Shown here: positions 1 to 57,432 of the stretch, one piece after another
Position numbering within the stretch: the first letter of the stretch is position 1
Layout: the number at the start of each line of letters is the position of its first letter
IMG/VR virus record: IMGVR_UViG_3300046787_000804
Location: 1-57,432 of that record
Reading direction: 5' to 3' (one strand)
Length of the DNA stretch: 57,432 bases
Source of the DNA: a virus
Lineage: Duplodnaviria > Caudoviricetes
The notes under the pieces: model-generated
Databases searched by the model: none
Told to the model about the DNA's origin: nothing
What the model saw: the letters and a program-made list of their open reading frames with translations, nothing else
Made by a program: the position numbers and the translations under genes

Positions 1-2
1 AG

Positions 3-101
3 GCCTGGGCGGAAGCCATGCCGTATTCGCGCAATGGACACAGCGGGTACCAGATTCTCTGGAATCCGACCGTTGCCCAAGAGATGCGGGAGGTGGCGTG
101 A
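3..101 (+). CDS. C-terminal end of a phage regulatory protein (Rha/antirepressor-like), partial
   Basis: Open frame AWAEAMPYSRNGHSGYQILWNP...EVA* ends in a GTGA overlap with the next gene; family assignment from memory only. Confidence 0.4.
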   Translation, partial: AWAEAMPYSRNGHSGYQILWNPTVAQEMREVA

Positions 102-919
102 TGGCACTTCCGATCATTACCGCTGATCAACGCATGCGCGAGAAAAAGGGCGTCAAGCTGGTTCTTCTTGGCAAGAGCGGCATTGGAAAAACCACGCAGC
201 TCAAAACCCTGCCAGAGGACAAGACGCTGTTCGTCGATCTTGAGGCTGGTGACCTGGCCGTCAAAGACTGGCGAGGGGACTGCGTTCGCCCAACCACCTG
301 GCCGGAGTTCCGTGACCTTGTCGTGTTCTTGGCAGGACCGAACCCTGCATTGCCTCCGGAAGCTCCCTACTCGCAGGCGCACTACGCGCATGTGTGTGAG
401 CAATACGGTGATCCGAGCCAGTTGACCAAGTACGACTGCTATTTCGTCGACAGCATCACTGTGCTGGCACGCCTGGCACTGATCTGGGCCAAGACTCAGC
501 CGCAGGCGATGTCTGATCGAACAGGCAAACCCGATACCCGTGGTGCCTATGGCCTTTTGGGTAGCGAGATGCTCGGTGCGCTGATGCATCTGCAACACGC
601 TCGCGGCAAGCATGTCGTGTTCGTGGCCATCCTGGACGAGCGCCTCGATGACTTCAACCGCAAGGTGTTCGTCCCGCAAATCGAAGGCTCAAAGACGGCT
701 GCCGAGTTGCCCGGCATCGTCGATGAAGTTGTGACGTTGGCCGAGATCAAGGCCGAAGACGGTGCGCCCTATCGCGCCTTCGTGACGCACACGCTTAACC
801 CCTATGGCTTTCCCGCCAAAGACCGTTCGGGCCAGCTCGAAATGCTCGAACCCCCAAACCTGCGCGCTCTCATCGAAAAGTGCGCAGCAGCAACCCAACC
901 TCAAAACAACAAGGAGTAA
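98..919 (+). CDS. Phage AAA_24/Sak4-like ATPase (recombination)
   Basis: Walker A GKSGIGKT, Walker B YFVDSIT, C-terminal AKDRSG motif; precedes an SSB-like gene. Confidence 0.85.
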   Translation: MMALPIITADQRMREKKGVKLVLLGKSGIGKTTQLKTLPEDKTLFVDLEAGDLAVKDWRGDCVRPTTWPEFRDLVVFLAGPNPALPPEAPYSQAHYAHVCEQYGDPSQLTKYDCYFVDSITVLARLALIWAKTQPQAMSDRTGKPDTRGAYGLLGSEMLGALMHLQHARGKHVVFVAILDERLDDFNRKVFVPQIEGSKTAAELPGIVDEVVTLAEIKAEDGAPYRAFVTHTLNPYGFPAKDRSGQLEMLEPPNLRALIEKCAAATQPQNNKE

Positions 920-922
920 ACC

Positions 923-1531
923 ATGTCCGCTTGGAACGATTTCAACGATGCCGAACAACAACAATCATTTGACCTGATCCCCAAGGGCACGGTGGCTCCG
1001 GTGCGAATGACGATCAAGCCGGGTGGCCATGACGATGCCAGTCAAGGCTGGACGGGTGGCTATGCAACCCAGAGCTTTGAGACGGGGAGCATCTTCCTTG
1101 CCTGCGAGTTCGTGATTCTGGACGGTGAATACGCTCGTCGCAAGATGTGGTCGAACGTCGGCTTGCACAGCTCTAAGGGACCTGCCTGGGGAAACATGGG
1201 GCGCACATTCATTCGTGCTGTCCTGAATTCTGCTCGCAATATCCAGCCGCAGGACAACTCTCCCCAAGCGTCAGCCGCACGTCGCATCCAAGGCTTCAAC
1301 GAGCTCGATGGCATTGAGTTCGTGGCTCGCATCGATGTTGAGAAAGACGGACGCGGTGAACTTCGCAATGTGGTGAAGATTGCCGTGGAGCCTGACCAGG
1401 CCGACTATCCGCGTGCGTCAGCGCCTGCCGCTCAACGTTCTGCTGCGACCTATCAAGCACCTCCTGCCAGCAGTGCTCCTGCACAGGCCGGGCGGGCACC
1501 TGTCTCGGGCAAACCGAGCTGGGCTCAGTAA
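923..1531 (+). CDS. Phage single-stranded DNA-binding-like protein
   Basis: Follows the Sak4-like gene; DFNDA N-terminus; Ala/Pro-rich tail ending KPSWAQ; AAGGAG RBS. Confidence 0.65.
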   Translation: MSAWNDFNDAEQQQSFDLIPKGTVAPVRMTIKPGGHDDASQGWTGGYATQSFETGSIFLACEFVILDGEYARRKMWSNVGLHSSKGPAWGNMGRTFIRAVLNSARNIQPQDNSPQASAARRIQGFNELDGIEFVARIDVEKDGRGELRNVVKIAVEPDQADYPRASAPAAQRSAATYQAPPASSAPAQAGRAPVSGKPSWAQ

Positions 1532-1540
1532 GGAGGGTTA

Positions 1541-2026
1541 ATGAAATGCTGGGTCTGCAACAGACAGGCCCGGGGTTTCGGCCACACCGACAACCGTCAC
1601 GGTGTGGGCCATCCCCGGCGCTACCCAATCGACTGGGTTTTTTGCTCGAAAAAATGTCAGGACGTCTTCCATGCGATGTACGGGAACTGGCAGCGCGTGC
1701 TCGATGGGCGAGCCGATATGAAGGAGGTTCCCATGATTGATCCTTCTGATATCGAGCTGGCCTCCATGAAGAAGTGCCTTAAAGCATTCGGTGAGTCCGC
1801 AGGCGAAATTGGCTTTGACAAACCACTGGGGGAATATTCCGAAGAGCAAGCCCTGCGCGTCATCGATGCCATCGTGACATGCTGGACCGATGCCATGCTG
1901 GCACATCACGAACAGACGAAGTTTCCGCCAGTGCATGGGATGAAGGCAACGCCTGATCCTCTGGCACACCCATTCGCCGACATGGAGGATGAATTGCCTT
2001 GGGTGGTGGAAGGAGAGAAGAAATGA
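1541..2026 (+). CDS. Phage protein, DUF6511-like, with N-terminal Zn finger
   Basis: CWVC...FCSKKCQ cysteines; AGGAGG RBS. Confidence 0.6.
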   Translation: MKCWVCNRQARGFGHTDNRHGVGHPRRYPIDWVFCSKKCQDVFHAMYGNWQRVLDGRADMKEVPMIDPSDIELASMKKCLKAFGESAGEIGFDKPLGEYSEEQALRVIDAIVTCWTDAMLAHHEQTKFPPVHGMKATPDPLAHPFADMEDELPWVVEGEKK

Positions 2027-2769
2027 TGGACTTCAATTCTTCTTCCAGCATCTCGGGTCAGGTCAGTGCGCTCATCGATGCCGGGCTGCAAAAGCGCCAG
2101 GCCGAACAACGTCCGAGAAGTTATCTCGGTGCATCGCGCTTAGGCGTCTCTTGCGAGCGAGCCTTGCAGTACGAGTTTGCGAAGGCTCCAGTAGATCCTG
2201 GTCGTGAGCATCCTGGTCGATTGCTTCGCATCTTTGAGCGTGGCCATCTCTCAGAGGAAAGCATGATCCAGTGGATGCGGCAAGCAGGCTTTGATCTGCG
2301 CACGACCAAACCCAATGGTGAGCAATTCGGATTTGCGGCACTCGATGGCCGCCTGGCTGGCCACATTGACGGTGTGATCGTTGATGGTCCTGATGGCTTT
2401 AAGTATCCCGCCTTGTGGGAGAACAAATGTCTTGGCTCCAAGTCCTGGCGTGACCTCGAGAAAAACAAGCTGGCGATCTCAAAGCCGATCTATCACGCAC
2501 AGGTGGTGCTGTACCAGGCCTATCTGGAGCTGCATGAAAACCCTGCGGTTTTCACGGCAGTCAATGCCGACAGCATGGAGATCTATACCGAGTTGGTGCC
2601 CTTTGATGCGGCATTGGCGCAGCGCATGTCTGACCGTGCGCTCAAGGTGATCTCTGCGACCGACGCGGGCGAATTGCTCGCTCGCGCTTACCAAGACCCC
2701 ACTCATTTTGAATGCCGGATGTGCGCATGGCAGGACCGGTGCTGGAGACAAATCAATGACGGACGTTAA
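2023..2769 (+). CDS. PD-(D/E)XK exonuclease (Cas4-like phage nuclease)
   Basis: GHIDG...WENK catalytic motif, Q..Y motif, N-terminal Cys plus C-terminal CRMCAWQDRC Fe-S-type cysteines. Confidence 0.8.
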   Translation: MMDFNSSSSISGQVSALIDAGLQKRQAEQRPRSYLGASRLGVSCERALQYEFAKAPVDPGREHPGRLLRIFERGHLSEESMIQWMRQAGFDLRTTKPNGEQFGFAALDGRLAGHIDGVIVDGPDGFKYPALWENKCLGSKSWRDLEKNKLAISKPIYHAQVVLYQAYLELHENPAVFTAVNADSMEIYTELVPFDAALAQRMSDRALKVISATDAGELLARAYQDPTHFECRMCAWQDRCWRQINDGR

Positions 2770-2965
2770 TCAAATTCTCAGCGAAAGGCTGGTCGATGCA
2801 CATGAGGCGGCCTACTGCTTGAAGATGCCTTTGTACCTTTTCACACACCCCAAAGAACGTGAACGTCTTGGGTTGCCGCATTACCGCGTCGGGAAGATGG
2901 TTCGCTTCAAGGTGAGTGAACTGATGGAGTGGATGCAGGTGGGGGGAGAAAAGTCGGATGCTTGA
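2756..2965 (+). CDS. Excisionase-like HTH DNA-binding protein
   Basis: LVDAHEAAYCL...LPHYRVGKMVRFKVSELMEW matches an HTH_17-like pattern. Confidence 0.7.
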   Translation: MTDVNQILSERLVDAHEAAYCLKMPLYLFTHPKERERLGLPHYRVGKMVRFKVSELMEWMQVGGEKSDA

Positions 2966-5228
2966 TTTCAATGACAACGACTCGCCTGCGCACAAAGACA
3001 CGGATGCCACCAGAGAGCAGTTGCGTGCATCGCTGATTGATCGACTCGAATCGGTTCTGACGGGATTGTTCCCTGCTGGCAAGAAGCGACGCGGCAAGTT
3101 CCTGATCGGGGACGTCTTGGGCAGTCCTGGTGACAGCCTCGAGGTTGTCCTTGACGGGGAGAAGGCGGGGCTCTGGACAGATCGAGCCACTGGTGACGGC
3201 GGCGACATCTTTGATCTGATCGCTGCCTACCTTGGCGCTGACGCTCAGGCTGACTTTCCTCGGGTGCTTGACTATGCCGCTGAACTGGTTGGACAGGCTG
3301 CGCCCACCCAAACCCGCAAGGCCAAGAAGGAAGCTCCGGTCGATGAGTTGGGACCAGCTACGGCCAAGTGGGACTACTTTGATCCCACCGGCCACCTGAT
3401 CGCCGTCGTCTACCGCTATGACCCACCCGGAGGCAAGAAGGAGTTCCGTCCCTGGGATGCCAAGCGGCGCAAGATGGCTCCGCCTGATCCTCGTCCGCTT
3501 TACAACCAGCCGGGGATGATTGCTGCCGAACGGGTGATCTTGGTTGAAGGCGAAAAGTGTGCGCAGGCATTGATTGCCGCAGGCATCACGGCCACGACGG
3601 CGATGCACGGAGCCAACGCACCGGTGGACAAGACTGACTGGTCACTTCTGGCGGGCAAGGTCGTCCTGGTCTGGCCTGATCGGGATAAGCCGGGCTGGGA
3701 GTACGCGATGGCAGCGGCGCAGGCGGTATTGGACGCTGGCGCTCTCTCGTGCGATGTGCTCTTGCCGCCGGATGACAAGGCTGATGGATGGGATGCAGCC
3801 GATGCGTTGACCGAGAGCTTTGACGTTGACACGTTCATTGCGTCTGGCCCGCGCATGTGTGTGAAGTCCACCAAGGCCATGACAACGCAGGATGCCACGG
3901 TGTGGGCGACCGACGATGCGCTGACGCTGGCGTTCACCTCCCGATACGCGGATGAGTGGCGATATTGCGCAGCCTGGGGCAAATGGCTGGTATGGACTGG
4001 TTGCCGTTGGCAGCCCGATGAGACATTGATGTCGCATCACCTCATTCGTGCCATCTGTCGTGAGGCTGCGCTCAAGGTGGACTCGCATCGCCTGGCCGCC
4101 AAGTTGCTGGCCAGCAGCACCGTGGGCGGTGTCGATCGCATGGCCAGGTCAGATCGCCGCCATGCCTCTACCACCGAGGAATGGGACGCGGACCTGTTCT
4201 TGCTCAACACCCCTGGCGGTGTGGTCAATCTCAAGGTGGGCGTGACGCGTCCTCACGACCGAGCTGACCGCATGACCAAGATTGCCACGGCCACTCCAAG
4301 GGGTGACTGCCCGCAGTGGAAGGCATTCTTGAACGATGTGACCGGCGGCGACCTTCTCTTGCAGGAGTACTTGCAGCGCATGGCGGGTTACTGCCTGACC
4401 GGGGCAACCAGCGCCCACGCATTGTTCTTCTTGTACGGAACCGGTGCGAACGGCAAGTCGGTGTTCGTGAACACCTTGGCCAGCATCTTGGGCGACTACG
4501 CCACGAGCGCACCCATGGACACGTTCATGGATGCACGGGGAGACCGTCACCCAACCGACCTGGCCGGTCTGCGTGGCGCACGCTTTGTCGCGTCAGTGGA
4601 AACCGAGCAAGGCAGGCGCTGGAACGAATCGAAGGTCAAGGCCATCACTGGTGGCGACAAGGTGTCGGCGCGCTTCATGCGTCAAGACTTCTTTGAGTAC
4701 ATCCCGCAGTTCAAGCTGCTCATTGCGGGCAACCACAAGCCCTCAATCCGAAACGTGGACGAGGCCATGAAGCGGCGTCTGCACTTGATCCCGTTCACGG
4801 TGACGATTCCTCCCGAGAGGCGAGACGGCAAGCTGACCGAGAAACTGTACGCGGAGCGTGACGGTATTTTGGCCTGGGCGGTCGAAGGATGCCTGGCCTG
4901 GCAACGCGATGGCCTGCGTCCACCCGAGTGCGTGGTCTCTGCAACCGAAGAGTATTTCGAAGCGGAAGACGCTTTGGGTCAATGGATTGAAGAGCGCTGC
5001 ATCTTGAGCAAGACCCATCGCGAAGGCGTCTCAGATCTGTTTACCGATTGGCGTGAATGGGCTGAGCGTGCTGGCGAGTACGTGGGCTCGATCAAACGGT
5101 TCTCCGAGTTGATGTCGACCCGCAAGTTCGAGAAGTGCCGACTGCATGGCGGTGCGCGCGCAATCGCGGGCATCAGTCTACGACCTAAGCCTCATATCGG
5201 TGGCGGCTACCCGTACCGAGACGATTGA
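2958..5228 (+). CDS. P4/D5-family primase-helicase
   Basis: Toprim VEGEK...PDRD, D5_N region, SF3 Walker A GTGANGKS, GNHKP motif. Confidence 0.9.
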   Translation: MLDFNDNDSPAHKDTDATREQLRASLIDRLESVLTGLFPAGKKRRGKFLIGDVLGSPGDSLEVVLDGEKAGLWTDRATGDGGDIFDLIAAYLGADAQADFPRVLDYAAELVGQAAPTQTRKAKKEAPVDELGPATAKWDYFDPTGHLIAVVYRYDPPGGKKEFRPWDAKRRKMAPPDPRPLYNQPGMIAAERVILVEGEKCAQALIAAGITATTAMHGANAPVDKTDWSLLAGKVVLVWPDRDKPGWEYAMAAAQAVLDAGALSCDVLLPPDDKADGWDAADALTESFDVDTFIASGPRMCVKSTKAMTTQDATVWATDDALTLAFTSRYADEWRYCAAWGKWLVWTGCRWQPDETLMSHHLIRAICREAALKVDSHRLAAKLLASSTVGGVDRMARSDRRHASTTEEWDADLFLLNTPGGVVNLKVGVTRPHDRADRMTKIATATPRGDCPQWKAFLNDVTGGDLLLQEYLQRMAGYCLTGATSAHALFFLYGTGANGKSVFVNTLASILGDYATSAPMDTFMDARGDRHPTDLAGLRGARFVASVETEQGRRWNESKVKAITGGDKVSARFMRQDFFEYIPQFKLLIAGNHKPSIRNVDEAMKRRLHLIPFTVTIPPERRDGKLTEKLYAERDGILAWAVEGCLAWQRDGLRPPECVVSATEEYFEAEDALGQWIEERCILSKTHREGVSDLFTDWREWAERAGEYVGSIKRFSELMSTRKFEKCRLHGGARAIAGISLRPKPHIGGGYPYRDD

Positions 5229-5238
5229 ACAAACCCAT

Positions 5239-5333
5239 GGTGACGGATTTGACAGTCTTACTGATTAACCCCTCACGCGTGCGCGTACACACACGATAGA
5301 GAGTTAACCGTGAAACGTGTCAAACCCGTCACC
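5239..5333. repeat. 16-bp inverted repeat pair just downstream of the primase (candidate replication origin)
   Basis: GGTGACGGATTTGACA (5239-5254) versus TGTCAAACCCGTCACC (5318-5333), 15/16 complementary, flanking CACGCGTGCGCGTACACACACG. Confidence 0.55.
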
Positions 5334-5354
5334 CAGCAAAAAACTGGAGACGAA

Positions 5355-5828
5355 ATGAACATGACGATTCTTGCCCTGGACCTGGGCACAACGACTGGCT
5401 GGGCATTGATGCATGCAGACGGTCAGATCACAAGCGGCAGCCAATCCTTCAAGCCTCAACGCTTTGAGGGAGGCGGTATGCGGTTCCTGAAATTCAAACG
5501 CTGGCTCACAGACGTCAAGCAATGCACCTCAGGCATTGACCTGGTTGTGTTTGAGGAAGTGCGTAGACATGCGGGGGTAGATGCCGCACATGCCTACGGT
5601 GGCTTTATGGGTCAACTGACTGCCTGGTGTGAGCATCATCAAATTCCCTACGAAGGCGTGCCAGTCGGAACGATCAAGAAGCACGCAACCGGCAAGGGAA
5701 ACGCTGGCAAGGAGGACATGATCGCGAGCGCACAAGCACGTGGCCACAATCCTGCAGACGACAACGAAGCGGATGCGATTGCACTGGTCTACCTGACCCA
5801 CGATCGCCAGATGCCACAGGAGGTTTGA
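5355..5828 (+). CDS. RuvC-like Holliday junction resolvase
   Basis: ILALDLGTTTGWA, VFEEV, KKHATGKGNAGK, DNEADA motifs. Confidence 0.8.
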   Translation: MNMTILALDLGTTTGWALMHADGQITSGSQSFKPQRFEGGGMRFLKFKRWLTDVKQCTSGIDLVVFEEVRRHAGVDAAHAYGGFMGQLTAWCEHHQIPYEGVPVGTIKKHATGKGNAGKEDMIASAQARGHNPADDNEADAIALVYLTHDRQMPQEV

Positions 5829-5829
5829 G

Positions 5830-6036
5830 ATGAAAGTCCCAGCACAACCCTATCGCTGCGCTCTTGGAAAGGTGCAGCCTGTCGTGACTGACCTGGATGC
5901 CGTCAAGCGTTCAGGCTGGCGTGAGCAACACATCCTGGTCATCTCCGATCAAGACGAGCGACTTGACTTCCTCGAGCGTGAGTTCATCAAGCGCATTGGC
6001 GAGCGTCTCTATGGAGCAGGAGGCAAGCATGACTAA
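5830..6036 (+). CDS. Hypothetical phage protein
   Basis: GGAGG RBS; coupled to neighbours. Confidence 0.6.
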   Translation: MKVPAQPYRCALGKVQPVVTDLDAVKRSGWREQHILVISDQDERLDFLEREFIKRIGERLYGAGGKHD

Positions 6037-6433
6037 GACGATCACCATCTGGACTGTTGATGATGTGGCAGCACGTTTTAGTGATGCCGCTTACACGTCC
6101 TGCCGACTTCCTCCCGTGCGTGTCCAGGGATATGTAAGCCCTTGGATGAGCCTTGCCATGCAAGTGCCCAATCGCTACCCAGACCCTGAGCGTGTCTATC
6201 GCCCCATGCCACCCGGTCCTGAGGCGGTCGAACGCATGCTCGAGACGATGCGTTGGGTTCAGTGGCTGGAGGAAGAGCAACGACACCTGGTCTGGATGCG
6301 GGCCAAGCGATACGAGTGGCATCAGATCGGTCGTCGCTTTGCCTGCGATCGAAACACCGCAGCCAGGCGTTGGAAGAAGGCCATTCAACTGGTCACCGAC
6401 AAGCTCAACGATGCAATCAACTCATGCGCGTAA
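6029..6433 (+). CDS. DUF6362-like HTH protein, probable late-gene regulator
   Basis: C-terminal sigma-r4-like HTH (WHQIGRRFACDRNTAARRW); last early gene before the packaging region. Confidence 0.65.
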   Translation: MTKTITIWTVDDVAARFSDAAYTSCRLPPVRVQGYVSPWMSLAMQVPNRYPDPERVYRPMPPGPEAVERMLETMRWVQWLEEEQRHLVWMRAKRYEWHQIGRRFACDRNTAARRWKKAIQLVTDKLNDAINSCA

Positions 6434-6584
6434 ATTGGCGTGATTTGAACAAGTTGGTGGGCAATGTGGGTGCACGTGAGGCAATGAGCGAATTTACCCA
6501 GTGCAGCATTTCAGTCCAATTGAGCGTACATTTTCAGCTATGGTGTGGAAAGGAGTGCAGGCCACTCCCTCCACACAAATTTCT

Positions 6585-6640
6585 GGGTCCTTCCTCGCCA
6601 AATCCCTATGCGGGGGGCAAAGGCCCGAGATTTCGATAGC
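6585..6640 (+). other. Candidate cos site (cosQ + cosN-like)
   Basis: GGGTCCT (identical to lambda cosQ) followed about 21 nt later by G-rich GGGGGCAAAGGC and CCGAGATTTCG, resembling the lambda cosQ-cosN layout; terminase is gpA type. Confidence 0.55.
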
Positions 6641-6713
6641 GACAGATTGGAAAACCGGGTTTGCAGTTCGCACCGGGTTTGCACCTCCCCCTCACCCCCC
6701 CCCCAAGGACTTT

Positions 6714-7979
6714 ATGACTCCCGAGATCAGAATGATCGCGGTGGATTCGCTCATCCCTTATGCGCGAAACGCCCGCACACACAGCGACGGCCAAGTGGCT
6801 CAGATTGCAGCATCCATTGCCGAGTTTGGGTTCACCAACCCGATCCTGTCGGATGGCGAGCGCGGAGTGATTGCTGGGCATGGTCGTTTGATGGCTGCCC
6901 GAAAGTTGGGGCTCACAGAAGTGCCTGTGATCGAGTTGGCGCACCTGACGCCAACCCAGAAAAAGGCCTACATCCTGGCCGACAACCGGATTGCCGAAAA
7001 CGCAGGCTGGGATGAGGAGCTTCTGAAACTGGAGCTGGCTGAGCTGCAGGCTGCTGAGTACGACTTGGACCTGATGGGCTTCAGCGATGAGGAAATCGAC
7101 AAGCTGCTCAATGGCGATGAACAAAGCGATGGTCTGACCGACGAAGATGCAGTACCGGAAACCCCAGTAGAACCGACATCAAAGCCGGGCGACCTGTGGA
7201 TCCTCGGCAACCATCGCTTGCTTTGCGGAGACTCCACGGTCCTGACGGACGTGGAGCGCCTGATGGATGGCCAACTAGCTGACATGGCGTTCACCGATCC
7301 ACCCTACAACGTGGACTATGGCAACAGCGCCAAGGACAAGATGCGAGGCAAAGACCGACGCATCCTTAACGATGCCTTGGGTGACGGCTTCTACCAATTT
7401 CTCTATGACGCTTGCGTCAACCTGCTGGTGGTCACCAAGGGCGCTTGCTACGTGTGCATGAGTTCATCGGAGCTGCACACCTTGCAAAAAGCCTGGCTGG
7501 ATGCGGGCGGCAAGTGGTCGACTTTCGTGATTTGGGCCAAGAACACCTTCACGCTGGGTCGAGCGGATTACCAGCGTCAGTACGAACCGATCTTGTACGG
7601 CTGGAAGCAGGGAACCGATCACTTCTGGTGCGGCGACCGAGACCAGGCAGATGTCTGGTTCTATAACAAGCCGCGTGTCAACGATCTGCATCCGACCATG
7701 AAACCGGTCGAGCTGGTTGAGCGAGCCATTCGCAATTCGTCCAAGAGCCGCGATGTCGTTCTGGATCTATTTGGTGGCTCCGGAACCACCTTGATTGCGT
7801 GTGAGAAGACGGGGCGTCAAGCTCGCTTGATTGAACTGGATCCGAAATTTGTGGACGTGATCGTCAAACGCTGGGAAGACTACACCGGCAAGAAAGCCGT
7901 TCGAGAAAACGGTGGCTCAGAACTGGAGCAGACATTGCAGGCCAATGAGCAAGAGGCGGCGGATCAGCTGCAGTCTTGA
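6714..7979 (+). CDS. ParB-N domain fused DNA methyltransferase (N6A/N4C)
   Basis: N-terminal ParB-like PYARNARTHS...AGHGRL; DPPY, HPTMKP and DLFGGSGTT motifs; start taken at ATG 6714 after AAGGA. Confidence 0.9.
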   Translation: MTPEIRMIAVDSLIPYARNARTHSDGQVAQIAASIAEFGFTNPILSDGERGVIAGHGRLMAARKLGLTEVPVIELAHLTPTQKKAYILADNRIAENAGWDEELLKLELAELQAAEYDLDLMGFSDEEIDKLLNGDEQSDGLTDEDAVPETPVEPTSKPGDLWILGNHRLLCGDSTVLTDVERLMDGQLADMAFTDPPYNVDYGNSAKDKMRGKDRRILNDALGDGFYQFLYDACVNLLVVTKGACYVCMSSSELHTLQKAWLDAGGKWSTFVIWAKNTFTLGRADYQRQYEPILYGWKQGTDHFWCGDRDQADVWFYNKPRVNDLHPTMKPVELVERAIRNSSKSRDVVLDLFGGSGTTLIACEKTGRQARLIELDPKFVDVIVKRWEDYTGKKAVRENGGSELEQTLQANEQEAADQLQS

Positions 7980-8341
7980 GCAATTCCGCTTTGGATCACA
8001 AGCCCAGTGAGATATGGCAGCCCCTTGGGGATTCCGTGGGTTCGCTGGGTCGTGCGTCCAATTTTCCAGCTCATCCATTTCTCGATAGCAAGAGTCACTG
8101 CCTGGTGCATGTCTGGGTGAACCAACAGAGTGTCTTGAACCGCATCAGCAAAGTGACGACCATGGCGGCTATCCAAGAAAATACGGACGGATTCAAGCGG
8201 CTCGCCGGTGGCTTTGAAGATTTCCGTCATGGCCATTGGCCAAGCGACGCTCGCGTAGCCACCCATCGTTCCCCAAAATCCCCAGGACTCGTTTTCGGAG
8301 GCGGGAATTTTGAGCGGGTCTTGTCCTGGTGATGTTTGCAT
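7964..8341 (-). CDS. Hypothetical phage protein
   Basis: WGFWGTM...FLDSRHGRHFAD motif typical of this prophage class; part of a reverse-strand cluster. Confidence 0.65.
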   Translation of the reverse strand: MQTSPGQDPLKIPASENESWGFWGTMGGYASVAWPMAMTEIFKATGEPLESVRIFLDSRHGRHFADAVQDTLLVHPDMHQAVTLAIEKWMSWKIGRTTQRTHGIPKGLPYLTGLVIQSGIAQDCS

Positions 8342-8344
8342 GGC

Positions 8345-8704
8345 TCACCCCAATCGGGCAACGTAGCGTGGGTAATCCCCGCCAGATGGATCGATGAACA
8401 GATAGGGGCGACCGGGTGCGTGAACTTGGACGCAAAGGCGTCCTTGTCCCAAGTAGCCGCCCTTGCCCTTGAGCCAGTCGCGCGACTTGAAGAGATTCAT
8501 CGCGAATCCGTCGAACTCTTCGGGCTCCATCTCACGGACCTCGGTGACGTAGACGATGTAATCGCCGCTGCCTGCGATGTCGTTGATGTCGCTGGGTTTA
8601 CGTCCGAAAGGCAAGCGGATGCTCAGCTCTTGAACCTCAATCTCCTGGCCGTCGAAATTCACGGTCAAGGGTTTGCATTCGATGTTGAGGATGATGTTTT
8701 TCAT
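8345..8704 (-). CDS. Hypothetical phage protein
   Basis: GAGG RBS before ATG at 8704; ends IDPSGGDYPRYVARLG. Confidence 0.6.
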   Translation of the reverse strand: MKNIILNIECKPLTVNFDGQEIEVQELSIRLPFGRKPSDINDIAGSGDYIVYVTEVREMEPEEFDGFAMNLFKSRDWLKGKGGYLGQGRLCVQVHAPGRPYLFIDPSGGDYPRYVARLG

Positions 8705-8711
8705 GTGAACC

Positions 8712-9158
8712 TCAGGCGATGCGGTAGGTGCGTTGTTGGCCATCGGTTTTCTCGGAAACGATGCTCAAACCGAGCTTCTTTTTCAGGGCTCCGGCCATGC
8801 AGCCCCTGACCGTGTGCTGTTGCCACCCGGTGGCCTGGACCATCTGCTCGAGCGTTGCCCCCTCCGGACGCTGGAGCAATTCGATCAGCGCGGCCTGCTT
8901 GGTGCCCTCTCGTTTGGAGGGTGTTGCCTTGACCTCGATCGCAATGCCAAGGGCGCTGCGCCCTGCGTCGGTGATTGCAAATTGCGTGGTGCCGTCCTCG
9001 GCTTGGCTGTGGGCGGCAATGAGCTTGGCGTTGGCTAGGGATGTCAAAACCTTAAGCCGCGCACCCCCTTTGAGATTGGCCGGGAAGTCGGTCAGCAAGT
9101 GCTCTGGATGCTGGGCCGCTGCGGTGAGCAGATTGGTTTGGGTCTCGGAGAGTTTCAT
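8712..9158 (-). CDS. DUF3489 domain protein
   Basis: REGTKQAALIELLQRPEGATLEQMVQATGWQQHTVRG...KKKLGL signature. Confidence 0.85.
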   Translation of the reverse strand: MKLSETQTNLLTAAAQHPEHLLTDFPANLKGGARLKVLTSLANAKLIAAHSQAEDGTTQFAITDAGRSALGIAIEVKATPSKREGTKQAALIELLQRPEGATLEQMVQATGWQQHTVRGCMAGALKKKLGLSIVSEKTDGQQRTYRIA

Positions 9159-9186
9159 GGTTTTTCCTTTTAAAAATGGTGATGTG

Positions 9187-9216
9187 ATGAACGCTTCATT
9201 CCGCTCGCTTATCAAG
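9187..9216 (-). promoter_or_regulatory. Repeated promoter/operator motif, copy 1
   Basis: ATGAACGCTTCATT-N10-ATCAAG, containing palindrome ATGAA-CGC-TTCAT; upstream of the DUF3489 gene. Confidence 0.6.
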
Positions 9217-9445
9217 CGATTTCTGAATCTTTTTTCTTTCCCTGTGGCTTCTTCGTCTGCGCCTTCAGGCCAGCCTGATAAGCCGCTTGCAGAGCAGCCT
9301 CAATTCCCCAAACCGACACGTCGTGAAAATCCAGCCGGTCCGAATGCTGCGTCTGCAGCGTCTGGACAAAAAGGTGCTCGCGTGCGATCAGCTCCAAAAG
9401 GCAAGAAGGCGCGTTGATGGCGTTGGTGGTTTTCTTGTGGTTCAT
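9212..9445 (-). CDS. DUF6900-like small protein
   Basis: IAREHLFVQTLQTQHSDRLDFHDVSVWGIEAALQAAYQAG signature. Confidence 0.75.
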   Translation of the reverse strand: MNHKKTTNAINAPSCLLELIAREHLFVQTLQTQHSDRLDFHDVSVWGIEAALQAAYQAGLKAQTKKPQGKKKDSEIA

Positions 9446-9478
9446 GCGGCGCTCCAAAAAACGTTGATTGATGACCGT

Positions 9479-9508
9479 ATGAACGCTTCATTTCCGAACA
9501 ACATCAAG
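9479..9508 (-). promoter_or_regulatory. Repeated promoter/operator motif, copy 2
   Basis: Same motif and identical spacing as 9187-9216; upstream of the DUF6900-like gene. Confidence 0.6.
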
Positions 9509-9540
9509 TCAATTTCTTAGCCAGACTCTTTCACTTGGGT

Positions 9541-10092
9541 ATGACCGATCGACTCTCAATTCGGGCCTATGCGCGCCACCGAGGGGTGTCCGATACGGCG
9601 GTACGCAAGGCCATCGAGGCCGGGCGGATCACCCCCAACGCTGACGGCACGATCAATGCGGCGCAGGCCGACGCTCAATGGAGCAAAAACACAGATGCCA
9701 CGCAGCAGCGGGGCAAACACAAGCCCGTCTCCAATGAGGCGATTGCGGGAATACGGGAAACGCTGGGTGAATCAGCGGGCGCGTTTGAACCCAAAGGCGG
9801 TGGCACCACCTTGCTGCAGGCCAAGACCGCCAATGAGGTGCTCAAGGCGCAGACCAACAGGGTGCGACTCGCCCGCCTCAAAGGCGAGTTGGTCAATCGT
9901 GACCAGGCCGTTGCACACGTTTTTAAGATGGCACGCGCCGAGCGCGATGCTTGGTTGAATTGGCCTGCGCGAGTAGCTGCGCAGATGGCCGCTGACCTCA
10001 ATGCCGATGGGCATACCTTGCATGTGCTGCTGGAAAAAGCCGTGCGCAATCACTTGATCGAACTGGGCGATTTGGCTGTTCGATTGGACTGA
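9541..10092 (+). CDS. Terminase small subunit (Nu1-like)
   Basis: N-terminal HTH (SIRAYARHRGVSDTAVRKAI), coiled coil, directly upstream of the large subunit. Confidence 0.8.
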   Translation: MTDRLSIRAYARHRGVSDTAVRKAIEAGRITPNADGTINAAQADAQWSKNTDATQQRGKHKPVSNEAIAGIRETLGESAGAFEPKGGGTTLLQAKTANEVLKAQTNRVRLARLKGELVNRDQAVAHVFKMARAERDAWLNWPARVAAQMAADLNADGHTLHVLLEKAVRNHLIELGDLAVRLD

Positions 10093-10131
10093 GCCCTGAT
10101 GGGGGCTTGAGGCTTTACGGAATGCAGGAAT

Positions 10132-12072
10132 GTGTTGGAACACTATGACGGACTTGATGCCATCGCTGAAGCGTGGCGCGAGGGGCTCACCCCCGACCCA
10201 CTGTTGACAGTGTCTGAATGGGCAGATCAGTACCGAGTGCTATCGGGAAAGTCGGCCTCGGAGCCGGGCAAGTGGCGAACCAATCGCACGCCTTATCTCA
10301 AGGAAATCATGGACTGTCTCTCGCCGACGTCACCCGTCGAGCGGGTGGTGTTCATGAAAGGCGCGCAGGTCGGCGGCACGGAGTGCGGCAACAACTGGAT
10401 TGGCTATGTCATCCATTTGGCCCCTGGTCCCATGATGGCTGTTGCGCCGACGGTCGAGATGGCCAAGCGAAACTCCAAACAGCGAATTGATCCACTCATC
10501 GAAGAGAGCCCGACGCTCTCTGGCTTGATCGCCCCCGCAAGGGCGCGCGATTCAGGCAACACCATCCTGGGCAAAGAGTTCCGTGGTGGCGTGCTGGTGA
10601 TGACGGGCGCAAACAGCGCCGTGGGTCTGCGCTCGATGCCGGTGCGCTATTTGTTTCTGGATGAGGTTGATGGCTACCCGGGTGACGTTGAAGGAGAAGG
10701 TGATGCGATTGCATTGGCTGAGGCTCGAACCCGAACCTTTGCACGCAGAAAAATTTTCATCGTCTCGACGCCAACAATTTCTGGATCGTCGCGAATTGAG
10801 CGCGAGTACGAGCAAACAGACCAGCGACAGTTCATGGTCCCGTGCCCGCACTGCGCCCACGAACAAGTCTTGGCTTTCGAACAATTGATCTGGGAAAAAG
10901 GACTGCCCGAGACGGCGCACTACAAGTGCGAATCGTGCGAGCAGCCCATTTACGAATACCAAAAGACCGAGATGCTCGAGCGGGGACGGTGGCAGTCATC
11001 GATTCCGGATTACGTTGGCAAAACAGTGGGGTTTCACCTGTCCAGTCTGTACAGCCCTGTGGGCTGGCGCAGTTGGGCTGACATCGCTGCAGCCTGGGAA
11101 GCGGCGCAAGGATCTGCAACTGCCTTGAAAGCATTCAAAAACACAGAGCTGGGCGAGACCTGGGTCGAGCAAGGCGAAACCCCCGAATGGGAGCGTTTGC
11201 TGGAGCGCCGTGAGGACTACCGAATCGGCACCGTCCCACTGGGGTCGGCTTTGCTGTGCGCCGGGGTGGACGTTCAAAAGGACCGCATCGAGGTTTCGGT
11301 TTGGGCATTCGGTCGGGGCAAAGAGGCGTGGCTGGTTGAGCACCGTGTGCTGGCCGGTGACACCTCCCGCGATACGGTCTGGCAGCGGCTTCGTGAAATG
11401 CTCGATGAGTCCTGGACGCATGCGTCTGGGGTGCAGTTACGTTTGAGTCGCATCGGCCTGGATACAGGATATGCCACCCAAGAGGCCTATGCCTTCGTGC
11501 GCAAGATGCGTGACTCTCGGCTGCTACCCATGAAGGGTGTGGCCCGTGGTGCTGCACTTGTCGGGTTGCCGACCGCTGTGGACATGACTGTGGGCGGCAA
11601 GAAGCTGCGCCGGGGAGTTCGTGTCTATTCAGTTGTGGGTGGCATTGCCAAGCTGGAGTTCTACAACCATCTGCGCAAAACCATGGAAGTGACCGAGGAC
11701 GGTGAGATCCTGTATCCCGCTGGGTATGTCCACTTACCCAAGGTCGATGTCGAATTTGTGCAGCAGTTGTGCTCAGAGCAGTTGGTTACGCGCCGGGATC
11801 GCAATGGTTATCCGGTGCGTGAGTGGCAAAAGATCCGCGAACGCAACGAGGCACTTGATTGCTACGTTTATGCACGGGCAGCAGCGAGCCTCGCTGGTCT
11901 TGACCGATACGAGGAACGTCATTGGCGCGAATTGGAAAAACCGCTAGGTGTTACAGGGCCACCTGAAGACGCCCAATCAACCAAGCAAGAAGCCACCCCC
12001 AGCGGTGGCTTTGTTGTTTCTAAAGGACCACAACGCGGCAGGCGCTTAATTCGCAGCCGGTGGATGAACTGA
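10132..12072 (+). CDS. Terminase large subunit, lambda gpA family
   Basis: RTPYLKEIMD, MKGAQVGGTE, LFLDEVD, STPT, CPHC...CESC and RNEALDC motifs. Confidence 0.95.
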   Translation: MLEHYDGLDAIAEAWREGLTPDPLLTVSEWADQYRVLSGKSASEPGKWRTNRTPYLKEIMDCLSPTSPVERVVFMKGAQVGGTECGNNWIGYVIHLAPGPMMAVAPTVEMAKRNSKQRIDPLIEESPTLSGLIAPARARDSGNTILGKEFRGGVLVMTGANSAVGLRSMPVRYLFLDEVDGYPGDVEGEGDAIALAEARTRTFARRKIFIVSTPTISGSSRIEREYEQTDQRQFMVPCPHCAHEQVLAFEQLIWEKGLPETAHYKCESCEQPIYEYQKTEMLERGRWQSSIPDYVGKTVGFHLSSLYSPVGWRSWADIAAAWEAAQGSATALKAFKNTELGETWVEQGETPEWERLLERREDYRIGTVPLGSALLCAGVDVQKDRIEVSVWAFGRGKEAWLVEHRVLAGDTSRDTVWQRLREMLDESWTHASGVQLRLSRIGLDTGYATQEAYAFVRKMRDSRLLPMKGVARGAALVGLPTAVDMTVGGKKLRRGVRVYSVVGGIAKLEFYNHLRKTMEVTEDGEILYPAGYVHLPKVDVEFVQQLCSEQLVTRRDRNGYPVREWQKIRERNEALDCYVYARAAASLAGLDRYEERHWRELEKPLGVTGPPEDAQSTKQEATPSGGFVVSKGPQRGRRLIRSRWMN

Positions 12073-12281
12073 TGACGACCTATACCCAAGAGCATGCACA
12101 AGCGCTGCGAGAAGCCATTGCCAGTGGTGAACATCGGGTGACGTACGACGGTAAAACGATCGAGTACCGAACTGTTTCCGATCTCAAACTGGCCTTGGCA
12201 GAGGTAGAAGCCGCGCTGGCATCCGACAGCGGAAAAACCAAGACGCGTCAAATCCGGGTCACCACAGCCAAAGGGTTCTGA
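12072..12281 (+). CDS. Head-tail joining protein gpW-like
   Basis: 69 aa between terminase and portal; ALREAIASG..RVTYDGKTIEYR. Confidence 0.8.
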   Translation: MTTYTQEHAQALREAIASGEHRVTYDGKTIEYRTVSDLKLALAEVEAALASDSGKTKTRQIRVTTAKGF

Positions 12282-12282
12282 C

Positions 12283-13785
12283 ATGGCCTTTTGGAAAAAA
12301 CTCACGGCCTATGTGGGCTGGAATTCCGTTCACGAGGCTGCTGGCTCAGGTCGCAGGTCTCGTGTTTGGAATCCTGGTGATCCGGGAGCTGTCTCGGCGA
12401 TGCTGGCCACGGGCAACCAACTGCGGGTCAAGTCTCGGGATCTGGTGCGCAGAAACGCCTGGGCGGCCAACGCGGTCGACAGCTTTGTCTCTAATGCCAT
12501 CGGCACGGGGATCAAACCGCAATCCTTGGTGGATGACCCCAAGTTCCGGGAGAAGGTTCATGCGCTGTGGTGGCAGTGGGTGGAGGAAGCAGATAGCAAC
12601 AACCTCACCGATTTCTACGGCCTGCAGTCACTTGCATGTCGGGCGATGGTCGAGGGTGGCGAATGCCTGATCCGCATCCGCAATCGACGGCAGGAAGATG
12701 GCCTGAGTGTGCCGATCCAGTTGCAGATTCTGGAGCCCGAGCACCTGCCTTTGAGCCTGAACACGATCAGTGCATCGGGCAACCCGATCCGTAGCGGCAT
12801 CGAGTTTGATGCCCTTGGGCGTCGGGTTGCCTACCACCTGTACCGCGAGCATCCGGGTGACCCGAGCTTGACGGTCAATGGCAACGATCTGGTGCCGGTC
12901 CCAGCTGAGGAGATCGTCCACCTGTTTCGCCCCCTGCGACCTGGACAGATTCGCGGCGAGCCATGGCTGTCGCGGGCCTTGGTCAAGCTCAATGAGCTCG
13001 ATCAGTACGACGACGCAGAGTTGGTTCGTAAAAAGACGGCGGCCATGTTCGCGGGATTCATCACGCGTCAATCACCCGAAGACCAACTGCTGGGCGAAGG
13101 TGAAGCGGATGAAATGGGCGTGGCCATGACGGGTTTGGAGCCGGGCACCTTGCAAGTTCTGGAGCCTGGTGAGGACGTGAAGTTCTCCGATCCTGCGGAT
13201 GTAGGTGGCTCGTATGCGGAATTCCTGCGGGTGCAGTTTCGCGCAGTCGCTGTGGCCATGGGCATCACCTACGAGCAGTTGACCGGTGATCTGTCGGGCG
13301 TGAATTACTCGTCGATCCGTGCCGGTCTCCTGGAGTTCCGTCGCCGATGTGAAGCCATCCAGCATGGCGTGATCGTGCATCAGATGTGCCGCCCGATCTG
13401 GCGTGCATGGATGGATGCCGCAGTGCTCAGTGGCGCACTGACAGCGACAGGTTATGCCAAGAGCCGTCAGTCCGCCAGAGCGTGGCAGGCGGTGAAGTGG
13501 ATCCCGCAAGGCTGGCAGTGGGTGGATCCCGAGAAGGAGTTCAAAGCCCTGCAGCTGGCCATTCGCTCCGGCTTGATGAGCCGCTCTGAGGCCATCTCGT
13601 CCTTTGGCTACGACGCGGAAACGATCGACAAAGAGATTGCGGCAGATAACGCCAGGGCAGATGCATTGGGGCTCGTTCTTGATACGGACCCAAGGCAAGT
13701 GGCCCGCAATGGTGCAACCAACTCGGCTGCTCCCTCGCTCCCTCCTGACTCACCAAGCGCGTCCTTGGTGGATCAGCAAACCTGA
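12283..13785 (+). CDS. Portal protein, lambda family
   Basis: RPGQIRGEPW, GITYEQLTGDLSGVNYSSIRAG and WVDPEKE motifs. Confidence 0.95.
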   Translation: MAFWKKLTAYVGWNSVHEAAGSGRRSRVWNPGDPGAVSAMLATGNQLRVKSRDLVRRNAWAANAVDSFVSNAIGTGIKPQSLVDDPKFREKVHALWWQWVEEADSNNLTDFYGLQSLACRAMVEGGECLIRIRNRRQEDGLSVPIQLQILEPEHLPLSLNTISASGNPIRSGIEFDALGRRVAYHLYREHPGDPSLTVNGNDLVPVPAEEIVHLFRPLRPGQIRGEPWLSRALVKLNELDQYDDAELVRKKTAAMFAGFITRQSPEDQLLGEGEADEMGVAMTGLEPGTLQVLEPGEDVKFSDPADVGGSYAEFLRVQFRAVAVAMGITYEQLTGDLSGVNYSSIRAGLLEFRRRCEAIQHGVIVHQMCRPIWRAWMDAAVLSGALTATGYAKSRQSARAWQAVKWIPQGWQWVDPEKEFKALQLAIRSGLMSRSEAISSFGYDAETIDKEIAADNARADALGLVLDTDPRQVARNGATNSAAPSLPPDSPSASLVDQQT

Positions 13786-13798
13786 AACCAGAGGACTT

Positions 13799-15193
13799 AT
13801 GAACCACATCTCGTCGATGCCACATTTGGCATCGCGAATCTTTGGCACGCCCCTGCTGATTCACCCCAGAAAACTGGATGTGATTCTCTCGGTGCTTGGC
13901 CCCCGTTTGGGATTGGCCATGTCAGACGATTCGCAACAACTCATCAAGCACTTGGCTGCGCAGGCCCCGCCTGCCGCATCCACATCGCTGTCATCGAACA
14001 TTGCTGTCATTAGCGTGTCCGGCACCTTAGTGCGGCGAGCGGCAGCGGTCGATGCGGCTTCGGGTCTGACCAGTTACGCGGCCATCAGCGCGCAGCTTGC
14101 GCAGGCCGTGCGTGACCCAGCAGTCAATGCGATCTTGCTGGACATCGATTCACCAGGCGGTGAGGCGGGGGGTGCGTTTGATCTGGCCGACCAGATCGTG
14201 GCGGCTCGGCAGATCAAACCCATCTGGGCCGTTGCCAACGACGACGCGTTCTCTGCAGCGTATGCCATCGCCAGCGCAGCCACCCGGGTCTATGTCACCC
14301 GAACCGGTGGTGTGGGCTCTGTTGGCGTGATCGCACTGCATGTGGATCAGTCCCAGCGGGACGCCATGAGCGGGCTTCGCTACACGGCGGTGTATGCCGG
14401 GGACCGCAAGAACGACATGTCGCCCCATGCGCCTTTGTCCACCGATGCGGCGCAAGCCCTGCAGGCCGAAGTGGACCGGCTGTATGGCCTGTTCGTGTCG
14501 ACGGTCGCAGTCAACCGAAACCTCTCAGCGCAAGACGTTCAAGACACCGAAGCCGGGCTGTATTTCGCACAAGACGCGATTGATGCCGGTCTGGCCGATG
14601 TGGTCGGGACGCTTGACGACGCACTGATCGCTCTGAGTGAAGAGCTCCAAATGAAAACGACATCCATCGCGCGAATTCAAGGTTCGGGCCGCGAGATGGG
14701 GATCTCCACGCCCGGGCCGTCCATGAAAAGGAGCGTTTGCATGCAAAACGATGCAACCCAAACTGCCGATGGGCAGACCAACCAAGAAGAGCAACACCAA
14801 CCAGCCGACCAGACAGGTACTGGGCCTGCACAAGATGGCGATGCCGCGCAAAGCACGGGAGATCAACCCGGCGCCCAGGTGCAAGCCAGTGCCGCAGCTC
14901 AAGGCCACGACATCAAGGCGGCCAGTGCACAGGTGCTGGCCATTGCCGAGATGTGTCTTCTGGCGGGCAAGTCCGAGATGACGGCGGGCCTGATCGAGCG
15001 TGGTGTCTCAGTTGACCAAGCACGCAAGGAGCTGTTGGCGGCCAAGGCCTCTGGCTCTCCCGAAATCTCCAGCCGCATCTTGCCCGAGGCAGGAACCCAA
15101 ACCCAAGCCAAGCCCGAAGACAGCCCCGTCGTTCGTGCCGCGCAGCAGCGCGCTCAAAGGCAGCGTGACGCAGCGCAAGTCACCCACCGTTAA
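13799..15193 (+). CDS. S49 family capsid maturation protease (gpC-like) with C-terminal scaffold region
   Basis: LDIDSPGGEA, AFSAAYAIAS, GSVGV motifs; GAGGA RBS before ATG 13799. Confidence 0.9.
   Translation: MNHISSMPHLASRIFGTPLLIHPRKLDVILSVLGPRLGLAMSDDSQQLIKHLAAQAPPAASTSLSSNIAVISVSGTLVRRAAAVDAASGLTSYAAISAQLAQAVRDPAVNAILLDIDSPGGEAGGAFDLADQIVAARQIKPIWAVANDDAFSAAYAIASAATRVYVTRTGGVGSVGVIALHVDQSQRDAMSGLRYTAVYAGDRKNDMSPHAPLSTDAAQALQAEVDRLYGLFVSTVAVNRNLSAQDVQDTEAGLYFAQDAIDAGLADVVGTLDDALIALSEELQMKTTSIARIQGSGREMGISTPGPSMKRSVCMQNDATQTADGQTNQEEQHQPADQTGTGPAQDGDAAQSTGDQPGAQVQASAAAQGHDIKAASAQVLAIAEMCLLAGKSEMTAGLIERGVSVDQARKELLAAKASGSPEISSRILPEAGTQTQAKPEDSPVVRAAQQRAQRQRDAAQVTHR
14741..15193 (+). CDS. 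Probable in-frame internal scaffolding protein (Nu3-like)
   Basis: AAGGAG RBS 7 nt before an in-frame ATG at 14741 (MQNDATQ...), as for lambda C/Nu3. Confidence 0.55.
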   Translation: MQNDATQTADGQTNQEEQHQPADQTGTGPAQDGDAAQSTGDQPGAQVQASAAAQGHDIKAASAQVLAIAEMCLLAGKSEMTAGLIERGVSVDQARKELLAAKASGSPEISSRILPEAGTQTQAKPEDSPVVRAAQQRAQRQRDAAQVTHR

Positions 15194-15205
15194 TAGGAGA
15201 ACCTG

Positions 15206-15583
15206 ATGACTGCCATTACCAATGACCTCACCTTGGGCGACCTGCTCAAGTACGAAGAGGAAAACCTGTATTCCCGTGACCAGGTCACGGTGCTTTCTGG
15301 ACAAAACCTCAAGCTCGGTGCCGTGATTGGCCGAGTCAGTGCGACCCAAAAGGTCAAAGCACTCGACCCTTCTGCAACCGACGGTTCCGAGGTTGCCGCT
15401 GGCGTGGTGCTGCAAAGCATCGATGCCAGTGCCGCAGAAAAAACCAACGGCCTGATCGTTTCGCGTCAAGCCATCGTGGCCGATCACGCGCTGATCTGGC
15501 CTGCAGCCATCACCACGGAAGAAAAAACCGCAGCCATCGCTCAGCTCGAAGCGATCGGCGTCCTCGTTCGCCAAGGAGTCTAA
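15206..15583 (+). CDS. Head decoration protein (gpD-like)
   Basis: YSRDQVT..GQNLKLGAVIG...DGSEVAAGVV; lies between protease and capsid. Confidence 0.85.
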   Translation: MTAITNDLTLGDLLKYEEENLYSRDQVTVLSGQNLKLGAVIGRVSATQKVKALDPSATDGSEVAAGVVLQSIDASAAEKTNGLIVSRQAIVADHALIWPAAITTEEKTAAIAQLEAIGVLVRQGV

Positions 15584-15586
15584 GCA

Positions 15587-16591
15587 ATGAACAATCCTTT
15601 CCAGTCCCCTGCGTTTTCGATGACGGCGCTCACCGCTGCCATCAACATCCTGCCCAACCAGTTCGGCAAGCTCGATCAGATCAACCTGATGCCTGCTCGT
15701 CCTGTGCGCTTTCGCCAAATTGCGGTGGAAGAGCGCAATGGCGTTCTGAACCTGCTGCCTACGCTGCCTGTCGGTGCCCCTGGCACGGTGGGCAAGCGTG
15801 GTCGCCGCACGCTGCGCTCGTTCATCATCCCGCACATTCCGCACGACGATGTGGTGCTGCCCGAAGAAGTGCAAGGCCTGCGTGCCTTTGGTTCTGAAAC
15901 CGACACCGAAACCATCGCGAACGTGATGGCCGAGCATCTGCAGTCGATGCGCAACAAGCACGCCATCACGCTGGAGCATTTGCGCATGGGCGCACTCAAA
16001 GGCGTGATCCTGGATGCAGACGGTTCGGTTCTCTACAACCTCTTCGATGAGTTCGGAATTGAGCCCAAGGAGTTCAACTTCGCGCTCAACAACGAGAAAA
16101 CCGATGTCAAGAAGAAGTGCCTGGATCTCAAGCGCTACCTTGAGCTCAACCTAAAGGGAGAGTACATGACTGGCGTTCGCGTGCTGGTCTCTCCGGAGTT
16201 CTTTGATCTGCTGACGGCTCACCCCAATGTGGTCAAGGCATATCAGTGGTACCAGGAGAGTCTGGCGCTGCGTGCAGACCAACGCACGGGCTTCACCTTT
16301 GCAGGTGTCACTTTCGAGGAGTATCTGGGCCAAGCGTCCGATGTGGACGGCAATGTGCGCAAGTTCATTGCCTCTGGCGAAGGTCATGCATTCCCCGAGG
16401 GCACAGTGGATACCTTTGCCACGTATTTCGCGCCAGCTGACTTCAATGAAACGGTCAATACGCTGGGCCAGCCCCTGTACGCCAAGCAAGAGCCTCGTGA
16501 GTTTGGTCGCGGCACGGATCTGCACACGCAGAGCAATCCGCTGCCGATGTGCCACCGTCCGGGGCTCCTGGTCAAGCTCCTGGCCAGCTGA
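15587..16591 (+). CDS. Major capsid protein, gpE family
   Basis: LTAAINILP, TLEHLRMGALKG, QSNPLPMCHRP motifs. Confidence 0.9.
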   Translation: MNNPFQSPAFSMTALTAAINILPNQFGKLDQINLMPARPVRFRQIAVEERNGVLNLLPTLPVGAPGTVGKRGRRTLRSFIIPHIPHDDVVLPEEVQGLRAFGSETDTETIANVMAEHLQSMRNKHAITLEHLRMGALKGVILDADGSVLYNLFDEFGIEPKEFNFALNNEKTDVKKKCLDLKRYLELNLKGEYMTGVRVLVSPEFFDLLTAHPNVVKAYQWYQESLALRADQRTGFTFAGVTFEEYLGQASDVDGNVRKFIASGEGHAFPEGTVDTFATYFAPADFNETVNTLGQPLYAKQEPREFGRGTDLHTQSNPLPMCHRPGLLVKLLAS

Positions 16592-16926
16592 TGCCGCGCG
16601 ATCCGTTTGCACTGGGTGTCAAACGGCTGTTCGCAAGTTTGGGCTCCCCGGCGCAGTACAGCACTGTGGCCGGGGAGACCATCGAACTCAAAGTCATCAG
16701 CAAGGCACCGGATTCGGTGCAGGAATTCGGCCAGTCACACCTGGCGGTGACCTCGTACCGGTTTGACTTGCAAGCAGCCGATGTTGCCCGTCCTCAAGAG
16801 GGCGATCGCCTGACGTGGCGCGGTGGCATCTATGTCATTCAAGGCGATGCGCTGGTCGACCGTGATCACTTTATCTGGACGGTGAGCGCCTACCCCTTGC
16901 CTGACTATCCAGCGATGGCGAGGTGA
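16591..16926 (+). CDS. Head-tail joining protein (FII-like)
   Basis: Position after capsid; P.EGD.L motif; TGATG coupling. Confidence 0.65.
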   Translation: MPRDPFALGVKRLFASLGSPAQYSTVAGETIELKVISKAPDSVQEFGQSHLAVTSYRFDLQAADVARPQEGDRLTWRGGIYVIQGDALVDRDHFIWTVSAYPLPDYPAMAR

Positions 16927-17588
16927 GCATGAGCGTGCGACTTCTGGCTGCCCTGCAGGGCGATCTCTCCAAAATGATGGCGCAGGAGTTGAACTCGGCG
17001 CGGGTGGCGGTAACCACTGGCGTGCGCGAGGCGACGCAAGGGCTCAAGAGTGAATTGCGCTCGCAAATCGAAGGCTCTGGTCTGGGCTCGCGTCTTGCCA
17101 ATACCTGGCGTGGGGAGGTGTATCCGAAAGGACGCCCCAGCTTGGGTTCGGCGGGGCTTGTTTACAGCCGAGCGCCTGTTGTCGTTGCGGCACACGACCA
17201 AGGCGCGTTGATCCGTTCGAAGAACGGGTTTTGGCTCGCTATCCCGCTCCCTGCAGCAGGCACTGGGCCACGCGGCAAACGCATGACTCCGGGTCTGTGG
17301 GAGCGCATGCGTGGTCAACGACTTCGCTTTGTGTATCGCTCGGGCAAGCCGTCGCTGTTGGTGGCGGACAACCTCCGGGCGAAAGCAGGTAAGCGCGGAG
17401 GCTTCGCGGCTGCATCGGCATCCGCTCAGAAATCAGGACGGGGGCTGACCACAGTCCCCATTTTTTTTCTGGTACCGCAAGCCCAACTCAAGAAGAAATT
17501 CGACATCGCCAGTGCAGCCCAGCGCTGGCAAGACAGGCTGATGGTCTTGGTCACGCAGTCGTGGCCAGAAGAAAGCGCGGACACATGA
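16923..17588 (+). CDS. DUF6441-like neck/tail completion protein
   Basis: Basic protein with GLGSRLANTWR and WLAIP motifs; synteny. Confidence 0.65.
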   Translation: MSMSVRLLAALQGDLSKMMAQELNSARVAVTTGVREATQGLKSELRSQIEGSGLGSRLANTWRGEVYPKGRPSLGSAGLVYSRAPVVVAAHDQGALIRSKNGFWLAIPLPAAGTGPRGKRMTPGLWERMRGQRLRFVYRSGKPSLLVADNLRAKAGKRGGFAAASASAQKSGRGLTTVPIFFLVPQAQLKKKFDIASAAQRWQDRLMVLVTQSWPEESADT

Positions 17589-17589
17589 A

Positions 17590-18036
17590 ATGACGATCAA
17601 AACCAGCCAACGAGAAGCGGCGCTGGGGGCTTTGTTCACGCTGTTGGACGGCCTTCCTCTGCAGCCTAGTGCCATACGCAGAAATTCATCTTTGCCTGAG
17701 CGTCTCAGCGAGCACGCCATGGTGTTCCTGCGAGATGGAGACATGACTCAGGTCGATGTCACCTTGTCGCCTGTGACCTATTTGTGGGAGCACGCGGCAA
17801 GCATCGAAATCTATGTTGCACACCCCGAGGCATCTGCCAGAGATGCGCGCATGGATGAATTGCTTCAGGCGCTGGGCACCCTAGTCTTGACCGATCCTAC
17901 CTTGTCTGGACAGATCGATCACACCGAAGTGATGCCACCCAAATTTGAAGACGTCACACCTGAAGGGTCTGTGGGCATCAAGGCCTGCACGCTTGACGTG
18001 GTGATGCATTACGCGAGCAGCCATCCCTTGGCCTGA
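17590..18036 (+). CDS. Tail terminator-like protein
   Basis: Position before the tail tube; D.TL.G motif. Confidence 0.6.
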   Translation: MTIKTSQREAALGALFTLLDGLPLQPSAIRRNSSLPERLSEHAMVFLRDGDMTQVDVTLSPVTYLWEHAASIEIYVAHPEASARDARMDELLQALGTLVLTDPTLSGQIDHTEVMPPKFEDVTPEGSVGIKACTLDVVMHYASSHPLA

Positions 18037-18070
18037 TCGCCCACAAACCTTAACTACTTGGAGATTCACC

Positions 18071-19009
18071 ATGGCTCGTGCATATGGCGCGAACGCCAGC
18101 CTATTGGCTGCGTTTGAACCCACCTACGGAACCACACCGACTGGAGACTTTGGAAAGATTCCCTTTGTCTCCACCACCTTGGGCTCAGAACAGGGCTTGA
18201 TTGCCAACGATCTGATTGGCCTGGGACGAGACCCGAGTGCGCCCATCCGTGACGTAATCAAAGTAGAGGGTGACATCGTCATTCCCATCGACCTGCGCAA
18301 CATCGGTATGTGGCTTAAAGCTCTCCTGGGCAGTCCAGTGAGCCTTGGAGACACTGCGCACACCCACACCTTCGTTTCTGGCAACTCAGGTCTGCCGAGC
18401 TTGTCACTGGAGACGGGACTGCCGGACATCCCAGCGTACTTTTTGGCCTCTGGTGTGATGGCCAACTCGCTGCAGGTGAAGTTCGCCCGATCTGGCGCAG
18501 CGGATGCCACCTTGGGCCTCATTGCCCAAGGGGAGGTCAAGCGCACCGCCAGCGCAGACGTGACGCCCACCACTTTGCCGATCACCCGCTTCAATCAGTT
18601 CCAGGGTTCGATCAAGAAGAACGGTCAGGCCCTGGGTAACGTGGTCGCAGCGCAGTTGACCTATTCGAATAACCTGGCGCGTATTGAAACGATTCGCTCT
18701 GACGGAAAGATCGAAGGGGCCGATCCCACGGTGGCCAGCTTGACGGGCAACTTGGAAGTGCGCTTTGCGGACACGGAATTGATCGACGCCGCGACCAACA
18801 ACACCCCGCTGGAGTTGACCTTCAGCTATGTCATTGACGCCACCAAGAGTCTGACCTTCATTGCGCATGAGGTCTACCTGCCGAAGCCCAAGCTCTCGAT
18901 CTCTGGCCCCGGTGGCATTCAGGCCACCTTTGACTGGCAGGCTGCCAAGAACACCGCAGCCGGTCACATGCTGACTGTGCAACTCGTCAATGACGTGGTT
19001 GCGTACTGA
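18071..19009 (+). CDS. Major tail tube protein
   Basis: MARAYGAN...YSNNL...ISGPGGIQATFDWQAA typical of phage tube_2 family. Confidence 0.85.
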   Translation: MARAYGANASLLAAFEPTYGTTPTGDFGKIPFVSTTLGSEQGLIANDLIGLGRDPSAPIRDVIKVEGDIVIPIDLRNIGMWLKALLGSPVSLGDTAHTHTFVSGNSGLPSLSLETGLPDIPAYFLASGVMANSLQVKFARSGAADATLGLIAQGEVKRTASADVTPTTLPITRFNQFQGSIKKNGQALGNVVAAQLTYSNNLARIETIRSDGKIEGADPTVASLTGNLEVRFADTELIDAATNNTPLELTFSYVIDATKSLTFIAHEVYLPKPKLSISGPGGIQATFDWQAAKNTAAGHMLTVQLVNDVVAY

Positions 19010-19024
19010 AACTAAGAGGCAAAC

Positions 19025-19375
19025 ATGCTCAAACTCAATCTGAAACGTGAGCCGTATTGGCTCGACCTGGTCCAAGGCGTGCGCATCAAAGTCAAGCCTG
19101 CGACCACCGCACTGGTCATGGCAGCTCGCCATGCGGCAGCCCTGATCGATGGCAAAGACCACGCGGCAGCCGGTGCGCGAACCGCCACCCTGATTACCGA
19201 GTTGGCCAAGGCTGCCATCTTGGCCTGGGAGGGCGTGGGTGATGACAAAGGCAAAGCCGCAGCCGTCACGCCTGACGGGATTGCTGCGCTCATGGAACTG
19301 TGGCCAGTGGCTGATGCCTTCGAGCGTGAATACCTGGCGGCACTCTATCTCTTGGATGCTGAAAAAAACGGCTGA
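19025..19375 (+). CDS. Tail assembly chaperone (gpG-like)
   Basis: Between tube and tape measure; ends in slippery A-AAA-AAC just before the stop. Confidence 0.8.
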   Translation: MLKLNLKREPYWLDLVQGVRIKVKPATTALVMAARHAAALIDGKDHAAAGARTATLITELAKAAILAWEGVGDDKGKAAAVTPDGIAALMELWPVADAFEREYLAALYLLDAEKNG

Positions 19376-19692
19376 AGGCCCGCACCGAATGGCACTTCGG
19401 TGGCGGCGCTACGTACTGCGGGGCATGCGAGACGACCTGTCCTGAGTGTCCGTATCAGGTGAACTCACCGCAGACCGAAGAGGGCTGGCAGGCCCTCGCT
19501 GTGCTGGATGTCTGTTCATCCCAAGTGCGCGCAGTTCAGGGCGCAGTGCTGGGTATGGACTTCAACGCGTGGATGTCTGCCAGCCAGGCACTGGATGCAG
19601 AGCCCGCTGCCATGACCCATTTATTCCCTGCCATCGAGGCGGGCCTGACGCAAGCATTGAACAAACCCTCTCCGGACAACCCACATGGCTGA
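19363..19692 (+). CDS. -1 frameshift extension of the tail chaperone (gpGT-like)
   Basis: Heptamer AAAAAAC at 19363-19369; the -1 frame is open (KRLKARTEWHFGGGATYCGACETTCPECPYQVNSPQTEEGWQ...) to 19692. Confidence 0.75.
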   Translation, partial: KKRLKARTEWHFGGGATYCGACETTCPECPYQVNSPQTEEGWQALAVLDVCSSQVRAVQGAVLGMDFNAWMSASQALDAEPAAMTHLFPAIEAGLTQALNKPSPDNPHG

Positions 19693-22312
19693 ACGTAACC
19701 TATCGATTCGACTGGCTGTCATTGACGGCGGCAAAGTCAAAGCCGAACTGGCAGACGTAGGCGAAGCCGGAGAGCGATCGCTAAAAAAGATCGAGTCGGC
19801 ATCGCAGCCTGCCTCTGCTGGTCTGAACCTGCTGTCCAAGGCGGCCAACGATGCCTTCGTGCGCATGGAAGACGCCACATCCCGCCTTGGGATGTTGGGC
19901 AGTGTGCTCGGTCGTCTTGGCCCTGCCGGGATGATCGTGGGGGCATCCGTTGCTGTGCTCGGCTATGGCATGCATCAGCTGGTTGTTCCGGTTGCTGAGG
20001 TGGGCGAAGAGCTCAACAAGCTCTCCCAGAAAACCGCTGTTTCGGTCGAGGCCTTGTCGGCACTGTTGTATGCCTCCGAGCTGTCGGACGTGAGTGCCGA
20101 GAGTTTGACCAAGGCGCTCAAATTCCTCTCGACTGCCATGTTCGATGCCAAGGTCAAGGGTGGCGAAGGCAGTGCTGCGCTCAAAGCGTTCGGGGTGTCG
20201 GCGCTGGATGCGCAAGGGCAGATTCGTCCAACTGAGCAGGTGCTGCTGGACCTGGCGGAGAAATTCGCGGCCATGCCCGACAGCGCAGAAAAGGCAGCGC
20301 TGGCCGTCAAGCTGTTCGGCAAGAACGGACTGGACATGATCCCCATGCTCAACCAGGGGCGAGATGGGCTGAACGAGATGATGGAAGAGGCCAAGCGCCT
20401 CGGGCTGGTCATGTCCGCCGATGCAGCGCGTGCTGCAGAGGAGTTCAATGACAACATGAAGCGTCTGCACGCGGTCAACGAAGGCGTGCAGCGCCAAATC
20501 GGATCCGCGTTGCTGCCGATCCTGGCCGATTTGACGGAGCAGATGTTTCTGGCCAAAACCGATGCCGGTGGTTTCACAAGCGAGTTGCAAGCCATCACGC
20601 ACAACCGGCAACAGGTTCTGTCCTTTCTCGAGGAGGTCGCGACAGGGCTGGGATTCATTGCCGAGTCGGCAGTGCTTGCCAAGCGTGTGATCAGTCAGCC
20701 GTTTGATAGTCTGCAGGTGGTCGCCAAGGACGTGGAGACCTGGATCAAGACGGACATGCTGCGCTCCATGAAGTCCATGGGATATGACGAGACGCAGATC
20801 AATGCCGAAATCGCCAAGTTGCAGGCGGCGCGCGATCGGTTTGTCGAGGCGGCCAACGACCGTTTGACGCATCTGACGGATAACCCCGGCTACGTCAACA
20901 AGATCGAAAAGTTCTTCGATGAGCAACGTCGTACGGTGCGCGTCATGGGGCAGAAATTTGTCCTGGAAACAGCAGAGCAAGCTGCACAGGTTCAGAAGAT
21001 CTATGACGAGTTCTTGCCCAAGATGCCTCGCAAACGACCCAGTGGGTTAGATCTGTCTGGCTTTGAAAAGAACAACGAAGGCTTGCAATTCCTGAAGCAG
21101 TTGGAGCAGCGTGCGTTGCGCGTGACCCAAGGCGAAGGTGCTGAGTTGCGCGCACGGGCTTTGGAGCTGGAACGCAAGGGCTATGCAGGTGTTGTCAAGG
21201 AAGCAGAGAAGTACATCGAAGCCATCGAGCGGATGGAAAAGCAGAAGGAAGCTGACAAGAAGTTTGAAGAATACGAGAAGGAGCTGCAAAAGGTCCATCA
21301 GATCACCGAGAACTACATCGGCAACAACCGCCTAAAGCAGGAAGAGTTGCAGTTGAAGCGCCAGCTTATGGATGTCGGCGAAGCCGAGCGCGCAGCTTTG
21401 CAGACCCGCTTCGAAATGGAAAAGGCGGCTGTCATGGCGTTGCGCCAGGCCGAGCAAATCAACGACCCTGGCCTCAAAGCCGAGGCTATCGCTGCGATCA
21501 ACGATGCTTTGGCGCGGCAGTTGCCGATCGTTGAAGAGCTTGCTCGGGCCAATGTGGAATATCAACGCAGCTTTGACTATGGCCTTCGCAGTTCCCTGCG
21601 CACCTACATCGAGGACGCGACCAATGCGGCCAAGCAGGCTGAACGTGCCGTAACCGGTGCCTTCAAGGGCATGGAAGACGCAATGGTTCAGTTTGTGACG
21701 ACCGGCAAGGTGGACTTCAACAGCCTAGCCAACTCGATCATTGCGGACCTGGTTCGCATCCAGATCCAAAAAATGATCACCTTGCCTTTGGCTGGGTGGA
21801 TTAGCGGACTGAACCTGTTTGGAGGTTCAGGAGGCAACGGATTGGGCGGAGCATTCCCAGCTGGAGCTACGGACCTGATGTCAGGCGGCACGATGGTGGC
21901 GCACACCGGTGGCCTGATTGGCAGCGATGTGCTGGCTACACGCGCTGTCGGACTGCAGCACTTCGATGGCGCTCAGCGGTTTCATACCGGAGGCTTGGTG
22001 GCGGGTGAGGTGCCCATCATCGCGCAGCCGGGTGAGGCGGTTTTCACGCAGGGGCAGTTGCGTGCACTCGGTGGCGCTTTGGCAAAAAACAATCCGTCGC
22101 CGGTCAAGGTGCTGGTGAATGTGACCAACCATGCCCCGGGCGTCGATGCGAGAGTTCAAACCACTCAGCAACCCGACGGTAGCACTCGGCTGGATGTGAT
22201 CGTCGAGCAGATTGAGGCGCGCATGAATCGTTCTATCAACCAAGGTGTGGGTATTGCCCCCACGCTTGAGCGTCGCTATGGGCTCAATCCAGCGGTAGGA
22301 GCTTTGCGATGA
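19685..22312 (+). CDS. Tail tape measure protein, lambda-type C-terminus
   Basis: 875 aa helical Ala/Glu/Leu-rich; FVTTGKVDFNSLANSIIADL and HTGG motifs. Confidence 0.9.
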   Translation: MAERNLSIRLAVIDGGKVKAELADVGEAGERSLKKIESASQPASAGLNLLSKAANDAFVRMEDATSRLGMLGSVLGRLGPAGMIVGASVAVLGYGMHQLVVPVAEVGEELNKLSQKTAVSVEALSALLYASELSDVSAESLTKALKFLSTAMFDAKVKGGEGSAALKAFGVSALDAQGQIRPTEQVLLDLAEKFAAMPDSAEKAALAVKLFGKNGLDMIPMLNQGRDGLNEMMEEAKRLGLVMSADAARAAEEFNDNMKRLHAVNEGVQRQIGSALLPILADLTEQMFLAKTDAGGFTSELQAITHNRQQVLSFLEEVATGLGFIAESAVLAKRVISQPFDSLQVVAKDVETWIKTDMLRSMKSMGYDETQINAEIAKLQAARDRFVEAANDRLTHLTDNPGYVNKIEKFFDEQRRTVRVMGQKFVLETAEQAAQVQKIYDEFLPKMPRKRPSGLDLSGFEKNNEGLQFLKQLEQRALRVTQGEGAELRARALELERKGYAGVVKEAEKYIEAIERMEKQKEADKKFEEYEKELQKVHQITENYIGNNRLKQEELQLKRQLMDVGEAERAALQTRFEMEKAAVMALRQAEQINDPGLKAEAIAAINDALARQLPIVEELARANVEYQRSFDYGLRSSLRTYIEDATNAAKQAERAVTGAFKGMEDAMVQFVTTGKVDFNSLANSIIADLVRIQIQKMITLPLAGWISGLNLFGGSGGNGLGGAFPAGATDLMSGGTMVAHTGGLIGSDVLATRAVGLQHFDGAQRFHTGGLVAGEVPIIAQPGEAVFTQGQLRALGGALAKNNPSPVKVLVNVTNHAPGVDARVQTTQQPDGSTRLDVIVEQIEARMNRSINQGVGIAPTLERRYGLNPAVGALR

Positions 22313-22809
22313 GTGATGTGACCTTGCCTGCTGGCATCCCTGTTTGGCCGGACACCTTGCCGCTGCCGCGCATCGAGGGCTATGGGCTGGCCCCGCAATC
22401 GAATGCGGTGCGAACGGACATCGATGCCGGAGCGGCTCGGATGCGCTTGCGCTCCACGAGCACGCTTTATCGGGTGCGCGCGGAGTGGCGTTTCTCGCAG
22501 GAGGCGTTTGCTGTTTTTGATGCCTGGTGGATGCATATCCTCAACCAAGGCGTTCTCTGGTTTGCGATGCCCTTGGCGGGTGGCTTGGGTGTTCAGGCGG
22601 TGCAGTCCCGATTCATCGCACCGTGGGACACCGAGCTGTTGCCCGGCAGCCGATGGCAAGTCAAAGCGCAATTGGAAGTGCAGGAATTTCCACGGCTCAC
22701 TGCCGATGAGACCCAAGTTGCTGCGGTGCTGGGGCCGGATGCCATTGCGCTGGGTCAACGCCTGCACACCTGGCTCAACCAATCCATGGCTGCCGCTGAT
22801 TACTGGTAG
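22309..22809 (+). CDS. Distal tail/minor tail protein
   Basis: WPDTLPLP..GY...RTDIDAG.ARMR...WF; immediately after the tape measure gene. Confidence 0.7.
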   Translation: MSDVTLPAGIPVWPDTLPLPRIEGYGLAPQSNAVRTDIDAGAARMRLRSTSTLYRVRAEWRFSQEAFAVFDAWWMHILNQGVLWFAMPLAGGLGVQAVQSRFIAPWDTELLPGSRWQVKAQLEVQEFPRLTADETQVAAVLGPDAIALGQRLHTWLNQSMAAADYW

Positions 22810-22830
22810 ATCAATTAAAGGAACCCAATC

Positions 22831-25496
22831 ATGACCCTCAAGACCCGGCTGGATGAAGCTGTGGGAACGATCGAGGGGGATGCCCAACTGCTCCATGAGA
22901 TCGTCCACGGGGATGATCAGACGACCGTAACCACGGAAGGTGGCCAGGTCAAGAGCGTGGCCAACGTCATTCATGGGGTTCAAACCCAACTTGATGCGTC
23001 CCGCCAAGAACTGACCAATCAGGTGGCCACGGCCACTCAACTAGCGAGCAATGCTGCGCAATCAGCCAGCAGTGCATCGACATCGGCCACGACAGCCAGC
23101 ACCAAGGCTAGTGCGGCCAGTGATTCTGCAACCAGTGCGGCAAGTTCCGCGACGACTGCGGCGACTTCGGCAACCACTGCCAGTACCAAGGCCAGTGATG
23201 CCAGCAGCAGCAAAACGGCGGCGGCCACCTCGGCAACCAATGCGGCCACCAGTGCCACCAATGCAGCGAGCTCGGCAACAGCGGCGGCAGCTTCGTCCAC
23301 CACCGCGACGCAAAAGGCCAGCGATGCGGCTAACAGTGCCAGTTCGGCGGCAGCCTCCGCCACCACGGCCAGCAGCAAGGCAACCGATGCACAGACCGCT
23401 TTAGCATCTGCGCAGTCCCAGGCTTCATTGGCTTCCGACTGGGCGCAGAAAACCGCTGCAACGGTCGACGGCACCGGGTATTCGGCGAAGTATTGGGCGG
23501 ACCGGGCGGCCAATTCGGCGGCAGTGGTCACCACCAATACGGTGATTCCGGCAGATGTGTTTGCTGGGGATAGCGTCAAGACGGATTTCACCCTCAGCCA
23601 TCCCGTGGCTTATCCGGGTGCTGTGTTGGTGACTGTGGCCGGAGTTCCTCAAGCACCAATAGATTCGTACTCGGTCCCCGCCATTACAACCCTGCGCTTT
23701 GTGTCCGCACCGGCGACAGGTGTGGGCATCAGTGTTCGATATCTCGACAAGGAAGCTCAATCTGGCGCAGCGTCTGCACAGGAGTGGGCCACCAAAACCG
23801 GCGGTGTGGTCTCCGGCTCGACGGAGTATTCGGCCAAGTACCACGCCCAGGCAGCTGCTGCGAGTGCCACTTCGGCATCGTCGTCTGCGACGGCGGCATC
23901 TGGTAGTGCGACATCGGCTGCAGGATCTGCAACCACGGCTGCGACCAAGGCTGCCGATGCAGGGACATCGGCCACCAATGCGGCAACTTCAGCAACCACA
24001 GCCAGCACCAAAGCCAGCGAAGCTGCGACATCGGCGACCAATGCTGCGAACAGTGCCAGCGGTGCATCTGCCTCTGCAACAACAGCAACGGCTAAGGCCA
24101 CCAATGCAAACAGCAGCGCAACAGCTGCAGCAAGTTCGGCCAGCAGTGCATCTGGTAGTGCCATTCTGGCGCAGGATTGGGCGACCAAAACGACAGCCCC
24201 GCCCAGTCGATCTCTGCTTCAGCATCAACCGCCACGCAAAAGGCAACGGATGCGGCGGCCAGTGCGACGGCTGCGGCTGGTTCAGCAAGTACCGCCTCGA
24301 CCAAAGCCTCGGATGCCGCAACGTCGGCGACCAATGCAGCGACTTCTGCCAGTACCGCCAGTACGCAGGCGACTGCAGCGGCAACCTCAGCCACGAATGC
24401 GGCGAGCTCCGCTACTGCAGCGGCAGGTTCGGCCACCACCGCAAGTGGCAAAGCGACGGACGCAGCCAACAGTGCCACGGCGGCAGCAACCTCGGCCAGC
24501 AACGCGAGCACGAGTGCCGCCAACGCGGCAACTTCGGCAGCTGGGTCAGCCACAACGGCAACGACTAAAGCTGGGGATGCAACGGCGAGTGCTACTGCAG
24601 CGGCCAATTCGGCGACTGCGGCGGCAGGCAGTGCCACAAGCGCAGCAGGGTCGTTGACGGCATCACAGGCGCAAGCCGCTCTGGCTTCTGATTGGGCACA
24701 AAAGACCACCGGTACGGTCGACGGCAGCGGTTACTCAGCCAAATACTGGGCAGGGCAAGCGGCAGGATCGGCAGCAGCGGTGACGGCCAATACGGTCATT
24801 CCCGCCGATGTGTTCACCGGCGATGGCGTGAAGACGGATTTCACAATCAGTCGGCCAGTCGGTTATCCCGGTGCATTGATGGTGACAGTTGCCGGGGTGC
24901 CTCAAGCGCCCTTGGATGCCTACACCACACCAGCCACGACGACGCTCAGATTCAGCTCGGCTCCTACCAGTGGCGTCGTGATCAGCGTGCGCTACCTGGA
25001 CAAGGAAGCGCAGTCTGGCGCAGCCGCAGCCGAGGAATGGGCGAACAAGACGTCGGGACCTGTTTCTGGCTCGACCGAGTATTCGGCCAAGTACTACGCA
25101 CAGTCCATTGCCGCCAATGCGGCGACTGCCAGTCAGCAAGCAACCAGTGCTGCGAATTCGGCTACGGCGGCGGCTGGCAGTGCCACCGCATCGGCGAACT
25201 CTGCGACGGCTTCAGCAGCATCGGCCACCCAAGCGCAGAGCTACATGAGTCAGGCGCAGGGGTATGCCGCTGCAGCGGGTGGCTCTAACGTCGCTCCACA
25301 GACCTTTACCGGAAATGGTTCGGCTACTGACTTCAGTTTGAGCACTGCAGCGTCCAGCGTCCATAAATTGATCGTGACGGTCAACTACGTGGTGCAGGAC
25401 TCACTCGATGCCTACGTCCTGGTCAATTCCGGGGCGACTTTGCGATTCACATCGGCACCAACCGCCAGCGCGCGGATTGTGGTGCGTTACATCTAA
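22831..25496 (+). pseudogene. Long Ala/Ser/Thr-rich tail fibre-like gene split by a frameshift near 24200
   Basis: A/S/T repeats run in one frame to about 24200 and continue in another frame to 25496; the junction lacks the V.G..EYSAKYY segment present in the other repeat units. Confidence 0.75.
23437..25103 (+). repeat. Two 414-bp imperfect internal repeats in the fibre gene (23437-23850 and 24690-25103)
   Basis: Both encode DWAQKT..TVDG.GYSAKYWA...NTVIPADVF.GD.VKTDFT...VAGVPQAP...LRF.SAP...VRYLDKEAQSGAA.A.EWA.KT.G.VSGSTEYSAKY.AQ. Confidence 0.9.
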
Positions 25497-25508
25497 CTAG
25501 GAGAAATC

Positions 25509-26063
25509 ATGGCGATTACGCGCATCCCCAAAGCGGGGCTGGATGATGCCTTGCAGAACGAAATCAATGGCAAGTTGGACAAGGTCGGTGGAACGATGAC
25601 GGGCTCCATCACGATGACCAATGGAGCCTTGTTCAAGAGCAGCGTCACAAGTGATGACGCTCGAAATACGGGCTACAAGATGGCCGACGGGCAGGACATC
25701 GGAGAGATGAATCGCTCGAGTCAGTACTACGACGATCGGGCCACCAATTGCAATGGATATCTGCCTAATGGCAACTGCGCCAGTAACGGGTACTGGAACC
25801 CCCCCAATGGCAACTGGTGGACCTGGGGCGTCAGTGGCGTGCCGACAGGAAACTGTGCCAACTGGGGCAGCTATGACGGTGCAGGCGGCACCTCTCAGGT
25901 CTTCAACGCGGTGTCGGTCGGATTCAACTACGACGGGTACTACGAAGCCGCCAATGAGATCGGTGGTTCTGAATACCACCGTTGGTACCGCAACTGCAAC
26001 TGTGGATCGTTCAACTGCCGCACCAATTGCAATTGCAACTGCGCTTGTTGCGGCTGCTGCTGA
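25509..26063 (+). CDS. Fibre-like protein with Asn-Cys-rich C-terminus (candidate substrate of the adjacent modifying enzymes)
   Basis: LDKVGGTMTGSI fibre-type motif; 13 Cys, 9 of them as Asn-Cys; ends NCNCGSFNCRTNCNCNCACCGCC; AGGAG RBS. Confidence 0.8.
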   Translation: MAITRIPKAGLDDALQNEINGKLDKVGGTMTGSITMTNGALFKSSVTSDDARNTGYKMADGQDIGEMNRSSQYYDDRATNCNGYLPNGNCASNGYWNPPNGNWWTWGVSGVPTGNCANWGSYDGAGGTSQVFNAVSVGFNYDGYYEAANEIGGSEYHRWYRNCNCGSFNCRTNCNCNCACCGCC

Positions 26064-26072
26064 GGAGACGCG

Positions 26073-26906
26073 ATGAAGGTCTATATCACCCGTCCCCCGG
26101 CCTATGCGAGCTCGCCAGATCACGTGGTTCGTGTCCTGGTCGATGCGCCAAAGCAACGCGTAGGCGTGGAGATGTGCATTGTTTTTTCACCCAACCCCAG
26201 CGAGCCAGTGTCAGATGATGAGAGTGTTGTGCAAAGCGGTGACAAGTTCTACAAGGTCATCGCTGCCAGCGAGTTTGACTATGAGCTGCTCAAAAGAAGT
26301 ACGGGGTGGGCGGATCGTCAAGCCTGGCATCTGACATTCCGTTGGGATGTCAGATCGTTCACTGATCCGATCCCGCTCTACACCTATTCCATGGCGACCA
26401 AGATGTCGGCTCCGGAATTGTCACGTACGACTTACCAAAACAATCTGTCAGTGGGCTTTGTGGTCCCGTTCTCGGACTCGGCCTTTGAAGACTGTGCTGT
26501 GACCGTGAACATCAACCCTGATGTGAACAAAGGCGATTGTGTGGTGCAGGGTGTCGACGCTTCGGAAATCGTACGTACCGATTATTCGGCGAGTGCCCAG
26601 GTACGGGAGTTGATCCTTTTGCCTGGTGTCCAGATATCAGCGCCAACGAGCTGTACACCTGACGGCCAGGTCAACGTCCAAGTGCAAGTGCTCGATGCGA
26701 ATGACATGCCTATTGAGCACGATGCTGAAATCTTTCTTGAGGCGGTCAATGGCTACCTTCCAAAGACCCGCATCAAAACAGTCAACGGCCAGGCAAGTGT
26801 CCCTTTCATGGCCTTGGGCCTTGTGGCAGGAGATTCAGCACGGGTCAAAGCCGGTTTCAAATACTTCAGTGGTGCTTCTGATGTCTCCATCCAGATCCAT
26901 GACTAA
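26073..26906 (+). CDS. Hypothetical protein with C-terminal Ig-like beta domain
   Basis: C-terminal VNVQVQVLDAND.P...GYLPKTRIKTVNGQASV...ARVKAGFKYFSG beta-strand pattern; GAGGAG RBS. Confidence 0.6.
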   Translation: MKVYITRPPAYASSPDHVVRVLVDAPKQRVGVEMCIVFSPNPSEPVSDDESVVQSGDKFYKVIAASEFDYELLKRSTGWADRQAWHLTFRWDVRSFTDPIPLYTYSMATKMSAPELSRTTYQNNLSVGFVVPFSDSAFEDCAVTVNINPDVNKGDCVVQGVDASEIVRTDYSASAQVRELILLPGVQISAPTSCTPDGQVNVQVQVLDANDMPIEHDAEIFLEAVNGYLPKTRIKTVNGQASVPFMALGLVAGDSARVKAGFKYFSGASDVSIQIHD

Positions 26907-27507
26907 GGAGCTGTTTGGAGCAAGGGTATATGCGGGTCTCCATCCATTTCCAGATGACGTGATGCTGGAGATGCGCAAACGGGCGCTGGCCATACACCAG
27001 AGCATTAATCCTCATGGCATGCCATGGTCTCGATGCACACGGGAGAGTTTGCATGTCGCCGAACCATTTCAGCAGGTTTCGGAATTGATCGAGCAGGTGG
27101 TCGAGACTGAGTACGGATGCAGTGTGAGCCACCTGACTGGACGAGAAGTGGTGATACAGAGCGGGCAATGCCTGCCGCTGCACTGTGAGGACACCGATCT
27201 GTCAGCGGTATTCGTGCTGAGTAATGAAGCCAGGGCGAATCCTGAGCGCAGTGATTACTCCGGCGCATTCGTTTTGGTCAATCCGAGTGGAGCGTTTGGA
27301 TTCAAGCGCCTGCCATGGGAGGGGCTGAGATCGGAGCTGATTTATCCGACAGCAGGAATGTTGTTGATTTTCCCGAGCTACCTGGCTCACCACACTCACC
27401 CCTACAACGCACAGGAGCCAGCGGTTGAGTTGCACTTTGAACTCAACGTGGTCGATAACCATGCCCATCAACGTTTACGACAACCCAGTTTCCCCCGAAC
27501 TCTGTGA
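26899..27507 (+). CDS. Putative 2OG-Fe(II) oxygenase
   Basis: LPLHCED..LSAVF, G.FVLVNP and PTAGMLLIFPSYLAHHTHPY double-stranded beta-helix motifs; start ATG 26899 overlaps the previous stop. Confidence 0.75.
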   Translation: MTKELFGARVYAGLHPFPDDVMLEMRKRALAIHQSINPHGMPWSRCTRESLHVAEPFQQVSELIEQVVETEYGCSVSHLTGREVVIQSGQCLPLHCEDTDLSAVFVLSNEARANPERSDYSGAFVLVNPSGAFGFKRLPWEGLRSELIYPTAGMLLIFPSYLAHHTHPYNAQEPAVELHFELNVVDNHAHQRLRQPSFPRTL

Positions 27508-28048
27508 AGCAACGCGAGCTTGGCTTTTGTCGCAAAGTCCCATCTTCGGGTGGCGCGCACATGCAAACGCACCCGGTGTTTTCTGGCATCGCAATTTCGT
27601 GTTACCTGGAACGCATCAACACCACTATGACGATATCGCTTGGAATTCTGAGCTGAGTTACGAGGCCTTTTGTGCCTTTGAGAGTCCCTTAGCGCGGGTT
27701 GCCGAGATCGTTCGCCAGCAGTTCTTTGATGGCGAGGCCTTCACTCGGATCTGGGCCAACTTTCAGTCATTTGGTGACGAGTCGGCATTTCACAGAGACT
27801 TCCCTGTTCAGTACGCACGGACTGCCCGTACAGCCGTTTGGTATCCAGTGATGAACTGGGAGAGGGATTGGGGTGGTGATTTCATCACCCTCTCCGATGA
27901 TGGAGAGGTCGATGCCTGCACATTGATTAAGCCCAATCGACTGGTGGTGTTTAACGGGACGCAAACGCATGCGGCTCGTCCGATTTCCCGCTACTGCAGC
28001 GAACTGCGCATTGCAGTTTCATTCGGATGTGAGGTGATCAATGCTTGA
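27461..28048 (+). CDS. 2OG-Fe(II) oxygenase, prolyl-hydroxylase-like
   Basis: HRD (HxD), WERDWGGDF, KPNRLVVFNG..THAARP...LRIAVSF (distal His and 2OG-binding Arg). Confidence 0.85.
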   Translation: MPINVYDNPVSPELCEATRAWLLSQSPIFGWRAHANAPGVFWHRNFVLPGTHQHHYDDIAWNSELSYEAFCAFESPLARVAEIVRQQFFDGEAFTRIWANFQSFGDESAFHRDFPVQYARTARTAVWYPVMNWERDWGGDFITLSDDGEVDACTLIKPNRLVVFNGTQTHAARPISRYCSELRIAVSFGCEVINA

Positions 28049-28706
28049 GCATCTATGGAGCACTCCGGTTCTTCATGAGCAATCGCCCTTCACCATGGGC
28101 CAGCTTGAGGAGTTAAAGAAATTCACCACTGAGCGATTTCGCAATCACAAAGCCCATCCGCCTCGGCATGCATTGCCTGATGTGCCCGTGAAGTTACGAA
28201 CCCAGCTGAATCTGTTCTTGCCTGATCATGAGATGCATGCTCCGGCAGTCTGGTTTGAATTCAAACGCTGGGTGGATAGAACCTACCGCGCCTATCTGAA
28301 TGAGGCCCATGGAGTTAGGAATGTGAATGAGCTTGAAGTGCTCGCTCGATGCATCCCTGTTTGCTACCAAAAGGGCATGCGTGCGCAGCCTCATTACCAC
28401 CACACGGGCGATCATGTGCTGTGTCTGTATTTGGATTGCGGCAACGACCGAATACCTCCTGAGGACCGTGATTGGACGGTCGGAGATGGTGAATTGCTTC
28501 TACAAGATCCCCGCCCCATGGCGGGGTTTCCTTTTTGGGAGAAGGTTCGCTACATCGAAACATTCCCCGGTCTGGTCGTATTGCACCCATCGCGGGTATG
28601 GCATGAGACCAACCCCTTCAATGCCCCAAGCGGTCAACGGACCTTATTGGTCGTGACCCTGCGTGTGGCGTCCCATAACTACACCGAGCTGTACACCCGG
28701 CTATGA
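28041..28706 (+). CDS. Putative 2OG-Fe(II) oxygenase (TIGR02466-like)
   Basis: LWSTPV N-terminus, PHYH, CLYLD, GELLLQDPRP, PGLVVLHPSRVWHETNP...R. Confidence 0.8.
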   Translation: MLEHLWSTPVLHEQSPFTMGQLEELKKFTTERFRNHKAHPPRHALPDVPVKLRTQLNLFLPDHEMHAPAVWFEFKRWVDRTYRAYLNEAHGVRNVNELEVLARCIPVCYQKGMRAQPHYHHTGDHVLCLYLDCGNDRIPPEDRDWTVGDGELLLQDPRPMAGFPFWEKVRYIETFPGLVVLHPSRVWHETNPFNAPSGQRTLLVVTLRVASHNYTELYTRL

Positions 28707-28718
28707 GCCGATTCGGAG

Positions 28719-28922
28719 ATGACGATGATTGAGAAAACCATAGACCTCGTTGATGACGAGCATGTTTTGTTCACTGTGACGGTAGTCGAAGGCGAGCGTA
28801 TCCGCTCCCGTCGTGAGTATCACTTGGCCAAGTTCGCCCACCAAGACGCCGAAGAGGTCTGCCGACAGGCTTGCCCCGAGGCTTTCGCACAAGAGCCGTC
28901 GGTTCAGAGTGGAGGCGTGTGA
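28719..28922 (+). CDS. Small hypothetical protein (67 aa)
   Basis: GGAG RBS; TGATG coupling to the radical SAM gene. Confidence 0.55.
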   Translation: MTMIEKTIDLVDDEHVLFTVTVVEGERIRSRREYHLAKFAHQDAEEVCRQACPEAFAQEPSVQSGGV

Positions 28923-30283
28923 TGGCCAAGTTCACATTGCTGGCACGCGATCGTGCCAATTCACCCATTACGCTGACCTACGATAACCAGACCAGTGAAC
29001 TGCTCGATGGGGATCTGATGCCTTGGCCTCTACCGTATGTGGAGAAAACCTGGTCTGTTGGCCACATTGAGGCGATCAGTCAGACGATCCCAGGGCGCAA
29101 AGAGAGTCCAAAAGTTCTGAAAATTCAGCTCGGGCTTTCGTGCAACTATTCGTGTGACTACTGCAGCCAGCGATTCGTTCCTCATGCTGAAGAAACAACG
29201 CAGGCAGATGTGCCGCAGTTCTTGCATCTGCTCGAATCAAGTCTTGAGAGGGCTCCAGAGCGCATTGAGTTCTGGGGTGGAGAGCCGCTGGTCTACATCA
29301 AGACCTTGCGTCCATTGGCCGAAGCCCTGCGACAGCGATACCCGGCTGCTTCGTTCAGCATCGTTACCAACGGCTCTTTACTCAACCCGGAGGTCAACAC
29401 CTGGCTTGATGTGATGGGATTTGGGGTAGGCGTTAGTCATGACGGACCAGGACAACCCGCTCGCGGCCCAGATCCGTTGAATGATGAGACGAGTCGCGAA
29501 GGAATCATGGATTTGTATCAACGACTTGCACCGAAGGGGCGCATTTCGTTCAATGCGATGGTCCATCGAACCAACACCAGCCGGGAAGAAATCGCAAAAT
29601 TCTTCCTGCAGCTGACTGGTGACCCATCGTTGTCAATCGGCGAAGGTGCTTTTGTTGATCCTTACGATGCTGGTGGCTTGGCCAATTCGATCCAGTCTGA
29701 TCAGGAGGCGTTTGCATTCCGACGTCAATCGCTTGATGAGATCCGTCGTGGTCGTATCGTTCATTTGGACGTGGCTCGATCCCGCATGCAGGAATGGGCG
29801 CGCAGTATCTTGGAGCGTCGTCCTGCCAGCGTATTGGGCCAAAAGTGCGGGATGGATACCGCGAATCAAGTCGCCGTCGACCTTATGGGTAATGTGCTCA
29901 CCTGTCAGAACGTGAGCGCGGTTTCTGTTGCACCCAATGGGCAATCACATCACATTGGCCATCTCTCCAATCTCAAAGCAGTAGCACTCAACACATCGAC
30001 ACACTGGTCAAAGCGTACTGAATGCCTGAATTGCCCAGTGCTTCAGGCTTGTAAGGGCGCTTGCATGTTCTTAGAGGGGCCGTTGTGGACAGCCGCCTGC
30101 GATAACGCGTACTCGGACCATGTGCCATTCTTTGTGGCCGCCATTGAACACCTAACCGGGTGTGCCGTTTATCGCATCGAAGGCGATTTGCCAGAGGATC
30201 GAGCTGACGTTTTTGGGCTGAAGTCGCAGGACCAAAGATCACCGCGACGCAAGTTCATCCCGATCGAGGTCTCAAATGCCTGA
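28922..30283 (+). CDS. Radical SAM enzyme with SPASM domain
   Basis: CNYSCDYC (CxxxCxxC), FWGGEPL, VTNGSLL, VSHDG; SPASM-type KCG...GNVLTC...IGHL...CLNCPVLQACKGAC...C. Confidence 0.92.
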   Translation: MAKFTLLARDRANSPITLTYDNQTSELLDGDLMPWPLPYVEKTWSVGHIEAISQTIPGRKESPKVLKIQLGLSCNYSCDYCSQRFVPHAEETTQADVPQFLHLLESSLERAPERIEFWGGEPLVYIKTLRPLAEALRQRYPAASFSIVTNGSLLNPEVNTWLDVMGFGVGVSHDGPGQPARGPDPLNDETSREGIMDLYQRLAPKGRISFNAMVHRTNTSREEIAKFFLQLTGDPSLSIGEGAFVDPYDAGGLANSIQSDQEAFAFRRQSLDEIRRGRIVHLDVARSRMQEWARSILERRPASVLGQKCGMDTANQVAVDLMGNVLTCQNVSAVSVAPNGQSHHIGHLSNLKAVALNTSTHWSKRTECLNCPVLQACKGACMFLEGPLWTAACDNAYSDHVPFFVAAIEHLTGCAVYRIEGDLPEDRADVFGLKSQDQRSPRRKFIPIEVSNA

Positions 30284-30818
30284 TGCAGCACTTTCTGAGG
30301 CGCTTCGGGAGGCTTATGCAAGCGCTCCATGCAACGTGATCATCCTGCATACCCTGGAGATCCGGCATCCGGACTTCAGGGACGACGCGGGTAACTCGAC
30401 GGCGATCCGGGTGGTGCGTGATCAGCAAGACTTACTTGCGAGGCTTGAGGCATCAGCCCCAATCAATGCGGGCCAGCAAGTCCAGTTCGTGGCTATGGGC
30501 TTTGAGCTGGATCTGCCGCCGGTGGATATCGCGCCGGTTCCCGAAATCGCGATCACTCTGGATAACGTCACCCGAGAGATCGTGAAGCATTTGGACGAGG
30601 CTTCGGTTTCCGAGTCGCCCATTGAAGTGACCTACCGTCCGTACCTATCTAACGATTTAACCGGACCACAGATGGATTCGCCCATCACGTTGGTGATCAC
30701 CGAAGTGGAGGCCGACGTGCAGAGGGTGACGGCCAAGGCGCGGATGGCGGACATTGGCAACAAGACATTCCCGTCACGCCTGTACACCGCAACCGAATTT
30801 CCAGGATTGGCCCGATGA
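30276..30818 (+). CDS. DUF1833-like minor tail protein
   Basis: EAYASAP...LHTLEIRHP...IAITLDNV...YRPYLS...FPGL signature. Confidence 0.8.
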   Translation: MPDAALSEALREAYASAPCNVIILHTLEIRHPDFRDDAGNSTAIRVVRDQQDLLARLEASAPINAGQQVQFVAMGFELDLPPVDIAPVPEIAITLDNVTREIVKHLDEASVSESPIEVTYRPYLSNDLTGPQMDSPITLVITEVEADVQRVTAKARMADIGNKTFPSRLYTATEFPGLAR

Positions 30819-31237
30819 CAGTTGAAGATTCACCGAGTTGGGCGATCCAGTACATCGGTCGTCCGTGGATTGCAGGTGAGAGAGGCCCCGAGTCATTTGA
30901 CTGCTGGGGCCTTTTTCTTTGGGTCCAGAAGGTGCACTTCGGTCGTGATCTGCCGATGATTCCTGTCGACGCACTGAATCTGCGCACGGTCCTCCACACA
31001 TTCAAAAGCCACCCGGAGAGACAACGCTGGGCGGCAGTTGAAGTGCCCAAGCAAGGCGATGCAGTGCTGATGCGTCAGTCACGATACCCCGTACATGTGG
31101 GCGTTTGGATCGATGCGGACGGCGGTGGTGTCTTGCACTGTGCCCAGCAAATTGGGGTGGTGTTTCAGCAATTGAGCTCTCTGGCTAGTCACGGCTGGCA
31201 GGTGGAGGGGTATTACCGATGGAAGGAATTGCCATGA
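30815..31237 (+). CDS. NlpC/P60 tail assembly protein (gpK-like)
   Basis: YIGRPW..G.RGPESFDCWGL and HVGVW..VLH motifs. Confidence 0.85.
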   Translation: MTVEDSPSWAIQYIGRPWIAGERGPESFDCWGLFLWVQKVHFGRDLPMIPVDALNLRTVLHTFKSHPERQRWAAVEVPKQGDAVLMRQSRYPVHVGVWIDADGGGVLHCAQQIGVVFQQLSSLASHGWQVEGYYRWKELP

Positions 31238-33528
31238 CAAGCGTTTGCATGTCAGGCCTACCCAGTCCTGGACTGGTCATTTGGATGCGAAATCCGTTCG
31301 AGCCCAGTGATCGGCAGGTAAGCCATGTGTTTGGTTCGCCCACGATCGCTCAATGGATGAGTCGTGATGGCATCGAGCTCGATCAGCCCACCTTGATCCT
31401 CAAAAACGGCCAGCCGGTGCTGATGGCCCATAGGGCTGTGACGCCAATCGATGCGGGTGACGTTGTTGCCTTGGTCACTCTACCGCAAGGTGGTGGAGGT
31501 GGGGGCAAGAACCCGCTGAGAACTGTGCTCATGATCGCCGTCCTGGTGGTTGCCAATGCATATGGCGGCGCTCTGGCTGCTTCGATGGGGTATTCAGGCA
31601 CGCTGGCCACGGCGGTGGCGTCCACTGCGATCGCAGTCACGGGTTCTGTTTTGGTCAATGCACTGGTGCCATTGCCAAATCAGTCTTTGCCTTCGGCATC
31701 GGCCAACACTACATCCCCCAGCCCGACTTACTCATTGCAGGCGCGCGGTAACTATGGACGTCTGTCGCAACCCGTGCCCGTGATTTATGGCCATCATTTG
31801 GTGTACCCGGACCTGGCCACCATGCCCTATACCGAGTATGAGAACAACGAGGAGTATCTTCATCAATTGCACGTCATTGGTGTGGGCCATTTTCAGTTTG
31901 AGGAGCTGTCCATCGATGACAGCCCGATCAGCTCGTTTGCCGAGGTGCAGGCACAGGTCATTGAGCCTGGCGGACAGAACACGTTGTTCAATCCCGATGT
32001 GGTCACTGCCCCAGAGGTGTCCGGACAGGAGTTGATTGCAGTCAGCGATGCCGGTTCTATTGTTGGCCCCTTTGCCCTGAACCCCGTGGGCACACAGATC
32101 AATCAGGTTGGTGTCGATGTGGTGATGCTGCGGGGCCTTTATTACGCCAATGACAGCGGTGCATTGGAGAGCCGGTCGGTGCAATGGCGCGTCGAAGTGC
32201 GAAGCATCAACGACGATGGAGATGCCACCTCGGGCTGGCTCCATGTGGCAGATGAAACCTTTTCAGCCGCCACGAATACCGCGCAACGCTTGTCGTTCAA
32301 GTATTCGGTGTCACCTGGGCGTTATGAGATTCGCCTGCAGCGTCTTGATGCGCGGGACACCAGCAACCGAGTCGGTCACGAGCTGCGCTGGGGGCAGGCC
32401 AAGGGCTATTTGGCAGGATCGAATTTGCCCACTGATCTGACCTACTTGGCACTCAGGATGCGTGCCACTGACAACTTGTCTCAGCGCTCCTCGCGGCTGG
32501 TCAATTGTCTGGTGACGCGCAAGCTCCCTATCTGGAATCCGAGCACTGGATGGTCTGCGCTGCAACCCACTCGCTCGATTGCGTGGGCCTTCGCGGATGC
32601 GGTCAAGTCCAGCTATGGCGCAGGGTTGCCTGACCGGCAATTGGACCTGGCGGCCTTAGCACGGTTGGATGCGGTGTGGTCGGCACGAGGGGACACCTTC
32701 AATGCCGTGTTCGATCAAAACCAGACGGTGTGGGACGCCTTGGGGCAGATTGCCAGGACGGGGCGTGCTGTGCCGTTCTTGCAAGGCGGGATTGTTCGTC
32801 TCGTTCGCGATGAGCCTAAGACCATCCCGGTGGCGCTTTTTTCTGCAAGAAACATCGTGCGCAACAGCTTGAAGATCCAGTACCTGATGCCAGGCGATGC
32901 CACGGCGGATGCAGTCACGATCGAATACGTCAACCCCAAGAGCTGGAAGCCTGATGAATTCACGGTGTCTTTGTCTGGATCTCAGGCTGCCAAGCCCGCG
33001 CGTGTGAGGTTGTTTGGCTGTACCGATAAGGCCCAGGGCGTTCGCGAGGGGAAATACATCGCAGCGGCCAATCGGTATCGCCGACGAATCGTGACCTTTC
33101 GCACTGAGCTGGAAGGTTTGATCCCGACCTATGGGGATCTGATTGCCCTGAGCCATGACATTCCCCGTTGGGGTGTGAGTGGTGAGGTCTTGAGCTGGGA
33201 CAGCCAGTCGAGAACAGTGCGGTGCTCTGAGCCGCTGGGTTGGCAGTCAGGAGCCGTTCACTACCTTGTTTTGCGAAAGCCAGATGGCTCGGTCTCCGAT
33301 GCCATCGAGGTCACGCCGGGCGCAACTGCCACCCACGCCATCCTGAAAACCCAACCCGGCTTTGAGCCACTGGTGGGTGCTGACCGAGAGCGAACGCACT
33401 TTGCTTTTGGTGTGGGCCAGTCCTGGTCCCAGTTGGCACGCGTCATGAGCGTCAAGCCCAGGGCTGAGCAGGTTGAACTGACTTGCGTGACCGAGAACGC
33501 GTTGGTGCATACCGCTGATCAATCCTGA
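31234..33528 (+). CDS. Host-specificity tail tip protein (TipJ-like, with gpI-like N-terminus)
   Basis: PQGGGGG, N..RL.QPVPVIYG, YLALRMRAT, GD.IALSHD motifs. Confidence 0.85.
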   Translation: MTSVCMSGLPSPGLVIWMRNPFEPSDRQVSHVFGSPTIAQWMSRDGIELDQPTLILKNGQPVLMAHRAVTPIDAGDVVALVTLPQGGGGGGKNPLRTVLMIAVLVVANAYGGALAASMGYSGTLATAVASTAIAVTGSVLVNALVPLPNQSLPSASANTTSPSPTYSLQARGNYGRLSQPVPVIYGHHLVYPDLATMPYTEYENNEEYLHQLHVIGVGHFQFEELSIDDSPISSFAEVQAQVIEPGGQNTLFNPDVVTAPEVSGQELIAVSDAGSIVGPFALNPVGTQINQVGVDVVMLRGLYYANDSGALESRSVQWRVEVRSINDDGDATSGWLHVADETFSAATNTAQRLSFKYSVSPGRYEIRLQRLDARDTSNRVGHELRWGQAKGYLAGSNLPTDLTYLALRMRATDNLSQRSSRLVNCLVTRKLPIWNPSTGWSALQPTRSIAWAFADAVKSSYGAGLPDRQLDLAALARLDAVWSARGDTFNAVFDQNQTVWDALGQIARTGRAVPFLQGGIVRLVRDEPKTIPVALFSARNIVRNSLKIQYLMPGDATADAVTIEYVNPKSWKPDEFTVSLSGSQAAKPARVRLFGCTDKAQGVREGKYIAAANRYRRRIVTFRTELEGLIPTYGDLIALSHDIPRWGVSGEVLSWDSQSRTVRCSEPLGWQSGAVHYLVLRKPDGSVSDAIEVTPGATATHAILKTQPGFEPLVGADRERTHFAFGVGQSWSQLARVMSVKPRAEQVELTCVTENALVHTADQS

Positions 33529-33550
33529 TCTGAACTTGTTTTTTGTAACC

Positions 33551-33585
33551 ACCCGCCGAGGAGCCATCCCGGCGGGTTTCTTTTT
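33551..33585 (+). terminator. Rho-independent terminator between tail and lysis genes
   Basis: ACCCGCCG...CGGCGGGT stem followed by TTCTTTTT. Confidence 0.7.
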
Positions 33586-33595
33586 GGAGAAATGA

Positions 33596-33979
33596 ATGCC
33601 AGAACCGACAAGTAGTGGGGTTGCCGGAGCAGCGGTGGCCTACAAGGCGCTGGGAGGGACGGCAGCCGCTGTCGCAAGCGGGGCCACTTTGGCAGCCGTG
33701 GTGGTCATGCTGATGACCCCGCCTCGAAATAAGCGGGAGTGGGCTGTGGGCTTGATCAGCACGGTGGTGTCCAGCATCGGTGGCGGTGCATTCACCGTCG
33801 AACACTTCGATCTGCATCACTGGGCGTTTTCAACCATGGGGCTGTGTGCCATGGGCGGATTGATCTTTGCCTGTGGTCTGCCGGGGTGGGCGATGGTGCG
33901 TTGGACCTTTGCCTTCATCGACAAGCGCCGGGATGACTCGCTGTATTCGGTGGCCAAAGATGTGAAGGAGCTGCTATGA
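33596..33979 (+). CDS. Putative holin
   Basis: Three hydrophobic segments and a charged C-terminus; precedes the endolysin. Confidence 0.7.
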   Translation: MPEPTSSGVAGAAVAYKALGGTAAAVASGATLAAVVVMLMTPPRNKREWAVGLISTVVSSIGGGAFTVEHFDLHHWAFSTMGLCAMGGLIFACGLPGWAMVRWTFAFIDKRRDDSLYSVAKDVKELL

Positions 33980-34440
33980 AGCCGATTGAGTTCATCGCAA
34001 TGATCGGATCTTCCGCGCAGGCTACAGCCAAGCGCACGGGCGTATTCGCCAGCATCACGATCGCGCAAGCGGCGCTGGAGTCAGGGTGGGGTGAGTCGGG
34101 TCTGGCCAAGGTGGGCAAGAACCTCTTTGGCATCAAGGCAGACAGCCGCTGGCGGGGGGAGACCTTGATTTTGCAGACCAAGGAATTCATCCGTGGCCAG
34201 TGGGTCGTGGTGCCTGCTAAGTGGCGCAAGTACGCAAGCTGGCAAGAAAGTATTGACGACCACGCTGCATTTCTTAAGCAGAACCCACGCTATCAGCCGT
34301 GCTTCCAATGCCTCAAGGCAGAGGCATTTGCACAAGCACTGGCCAAGGCCGGGTATGCCACTGATCCAGGCTATGCCGACAAGGTGATCGGTCTCATGAA
34401 CCAGCACAAGCTGCAAGCTTTGGACGGAGGTAAGCCATGA
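33976..34440 (+). CDS. Endolysin, GH73 glucosaminidase (FlgJ-like)
   Basis: AQAALESGWG, NLFGIKA, GYATDPGYA motifs. Confidence 0.9.
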   Translation: MKPIEFIAMIGSSAQATAKRTGVFASITIAQAALESGWGESGLAKVGKNLFGIKADSRWRGETLILQTKEFIRGQWVVVPAKWRKYASWQESIDDHAAFLKQNPRYQPCFQCLKAEAFAQALAKAGYATDPGYADKVIGLMNQHKLQALDGGKP

Positions 34441-34934
34441 GCTTGGTTTCCAGATTCGTCTACGCCAACTGGAATTACCTGATGGGCGGTCTCGTGCTGC
34501 TGATGGTTTTCATCTGCGGAGTTCAGATCGGGGAGTCCCGGATTCAACGGGAGTGGAATTCCGAGAAGTTACGCGTGGCGTTGGTCACGGCCAAGCAAGA
34601 GCAACGCGCCGCTGATGTGCAGCAATCTCAAACTCAAATCAATCGGGAAATCTCAAATGAATACGCCAAAAACTCAAAGGCGCTGGGCAGTCGCTTGCCT
34701 AGTCTTCGTCCTGTCGGGGTGTGCAGCAGCACCCCAATCAGTGCCGGGAGTGTGCCCACAGTTTCCGAAGCTCCCGCAGGAGCTGCAAGCCCCCCCGCCG
34801 ACGCTCTATCTCTTACCGTTGGAGATGCGGGAGCGGTGAGTTGCGCTCAGTTGAGCAAGGATGCTGCCCAAACCACCCTGATGCTCCTCGAGGTGCAGCG
34901 GTGGTACCAAAAACAATCAGCGATTGAACCTTAA
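34437..34934 (+). CDS. Rz-like i-spanin
   Basis: N-terminal transmembrane helix and coiled coil, after the endolysin. Confidence 0.75.
   Translation: MSLVSRFVYANWNYLMGGLVLLMVFICGVQIGESRIQREWNSEKLRVALVTAKQEQRAADVQQSQTQINREISNEYAKNSKALGSRLPSLRPVGVCSSTPISAGSVPTVSEAPAGAASPPADALSLTVGDAGAVSCAQLSKDAAQTTLMLLEVQRWYQKQSAIEP
34657..34839 (+). CDS. Rz1-like o-spanin lipoprotein nested in Rz
   Basis: MNTPKTQRRWAVACLVFVLSG-C lipobox then a Pro-rich mature part, in an alternative frame. Confidence 0.75.
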   Translation: MNTPKTQRRWAVACLVFVLSGCAAAPQSVPGVCPQFPKLPQELQAPPPTLYLLPLEMRER

Positions 34935-35116
34935 ATAGAAGCCTGGCTTGGCATAGAACAGGTTTGTGGGGGCGTTTTTAGGTTTGGAAGCTATATACGG
35001 CAACGGACATTATTTTGATGCACAAGTGATCGTGCCAAGAGTATGGTCAAGTCCAGAAGCGCAAGGTGCTCAAGAGTAGGACTGTTCATGGTCAACAATG
35101 AGCGACCTTCTATTAG

Positions 35117-35755
35117 TTAGGAAACCCAGTCGAATGGAGTTGCCGCCAGAAGAGATCCGCAGTCGGTGGTGAGTTCGGCAACCTTTGCGCGTAACGAGAG
35201 TTGAGTCATGACCTGTGCGCCATGCGCGAAGCAACTATTTACAGATGCGTCAGCTTTCATTTGACTTGTAACTGCTGTATGCACGGTTTCGAAGGACCAT
35301 CGGTCGACGAGATAATCCATAGTCTGCTCAAGGCAGGCGAGCTTGCCGTTAAGGCTGGTCAGCGATGGGCAAGTCTGGAGTGCTTTGCCAACGGCACGCA
35401 GAGCCTTCTTATCGCCGGTATCGACGATGGCTGCATCGAACTCGGCTGCTGCTGCGAACAGTGCGGCCTCACCAGCGTCGATCAATGGGATTTCCGACAA
35501 GGCATCTGCTAACTGGATGTTGTGGCCCTTGGCTACCCCGCACGCGGCAACAAAGCTCGTGAGCTGTTGCACGGCTGCCATTGAGCCCACGATCGCAGCG
35601 GCTTTATCTGGAGTTGATAGCCTGAACTTGAACTTCAAAGTGCCGACTGTAAACAGGTCAGCACGCCCCTGTTTCTGAAGATGAAGCACGAATCGGTTGA
35701 GCAAACCCCACTGTGCCAGCTTCACAGCGATGTCGCAATCAATGAAGACCTTCAT
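35117..35755 (-). CDS. PIN-like domain protein (putative toxin)
   Basis: MKVFIDCD N-terminus, IDAGEAAL, DTGDKKA acidic PIN motifs; ATGA coupling to the upstream gene. Confidence 0.7.
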   Translation of the reverse strand: MKVFIDCDIAVKLAQWGLLNRFVLHLQKQGRADLFTVGTLKFKFRLSTPDKAAAIVGSMAAVQQLTSFVAACGVAKGHNIQLADALSEIPLIDAGEAALFAAAAEFDAAIVDTGDKKALRAVGKALQTCPSLTSLNGKLACLEQTMDYLVDRWSFETVHTAVTSQMKADASVNSCFAHGAQVMTQLSLRAKVAELTTDCGSLLAATPFDWVS

Positions 35756-36780
35756 ACGCTGCGCTGGTCCATTCCGGTCAGCTTGAAGATGTGGTCCAGG
35801 CCATCGCTGGGGAGCATTTCGCAATCCAGGTGGTGCTTGGCAACATCGTTAATGACAATTGGAGCAATTTCCGTCGTTTTGAGAAATCGGAGAGCTAAAT
35901 TGGCTAGCTTCCAGTCTCCGGTGGATCGTGCCCAGCTCAGAATGATTTGTCCCGGCTCGAGCTTTGCATTGAGCGCTTCGTCTAAAGCAGCAGCAGCTAA
36001 ACTCATTTCAGAGTATGAAGGACCGATCAACCTCTTGCTGCTGGCTAGCAAGGCGCTGCCACCGAGTAGTGTCATAGCGTAGGCGTCCGCCTGCTTTTCG
36101 TCCTGATCGAAGAAGCTACGCTGGTTGTCCACCGGAAGCATGTCATCTACCAGTACCGCGTTTTCGTCGCTGCTCAGGTGACCGCTCATAATATGTCCGA
36201 TTTCGTGAGCTATCAGGTATTCGAGCTTGGCGAGCGCAGTCTCTTTTCGAACGACCATGACTACTGGTCGGCCACTAGCGCGAACGCACATGGCGTCTGG
36301 ACGCCGTAATCCATCGGGCCATCCGGTCACGTGTATTACCGGAATACCAGCAGTCCACAGCCACTCGCAGAGCGCGTCAAGAGCGACTGCCTCATGGTTT
36401 TTCAAAAGCTCCTGACGAAGCACGTCTGCGTCAATCGATGGCCGTAAAGGCTTAGCGGCACAAGTGCTTGCTAATAGTTGCGCAAGGCCATGGCCAATAC
36501 TAGCCGCAACGGCAAGTTGCGAAGAGCCTTCGGGATGAACCGTTTTGAAGCGCTGAGTTGTTGAGCGAAAGGCGGGTTGAGGATTCAGTGACTGCAGACT
36601 AACAAGCGATACGTTTAGTCGTCGAGCCAGCAAGATTTGCAGTTCCAAAAGGCCGCTTTCATCGGTTGCCGCTTCATCTTCCCACCAATCCGGCATTAAT
36701 GCTCGGACCTGAGGCGCACTCAAGCCCAACGCCTTGAAGGAGCTGAATAGCTTGCGTGCGGGATTAGTGGCGGTGGCCAT
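35752..36780 (-). CDS. ImmA/IrrE-family Zn metallopeptidase
   Basis: YLIAHEIGH (HExxH) and EKQADAYA motifs. Confidence 0.85.
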   Translation of the reverse strand: MATATNPARKLFSSFKALGLSAPQVRALMPDWWEDEAATDESGLLELQILLARRLNVSLVSLQSLNPQPAFRSTTQRFKTVHPEGSSQLAVAASIGHGLAQLLASTCAAKPLRPSIDADVLRQELLKNHEAVALDALCEWLWTAGIPVIHVTGWPDGLRRPDAMCVRASGRPVVMVVRKETALAKLEYLIAHEIGHIMSGHLSSDENAVLVDDMLPVDNQRSFFDQDEKQADAYAMTLLGGSALLASSKRLIGPSYSEMSLAAAALDEALNAKLEPGQIILSWARSTGDWKLANLALRFLKTTEIAPIVINDVAKHHLDCEMLPSDGLDHIFKLTGMDQRSV

Positions 36781-37126
36781 TGGAATTCTTTGTCTTGAAG
36801 GAACGCCGAGCTCCGTAGGCCTCGAGCGTAGCGCCGACTTTGAGCAGTCTAACAATGTATTGCGCGTGCTCGTCAGTGCCGTCCCAGACTTCCATAAGGG
36901 TCTTCACGAGTTCGTCGCGTCGCGGCGTGGTTGATTCATCTGGGCTTAATGCAATTCCTGCAAAATTGCATAAATGAATATGAGTCTTTGTGAGCCGCCG
37001 AGGGTTACGAAGTGCGCGATGCAATGTGGGCTGCGGTACACATGATTCCTTTGAAAGGCGACTCTCGCTATATGAGTTCTCGCGCATGAATTCACGCAAC
37101 AGTGAAACTACAGAGCTCACATTCAT
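36764..37126 (-). CDS. XRE-like HTH protein
   Basis: SESRLSKESCVPQPTLHRAL helix-turn-helix; overlaps the peptidase start. Confidence 0.65.
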   Translation of the reverse strand: MNVSSVVSLLREFMRENSYSESRLSKESCVPQPTLHRALRNPRRLTKTHIHLCNFAGIALSPDESTTPRRDELVKTLMEVWDGTDEHAQYIVRLLKVGATLEAYGARRSFKTKNSNGHRH

Positions 37127-37206
37127 GCAAAAATTCTAGCATAATGCATAACCAGTTAAACTGTCTTCTGCGCGCTGTCTCGCAACCTTCTTATTTCTCA
37201 ACCGAT

Positions 37207-37827
37207 ATGTCCACTATCGCCCATGACTATCAACTGCGTGCTTTGCTCAAGGCGCACTTGAGTACTCGCATTGACGCGAACGACAAACTGTTAGATGAGT
37301 TTGGTTTGGCATACGGTGCAGCGCGTGCAGACGTTGCCTTAGTAAACGGGCACTTGGAAGGCTTTGAGATCAAGGCAGGGCGTGACACCCTCAAGAGACT
37401 GCCGGCACAAGTTGAGGCCTACAACCAAGTTTTCGAATTTTCTTGGGTGGTGACCACGCAAAGTCACCTGCCTGGTGTCCGTGAGGTTGTGCCGAGAAAG
37501 TGGGGGCTGCTGGTGGCAAAGGCTGACGAGCAAGGTGGTCAACTCGTCCAAGTGCGACGTGCACAGAGGAATCCTAGGCGTAATACTGAGCATCTGGCGC
37601 GGCTGCTTTGGCGCGAAGAGGCGCTTGCTCAACTCGAGATACTCGGGATGAGCAAGGGACTAAAGTCAAAGCCAAAAATTGCGTTATTCTCGGCCCTGGC
37701 CGAGGCCATGACTCCGGATGCTCTGTCTAACTACGTTCGAGCGTGCCTCAAGTCAAGGGCAAACTGGCGACTTGATGCAGAACCACGTGTATGTGGTGAT
37801 TCGTTGCGTCCCTTCGCCAGTGCGTAG
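37207..37827 (+). CDS. sce7726-family protein (PD-(D/E)XK-like)
   Basis: E.G....RADVALVNG.LEGFEIK..RDTL.RL..Q..AY..VF signature. Confidence 0.8.
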   Translation: MSTIAHDYQLRALLKAHLSTRIDANDKLLDEFGLAYGAARADVALVNGHLEGFEIKAGRDTLKRLPAQVEAYNQVFEFSWVVTTQSHLPGVREVVPRKWGLLVAKADEQGGQLVQVRRAQRNPRRNTEHLARLLWREEALAQLEILGMSKGLKSKPKIALFSALAEAMTPDALSNYVRACLKSRANWRLDAEPRVCGDSLRPFASA

Positions 37828-38866
37828 CGTTCCCGGGCCCGGTTGATGGATTTACAGCGATGGCTGAATAATTTTGATCTCCGTGACTGAATGTCGCTTT
37901 CAAGTAGATCGGAAGCAGCACAAGAACTTTGCAGATGTCTCGATACTGATCGAACCCAAAGTCTTTTACACTCTTTCCCTTGATGACAAACCATTTGTCC
38001 CAGTGTGTGTAGCGTAAATTGGCACTCATCTTGAGTAGACGTGGATCTTCGTCGAAAGCGGTGACATGGCTAATGCCGTAATCTCCGTATATAAGGTTCT
38101 TGCCTTCCAGCGCTGAATCCAAGCGTGTCGCGAGGAATAATGCCCAGTCAGTACGTGGTATCTGATGCGTTCCCTTGGGGACACCGGCCAGATTGACGGG
38201 AAATGCGCCTGCAGCTAGAACGACGTTTCTCCAAGAATTCACGCCAAAGATGGCTTGCATAATCGCTGCATTGCGAGTTACTTGGACGGCCAGTTCAGCG
38301 TCGGTTACGAACGCAACGTCAATAACTACGTCAATTTCTGTTGGCTGAGCCTTGATCGAGGTGGCCGTGCTTAGGAGCCACTGGACTACTTCTGCAGGAT
38401 CGGGAGTCGGGTTATCTACGTCGATCACATAGCGCAGTACCCATCGTCTACGATTGGCTGCCGTCGAGGCGGCTATTAATGCAGCGATCTCTTGGGTACT
38501 AGCGTACGACGAAATGACAGGGACAGCTTGGACGTTGGCTGACCAGAGTTCTGCGAAGAGAAATTCCCAGACCGTAACCGCCGACTCAACTAGTTCGTCG
38601 GTTGATGTCAGGGGCTGGTCGAAAGCAATTTCGTGTTGAGTACCCCAGTGTTTGACGGTCGCTTTGACGACGTCGCGGATGTGCTTATCCCAGGTCTTTG
38701 TATATTTGTCCTTCGCCCAGTCGAATGGGCGATCCTGTAGTTCTGCGATGGGAAGAATCGATCCCTTTTGGGCGACAGAAAGAGGCTGAACAGCGGACTG
38801 CTCTCCAAGTTTCCATTTAAGGACAGGTACGTATGTGATTTGATTTTCTGGATCTACCAAGGCCAT
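37748..38866 (-). CDS. Beta-family (sce7725-like) protein
   Basis: YVPVLKWKLGE N-terminus, AGAFP, YGDYGI, ANLRYT, FSHGD, GNATHW...NHHI. Confidence 0.8.
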   Translation of the reverse strand: MALVDPENQITYVPVLKWKLGEQSAVQPLSVAQKGSILPIAELQDRPFDWAKDKYTKTWDKHIRDVVKATVKHWGTQHEIAFDQPLTSTDELVESAVTVWEFLFAELWSANVQAVPVISSYASTQEIAALIAASTAANRRRWVLRYVIDVDNPTPDPAEVVQWLLSTATSIKAQPTEIDVVIDVAFVTDAELAVQVTRNAAIMQAIFGVNSWRNVVLAAGAFPVNLAGVPKGTHQIPRTDWALFLATRLDSALEGKNLIYGDYGISHVTAFDEDPRLLKMSANLRYTHWDKWFVIKGKSVKDFGFDQYRDICKVLVLLPIYLKATFSHGDQNYSAIAVNPSTGPGNATHWRRDATNHHIHVVLHQVASLPLT

Positions 38867-38883
38867 CTCTCCATTTGTACTCT

Positions 38884-41568
38884 TTAAAGCAGCACCCTAA
38901 AGTTTCTCTTGTCGGCGTCGGACGATTTAAGAATTCGGTACTCCATCCCACTAGCCACAGCGATCTGCTGGGCGAAGTCTTTCTTGGCCTGCACCACAGC
39001 GTCCTCAATCTGGTTATCAGCCTTCACTTCGACAATTACGTACTTGAAGCTGCCATCTGGCTCTTCGCGCTGAAAGATGAAGTCGGGGTAGTAGCTGCGC
39101 ACGGTGTGCGAGTCTGGGTCAATGTACTGGATGAAGAAATCGGACTGGCCGTGGGTCAGCATCCCGGTGAAGTAGATCTTCCTCACCCGCTGCTCACGCA
39201 GCAGATCCCAGAACAGCCAGTTCTCCGAGCCAGAGTCGAAGCAGTAGGTGTCGAGATGGAAGCTCTTGGCCCGCTCCTCGTTATTGATCTGCGTATCGCT
39301 CATCCTGACGATCTTGTCCTTCGCCGCCGATACCTCGTAGTAGCCGTTCGGGGGCAACTTGATTAGATCGACCTCGTGCTCCTCGGTTTGCTGGGACTCG
39401 TCTAGGTCGTAGAGCTGGCGAAACAGGCGCGGGATGATCTCGTCGTACAGCAGCTCGTTGAACTCATTGGTGATGGCCACAAGTTCGTCGGGACCTTCCT
39501 TTGTCGCGTCGAGCAGTTCCTCGATCTCCAGCGGGCTTCGGTTCAGATAGCGGGACACCTCGGCAACCAGCGATAGCTGTGAGAAGGCTCGCTTTTCCCG
39601 GCGCGAGGTCAGGTCAAAGGTGCGACTACCGGAAGCGTGAGCCGCGTCGGTAGCGGTAAGTCCGTCCTGCTGCGTTTCAATCAGCCGGTACTTCTCGACC
39701 AGTTCACCCCACTTCTGCGCGTCAGCCCGTTCAGGCATCAATCCTTGTCCGGTCACCAACTGCTTCTCGCGCATCTGGTACTGCTTGCGCACGCGAACCA
39801 GCTTGATCTTGACCGGGGGCTCGACCACGCGAATTTCAACGCGCTCCTTGTCCTTGCCAGTCTTCTGCAGCTCGTCGGCGCTGATGCGGAAGTTTTGCTG
39901 CAATTCGTCGTTCAGCGTGTTGAGGTTATCGTCCGAAAGGAAGACGTGCCCGGTGTGCTGAGCCTGCCCGATGGCGCGTAGGCATCGCATCGTGGCCTGC
40001 AGCACGAACACCTTGGACTTGGGCTCGCGGAACAATCCCACTCCGAAAAGTGAGCGGCAGTTCCAGCCTTCGCGGCCTTTGTTGACCAACAGGATGAACT
40101 GCTTTTCCGACCCCTCAGTGTCCAGGCGGTTGAATTCTCGAATGTCGTCGTTGGTGGTGAGCTTTTCGTCGCCCACGTTGACCAGGATGCGCGATGTCGG
40201 GATACCGTGCTTAAGCAACGCACGTTCCACCGCTGGTCGCAGTTCACCAGTCAGCTCGTCGATGGTGGCCGCAAAGAAGGCCAGCTTGGGCAGTAACCCC
40301 TCTGGTCGCAATTCGCCAGATTCCTTTAGGAAATTCTCAATGGCGATGTCGACAAACTCATCTGTGCGAGTGTTGGAGTACCCGTGCAATGTCACCTTTT
40401 TGAGAAAGCCCTTGTCGATGGCCTCCTTCAGACCGTAGGCGTAGACCACTTCCGGCAAAACCTCGCGCCCCACATAGGGCGTGCCAGTGTAGTTGTAGCA
40501 AGCTACAACTCGAGTTCCCGCCGCGTTCAGGCTGGCGGCCAAGATGTCGATTGTCGTGCGCAGGCTGGTGTCGGTTTCCTTTGCCCCGACACCCATGTCC
40601 TTGGCTAGCGCCTTCCCGAAGGCGTGGTGAGCCTCGTCGACGAAGATGCCCAACTGCTCCAGGCGGCGCAGCTTTTCGAAGCGTTGATTGGTGGTGAGTT
40701 CGCCTTCTTCCTCGGGCTGATCGAAGTTGTAGAGATCGACGGCATCGGCATAGACACCGTTAGCAGCGATGGTTTCGCTGGGCGCACCGAACAGTTTGTC
40801 GACGGAGGTTTTTTCCTTGTGCTGGCGCTTGAGGATGATCTTCTGCGTATTGGAGACAATGATGTTGAAACGCGATCGATCCAGCGTATCCAGCGAGGTA
40901 CCTGCTTCTTCGAGGTAGTGGAAGCGCAGGTGCGTGGTCAGGAAGTTGACGTACTCCGGCGGCACGACACGGGTCATGTCGAAGGACTCGATTTCCTTCA
41001 GTGACTGCAACACCGTCTTGTCAGGAGCGAACACTAACGCGTTGTGGCAGTAGCGTGCGTCCTTCTCGAACTTATTACCCAGCAGGAACTCGTAGAAGAT
41101 GCAGGTCGCCATCAAGATGGTTTTGCCCGTGCCCATCGTCAGCGCGAAGATGTAATTCGGGTAGGCACGCGAGTTCTTGCGCATTGCTGCAAACACGGAC
41201 TTGTACTGATCCTGCGTGATCTTGTCGAACAGACCAACTTGTCCCGCTTTGCCAGAAACCACGCCACCCTCAGTACGTTCTGCGAAGCGACCTTGCTTTT
41301 CGAACCACTGTTGGAAGATTTCCTCAACCTTGGCGTTGCCGAGGAACTCCTTGAGAAAGATATAGGTTTCCAATGCTTCGAACTGTGGCTGGCGTAGGAA
41401 GGCCTTGGGGTTCTTCTCTGGGTTATTGAAGTCGAGGAACTTACGCGTTAGCTCCTTGTAGTGCGTGCGGATCGTGCCCCGGTTGGTTTGATAGAACTGC
41501 CAGAGAAACTGGAAGAAGGCAAAGTCGAGCGACGCGCTCACCGCCTTTGATGCGCGTTTAGTTGCCAT
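38884..41568 (-). CDS. res: Type III restriction enzyme Res subunit (SF2 helicase + C-terminal nuclease)
   Basis: TMGTGKT, DEAHH, REGWNC, Q..MR.LR, C-terminal YYPDF...VEVK. Confidence 0.85.
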   Translation of the reverse strand: MATKRASKAVSASLDFAFFQFLWQFYQTNRGTIRTHYKELTRKFLDFNNPEKNPKAFLRQPQFEALETYIFLKEFLGNAKVEEIFQQWFEKQGRFAERTEGGVVSGKAGQVGLFDKITQDQYKSVFAAMRKNSRAYPNYIFALTMGTGKTILMATCIFYEFLLGNKFEKDARYCHNALVFAPDKTVLQSLKEIESFDMTRVVPPEYVNFLTTHLRFHYLEEAGTSLDTLDRSRFNIIVSNTQKIILKRQHKEKTSVDKLFGAPSETIAANGVYADAVDLYNFDQPEEEGELTTNQRFEKLRRLEQLGIFVDEAHHAFGKALAKDMGVGAKETDTSLRTTIDILAASLNAAGTRVVACYNYTGTPYVGREVLPEVVYAYGLKEAIDKGFLKKVTLHGYSNTRTDEFVDIAIENFLKESGELRPEGLLPKLAFFAATIDELTGELRPAVERALLKHGIPTSRILVNVGDEKLTTNDDIREFNRLDTEGSEKQFILLVNKGREGWNCRSLFGVGLFREPKSKVFVLQATMRCLRAIGQAQHTGHVFLSDDNLNTLNDELQQNFRISADELQKTGKDKERVEIRVVEPPVKIKLVRVRKQYQMREKQLVTGQGLMPERADAQKWGELVEKYRLIETQQDGLTATDAAHASGSRTFDLTSRREKRAFSQLSLVAEVSRYLNRSPLEIEELLDATKEGPDELVAITNEFNELLYDEIIPRLFRQLYDLDESQQTEEHEVDLIKLPPNGYYEVSAAKDKIVRMSDTQINNEERAKSFHLDTYCFDSGSENWLFWDLLREQRVRKIYFTGMLTHGQSDFFIQYIDPDSHTVRSYYPDFIFQREEPDGSFKYVIVEVKADNQIEDAVVQAKKDFAQQIAVASGMEYRILKSSDADKRNFRVLL

Positions 41569-43345
41569 TAGCTACGCTCTCTTCCCACGACTCCGATAGC
41601 AGGTCGGTGATCTTCACGCGGATCGTGCCTACGTCGCCTGGTACCTTGTACACGCCTTTGACTATCTCATTTTTGCCAGGGATGTCCACCACTGCCGGTT
41701 GCAGCACCGCGCCATCGTAATTCCAGTCGATCAGGATTGATTCGACGAGCTCCTTCCAGTCCTCGACCGACTCTTTCTGCAGCGAAAGTTTCTGCAACAG
41801 ATTCATCGGGTAGAACTTCTCAATGGCCAGCTCGCCGTTCTTGATGGAAATCTTGGCCTGCGAGTCGCGCTTGAACTCCAGATTGGCCTTGTCGCGCAGA
41901 ATGTCCACAACCTCTACGTCTATTTTGAAGGGTTTGGCGGCCAGCTCTAGTTGCGCGGCCAAGTCTGGCTCATGGCCCATGCAGACTAGCGTGATTTTCT
42001 CGACCGGGCGATTTGGATTTTCGTTATGGCGGTTTTGCCACGCTTTCTGGTCGAAGTTGTGAGTCAGTTCATTCAGATCGGCTCGGGTGGCAATACGATT
42101 GACAGGCATGATCTTGACCATGCGCCCGTCCTTCTCGCCGTCGAAAACGGTACTGAATTCAAGCTTTTGCACTTCCAGGGCCTCGATTAACAGTTCTTTG
42201 GCTTGAACAGGGTTGCGGAAGATGTCGTAGTGATTAACGTTGTGTAGCTCCAAGCCAGTAAATGTTCTTTGCTCGGAAATTTCCGGTTGCAAAGCGAGCT
42301 GCTTGGCAAGTGTCATTAGACGCTTCGTTGATATCTGAATTGCGCCGAGATTTATATCGGCACCAATAAACCGACGACCAAGCTTCATCGCAGCAGCCTG
42401 AAGGACGCCAGACCCCATGAAGCAATCGAATACTAATCCTCCAGGTCTCGAACTGGCAGATACGATTCTTTCTAATAGCGGTAGAGGCTTTTCTGTTGGA
42501 TACCCAACCCGTTTTATTCCATCAAGTGGGTAACGACCAGCAATTGCAAAAATCCAGTGACTCTCCGGAATTTTTCCCTCGGGTATCTCATACTCGCCAG
42601 CAATAAAGCCAGATCCTTTCAGTCCATCTTTGAAGTTGCCCAGCGTCTTGTCGTCGTGCGGAACCCTAACAGAGTCGGCATTAAATATCCATTCAGACGG
42701 ACTCTTCGAGTACCAAAGGATCGTGTCATGCTTTCGGTTGAACTGTCTCATGCCTGGCGATCCGGGCCCGTAATAACACCATGCGATTTCATTGCGAAAG
42801 CAGGTTGCGCCAAATATCTCGTCAAGCATGCATCTCAAATGATGGGATTTGTGCCAATCACAGTGCAGGTATATAGATCCCTCCGGTGAGAGTAGCTCTC
42901 GGATCAGAACTAATCGTTCGTACATGAACTGCAGATATTCATCATTTGTCCAAATGTCGGAATATTGCTTTTCTTCAAAGGTGCTTTGATCGCCGCTAAC
43001 GTTGCTCCCTTTCAAAGAAATCGTCTTTTTGTATTCCGCCTTGGAATCAAATGGGGGATCAATGTACACAAGATCAAATTGCCCACGGAAATTCTTTAGT
43101 AGATGACTCATCACCTGAAGGTTGTCGCCCCAGAAGATCTTGTTTCGCCAGCCATCCACCTCTTCGCCGTGCACCTCCTTCAACTGTGCTGGGTAATATT
43201 GCGTCGAGCTAAACGGGCGCTTGCCGCGCCAATTGAGCATTGGGTAGCCTTTGATCGGCTCGAATTCGTATTTCTCAACGTTGGTACTGCTGCCATCGGG
43301 CGTGGCCAGTTGCAGGCTTTCCTGCGCGGGAGTGTTTTTGCTCAT
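41558..43345 (-). CDS. mod: Type III Mod DNA methyltransferase
   Basis: WGDNL, YIDPPF, YPTEKP, DCFMGSG motifs; overlaps res. Confidence 0.9.
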   Translation of the reverse strand: MSKNTPAQESLQLATPDGSSTNVEKYEFEPIKGYPMLNWRGKRPFSSTQYYPAQLKEVHGEEVDGWRNKIFWGDNLQVMSHLLKNFRGQFDLVYIDPPFDSKAEYKKTISLKGSNVSGDQSTFEEKQYSDIWTNDEYLQFMYERLVLIRELLSPEGSIYLHCDWHKSHHLRCMLDEIFGATCFRNEIAWCYYGPGSPGMRQFNRKHDTILWYSKSPSEWIFNADSVRVPHDDKTLGNFKDGLKGSGFIAGEYEIPEGKIPESHWIFAIAGRYPLDGIKRVGYPTEKPLPLLERIVSASSRPGGLVFDCFMGSGVLQAAAMKLGRRFIGADINLGAIQISTKRLMTLAKQLALQPEISEQRTFTGLELHNVNHYDIFRNPVQAKELLIEALEVQKLEFSTVFDGEKDGRMVKIMPVNRIATRADLNELTHNFDQKAWQNRHNENPNRPVEKITLVCMGHEPDLAAQLELAAKPFKIDVEVVDILRDKANLEFKRDSQAKISIKNGELAIEKFYPMNLLQKLSLQKESVEDWKELVESILIDWNYDGAVLQPAVVDIPGKNEIVKGVYKVPGDVGTIRVKITDLLSESWEESVANGN

Positions 43346-46260
43346 CAGTTGTTTTTCCTAAATTTCCAATTCTTATTGTCACAGTAAGCGCGCATGTCAC
43401 AGTTCTGACATTGCTTGACTGGGCGCGCCGCGATTTGATAGTCTTGCCGCTCGATACGCGCCACGATATCGTCGAAGCGCGCGATAGTTTTGCCGATGGC
43501 GCGGTCGTCCTTGGTAAACGACACGTAGGGATTACCGCCGTCCTCGCCGGTGTAGTACAGGTGCATCCGACTGACCTTCTGGCCGGTGCGCTCTTCGACG
43601 AGGTGGGCGTACACCTCCAACTGGTGCTGGTATTGACGTAGACGATCCCGGTCCTTTTCCATGTCGGGCTTCTTTTCAGACTTGAAGTCGATGATCTCGA
43701 CGGTGTCGTGCTCACCTCGAATCAGGTCGACGCTGCCCTTGAGAATGTACTGATCTTTGATGAGCGAGATCTCGACCTCGGCCTCCTTGATTCGATCCCA
43801 GTCATCTTTTTCACGCTCGTAGTAGCCTAAGACGTGTTTCTCTACCGCCTTGAGCGTTTGGGGTGCGAGGTATTGCCGTTCTCGTTTGGAGAGGTACTGG
43901 TAGTTGATGTTCAACCACGCCTGAATCTGATCGAGTGTGACCGTGGATTCTTCTCCTCGCAAGACGGCCTTGTGAATGTCTTCAATGGTTTGATGTACCA
44001 AGGTACCGAACAACTGAGCGCCAGCACGGATAGGATTGAATTCCAGTTCTTTGAAAAATCGGTATTGTTCGGCGCAATTTTCGAACACCGTGATGTGCGA
44101 GGTGAACGAGTACTCGCGCTTGAGATTGATCTGCTTGACGGCCTCGAGGGTCAACGCCGACAGATCAACGTCACGCCAACTAGGTAGTTCGTAAAACAGG
44201 CGCTCGAAGTATTTGGACGGCGATTTGCCGCGTCCCTGTTTTTCTTGGGCAGCCAGTACCAACAGATTTTGGGCGCGGGAGAAGGCTGTGTAGAACAGTC
44301 GCCAGAAATCGAAGTTCTTGATGTGGTCAAGCGGTTCGAAGCGTTCCTTGGACAAGTAGCCGCCGTCTTCCAACAGTACATCAAGCGCGCCGTACTGCTT
44401 GCGTGGCACCGCTTCCAGCGAACCGCACATCACGACCGGAAACTCCAGCCCCTTGGACTGGTGAATGGTCAGGAACGAGACGCAGCCCTTGGGCGCGTAC
44501 TCGGCCTCATCCTCGTACTCGCCGATGCCACCATCCTGCAAGAAGCGCAGGAACTGGTTGAACAAGTCGCGCAGATTTTTTTCCAGCCATTCCGGATTGA
44601 GCACGCTGACAAAGTGTAGGTACTCGAACTTGGTGAGCAACTTGGAGAAAGTGCCAAGGTTGCGCGCGGCACGCCCCTTATCCACGCCTTGCACGGCCTC
44701 CTCAGTGAGGAAGCGCGAGAACAGCGGGAACTGCAGCAACTGATAGAACAGGCCGGAGAAGGAGTAGTCGGTGTTTTGCGTCAACACGGCGTGGCGTTTG
44801 GCCAGCGGGCGTGCCCAGTCCAGCAGCGGCTTGTTTTCCGGCTTGCGCAGTTCATCGATGAAGGGTTTGAAGCACTGGTGATCGTAGTAGTCCCAGATGG
44901 GCAGCGAGACGCCTTCGGCCCATGCCCGCACTTTGGGAAACTGAGGGAACAGGAAGATCAGTGCGCCGATCATTAGGCGAATTTCCTCGCGATCGAAAAA
45001 CATGTTCGAGCGGGGCGAGAAGACGGGGACGCCCTGCTCTTCGAGGAAGCATGCCAGCGCCACGACCTTGTCGTTCTTGACCGAGCGGAACAAGAAGGCC
45101 ACCTGATTCCAGTCCGCGAGCTGGCCCGAGGACTTCAGGCCATTGAGGAAGGCCAACACCTCGGCGTGCCAATTGGTGGTGTCATCCTTGTCATCACTGG
45201 CCGCCAGTCGCACCGCCGTCGGTAGATCAGGAAAATCATCTTCGCGTGGGACGATCTGCTTGGCAAAGCGAAACACACGCGTGCCGTCGTCCCATACCTG
45301 CTCCTTCATCCACTCGTTGTAGAGGCGGATGATGTCCGGGTGTGAGCGATAGTTGACGGTCAGTTTGACCTGCTTACATTGCCCGTCGTTGAACAGTGCC
45401 GGGAACTCCAAAATGTTGCGAATAGTGGCCCCGCGAAAACGGTACAAGCCCTGGTCGTCGTCGCCCACCACGCACAGATTGCGGTGCTCGCCCGCCAGCA
45501 GCAGAAGAATCCGTTCCTGAATGGTGTTGGTGTCCTGGTACTCGTCCACCATCAGGTGCGTGAGTTTTTCGCGCAGTTGCGCCAAAACCTCGGGGCGCTT
45601 TTCCAGCAACTGCAGGGCCTCGTATTGGATGCCAGAAAAATCCAGAGAGTTGTGCTCGTTCAACAGTTCTTGATACTTAGCGAAGCAAGTGGCCAGTGCG
45701 CGGATTTCTGGCTCGGGAGCAGCCACCAGCGTGGCTGCGTCAAGCGCTTCTTCGCTGACCTTGTTGAGCCACTTGAGCAAGTTCTCCGACTGGGTCCAGC
45801 GGCCTGTCTGGTCGTCGCCCATGACTAGCTCGGCGTCCGGCAATCCACGGAAGTCTTTGATGTGTTGGTACAGGAAGTACTGCTGATCGAATTGGTCAAA
45901 CAGCGTGAAGCTGCGTTTGAGCCGGGTGAATTCGCGGTAGTCTTCCAGCAGCCGCAGGCAGATGGAATGGAACGTGCCGAGATACATCTCGTTCAGGTTG
46001 AACTGGATGTTCAACTCGGCGAGCCGGTTAGAGATGCGGGTTGTGAGCTCGCGCGCAGCTTTGTCGGTGAAGGTGACGACCAGCAGTGATTCGGGGGCGA
46101 CTCCCTTGTGTGTGATGAGATAGACGATCCGCTCGACCAGCGTGAAGGTTTTTCCCGATCCGGGCCCCGCGATGATGAGCACTGGGCCATCGGTGGCCAG
46201 AATGGCCTCAAGCTGCTGAGGATTGGCCTTGGACTGGAGTGCGGTTGCGTTCGCGCTCAT
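43345..46260 (-). CDS. UvrD-like SF1 helicase with C-terminal PD-(D/E)XK nuclease
   Basis: AGPGSGKT, VDEYQD, GDDDQ..YRFRGA, NYRS, TIHQSKGLEF; C-terminal GSVD...IDFK...Q..Y and CQNCDMRAYC. Confidence 0.9.
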   Translation of the reverse strand: MSANATALQSKANPQQLEAILATDGPVLIIAGPGSGKTFTLVERIVYLITHKGVAPESLLVVTFTDKAARELTTRISNRLAELNIQFNLNEMYLGTFHSICLRLLEDYREFTRLKRSFTLFDQFDQQYFLYQHIKDFRGLPDAELVMGDDQTGRWTQSENLLKWLNKVSEEALDAATLVAAPEPEIRALATCFAKYQELLNEHNSLDFSGIQYEALQLLEKRPEVLAQLREKLTHLMVDEYQDTNTIQERILLLLAGEHRNLCVVGDDDQGLYRFRGATIRNILEFPALFNDGQCKQVKLTVNYRSHPDIIRLYNEWMKEQVWDDGTRVFRFAKQIVPREDDFPDLPTAVRLAASDDKDDTTNWHAEVLAFLNGLKSSGQLADWNQVAFLFRSVKNDKVVALACFLEEQGVPVFSPRSNMFFDREEIRLMIGALIFLFPQFPKVRAWAEGVSLPIWDYYDHQCFKPFIDELRKPENKPLLDWARPLAKRHAVLTQNTDYSFSGLFYQLLQFPLFSRFLTEEAVQGVDKGRAARNLGTFSKLLTKFEYLHFVSVLNPEWLEKNLRDLFNQFLRFLQDGGIGEYEDEAEYAPKGCVSFLTIHQSKGLEFPVVMCGSLEAVPRKQYGALDVLLEDGGYLSKERFEPLDHIKNFDFWRLFYTAFSRAQNLLVLAAQEKQGRGKSPSKYFERLFYELPSWRDVDLSALTLEAVKQINLKREYSFTSHITVFENCAEQYRFFKELEFNPIRAGAQLFGTLVHQTIEDIHKAVLRGEESTVTLDQIQAWLNINYQYLSKRERQYLAPQTLKAVEKHVLGYYEREKDDWDRIKEAEVEISLIKDQYILKGSVDLIRGEHDTVEIIDFKSEKKPDMEKDRDRLRQYQHQLEVYAHLVEERTGQKVSRMHLYYTGEDGGNPYVSFTKDDRAIGKTIARFDDIVARIERQDYQIAARPVKQCQNCDMRAYCDNKNWKFRKNN

Positions 46261-46469
46261 TCCACCCCCTCGTTGCCATCCACAGTCGTCTTGCTGATGC
46301 TGCTGGCGATCCACTGCTTCAGATCGCTCTGCCTGAAGCGCCATGTCCCTCCGAGCTTAAAGGCAGGGAGTTTGCCACTGGCGGTCAGACGATAGACCGT
46401 GCGTTTGCTTGCCTTCAGATAAGCAGCAACCTCATCAATCGTGAGGATCTCGTCCGGTTGGTCGCTCAT
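46257..46469 (-). CDS. Excisionase-type HTH regulator (resembles MADS1-like HTH)
   Basis: ILTIDEVAAYLKASKRTVYRL..GKLPAFKLGGTWRF; ATGA coupling to the helicase. Confidence 0.8.
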   Translation of the reverse strand: MSDQPDEILTIDEVAAYLKASKRTVYRLTASGKLPAFKLGGTWRFRQSDLKQWIASSISKTTVDGNEGVE

Positions 46470-46567
46470 CAGCCTTCCCATGTCATTTGCACCGATCTTG
46501 GTTCGTTCTATATCTTGTCATAATATTCTGAAATTGAGCAAGCTTGGGCAAACTTGGCATTAATTAG

Positions 46568-49500
46568 ATGCCGGACCGTGAGGGGGCGATGGTGGCATCG
46601 AACTACGAGGCGATCTGCGAAGAAAATCAGCGGCGCTATGGCACTGACATCGGTCGGATTGGCCCGATGCTGCTCGCCGACCGCTACGACGATAGGACGC
46701 ACTTCATTTTTGAACTGCTTCAGAATGCGGAGGATGCGCTCAGTCGACGGGGTGATGCGTCCGGGCCGCGCAAGGTCACTTTCGAATTGGCCCCGACCCG
46801 GTTGTCTCTTTCCCACTTCGGCAGGCCGTTCGACGAGGCCGATGTGCGAGGCGTGTGTGGCATTGCCGAAAGCACCAAGGACAAGTTCTCCATTGGTCGG
46901 TTCGGTATCGGTTTCAAGTCCGTCTATACATTCACCGACTGTCCTGAGATTCATTCCGGCGAAGAGGATTTCGCCATCAAGGACTACGTGCAGCCACGGC
47001 GGGCAGCTCGAACGGAACGCGAGGCGGGTGAAACGCAAATTGTCCTCCCGCTCAAGGCTGGCGACGACACCGCGCAGGAGGAAATAACGGCAGGGTTCCG
47101 ACATCTGGGCCCCGGCGCACTATTGTTCTTGAGGCACATCGAAGAGATCAACTGGAGCGTCAAGGGTGGTGCGTCCGGGTTTTACCTGCGCAATAGCCCT
47201 GAAGCGTTCGGAAACAACGTCCATCGCATCACGGTGATCGGCCAAGAGAGTGGAAAAACCGAAGTTGATCAGAACTGGCTGGTGTTTCACCGCGAAATGT
47301 TCTCGGATACGCAAGATGCTGTCGGTCGCGTTGAGATAGCGTTTTCGCTGGTCGCGGTCAAAGACCAACCAGGTCGCTGGGTGGTTCAGCCAGTGGCTTC
47401 GTCGCCTCTGGTGGTGTTCTTCCCGACAGTCGTGCAGACCAATCTCGGCTTTCTTGTGCAGGGGCCGTATCGCACGACACCCAGTCGCGACAATATTCCA
47501 CGCGGAGAGCCTTGGAATCAGCATCTGGTCAAGGAAACATCCAGCCTGCTGGTGGATGCACTGCGTTGGTTGCGAGACAACGCGATGCTGGACACCTCAG
47601 CTTTGCGTTGTTTGCCTCTTGATCGAGACAAATTTCCCGCAGATGCGATGTTCGCTCCCATTTTCGAGGGCGTTCGGCAGGCCCTGTTGAGTGAGCCGCT
47701 ACTGCCGCGCTTTGACGGTGGTTTTGTGCCAGCCTCCCAAGCGAAACTGGCGCGTACGCAGGAGTTGCGTGATCTGCTTAATCCGGGGCAGATTGAGGCG
47801 GTGTTCGGCTCCAAGGCCTCGGCGTGGCTGACTGGTGCCATTACCCCGGACAGGCAGCCGGAGATTCGCTCCTACCTGATGCAGGAACTGAACGTTGTCG
47901 AGGTGACGCCAGCCACGCTTGTTCCGCGTTTGACCAAGTCCTTTCTCGAAGCCCAATCCGACGATTGGGTGGGGCGACTCTACGAGTTTTTGAATGGCCA
48001 AGAAGCCGCCTTGCGCCGCAGTCTTGACAAGATTCCCTTGGTCCGCCTCGAAGATGGAACTCACGTCGTTGCTCGCGAGAATGGGGTGGCCAAAGCCTTC
48101 CTGCCAAGCGCCATCAAAACCGGCTTTCCAACGATTCGCCCTGCAGTGTGCGCGTCGGAAGACGCGGAAAACTTTCTCCGTGCACTCGGCATCACTGCTC
48201 CCGATCAAGTCGATGACGTGGTGTTGAACCTGTTGCCGAAGTACCGACAAGAGACGGTCTCGGTCAACGAAAAGGACTACGCAGCTGACATTGAGCGCAT
48301 TCGTAAAGCGTTCAACACCGACTCGAAAACCCAACGAGAAAGACTGATTGCCGCGTTGCGCACCACACCTTTCGTAATGGTGGTCGACGCCAGCGACGGC
48401 AAGGGATACATCGCCAAACCAGGAGAAATTTACCTTGCCACAGATCGTCTGAAGCAGCTTTTTGCAGGCGTTCCGGACGTTCTCATCGTTGATGACACGT
48501 ACGATTGCCTGCGCGGCGAGAGCTTGCGCGAGTTGCTGGAAGCGTGCGGTGCCGTCCGATACCCGCGCCCCGAGGAGGACCCGCATGCGCTCACACGAGA
48601 CGAGCGCGCTGAGCTCCGGCGACAGACGGGCCACGTAGAGACGTCAGGCATCAATGATCGTGTTGTGGATTGGGTGCTTCAAGGTTTTAGTGAGCTGATT
48701 GCCATGTTGCCAAAGCTCGCACCCGAGAAACGTGCCGAGCGCGCTCGCTTAATTTGGGAAAGTCTGGGCGATCTTGAGGAACGTCGAGGGCGCGGTATTT
48801 TTGAAGGCTCATACAGCTGGTCGCACTACGGTGACCGCAGGACGCCTCCTTTTCCGGCTGCTTTCCTTCGTCAGTTGAACAAGGAGGCTTGGGTGCCGGA
48901 TGTCAATGGCGATCTCGTTTCGCCGAATCTTCTGGTGTTCGACACTCTTGATTGGAAGCCCAACCTCTTCTTGCTGTCCAAGCTCGCATTTAAGCCACCA
49001 ATCATCGACCAGCTGGCCAAAGAAGCTGGTATCGATCCTGCTGCCCTTGATTTGCTTCGAAAGCTCGGCATTACCAGTGTGGCTGATCTGACCTCTCGGC
49101 TTGGTATCACTGGCGGATCTCCAGAGGATGAAACTTCTACAGAGGATGCGCCGTCTGATGACGTGTTGGTTGAAGATGATGCGGACGACGCCAAGCCAAC
49201 TGGTGAGGATGTCTACGACGACGCGAAGGAGCTGTATGGCGAGGGCATGCCAGACATTCCTCAGGGTACGCACGACCCGGACGGCGGCGACGGCATAACG
49301 ACTGGTTCAGGTCGTAGTGGCCACGGCGGTACTGGTACTGGAACGCCACGTGGTGGCGGTCAGGGCAACGGCGGGGTGCGCGGCGGTGGCTCTGGCGGTC
49401 ACACTGATGGTGGTGGCAAGAGCAACGAAGCCAGCAGCGGAAGACATGGACAGCGAACGCCAGGCTCGGCGGGTGGGAGACCGTTCATTTCCTATCTTGG

Positions 49501-49933
49501 CACTCATTCCGACGACGAGGAAATCGATCCAGATGGACTTGATCAGGCAACACGTATGAAGATTGAGGATCAGGCCATCTCCCTGATCATTTCGCTCGAA
49601 TCATCACTGCAACGCACGCCGGACGGCAACCCCGGTTTTGATCTCTTTGAAGCCAACCGCAATGGACAGGCTGTTCGATGGGTCGAGGTCAAGTCGATGA
49701 CGGGCAGTTTGGCTACTCGCCCCGTGGGGATATCACGCGCGCAGTTCGATTTTGCTCGCACGAAAGGGGACGCCTTCTGGCTTTACATCGTCGAGCACGC
49801 GACTTCCCCTGAAAAGGCTCGGGTGCTCAGGATTCGGAACCCCGTCGCCCATGCACGTACGTTCACTTTCGATAACGGTTGGAGCCAAATCGCCCAAACG
49901 GAACCACCAGAATCGTCTCAACCGAAAGCTTGA
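46568..49933 (+). CDS. Sacsin-N/GHKL-like ATPase with C-terminal DUF3883 (NOV-C) nuclease-like domain
   Basis: FELLQNAEDA, IGRFGIGFKSVY; C-terminal NPGFDL...WVEVK...FWLYIVE. Confidence 0.8.
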   Translation: MPDREGAMVASNYEAICEENQRRYGTDIGRIGPMLLADRYDDRTHFIFELLQNAEDALSRRGDASGPRKVTFELAPTRLSLSHFGRPFDEADVRGVCGIAESTKDKFSIGRFGIGFKSVYTFTDCPEIHSGEEDFAIKDYVQPRRAARTEREAGETQIVLPLKAGDDTAQEEITAGFRHLGPGALLFLRHIEEINWSVKGGASGFYLRNSPEAFGNNVHRITVIGQESGKTEVDQNWLVFHREMFSDTQDAVGRVEIAFSLVAVKDQPGRWVVQPVASSPLVVFFPTVVQTNLGFLVQGPYRTTPSRDNIPRGEPWNQHLVKETSSLLVDALRWLRDNAMLDTSALRCLPLDRDKFPADAMFAPIFEGVRQALLSEPLLPRFDGGFVPASQAKLARTQELRDLLNPGQIEAVFGSKASAWLTGAITPDRQPEIRSYLMQELNVVEVTPATLVPRLTKSFLEAQSDDWVGRLYEFLNGQEAALRRSLDKIPLVRLEDGTHVVARENGVAKAFLPSAIKTGFPTIRPAVCASEDAENFLRALGITAPDQVDDVVLNLLPKYRQETVSVNEKDYAADIERIRKAFNTDSKTQRERLIAALRTTPFVMVVDASDGKGYIAKPGEIYLATDRLKQLFAGVPDVLIVDDTYDCLRGESLRELLEACGAVRYPRPEEDPHALTRDERAELRRQTGHVETSGINDRVVDWVLQGFSELIAMLPKLAPEKRAERARLIWESLGDLEERRGRGIFEGSYSWSHYGDRRTPPFPAAFLRQLNKEAWVPDVNGDLVSPNLLVFDTLDWKPNLFLLSKLAFKPPIIDQLAKEAGIDPAALDLLRKLGITSVADLTSRLGITGGSPEDETSTEDAPSDDVLVEDDADDAKPTGEDVYDDAKELYGEGMPDIPQGTHDPDGGDGITTGSGRSGHGGTGTGTPRGGGQGNGGVRGGGSGGHTDGGGKSNEASSGRHGQRTPGSAGGRPFISYLGTHSDDEEIDPDGLDQATRMKIEDQAISLIISLESSLQRTPDGNPGFDLFEANRNGQAVRWVEVKSMTGSLATRPVGISRAQFDFARTKGDAFWLYIVEHATSPEKARVLRIRNPVAHARTFTFDNGWSQIAQTEPPESSQPKA

Positions 49934-49936
49934 TCC

Positions 49937-50626
49937 ATGTCCTCACTTAAATCCATGCCAGAAATTTCGCTGGGACACCCTGCACTCAAGCAGCGTCACC
50001 GCTTGGTGCGCGACGGCCATCCGACCAATTTGAGCCTGCGCATTCACAGAGCATTGAGCTGGCTCAATCGCGCCGAGCAGTCGGAGGACATGGATGGAAA
50101 ATTTATCTTCCTGTGGATTGCTTTCAATGCTGCCTATGCGCAGGAACTCGACGACAGCGATCGCACGTCTGACAAAGCCACCTTTACGGCTTTTCTTCAA
50201 AAGCTTTGTGACCTCGATACCAATAAGCATATCGATGGCCTGATCTGGAAAGAGTTCTCCGGCAGCATCCGTACGTTGCTCGACAACCCCTACGTTTTCC
50301 ATTTTTTCTGGGAATTCCAGCGTGGTCGGATCGGTGAGGTCGAATGGAAAGAGCGGTTCGCCAGTGCGAAGAAATCGGCACAGGTTGCCCTGACCAGCGG
50401 CAATACCCCCATGCTGCTTTCGGTCATGTTCAACCGCCTCTACACGCTACGCAATCAGTTGTTCCACGGTGGTGCGACCTGGGATGGAAAAGTCAATCGA
50501 GAACAGTTGCGTGATTGCACTCGTCTGCTGGGCAAACTCGTTCCCCTGATCATTGTGCTGATGATGGACAACCCAAACGCGCTGTGGGGTGACGCTGTCT
50601 ATCCCGTCGTCGATCAGAATACCTAA
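49937..50626 (+). CDS. HEPN domain protein
   Basis: FIFLWIAFNAAY and LRNQLFHGG (Rx4H) motifs. Confidence 0.8.
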   Translation: MSSLKSMPEISLGHPALKQRHRLVRDGHPTNLSLRIHRALSWLNRAEQSEDMDGKFIFLWIAFNAAYAQELDDSDRTSDKATFTAFLQKLCDLDTNKHIDGLIWKEFSGSIRTLLDNPYVFHFFWEFQRGRIGEVEWKERFASAKKSAQVALTSGNTPMLLSVMFNRLYTLRNQLFHGGATWDGKVNREQLRDCTRLLGKLVPLIIVLMMDNPNALWGDAVYPVVDQNT

Positions 50627-50705
50627 CTGGGATATTTTCATCTTTGGGCTTCGATTGCCCGGCATGCCCTTGATGTGCCCCATGCTGTTTATGTACAAGG
50701 TTGCG

Positions 50706-50785
50706 GCGAAATTAGCGAAATTAGCGAAATTAGTGTGCTGACAAGCACTTACGACCGATTCATCTCCGCGAAATTAGCGAAAAAA
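50706..50785. repeat. GCGAAATTA iteron-like repeats
   Basis: Three tandem copies at 50706-50732, a fourth at 50768-50776 and a partial fifth. Confidence 0.75.
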
Positions 50786-50794
50786 TCCCCCGCC

Positions 50795-52192
50795 TTACTC
50801 TGTGGCCAGTCGGTACACCCGCTGTGGCGCACCCGGTGCACCGTCGGCGCGTTCACCCCACTGCACTGTGATCTTGGGTGGCGAACTGGCCAGCAGGTGC
50901 TCAAGGCTGGCATCAATCCGTGCCTTTGGCACCTTACCCCGGAAACATTCCGAGCTGATTTGGCTGCGTGTGGCCTGCCCGTGCCCGTGCTCGTGCAGGA
51001 AGGTCAACACACGGTTTGCCAGTTCCTGCACTTGCGTCAGTTTTGTATCTTCAGCGGCGCTGCTGAACACGAAGCGCACAGACGCCGTTGCGTGCTGAAT
51101 CCAAGCCATCGCGGCGTCGATGTGCGGGACATCAATGCGGGTTTGCAGGTCAGTCAGTGCCATCAGCATGGCCAGCCGGAGCAGCATAGGCGCGCGACGC
51201 TCCAACATTGCACCAATTGCACCATCGTCGACGCCATCGTGCAGTTCACCCCGGTAGAGCTGGGCGTAGCGCCACTGCGCCTGCGGCGTCAGTTCCATCT
51301 TCAGGTGTTCACGTTCGTCGTGCCGGGCAGCGCGGACGAAGGCCAGCACCTCCAGCGTTCGACTCGCCAGATGCTCGACCACCGCTTGCGGCGTTTCCTT
51401 CGGAAACGGCAACATCCGCGACCGCTCGGCCCAGATCATGAGAAACCGGTTGGCAAAACCGTTGCTCATTTCGCGGGCGCTCATCAAGCCCCTCAGTTCG
51501 CTGGGCGAGATCGCACCGCTCAGGCAGACATGCGGATCGCTGGCGTAGACCCGGTTGGATTTCGTGGCAGGTTTCAGGTCGATACCGTCCCAGCAATCAC
51601 GCAGCGCCGCCGACAGTGTGTTGCCATCGCGCCGTCCCTGATGCAGCACGTTAGCGAATTCGGATTCAACCACCCACAGTCGCTTGTCCTCAATGGCGGG
51701 GACGTCATGCCGACCTTGCCGGTAGCCGTCGTGGATCAGCGCCGCCAGACCTTCGCGCGTGGACAATCCGCCTCGGTGGACTTGAGGCGCGAACACATCA
51801 TCGGTTGCCCGCAAAGCCGCGTCGATGCGTAGCACCAGCGACACCGCGTCGCCCTTGCGCCCACGACCGGAACGCCCGATGTGCAGGCAGAATAACCGAG
51901 TGTGGTGCCGGGTGTTGCCGATGGGCAGGTACACGCCACGCCCGACCGCGCAAGACAGATACGCCATGAAGTTCGCCGCTATGGCGTGGGCATTCGTCTC
52001 TGTCCCTTCACTGCCCGCTCGGGCCACATCGCCAACCAGGCCATACAGGCAGATGGGGTCAGGTTGTGGTGCATTGCGATGGGTGTGGGGTGAATCGTCA
52101 TCCATCTGCTCGTCACCGGAAGATGAGTTGACTTTGGCTCCGTCAAGTAGACCTTGCGCTGTCGGTGGGGGCAAAAAATCGCTGCTGTGCAT
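50795..52192 (-). CDS. DUF3987/YfjI-like replication-associated protein
   Basis: GRSGRGRKG P-loop-like motif, STREGL, ESEF, NGFANRF; C-terminal winged helix. Confidence 0.7.
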   Translation of the reverse strand: MHSSDFLPPPTAQGLLDGAKVNSSSGDEQMDDDSPHTHRNAPQPDPICLYGLVGDVARAGSEGTETNAHAIAANFMAYLSCAVGRGVYLPIGNTRHHTRLFCLHIGRSGRGRKGDAVSLVLRIDAALRATDDVFAPQVHRGGLSTREGLAALIHDGYRQGRHDVPAIEDKRLWVVESEFANVLHQGRRDGNTLSAALRDCWDGIDLKPATKSNRVYASDPHVCLSGAISPSELRGLMSAREMSNGFANRFLMIWAERSRMLPFPKETPQAVVEHLASRTLEVLAFVRAARHDEREHLKMELTPQAQWRYAQLYRGELHDGVDDGAIGAMLERRAPMLLRLAMLMALTDLQTRIDVPHIDAAMAWIQHATASVRFVFSSAAEDTKLTQVQELANRVLTFLHEHGHGQATRSQISSECFRGKVPKARIDASLEHLLASSPPKITVQWGERADGAPGAPQRVYRLATE

Positions 52193-52196
52193 TCAT

Positions 52197-53078
52197 CTAT
52201 GCGTCGAGTGATTCGCATTCCACGATGAATTTGAACTCCGTCAGAATCTCTGGGTAGTGCTGTTGCAAGTACCGCTCAATCTCGGCGTTTTCCAGCCATT
52301 TGGCTAGGAGCTTGCTGGCCAGCAGTAAATTGAAAACATCCTGGCTGAAGGTTTGTTCCGCAAGTTTGTATTGCTCTTGCAGATTGCTCATCTCGCGCTC
52401 CATGTTGGCCATCTGTGTCGGACTCACACCGGCGACTTTTTTGGCGACGACCGCATCCACCAGCTGGTTCGGAGGTGTCGCCGCATACAGTGCATTGGCA
52501 TAGGCCAGGGTGACACAGTTGGCGTCCACCATCAATTCAACGCACTCGACTTGGCGCATCGGCTTCATTCTTTTCAAAATGGTGCCAAGGTCGGCTGCAA
52601 ATTGCTGATCTTTCAGGAGTGCCACGGCCTCTGCGCAGATGCCGTCGAGCAGATTGAGCTTGCGGGTGATGGTGGAGACGTCCAGGTCCAGTGCATCGGC
52701 CAGACGTTGCGCCGTGACGCCTTTTTCAACTGCCCTGCGAAGCATCACATGTTCTTGAATGGATGACAGCCGATTGATCCGGGTGTTGTAGGTGTAGCTT
52801 TCGTCATCCGTGGACTCCAGACACAACGCTTCGGTGTGCTCCAGCGATCGGAGTGCCAGCAACCGCAGATGACCGTCAAGCAGGATGCGGTGCCCCGTCT
52901 TCTTATCCGCAGGCCCGACCGTCAATGGCTCGATGAGTCCGACTGCCTTGATGGAGGCTTGGATTTGCATGAATTTTCGGGTGGTCAATATTCTGGAAAG
53001 CGCTTTGCGTGACGGCAGAATCAGGTCCAGAGGAATGGAGAGCGGATTGAGCAGGAAGGCAAGGGACAGTTGCGCCAT
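52197..53078 (-). CDS. ParB/RepB-like protein with RepB C-terminal domain
   Basis: SIKAVGLIEPL, LLDGHLRL, DDESYTYN. Confidence 0.8.
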   Translation of the reverse strand: MAQLSLAFLLNPLSIPLDLILPSRKALSRILTTRKFMQIQASIKAVGLIEPLTVGPADKKTGHRILLDGHLRLLALRSLEHTEALCLESTDDESYTYNTRINRLSSIQEHVMLRRAVEKGVTAQRLADALDLDVSTITRKLNLLDGICAEAVALLKDQQFAADLGTILKRMKPMRQVECVELMVDANCVTLAYANALYAATPPNQLVDAVVAKKVAGVSPTQMANMEREMSNLQEQYKLAEQTFSQDVFNLLLASKLLAKWLENAEIERYLQQHYPEILTEFKFIVECESLDA

Positions 53079-53079
53079 T

Positions 53080-53976
53080 TCATGCTCCTTTCGGCCATAC
53101 ACGTTCGGCCAGGTACGTTGGCAAGGTGTCCAATCCCTCCGCCCGAAGCAGGGTTGTGAAGTGTTCATTCACCAGGAGTTGTCCCAAGGCGCCGATCACG
53201 AACAAGAGGCGTTGCTGGGCAGCCCCCGCTTTTTTGACCATCAGCTTTTGGCGATCTACTTCCTTCTGATAAGTTCTGACCAGGCTTGATGCCGTGATGT
53301 CCACCGCCACACGCTGTGTGCCTCGACCCAATGCGCGCCCAAAGGTCTGGCGCTTTTCGATGACTCGACGGGCTTGGATCAACTGCTTTCCACGCAGCAA
53401 TCCGGACTCGTAGGCTTCTTGCAGTGCGGCCTGCACCGCCTCATTGTTGTTGCCAGCGCCCACAATGGCCAAAGCCGCATTCAGCGGTATACGGCCGCTC
53501 TCTACCGCCACCATCAGGCGCTCCTCTCCATTCTTGATGAGGAGCATGATCCCCTGCACGTAGTCAACGCTCAGGCCGGTTTTCTTGGCGATGGTTCTCT
53601 TGTCATAACCCTTGGCCACCAGTTGCTGGATGCCCGCCAGCAGTTCGAGGGGGCTGGACTTGCGACGGGCGATGTTTTCCACCATGCTCATGATGAAGGC
53701 GTCTTCATCACTGACATCCACCACCAGTGCTGCAATGGCGGTCTCGCTCAGGGCCATGAACGCTTTGAGTCTGCCCTCTCCACAAACGAGTACGTATTTT
53801 TCAGCGCCATTGTCCCCAGGGCGTGGGGTCACGGTGATGGGTTTTTTGAGTCCGACGGATTTGATGTTCTCGACAATACCCTCGAAAACCTGCTTATTGC
53901 GTTCACGCGGATTGAGCACCTCGATCCGGTCGACAGGGATCATGCGCAGATCGCCCACAGGCTGCTTTTTGGTCAT
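53080..53976 (-). CDS. ParB/RepB/Spo0J-like protein
   Basis: NPRER, GLKKPITV, LVCGEGRL, ENIAR. Confidence 0.85.
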   Translation of the reverse strand: MTKKQPVGDLRMIPVDRIEVLNPRERNKQVFEGIVENIKSVGLKKPITVTPRPGDNGAEKYVLVCGEGRLKAFMALSETAIAALVVDVSDEDAFIMSMVENIARRKSSPLELLAGIQQLVAKGYDKRTIAKKTGLSVDYVQGIMLLIKNGEERLMVAVESGRIPLNAALAIVGAGNNNEAVQAALQEAYESGLLRGKQLIQARRVIEKRQTFGRALGRGTQRVAVDITASSLVRTYQKEVDRQKLMVKKAGAAQQRLLFVIGALGQLLVNEHFTTLLRAEGLDTLPTYLAERVWPKGA

Positions 53977-55547
53977 GCTGCCCTCCGCAGGCGTGTGCGC
54001 TGGGCCATGCCATAGAAATATTCCAAGGTGTCAAAACGGTAGCTTTCAATTTCGATGGCATTGTGATCGGCCAGACTGATGCGCGGCTGCCCGAAATCCA
54101 GGCGAGGAAGAAGGTAGTAGTCCATGGGCGCATCGTTGGTATGGTTCAGCCGCACGGCCACCGTGATGTCAGGCGCCAGGCTGGTGTCAAAGCGCACCTT
54201 CCAGCGGTTGCGCCCGTTGTCATGGGTTTGGCAGCGCGCCAGCACCAGGGACGCTGTGAATTCCCTGTTGACCAGTAGCAGGTCTGTGGCGGGATCTCTT
54301 TCAATAGTGCCACCCAACTCGCCGATGGCTTGTTCTGTCTGCGCGACGATTTGTGGGTGTAGTCGTCGCAGGAACTGATTGGCTTCCAGGTACCGGTAAT
54401 CCCGATCGGGTGTGAACCCCACTGTCTGGTAGGCGCGAATCAGGCTTCCGAATTTGTGGATGTAGGCCGAGGAGGAGGGCATTCCCTCGGTTTCGTCAAT
54501 GATCAGTCCCGACAGATACCCCCGGTGTTCATAGAGATTGCGCAGCTTTTCGATCAACTCTTCCATGCTGTAGCGGTGCGTGCGTCCGCGAATGATCCCT
54601 TGTGCCATGTAGAACGTTTCTGGCGGCACGATGGCTGCGAAGGCACCTTCCTTTCTGACCCACTTGTCCGGCTGATTGACGGTGCGCAGCATCTTGAGCT
54701 TGAACGAGACGCGGTTGAACACGTTGTTGCCGATGTACTTTTCGTTGGTCAACACCTCGTGTACCGTGGCACGTGTCCAGTTGCGACCCAGGTCGCTGCA
54801 GATGCCTTGCTCGTTGAGACGGGCTGCAATTTCAGACTCGGACAAACCATCCTCTGTGAACCAGCGATAGATCTGGAGCACGTTTTGAACCTCGACGTCA
54901 GGCCCCGGCATCAAGATGACACGGTCGGTTTGTAGGCTTTTGTGCTCCCCGCGCGCCAGTTCTGCCTTCACAGATCCAGACTGGTCCAGTAGCACGCGCC
55001 GCAGTCCATAACCGGCAGGGCCGCCCTGGCGGTAGCCCAGTTCGATGAGTCGACACTGACCGGCAAACACCTTGACCGAGAGTTCCCGGCTGTATTCACC
55101 GGCCATGGCGCGCTTGACGCCTTTGACGATCGTGGAAACCGGGGACCCGTCGTTGTCGAATTGTTCAGCGACGTACCGGACGTGAACGCCTTTGCGCTTG
55201 AGAAGGTGTTCGTAGTACGCCGCTTCGTCAGGGTCCTGAAACCGTCCCCAGCGGCTGACGTCGTACACCAAGACTAATTTGAAGTCGATGGCCCCGGCGT
55301 CCACGTCTCCGAGTAGCTGCTGCAGGGATTTGCGCCCGCCGATGTTCAGACCGCTTTTGCCATCATCGGCGTAGGTGCGAACAATTTCAATGCCTTGAAC
55401 GCGGGCGTACTCGCGGATTTTGTCGGCCTGGTTTTCGGTGGAGTACTGCTGGTGCTCCGTTGACATGCGCACGTATTCAGCGGCGCGAATGCGTTTGGAC
55501 GGTTCTGGCTGATCTTCTGTGACCTCATTGTTTTGCATAGCACCCAA
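53973..55547 (-). CDS. Large serine recombinase
   Basis: AEYVRMSTEHQ catalytic Ser, YDVSRWGR, recombinase domain (LTNEKYIG). Confidence 0.9.
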   Translation of the reverse strand: MGAMQNNEVTEDQPEPSKRIRAAEYVRMSTEHQQYSTENQADKIREYARVQGIEIVRTYADDGKSGLNIGGRKSLQQLLGDVDAGAIDFKLVLVYDVSRWGRFQDPDEAAYYEHLLKRKGVHVRYVAEQFDNDGSPVSTIVKGVKRAMAGEYSRELSVKVFAGQCRLIELGYRQGGPAGYGLRRVLLDQSGSVKAELARGEHKSLQTDRVILMPGPDVEVQNVLQIYRWFTEDGLSESEIAARLNEQGICSDLGRNWTRATVHEVLTNEKYIGNNVFNRVSFKLKMLRTVNQPDKWVRKEGAFAAIVPPETFYMAQGIIRGRTHRYSMEELIEKLRNLYEHRGYLSGLIIDETEGMPSSSAYIHKFGSLIRAYQTVGFTPDRDYRYLEANQFLRRLHPQIVAQTEQAIGELGGTIERDPATDLLLVNREFTASLVLARCQTHDNGRNRWKVRFDTSLAPDITVAVRLNHTNDAPMDYYLLPRLDFGQPRISLADHNAIEIESYRFDTLEYFYGMAQRTRLRRAA

Positions 55548-55698
55548 TCGTTCAACGTTTGTAATGGGGGCTCTCGAGCCTGCGTTTCACTACGCCGCAA
55601 GCCATGGTGCTGACGGTTGTCAGCGCCGACGTACCGGTGAAGCGGTTGCCATGCAGGTGTTCGGGAGCCTATTTGGACGCAACGGTAATGCCAGCGGG

Positions 55699-56118
55699 TC
55701 AATTCGTCGAACGAGTTATATCTTTGCACTCGTTCTCTTTGCACGGGCACTCCGTGCATACGAGGGAGATTTCAGCAATCCACTCGTCGCTCTTAGCAGC
55801 GCCCAAGTTGGGGATGAACTGGATTCGGTACAACCCAGACAGCGGAGCCGAAATTATTTCGGAATTGGTGAGCTGCTTTTTTCTGGCATCTTTTCCGTTA
55901 CTCCGGTAGTTGCGCCAATAATCCGGATTGCGATCCAGCCAAGCTCTTTGGGCGCGGGCTTTGTTGTCGAGGTATACCTCTCCGGTGCGTGGCCGGGTTT
56001 GCCGCCAGCGTTTGCGCCGTTCTGCCTGGCAGGTCGGTGTGGAGCAGTAGGTTTGTTTTTTGACCCGTGGGTCAGGCTGGAAGGACTGGCCGCAGCAGGC
56101 GCAGACTATTGGGTGCAT
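55699..56118 (-). CDS. Hypothetical Zn-finger protein
   Basis: CACCGQSF...YCSTPTCQ then basic region; GGAG RBS. Confidence 0.55.
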   Translation of the reverse strand: MHPIVCACCGQSFQPDPRVKKQTYCSTPTCQAERRKRWRQTRPRTGEVYLDNKARAQRAWLDRNPDYWRNYRSNGKDARKKQLTNSEIISAPLSGLYRIQFIPNLGAAKSDEWIAEISLVCTECPCKENECKDITRSTN

Positions 56119-56207
56119 CAGATTTCTCCATACGAAATTCGTATGGGAACCGCCAAATTACTTGATGCTGGGCGCGGTGGCGCCTTTCGTTGCCGTGGAT
56201 GTTGTGC

Positions 56208-56372
56208 TCAGCGCAAGGCGTTGAGCATTTTTTCGGCTTCTGGCCAGGGCAAACGGCGCTTGCCAAGCTTCATTCTGTCGAGGGCCTTGAAGGCGTCGTC
56301 GACCGTCAGCAACTGGTTTTCAATCATGGCGCACAACAGCCCAATGGTGCCCATGACGTTGACCTGCTTCTC
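56208..56372 (-). pseudogene. C-terminal remnant of a DUF3368/PIN-like gene
   Basis: EKQVNVMGTIGLLCAMIENQLLTVDDAFKALDRMKLGKRRLPW; upstream part of the frame is interrupted by a stop. Confidence 0.4.
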
Positions 56373-56731
56373 GACTTTTTGCCACCAGAGGCAATCAAGT
56401 CAGCAGTGGTTTTCACTGGCAGCGCAGAGTTCAAGACCGATATGCCCTCCGGCGTTTACACGCTTTCAGGACTCATTGATCACCTGAAGTCAGCCACTGA
56501 AGAAGTCATGTCCCTGAATCGAGTTCATTTCTGCGTCGGTCGTTTGGAGACAGCTCGACTTGCCATTACCGGGCAGACGGATGTCGAGCATGTGAAAAGC
56601 TTGCAACGCAAGCATGGTCGTCCGAGGTAGTCCCCTCATTTCCGCACAAACAAGTTACGCCCACAGGCTTGATCCCTAGGATTTGACGTGAACTTGAGAG
56701 ACGGCTCTCAAGAAGCTTTCAGGGGATTCGT

Positions 56732-56995
56732 ATGGAAAAACTGGTGCTCGATGAGCACGATCTGTCTGCGCGTTGGGGTGTGAATGTCAAAACGCTAAAG
56801 CGTTGGCGAAACGAAGGGCGCGGACCGCGTTACATAAAAATTGGAAGATCCGTCACCTATCTTCCGAAAGACATTGAACACTTCGAGACCCATGCTCTAT
56901 ACATAAAGGGCAGTAGTGCTGGCGCTGTTGAGCCTTTGTCGCTGGGCACGACTACCCCAGTGCATAGCCGCGCGGTGATTCCGGCTGGTCCTTAG
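56732..56995 (+). CDS. AlpA/excisionase-like HTH protein
   Basis: LDEHDLSARWGVNVKTLKRWRNEGRGPRYIKIGRSVTY. Confidence 0.8.
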   Translation: MEKLVLDEHDLSARWGVNVKTLKRWRNEGRGPRYIKIGRSVTYLPKDIEHFETHALYIKGSSAGAVEPLSLGTTTPVHSRAVIPAGP

Positions 56996-57315
56996 TCTCC
57001 CCAGCAAGAAATCGTTGACTTGATGGCCACAGCGTTGTTGCGTTTGCGCGCAGCTGGACCGCCACCCAGTCATCCATCACAAACTCCCACTGTCAATGAA
57101 GTTGGCAGAGAGGTGCTTGAACGTCGTCGGTTTGGCGTGCGTGTGTTGAGCCGAATGACGGATGAGGGTTGACGGGGGAAAACCGAGGCGTGTGCGTAAA
57201 TGAGGGTAGTGGCTACCAAGCGCCACGAACCTCTCATGAGCTGCAAACTGAGCTACTGACCTCACATGAGTGCGGGATGAGGGTTCGTGGTGATGGGGAA
57301 CTTGACCACCAATTT

Positions 57316-57355
57316 AAACCCTAGCAATAGAAATGTTGCTAGGGTTTTCTGTTTT
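57316..57355 (+). terminator. Rho-independent terminator
   Basis: AAACCCTAGCAATA-GAAA-TGTTGCTAGGGTTT stem-loop followed by TCTGTTTT. Confidence 0.7.
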
Positions 57356-57432
57356 AAGACTACGGTTGAGGACTTGTTCTAATGAATGAGTCCAATACTC
57401 AAACCATACAGGCAAAGCACCTCCGCAGGTTG

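Follow-up and report, generated by a model that had tools for sequence, protein, structure and literature searches.

The window, a viral metagenomic contig of 57,432 nucleotides (IMG/VR record IMGVR_UViG_3300046787_000804), derives from a lambda-like phage and carries seven tightly packed, co-oriented genes at positions 25509-30283 of the plus strand (Table 1). The cassette encodes a 184-aa fibre-like protein (NC184), p277, three 2OG-Fe(II) oxygenases (ox1, ox2 and ox3), a 67-aa protein (p67) and a radical SAM/SPASM enzyme (rSAM). In a first-pass annotation these genes were flanked by a tail fibre gene and by DUF1833-NlpC-TipJ, and ORF calls and family matches confirm that position: the downstream genes match DUF1833 (PF08875, 6.7e-43), NlpC/P60 (Pfam, 1.6e-07) and a J/TipJ-like tail protein (phrog_469, 1.5e-138). 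The same annotation spoke of a prophage, a label that is not established for this viral metagenomic contig.

Table 1. Coordinates of the cassette genes and of neighbouring tail genes in the window.
Feature	Position	Strand	Evidence or context
Tape measure gene	19685-22312		Upstream of cassette; PHROG tape-measure families
Tail fibre gene, long, Ala/Ser/Thr-rich	22831..25496	+	PHROG tail fibre families for ORF 24177-25496
NC184, 184-aa distal fibre protein, proposed substrate	25509..26063	+	Homologues are tail fibres
C-terminal Asn-Cys repeat NCNCGSFNCRTNCNCNCACCGCC, residues 162-184, proposed modification site	25992..26060	+
p277, 277 aa, N-terminal domain of no identified fold family and C-terminal Ig-like (intimin/invasin-type) domain	26073..26906	+
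ox1, 2OG-Fe(II) oxygenase, PF13759 type	26899..27507	+	Pfam 2.1e-05, 25.3 bits (cut-off 27)
ox2, 2OG-Fe(II) oxygenase, PF13640 / FlmC-like type	27461..28048	+	Pfam 9.9e-06, 26.9 bits (cut-off 27)
ox3, 2OG-Fe(II) oxygenase, PF13759 type	28041..28706	+	Pfam 3.6e-05, 24.5 bits (cut-off 27)
p67, small accessory protein	28719..28922	+	Seen in 14/151 loci
rSAM, radical SAM enzyme with C-terminal SPASM domain, proposed fibre-tip maturase	28922..30283	+	phrog_1802, 3e-59
Tail-tip genes DUF1833, NlpC/P60, J/TipJ-like	30276..33528	+	Context, outside cassette

The close packing described earlier is likewise present. Neighbouring genes overlap by 8 nt (26899/26906), 47 nt (27461/27507), 8 nt (28041/28048), 1 nt (28922) and 8 nt (30276/30283), and the other junctions are gaps of 12 nt (25496/25509), 9 nt (26063/26073) and 12 nt (28706/28719). 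The chosen start codon is ATG in all seven genes; three of these starts are internal to longer ORFs (26899 in 26626-27507, 27461 in 27425-28048 and 28922 in 28871-30283). The claim that the block lacks signals of its own stands for promoters, of which a simple scan of 19-36 kb found none on the plus strand, but not entirely for terminators: a single terminator-like hairpin occurs in that interval (28509-28526), within the coding sequence of ox3. Overall there are 23 terminator-like sites, against 15.0 +/- 4.1 in shuffled sequences. G+C content is lower in the cassette (0.538-0.542 at 26-30 kb) than in its flanks (0.57-0.63).

The long fibre gene upstream is divided over two frames in the window (ORFs 22831-24657 and 24177-25496). 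Three close relatives (L003, L004 and L007) share approximately 94-95% DNA identity with the window across the fibre region, yet have 43 extra bases; a single ORF of 867 aa spans this region in L003. The gene is frameshifted in the window, so this copy may not yield a working fibre.

Fibre proteins and enzymes of the cassette

No family in Pfam, PHROG or NCBIfam matched NC184. Its homologues join the same C-terminal domain to differing fibre N-termini (160-616 aa), and ten residues of the repeat (N162, C163, N164, C165, N173, C174, N175, C176, C178 and C181) are invariant in all 27 aligned homologues. The repeat is written in mixed synonymous codons (AAC/AAT, TGC/TGT) and is therefore not a DNA microsatellite. 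NC184 is a member of a modular tail fibre family that shares a C-terminal (x-Cys)n repeat, in which x is mostly Asn; across repeats the x position is N in 80%, D in 9% and A in 6% of cases, the Asn share being inflated by the search filter. The monomer model is poor (pLDDT 54.9, approximately 29 in the tail).

The repeat proteins are fibres. PHROG tail fibre families matched 7 of 10 tested representatives, and collagen repeats are present in those of L038 (3.1e-51) and L258 (5.5e-21). In gp028 of phage JWF the repeat (residues 297-308) abuts a Hint domain beginning at 308 (PF05203, 3e-12), an arrangement that L226 resembles; in L200 a Peptidase_S74 intramolecular-chaperone domain (134-190; PF13884, 1.1e-06) comes after the repeat (120-131). 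Hint and Peptidase_S74 modules are both self-cleaving, and the repeat appears to be the mature end of the fibre protein.

The three oxygenases all score slightly below the Pfam gathering cut-off of 27 bits, and their homologues keep the His, Asp and Arg residues expected at a metal and 2OG site. Invariant positions are R82, H95 and H164 in ox1 (83/83 sequences), H111, D113, H170 and R183 in ox2 (31/31), and H118, H120, D124 and H188 in ox3 (38/38). Both ox1 (3.8e-07) and ox3 (6.1e-08) match phrog_81, '2OG-Fe(II) oxygenase', and the two fall in one homology cluster. The match of ox2 to NCBIfam FlmC (2.5e-12) is under the cut-off; its phrog_274 label, 'DNA endonuclease V', conflicts with the Pfam 2OG-FeII_Oxy_3 match. 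Oxygenases of the ox2 type are confined to loci whose tails end in CCG.../CGC (12 of 21 tail/architecture combinations versus 0 of 59), an association that is phylogenetically confounded.

The SPASM domain of rSAM scores above its cut-off (TIGR04085, 32.9 versus 27 bits), and the Pfam Radical_SAM match lies just under its own (29.0 versus 29.5). Cysteines C74, C78 and C81 of the CxxxCxxC motif are kept in 166 of 166 rSAM sequences and the seven SPASM cysteines in 163-166 of 166; the SPASM domain of the window enzyme is complete. The best-scoring curated models, PapB, geopeptide and QhpD, describe thioether-forming maturases of peptides or proteins. The first of these (NCBIfam NF047865, 1.5e-16; enzyme residues 66-382 aligned to profile positions 5-317 of 330) scores 60.5 bits where the cut-off is 340, which places the phage enzyme outside the PapB family. 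With every curated equivalog far under its cut-off, the chemistry is not readable from homology. Among solved structures the closest in sequence is 8vpo (3.9e-10), listed with a publication about RiPP cyclopropyl synthases of the RS-SPASM type; this relative forms C-C bonds, not thioethers.

The remaining proteins look non-enzymatic or accessory. The AlphaFold2 model of p277 is confident (pLDDT 94.9); Foldseek matches in the PDB span Ig-like domains only, matches in BFVD are uncharacterised phage proteins, and Pfam, PHROG and Foldseek/PDB comparisons revealed no similarity to known fibre chaperones. Its only invariant residues are Gly, and p277 is not enzyme-like but a conserved partner with an Ig domain. 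Searches of Pfam, PHROG and PADLOC assigned p67 to no family; NCBIfam gave one weak match (0.021, 14.5 bits versus a cut-off of 351), and an Atlas search gave nothing informative.

Genomic coupling of rSAM to repeat-tailed fibres

Relatives of rSAM were gathered from viral and from genomic sequence. IMG/VR gave 405 candidate stretches, of which 402 proved to be relatives; 80 loci were fetched, and in 56 of them the sequence extends at least 3 kb upstream. Among genomes, 130 of 155 candidates were confirmed; 80 loci were taken from species-representative genomes, and 54 of these extend at least 3 kb upstream. A repeat gene was defined as a same-strand ORF within 6 kb upstream having at least four consecutive x-Cys units and at least two Asn. 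Such a gene precedes the enzyme in 54 of the 56 viral and 49 of the 54 genomic loci, counts drawn from loci that are not independent, many being near-identical and the sets having been seeded from the window's own protein. Four of the seven exceptions bear 3-unit tails (L036, L246, L254 and L264). Elsewhere in the 162 enzyme-seeded loci only 3 repeats were found.

The converse search started from a DNA pattern for NCNCNCNC and took 120 IMG/VR stretches among the matches listed, 70 of which hold a tail ORF (repeat no more than 20 codons from the stop, at least 50 codons upstream of it). Among the matches listed, 57 of these 70 ORFs have an rSAM homologue in the locus, in all 57 cases on the same strand, and 12 of the 13 that lack one have less than 2.7 kb of downstream sequence; of the 50 other, non-genic matches, 1 has an rSAM. 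Clustered at 50% identity, the 70 ORFs form 22 clusters, 19 of which adjoin an rSAM (again among the matches listed). The predicted co-occurrence of rSAM, oxygenases and Asn-Cys-rich fibre genes at tail loci held in both search directions. Against it, enzymes without a Cys-rich gene or outside a tail locus were rare: one rSAM, 43% identical, lies beside ABC transporter-like and HlyD-like ORFs as judged by eye (L274), and one locus is degraded (L238). In L158, a repeat ORF of 79 aa is followed by 10 kb of sequence that contains no rSAM.

The layout of the window, with three oxygenases and p67, is an elaborated variant. The commonest layout among 151 loci is fibre, p277, one oxygenase and rSAM. 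A p277 gene lies between the Asn-Cys gene and rSAM in 115 of the 151, and in 8 the locus is minimal, fibre and rSAM with nothing between. Unrelated tail loci carry the module at different points: it precedes DUF1833-NlpC-TipJ in the window and follows J both in L029 (a J protein of 1167 aa) and in Achromobacter siphophage JWF. In the Ralstonia Ackermannviridae phage RSP15, ORF048 (a 'side tail fiber' ending NTNCQCGN, a tail of 2 units only) precedes a p277 homologue, ORF046 and rSAM.

Proposed maturation of the fibre tip

That the fibre-rSAM pairing recurs in hundreds of phages suggests that phages introduce chemical cross-links into their own fibre tips. We consider it probable that the block forms a self-contained module for maturing the fibre tip, in which rSAM would cross-link the repeat and the oxygenases would hydroxylate. 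The most likely function would be the radical formation of thioethers from Cys to Asn or Asp, along with hydroxylation, at a trimeric fibre tip.

NC184 would form the distal part of a tail fibre that is presumably a trimer, with (Asn-Cys)n at its extreme C-terminus. The SPASM enzyme would take this repeat as substrate, the Cys thiols being bound at an auxiliary Fe-S cluster as in RiPP maturases, and would abstract hydrogen from a neighbouring Asn, Asp or Ala carbon to give C-S (thioether) links, which could be intrachain or could join the three chains. Fibre residues would be hydroxylated by the 2OG-Fe(II) oxygenases (one to three), and p277 may be a non-enzymatic partner, whether an assembly or presentation factor or an accessory protein bound to the tip. 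The product, which may benefit the phage, would be a covalently stapled, redox-insensitive tip formed in the cytoplasm ahead of virion release. A point to be explained is how the two enzyme types could work on one substrate, since radical SAM enzymes are oxygen-sensitive and 2OG oxygenases require O2. A literature search returned no description of this fibre/rSAM/oxygenase system; if the proposal is true, RiPP-type maturation acts on a virion protein.

It is unlikely that the tip is instead a metal-binding structure, the x-Cys repeat being a metal-thiolate site and the chains being held by Zn, Fe or Cu with no covalent link. Such a tip could resemble metallothionein or use Cys as the T4 long tail fibre tip uses His in its iron-binding His-x-His sites, with rSAM and the oxygenases acting on some other target needed concurrently, or rSAM only handling the metal or cluster. 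The strict period two of Cys suits inward-facing ligands in an extended strand, the repeats contain the C-x-C and C-C runs typical of metal-thiolate proteins, and the first-pass annotation too had named metal binding as a possible purpose. This reading nevertheless leaves unexplained both the coupling to a full SPASM rSAM (19/22 tail-protein clusters, among the matches listed) and the loci that hold just repeat gene and rSAM (8/151); the preference for Asn, Asp or Ala at the alternate position has no obvious metal role, and no metallochaperone-like gene was seen.

Equally doubtful is a different radical chemistry on the repeat, be it conversion of Cys to formylglycine (the reaction of anaerobic sulfatase maturases), C-C or C-O cross-links or epimerisation, after which the oxygenases would complete an oxidised structure. 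SPASM enzymes are chemically diverse, and the nearest solved relative is a cyclopropyl synthase. The JWF enzyme is annotated 'anaerobic sulfatase-maturating enzyme' and the anSME model aligned over the whole length (residues 70-381, 1.8e-09), but it scores 37.2 where the cut-off is 349. The sulfatase motif C/S-x-P-x-R does not occur in the NC184 sequence, and a substrate of nearly all Cys and acceptor-type residue best suits thioether formers.

We regard as quite improbable the idea that the enzymes are cargo, modifying the host envelope, nucleotides or a diffusible peptide, or riding in the late operon as anti-defence or auxiliary metabolic genes. Same-strand, two-way coupling to repeat-tailed fibres across unrelated tail architectures would be unexpected for free-riders, and no promoter-like site of their own emerged from a simple scan. 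PHROG does class phrog_81 under 'moron, auxiliary metabolic gene and host takeover', the cassette is lower in G+C than its flanks, and the 43% identical rSAM of L274 sits in a bacterial transporter context. The rSAM core is also viperin-like (pVip 3.8e-14; NCBIfam 6.3e-14), but these matches are confined to the generic core (residues 70-227; 51.8 versus a cut-off of 180), and to our knowledge viperins have no SPASM domain. Least probable of all is that the tail is a RiPP core, modified and cut from the fibre protein as from a large leader to give a free bioactive peptide: 67-79 aa proteins ending ...YSTACNCNCNCNCSRGIL do share contigs with distant rSAM homologues (27-34% identity), those of L092, L100, L144 and L186 resembling classical precursor peptides, but in the fibre versions the repeat is, or becomes, the C-terminal end of a structural protein, and the conserved phage module holds no protease or exporter.

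Thioether cross-linking of the fibre tip would have parallels in known maturases. According to excerpts of a report on streptococci (PMC9389541), NxxcB is a SPASM-type rSAM that links Cys sulfur to the Asn beta-carbon and tolerates Ala, Gln or Asp as acceptor. Compared by description only, the phage system resembles it in that (NC)n contains nested N-x-x-C registers with N, D or A at the alternate position, and differs in that NxxcA is a short, leader-bearing secreted peptide, whereas the repeat is the C-terminus of a 160-686 aa phage tail fibre. With PapB the phage enzyme shares radical SAM and SPASM architecture and a Cys-rich substrate, but PapB acts on C-x3-D/E motifs in a small peptide and the repeat lies on a structural protein. 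QhpD, a SPASM rSAM, forms several Cys to Asp/Glu thioethers in the gamma subunit of quinohemoprotein amine dehydrogenase, a protein subunit and not a natural-product peptide; its model (TIGR03906, 7.1e-14) matches only the N-terminal core (residues 66-177; 51.3 bits versus 453), and its target is part of a periplasmic enzyme, not of a virion fibre.

Other virion systems offer likenesses of position and of purpose. p277 occupies the place behind a fibre gene, classically that of an assembly factor, and L200 places a Peptidase_S74 domain after its repeat; Peptidase_S74 systems fold and cut the fibre without redox enzymes, whereas here rSAM and oxygenases are added. The T4 long tail fibre tip is a trimeric, His-x-His iron-binding needle with period-two ligand repeats, and the HK97 capsid carries covalent isopeptide cross-links between subunits. 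Both lock a multimeric virion structure, but with other residues and chemistry, and neither is known to use a dedicated modifying enzyme.

Co-occurrence of the radical SAM gene and a repeat-tailed fibre gene

The first-pass annotation had predicted that the radical SAM/SPASM enzyme encoded at the end of the cassette (rSAM) would co-occur with a fibre gene rich in Asn and Cys codons, and a two-way genomic coupling bears this out. Seeding the search with the enzyme found relatives in 402 of 405 candidate IMG/VR stretches and in 130 of 155 from species-representative genomes; 80 loci were kept from each source (numbered L001 and so forth). A repeat ORF was defined as one encoding at least four consecutive x-Cys units, at least two of them with Asn at x, on the same strand and within 6 kb upstream of rSAM. 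Where at least 3 kb of upstream sequence was available, 54 of the 56 viral loci and 49 of the 54 genomic ones have such an ORF. The counts of this search and of its reverse come from redundant loci, seeded from the window's protein or a single motif, with ORFs called by a simple rule.

Seven loci are exceptions. Four have tails of three units (L036, L246, L254 and L264), L042 is truncated where its contig stops, and L238 is degraded. The last, L274 (positions 2563-8323, from a Sulfuritalea metagenome-assembled genome), encodes a 43%-identical rSAM beside ORFs that by eye are ABC transporter-like and HlyD-type; neither tail genes nor a precursor were found in this interval, which possibly represents a bacterial RiPP cluster with kinship to the phage enzymes.

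The reverse search used a DNA pattern for NCNCNCNC, which occurs in at least 120 viral stretches of IMG/VR. In 70 of the matches listed, the repeat closes what looks like a genuine ORF, and 57 of these 70 have an rSAM gene in the fetched locus, on the same strand in every case; 12 of the 13 that lack one have less than 2.7 kb of sequence downstream. The remaining 50 listed matches are non-genic or of low complexity, and just one of them is accompanied by rSAM. Clustering the 70 listed ORFs at 50% identity gives 22 clusters, 19 of which adjoin the enzyme. A slippage-prone DNA microsatellite was also considered as an account of the repeat and dropped, since the codons are mixed.

Hosts named in the records of the genomic loci belong mostly to freshwater Burkholderiales (Limnohabitans, Polaromonas, Rhodoferax and Polynucleobacter); further hosts are Alphaproteobacteria (Ferrovibrio, Methylobacterium and Rhizobium) and one Paraburkholderia. 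Five viral contigs (L092, L100, L144, L160 and L186) encode proteins of 67-79 aa ending ...HTHIFYDDYSTACNCNCNCNC(S/T)RG.., and four of the five also carry a distant rSAM homologue (27-34% identity). These short proteins look like classical RiPP precursors having the same repeat.

Repeat-tailed proteins as predicted tail fibres

The window's repeat-tailed protein, NC184 (184 aa), has the C-terminus NCNCGSFNCRTNCNCNCACCGCC. It matches no family in Pfam, PHROG or NCBIfam, and a tblastn search against 50,697 phage records returned no match, probably due to low-complexity masking. The AlphaFold2 model of the monomer is poor (pLDDT 54.9) and was left out of the fold search because of this low confidence. 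The NC184-type C-terminal domain is found on N-terminal parts of widely differing length (160-616 aa), at one locus (L164) on the N-terminus common to the window's long fibre. PHROG tail fibre matches were obtained for seven of ten repeat-tailed representatives, two of the ten contain collagen repeats, and one relative has an S74 domain. The module lies in four distinct tail contexts: that of the window, that of siphophage loci of the L029 type (after J), that of the Achromobacter siphophage JWF and that of the Ralstonia Ackermannviridae phage RSP15. The fibre homology of the relatives and the location in tail modules argue that NC184 and its relatives are tail fibres. The two proteins with collagen repeats are those of L038 (3187-5247) and L258 (283-2127); their triple-helix repeats are long and accompanied by a weak match to CBM_5_12.

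The repeat is mostly terminal or nearly so: the run ends exactly at the stop codon in 53 of 118 unique tails and no more than five residues from it in 107. Its alternate position is Asn in 80%, Asp in 9% and Ala in 6% of cases, the Asn share being biased upward by the selection filter. In some proteins a further domain follows. The repeat of JWF gp028 (L001 6844-8295) spans residues 297-308, and a Hint domain (PF05203, 3e-12) starts on its last Cys; in L226 (4208-5338), too, an Asn-Cys repeat continues in frame from its last Cys into a Hint (intein-like) domain. In L200 (12706-13347) a Peptidase_S74 intramolecular-chaperone domain begins three residues past the repeat, in an ORF that runs off the contig end. 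Hint and Peptidase_S74 intramolecular-chaperone domains are of self-cleaving types; if they cleave here, then the repeat would be the mature C-terminus in these proteins too.

The radical SAM enzyme and its candidate chemistry

The final cassette gene encodes a radical SAM enzyme (phrog_1802, 3e-59), with some 65 residues N-terminal to the core. The CxxxCxxC motif for the SAM-binding 4Fe-4S cluster (C74, C78 and C81) is present in all 166 aligned family members. The Pfam Radical_SAM score falls just below the cut-off (29.0 against 29.5 bits), while that of the SPASM model TIGR04085, at residues 309-383, is above it (32.9 against 27). Seven SPASM cysteines, which in such domains serve two auxiliary clusters, are kept in 163-166 of the 166 sequences (C309, C328, C368, C371, C377, C381 and C393). 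With the CxxxCxxC motif, the seven-Cys SPASM domain and an adjacent candidate substrate gene, rSAM has the predicted features of radical SAM/SPASM maturases. Pfam models for RRE and PqqD gave no match at E ≤ 0.1 to rSAM or to the 67-aa cassette protein p67.

Curated equivalogs all score far under their cut-offs; the best are PapB, the geopeptide maturase, the viperin model (core only) and QhpD. Membership is not indicated for the PapB ranthipeptide maturases (NF047865, 60.5 bits against 340), for QhpD (TIGR03906, 51.3 against 453) or for viperin (pVip), where the NCBIfam score is 51.8 against 180 and the PADLOC match is limited to residues 70-227; a viperin identity was rejected on these results. 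In public annotations it goes by 'radical SAM domain-containing protein' or 'anaerobic sulfatase-maturating enzyme'. Anaerobic sulfatase maturases act on a C/S-x-P-x-R motif; neither C-x-P-x-R nor S-x-P-x-R occurs in NC184, and the score of rSAM against that model is 37.2 bits where 349.45 is needed (TIGR03942).

We infer that rSAM acts on the repeat, and its product would most likely be Cys-to-Asn/Asp thioether links. Three considerations favor thioethers: the substrate is nearly all Cys plus Asn, Asp or Ala; the best-scoring curated models are of thioether formers; and NxxcB provides a direct precedent. According to PMC9389541, NxxcB makes Cys to Asn beta-thioethers and tolerates Ala, Gln and Asp. 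An (NC)n run holds nested N-x-x-C registers. Homology does not fix the chemistry, because the closest solved relative makes C-C bonds: this structure, 8vpo, is the nearest to rSAM by sequence (3.9e-10) and features in a paper on RS-SPASM cyclopropyl synthases. Thioether links could form within one chain or between the chains of a trimer. A covalent staple would suit a protein folded in the reducing cytoplasm and used outside the cell. That rSAM builds a Cys-to-Asn thioether ladder between the three fibre chains, covalently stapling the receptor-binding tip, is a tentative reading, and one we place on the unlikely side. As tentative proposals, the cassette's 2OG-Fe(II) oxygenases (ox1, ox2 and ox3) probably hydroxylate fibre residues, and its 277-aa Ig-domain protein (p277), whose gene occupies the usual place of fibre assembly factors, is probably a non-enzymatic partner.

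A search of the full-text literature found no description of such a module. The cyanophage rSAM of PMC12801897 is unrelated to it, and passages of PMC9959647 on phage Lumi/JWF leave the rSAM unmentioned. What appears to be undescribed is the dedicated deployment of these known enzyme families on a repeat at a virion fibre's tip. Stapling, if true, would give virus structural proteins their first radical cross-link put in place by an enzyme, and SPASM enzymes a new repeat-type substrate; it would be widespread among phages of freshwater Burkholderiales and Alphaproteobacteria. If the maturation reading is right, phages direct RiPP-type radical chemistry at the virion itself as well as at secreted peptides. 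Phage structural biology would gain a new class of post-translational modification, and research on SPASM enzymes would gain a large family with a simple repeat as its substrate and a product to be determined. Such fibres would not be producible, or swappable between phages, without their maturases, a dependence that bears on host-range work and on recombinant receptor-binding proteins. The locus is carried by cultured phage JWF and by several Limnohabitans isolates, among them L208, L219, L223, L229, L244 and L279, so the question is directly testable.

The cassette in its operon and across loci

The cassette lies within a + strand late operon that reads as lambda-like from its predicted genes, in an IMG/VR virus record estimated to be 70% complete (57,432 bases).

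Predicted features of the late operon and right arm of the window
Feature	Position	Strand	Remark
Large terminase	10132-12072	+	lambda-like late operon
Portal, head protease, major head protein		+	lambda-like late operon
Minor tail protein		+	lambda-like late operon
Tape measure	19685-22312	+	lambda-like late operon
phrog_384 virion protein	22309-22809	+	PHROG
Long Ala/Ser/Thr-rich fibre gene	22831-25496	+
Seven cassette genes	25509-30283	+	between long fibre gene and DUF1833
DUF1833, then NlpC/P60		+	3' of cassette
J/TipJ-like protein	31219-33528	+
Endolysin	33976-34440	+
Right-arm accessory genes	37748-55547		Beta_protein family gene; ResIII helicase fused to TnsA-like endonuclease; N6/N4 DNA methylase; UvrD helicase with PD-(D/E)XK nuclease; Sacsin/NOV_C protein; two ParB/RepB-like genes; large serine recombinase (53973-55547)

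The gene content of the right arm points to a temperate lifestyle and to an island of defence or anti-defence genes. ORF calls reproduce the seven cassette genes and their junctions as first described. The block had also been taken to lack a promoter or terminator of its own: the former view stands, a scan of 19-36 kb finding no promoter-like site on the + strand, and the latter fails for a single hairpin, the only terminator-like one on the + strand of the block. This GC-rich hairpin with its T-run (28509-28526) is inside ox3 and overlaps the codons of the MAGFPFWEK segment. G+C content is about 0.54 in the block and 0.57-0.63 in the flanks. A blastn search with the whole cassette gave one match only, of 91 bases in RSP15. 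Upstream, the long fibre gene is broken into two frames (ORFs 22831-24657 and 24177-25496). It is frameshifted relative to close relatives L003, L004 and L007, which have 43 extra bases and, in L003, one ORF of 867 aa; the split reflects either a genuine frameshift within the repetitive Ala/Ser/Thr stretch or faulty assembly.

Of the three oxygenases, ox1 and ox3 are of PF13759 type and ox2 is PF13640, FlmC-like. Their Pfam scores (25.3, 26.9 and 24.5 bits for ox1, ox2 and ox3) are slightly under the gathering threshold of 27; phrog_81 matches to ox1 and ox3 back the assignment. Enzymes of this kind are defined by an H-x-D/E...H metal triad and a 2OG-binding Arg. Conserved throughout are H111, D113, H170 and R183 of ox2 (31 of 31 sequences), H118, H120, D124 and H188 of ox3 (38 of 38), and R82, H95 and H164 of ox1 (83 of 83, the acidic residue beside H95 not being fixed). 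All three conserve His, Asp or Arg residues of a putative metal and 2OG site.

Pfam, PHROG and NCBIfam place p277 in no family. The AlphaFold2 model is of high confidence (pLDDT 94.9, pTM 0.90). By structure comparison the C-terminal third is an Ig-like domain resembling those of intimin and invasin; the remainder, N-terminal to it and two thirds of the protein, has no structural match in the PDB, and in BFVD matches uncharacterised phage proteins only. The ESM Atlas gave no more than Ig-like candidates for p277, below 0.9, and a PDB sequence search with p277 and NC184 gave nothing at E ≤ 1. The only residues invariant among 36 homologues are glycines, which makes p277 unlike an enzyme. Complex prediction of p277 with NC184 residues 60-184 scored 0.01 against a mark of 0.32, with controls absent, and is uninformative on binding. 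For p67 there was no informative match in Pfam, PHROG, NCBIfam, ESM Atlas or PADLOC.

Composition was surveyed in the 151 loci where a repeat gene accompanies an rSAM that is at least 35% identical, by counting the genes in between. A p277-like gene occurs there in 115 loci, an ox1/ox3-type oxygenase in 99, an ox2-type in 22 and p67 in 14. Most often (56 loci) the repeat gene is followed by p277, a single oxygenase and then rSAM; in eight loci no gene intervenes. By this census the window, with three oxygenases and p67, has an elaborated version, and at its smallest the module consists of the repeat protein plus rSAM. Enzymes of the ox2 type occur only with tails ending CCG.../CGC (12 of 21 tail/architecture combinations, against 0 of 59), which hints at enzyme-tail matching, confounded by relatedness.

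Other genes recur in the cassettes. Clusters 4, 5, 6, 7, 12, 13, 16 and 19 have no Pfam family. Cluster 8, present at L266 (5875-6894) and at five loci like it, is an additional radical SAM protein of shorter length (PF04055, 1.8e-08), encoded between p277 and the SPASM enzyme. L036, L042 and L063 have an expanded variant in which about 5 kb separates p277 from rSAM, with at least five extra genes without Pfam families, one of which is also present in RSP15 (ORF046).

Follow-up and report, generated by a model that had tools for sequence, protein, structure and literature searches.

The tail module and its fibre-tip protein

The window analysed here, by which we mean the whole stretch of DNA under study, is a viral contig record of 57,432 bases with an estimated completeness of ~70% according to CheckV. 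The first part of its tail module runs from a tape-measure protein gene (19685-22312) through a gene for a phrog_384 structural protein and one for a long Ala/Ser/Thr-rich fibre (22831..25496 on the + strand, assigned through PHROG tail-fibre families) to an ORF of 184 codons for the protein that is the focus of this report (25509..26063, +). The latter ORF begins with an ATG codon that is preceded by a GGAG sequence 8 nt upstream. The proximal fibre gene is split over two reading frames in the window record (22831-24657 and 24177-25496), and it forms one 902-aa ORF in a stretch that is 94-95% identical to the window (locus L002), relative to which the window is short of ~34 nt near position 24200.

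The 184-aa ORF is followed by genes for a 277-aa protein (26073..26906, +), three proteins resembling 2OG-Fe(II) oxygenases, a 67-aa ORF (28719..28922, +) whose stop overlaps the next start codon by one base, and a 453-aa radical SAM/SPASM enzyme (28922..30283, +). The last of these genes is located 2.9 kb downstream of the fibre tip in the same tail operon. Thereafter the tail module continues with genes for a DUF1833 minor tail protein, a 140-aa ORF and a TipJ host-specificity protein (30276..33528, +; matches to PF08875 at 6.7e-43 and to NF040662 at 2.3e-148). Given that the DUF1833 and TipJ genes lie downstream, the cassette is embedded in structural genes.

The three oxygenase-like genes score 25.3, 26.7 and 24.5 bits, respectively, against a Pfam cut-off of 27, and PHROG families 81 and 274 are matched. 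Gene 1 (26899..27507, +) matches PF13759 at 2.1e-05, just under the cut-off, and gene 3 (28041..28706, +) matches the same model at 3.6e-05; phrog_81 is matched by both. Gene 2 (27461..28048, +) matches PF13640 at 1.1e-05 and an FlmC-family model at 3e-12, the latter also under its cut-off, and a His-x-Asp motif and a distal His are visible in its product. An alternative TTG start for this gene is present at 27425. The 277-aa protein is predicted by AF2 (pLDDT 92.3) to consist of beta-sandwich, Ig-like domains, the structural neighbours of which are generic beta-sandwiches only (TM <= 0.31), and a comparison with the ESM Atlas returned weak Ig-like leads only. The 67-aa ORF has no family match.

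Relatives of the 184-aa protein were recovered from a set of 5.8 billion proteins (209 of 219 candidates at E<=1e-3) and from a 50% cluster library (61 representatives at E<=1e-3). No Pfam, PHROG or NCBIfam model matches the protein, and a tblastn search of 50,697 phage records returned no match. The hosts named in the genome records of its relatives are mostly freshwater Burkholderiales (Limnohabitans, Polaromonas, Polynucleobacter) and Alphaproteobacteria. The domain that matches residues ~20-184 is almost always C-terminal in these relatives, whose N-terminal parts differ greatly in length and are swapped for other fibre modules; it can be found, for example, behind Pfam Phage_T7_tail, Collagen and PTR domains (P0124, P0129). 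A first-pass annotation, made by inspecting the letters of the window, had noted a fibre-type segment in the N-terminal half of the protein. This segment is real: the repeat units of long fibres are matched over and over by residues 9-56, with 12 matching stretches in P0143 and 11 in P0154.

The C-terminal placement of the domain, taken together with these repeat matches, indicates a short distal fibre module, and the gene is located between the tape-measure and fibre genes on one side and the DUF1833 and TipJ genes on the other, i.e. within the tail module. On the basis of these comparisons, we identify the 184-aa protein as the distal tip module of a phage tail fibre, in which three parts can be distinguished. 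The N-terminal fibre-repeat segment (~residues 1-45; 25509..25643, +), delimited by its repeat matches to long fibres, is probably the joint to the proximal fibre. It is followed by a globular tip domain, which we call type A (~residues 46-161; 25644..25991, +) and in which NGNC and PPNGNWWxW motifs are conserved in the homologue alignment, and then by a C-terminal ladder of alternating Asn and Cys residues, or NC tail (residues 162-184; 25992..26060, +), which holds 10 Cys. An AF2 model of the protein built from 124 sequences has a mean pLDDT of 75.9, and values fall below 50 for residues 173-184, so that the model says nothing on the geometry of the tail. Foldseek searches with this model yielded two matches in the PDB at E<=10 and none at E<=0.001, and the only match in BFVD was a sequence relative of the tip with 52% identity.

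Conservation, genetic linkage and portability of the NC tail

The unusual composition that drew attention to the protein was recounted, and all of the figures first given for it are correct: there are 13 Cys (residues 81, 90, 116, 163, 165, 170, 174, 176, 178, 180, 181, 183 and 184), nine of which directly follow Asn and 10 of which fall within the last 23 residues. The protein was also said to be rich in Trp and Tyr, of which there are 6 and 11, and it holds 24 Asn and 26 Gly besides. Nine or more NC dyads were obtained in 0 of 100,000 composition-preserving shuffles of the protein. The P-[NT]-G-N motifs reported by the first-pass annotation are likewise present (PNGNC starting at residue 86, PNGNW at 99 and PTGNC at 112), and the PNGN motifs are conserved within the window's tip type when homologues are aligned.

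The same annotation had staked its reading on the conservation of the NC dyads among homologues, and these are indeed the most conserved columns of the alignment. Among 30 sequences, with identities down to 44%, the tail columns C163, N164, C165, N169, C170, N173, C174, N175, C176 and C178 are invariant; in the tip domain, W103, W104 and W106 are invariant and G88, N89, C90, P98, N100, G101 and N102 are nearly so. When the alignment is widened to 124 sequences, C163, N173, C174 and C178 are still invariant, and most other NC positions exceed 90%. The NC tail is therefore the best-conserved part of the tip family.

The tail is laid out as a conserved NC-[RYV]-T-NCNC core, after which x-C units follow in variable number. 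In a set of 131 tails, the number of Cys from the core to the end ranges from 4 to 10 (median 8), and the residue before Cys is N in 642 instances, A in 183, D in 77, C in 51, Q in 17 and G in 16. Tail length in close relatives varies by whole x-C units, i.e. in two-residue steps, and such differences fit a hexanucleotide repeat in the DNA. Of the five NxxC motifs of the 184-aa protein, four lie in the tail, where each NCNC unit constitutes one such motif. Some relatives have a Hint domain behind the last tail Cys, as was seen in 6 of the 10 proteins scanned and in 7 loci. Self-cleavage of this domain would leave the ladder as the mature C-terminus, and its placement fits a need for the ladder to be free and terminal.

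Linkage between the tail and the radical SAM gene was assessed in both directions. The forward set consisted of 113 loci found with the fibre-tip alignment (the best 80 of 87 confirmed IMG/VR matches, plus 33 species-representative genomes), in which homologues of the enzyme were called by tblastn at E<=1e-5. A homologue is encoded downstream and on the same strand in 95 of these 113 loci, at distances from the tip of 1,011-6,079 nt. The proportion depends on how much downstream sequence is present: the gene was found in 50/50 loci with at least 8 kb, in 61/61 with at least 6 kb and in 86/87 with at least 4 kb. The gene was missed in 18 loci, 17 of which offer less than 2.3 kb after the tip; the other (L105) has 4.3 kb.

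For the reverse direction, a pattern search with the alignment of the enzyme identified at least 582 relatives among 599 matches in the viral collection, the best 80 of which provided 77 new loci. All 55 of those loci with at least 3 kb of upstream sequence, and 58 of the 59 with at least 2 kb, contain an ORF on the same strand whose C-terminus is an (N/D/A-C)n tail. Only eight of the tailed ORFs in this set resemble the window's tip by tblastn, and all eight are on contigs already in the forward set. Such tails are otherwise infrequent, as just 213 of the 17,122 complete six-frame ORFs in 190 loci carry CxCxC within their last 20 residues. These comprise 166 that lie just upstream of the radical SAM gene (16 of which are wrong-frame artefacts and were removed), 26 at other positions (for the most part these genes read in antisense or in another frame) and 21 in truncated loci that have no match to the enzyme. 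The base rate for the enzyme is also low, with matches in 31 of 50,697 phage records.

It is thus strongly supported that the fibre tail and the radical SAM/SPASM gene are tightly linked genetically in both directions, and the tie to this enzyme proposed in the first-pass annotation stands as a two-way gene association (61/61 and 55/55). Note that the loci derive from related phages, and therefore the large counts do not represent independent events. Independent support is provided instead by the existence of three tip types, the presence of the pairing in three cultured phages and in several morphotypes, and approximately four switches on the tree of the enzyme, as described below.

Tip types were defined by BLASTP clustering of the 110 residues before the tail in 150 genuine tailed ORFs (eight contigs being counted twice). 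This procedure produced the window's type with 100 members, a second type with 42 members that share a conserved NYGWLHDYFF segment, and a third with 8 members that have no Cys outside the tail. N-terminal fibre modules are common to different tip types, such that clustering of whole ORFs merges the types.

Matches to the enzyme over at least 80% of its length occur in only five cultured-phage records, from three phages, whose enzymes are 45-50% identical to that of the window. Achromobacter phages JWF and 2-1 encode, two genes upstream of the radical SAM gene, a T4-gp36-like fibre that closes with an NC/DC ladder and, behind it, a Hint domain. For Ralstonia phage RSP15, the protein annotated as 'side tail fiber' is encoded three genes upstream; it terminates in a minimal NCQC unit, and its tail holds just two Cys. 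With respect to morphotype, the cassette adjoins T4-type neck and sheath-stabiliser genes in L064 and is also found in TipJ siphoviruses.

A FastTree phylogeny of 121 distinct sequences of the enzyme (matches shorter than 380 residues or with stops were left out, and identical rows were merged) requires at least four changes of tip type, where the possible minimum is two and the mean for shuffled labels is 40. Tips of the window's type pair with both deep clades of the enzyme. For example, L011 has a tip that is 77% identical to the window's and an enzyme that is just 39% identical, and tips of the second type go with enzymes that are 52-60% identical to the window's. The switches and the pairing with both clades indicate that the constant partner of the enzyme is the tail and not the globular domain. 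As judged from these sequences, the NC tail is portable between tip domains.

The genes between the tail and the enzyme are less constant. In the 150 tail-to-enzyme intervals, oxygenases of the ox1/ox3 group recur 98 times, the 277-aa protein 88 times, homologues of the 67-aa ORF 48 times and a second, shorter radical SAM protein 7 times, and none is universal. By tblastn, the 277-aa protein is matched in 67 of the 95 loci that carry the radical SAM gene. Comparison by hhalign with the genes that occupy this interval in JWF, RSP15 and L064 revealed no relation to the 277-aa protein, and the clusters of intervening genes are mutually unrelated save for a weak link between two oxygenase groups. 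Peptide-modifying dioxygenases encoded beside tail-collar or collagen-like proteins have been predicted to modify those proteins (Iyer et al. 2010, PMC2938197). The operons of that study place dioxygenases beside fibre-like proteins as is seen here, but they include neither a Cys tail nor a SPASM enzyme. By analogy, the oxygenases of the present cassette may hydroxylate Asn or Pro residues of the tip. Given that the oxygenases (98/150) and the 277-aa protein (88/150) co-occur with the tail as well, they could act on it or elsewhere.

Features of the radical SAM/SPASM enzyme

The start of the 453-aa enzyme is fixed at the ATG codon at 28922, since an upstream extension from a TTG codon holds stop codons in L005. 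The protein matches phrog_1802 at 3.4e-59 and passes the SPASM domain model TIGR04085 (32.8 bits, cut-off 27). Among 31 sequences, the Cys residues of the CxxxCxxC motif (C74, C78 and C81) are invariant, as are exactly seven more Cys in a SPASM pattern (C309, C328, C368, C371, C377, C381 and C393), and an N-terminal domain of ~70 residues is also conserved. Neither in this domain nor in the 67-aa ORF was an RRE-like domain detected with Pfam, even at E<=1.

The best NCBIfam family matches are models for the PapB ranthipeptide maturase, geopeptide, QhpD, CcpM and TIGR04463. First among them is the PapB model NF047865 (1.7e-16, residues 83-399), for which the enzyme scores 60.4 bits against a cut-off of 340. 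The QhpD model is matched at 7.9e-14 with 51 bits (cut-off 453), the CrpC-type model TIGR04463 with 40.2 bits (cut-off 525) and the anSME model TIGR03942 with 37 bits (cut-off 349). No model for NxxcB appears among the 25 listed of the 45 NCBIfam matches. Because all scores for functional families are far under their cut-offs, the enzyme belongs to no characterised family, and its reaction is not readable from homology.

The nearest solved structures are 8vpo, CteB (the second-best match) and anSME. The 8vpo record gives no functional name. When the profile of the enzyme is aligned over its full length with anSME (4k36/4k37), one Cys of the CGM..C.C auxiliary-cluster segment of anSME is without a counterpart. 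In CteB-type enzymes, the lack of this Cys is associated with an iron site left open for binding of the substrate thiolate. From these conserved residues, family matches and structural neighbours, we classify the enzyme as a Cys-modifying SPASM type. A prediction of the complex between the enzyme, tail residues 150-184, three 4Fe-4S clusters and SAM returned a score of 0.00 ('no answer'), which counts neither for nor against an interaction.

Several known enzymes of this type offer points of comparison. According to its description (PMC9389541), the streptococcal SPASM enzyme NxxcB forms a bond between Cys and the Asn beta-carbon in N-x-x-C motifs and tolerates Ala, Gln and Asp as acceptors. 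NxxcB and its substrate NxxcA are like the phage pair in combining repeated N-x-x-C motifs with a SPASM-type radical SAM enzyme, and the acceptors accommodated by NxxcB (Asn, Ala, Gln and Asp) are the ones interspersed between Cys in the phage tails. In the same source, NxxcA is a short secreted peptide under quorum-sensing control (PMC9389541), whereas the putative phage substrate is the C-terminus of a virion fibre, and the NC dyads of the phage are contiguous and overlapping, unlike those of NxxcA. The repeated NxxC motifs that characterise NxxC-type RaS-RiPPs are present in the tip (five), but in place of a short, leader-bearing precursor that undergoes release there is a 184-aa fibre protein for which no RRE, peptidase or exporter was found.

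CrpC of Methanococcus voltae, a SPASM radical SAM enzyme represented by TIGR04463, is reported to install ranthionine thioethers in CrpA, a Cys-repeat protein encoded adjacent to it (PMC13692751). In this account, CrpA is like the phage substrate in being of full protein size and in having its gene beside that of the enzyme. The system differs in being archaeal and cellular, in having 17-residue repeats with C-x-x-Q/D, and in its use of an RRE and a leader (PMC13692751). Another radical SAM/SPASM enzyme, QhpD, is described in the same text as making Cys-Asp/Glu thioethers inside the protein subunit QhpC in aerobic proteobacteria (PMC13692751); QhpC is a small enzyme subunit with a leader, whereas the phage substrate would be a fibre. 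Both pairs serve as precedents for substrates of protein size. In contrast, the substrates of the ranthipeptide and SCIFF maturases PapB and CteB are peptides of ~45 residues that are bound via an RRE, a domain that was not detected in the phage enzyme.

A proposed maturation of the fibre tip and its rivals

Given the Cys-Asn register of NxxcB and the protein-sized substrates of CrpC and QhpD, we propose that a series of thioethers is formed along the phage tail. On the invariant columns and the linkage described above, the NC tail is the putative substrate and the neighbouring radical SAM/SPASM enzyme its putative maturase. That this enzyme installs thioether cross-links in the tail, a chemistry familiar from RiPPs but predicted here for a virion protein, is the explanation towards which we lean, with somewhat more confidence than doubt. 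In the reducing cytoplasm, where disulfides would not form, the enzyme would bind the thiolate of a tail Cys on an auxiliary Fe-S cluster and would abstract a hydrogen from an acceptor residue close by, for which the best candidate is the Asn beta-carbon in the N-x-x-C register of each NCNC unit. Closure of the thioether would follow, and the reaction would be repeated along the ladder before or during assembly of the fibre in the cytoplasm. The expected outcome is a redox-insensitive, covalently stapled fibre tip, whose links would join residues of one chain or perhaps connect different chains of the trimer. Frequent but dispensable accessory roles would fall to the 2OG-Fe(II) oxygenases and the 277-aa beta-sandwich protein. 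A benefit can be envisaged in that disulfides are not available in the cytoplasm and a run of ten thiols, if left free, would be a disadvantage in the extracellular environment.

A more ambitious version of this proposal is that phages of several morphotypes weld a ladder of overlapping Cys-Asn thioether rings into the outermost tips of their receptor-binding fibres by means of a dedicated radical SAM/SPASM enzyme, within the cytoplasm, independently of redox conditions and possibly between chains. This would represent the first cross-linking of a virion protein by a radical enzyme and would define a portable stapling tag of variable length, transferable from one tip domain to another unrelated one. 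We hold this version more tentatively, considering it a little more apt to fail in some particular than to hold in full.

The rival that fares best, although we judge it unlikely, is that the enzyme does act on the tail but with other chemistry, such as the conversion of Cys to formylglycine, the formation of sactionine (alpha-carbon) links or another radical change of Cys. Its profile aligns over the full length with anSME, an enzyme that acts on a whole protein, the depositors of phage JWF named the radical SAM gene anSME, and the enzyme passes no family cut-off. Formylglycine formation in particular is disfavoured by the score of just 37 bits (349 being the cut-off) with the anSME model and by the absence from the tail of the sulfatase motif C-x-P/A-x-R. 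Moreover, the family has seven auxiliary-cluster Cys in the aligned segment and anSME has eight. For any such chemistry, the invariant Asn beside Cys is better explained if Asn takes part in the reaction.

Somewhat less probable again is that the Cys ladder binds a metal or Fe-S clusters along the three-fold axis of a trimer, as the first-pass annotation had suggested for metals as its alternative, and that the radical SAM enzyme has another target or only aids assembly. Metals are known to stabilise the tips of T4 fibres: the tip of the long fibre protein gp37 has His-x-His iron sites and gp12 holds zinc. As in these tips, the phage tail would set a periodic X-residue-X motif at the far end of a fibre trimer; it differs from them in the use of Cys in place of His and in the presence of a dedicated radical enzyme. 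Strict alternation would put all of the Cys on one face of a strand, the CCGCC ends look metallothionein-like, and variation in two-residue steps is expected of a periodic stack. In addition, the authors of the CrpA study suggest metal binding for CrpA too (PMC13692751). However, a metal ladder leaves unexplained both the SPASM partner in 61/61 and 55/55 loci and the invariant Asn beside Cys, and searches of the cassette with Pfam, PHROG and NCBIfam models revealed no metal-handling gene.

We consider it very improbable that the tail is an ordinary structural Cys knot, in which disulfides form after lysis and next to which the radical SAM gene is an unrelated moron or auxiliary gene. Virions are extracellular and do meet oxidising conditions, and unrelated inserts are common in phage tail operons, but chance insertion accords poorly with a two-way association that extends across three tip types, several morphotypes and enzymes with identities down to 35%. 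Least credible of all is a true RiPP, along the lines of the first-pass annotation's RiPP core fused to a structural leader, in which the tail would be cut off from the fibre domain as a bioactive peptide: although a C-terminal Cys-rich core with a SPASM maturase does resemble RiPP precursors, no peptidase or other protease and no transporter or exporter was found in the window cassette or the sampled neighbours, the tip domain is the end of long fibres with the tail as their true C-terminus, and the sole self-cleaving element seen, Hint, is placed after the tail, such that where cleavage is seen it is the Hint domain and not the tail that is cut off. The post-translational modification of a structural protein is the better reading.

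Until now, radical SAM thioether chemistry has been a feature of small antibiotic-like peptides and, as recognised very recently, of a few cellular proteins. A full-text literature search found no account of a radical SAM enzyme that acts on a phage fibre, and the word phage is absent from the CrpC paper (PMC13692751). The maturation of thioethers by SPASM enzymes is already established, and we regard its use on virion fibres, which would be new, as slightly favoured on present evidence.

If thioether maturation of the tail is true, the tail and its enzyme would provide a compact, genetically portable combination for the covalent stabilising of engineered proteins and fibres. The so far puzzling presence of radical SAM genes in the tail operons of phages, the cultured Achromobacter phages JWF and 2-1 included, would also be explained. 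With at least 582 relatives of the enzyme in the viral collection, among 599 pattern matches, the thioethers would constitute a new class of virion post-translational modification, located in the host-recognition fibres of hundreds of phages.

Fibre genes upstream of the tip

The main tail-fibre gene of the window (22831-25496, plus strand), which is rich in Ala, Ser and Thr codons and lies upstream of the fibre tip, is split between two frames with a break near position 24200. Its counterpart in the related locus L002 is a single 902-aa ORF, relative to which approximately 34 nucleotides are missing from the window near the break. Either a genuine frameshift or the collapse of repetitive sequence during assembly could account for this discrepancy. 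In fibres that carry the second type of globular tip domain, very long collagen-like Gly-X-Y tracts are found ahead of the Cys-tailed tip (L133:4842-6527, L150:3172-5244 and L136:2716-4371).

Among otherwise Burkholderiales hosts, near-identical prophage stretches (L083 and L094) are present in metagenome-assembled genomes whose record titles name Bacteroidetes and Klebsiella pneumoniae. These two labels probably result from mis-binning of phage contigs.

Genes between the fibre tip and the radical SAM enzyme

Three 2OG-Fe(II)-oxygenase-like genes, divergent from one another, are arranged in tandem at 26899-28706 of the window, and all score slightly below the Pfam cut-offs. They are followed by a 67-aa ORF (28719-28922) whose stop codon shares one base with the start codon of the main radical SAM/SPASM gene (28922-30283, plus strand). 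No family match was found for this ORF, homologues of which occupy the same position in 48 of the 150 loci compared, and its product may act as a small protein partner for the radical SAM enzyme. In seven loci, the main gene is immediately preceded by a second, shorter radical SAM gene (~340 aa; L046:11416-12435, L054:11439-12452, L152:3322-4326 and four others), in which no SPASM domain was detected. One group of loci carries, between tip and enzyme, a fatty-acid-desaturase-like gene (L025:13609-14370) that barely exceeds the cut-off for PF00487.

Length and C-terminal context of the Asn-Cys ladder

A repeated hexanucleotide (window 26024-26042) codes for the ladder, whose length among close relatives varies by entire x-C units (tails of L116, L126 and L132), which suggests that repeat slippage sets ladder length. 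Some relatives continue beyond the ladder. One extension of ~160 residues, beginning G-K/S-I/V-ICTEL (P0134, P0155, L032:9800-10735 and L077:3321-4391), gave no Pfam match in the two proteins scanned, P0134 and P0155. In a minority of relatives, an intein-like, self-cleaving Hint domain follows instead (proteins P0110, P0131, P0137, P0138, P0158 and P0170; loci L042, L053, L055/L166, L058, L072, L114:5844-7295 and L194:853-2295). This domain starts at the ladder's final Cys, and autoproteolysis would then leave the ladder as the mature C-terminus of these fibre proteins.
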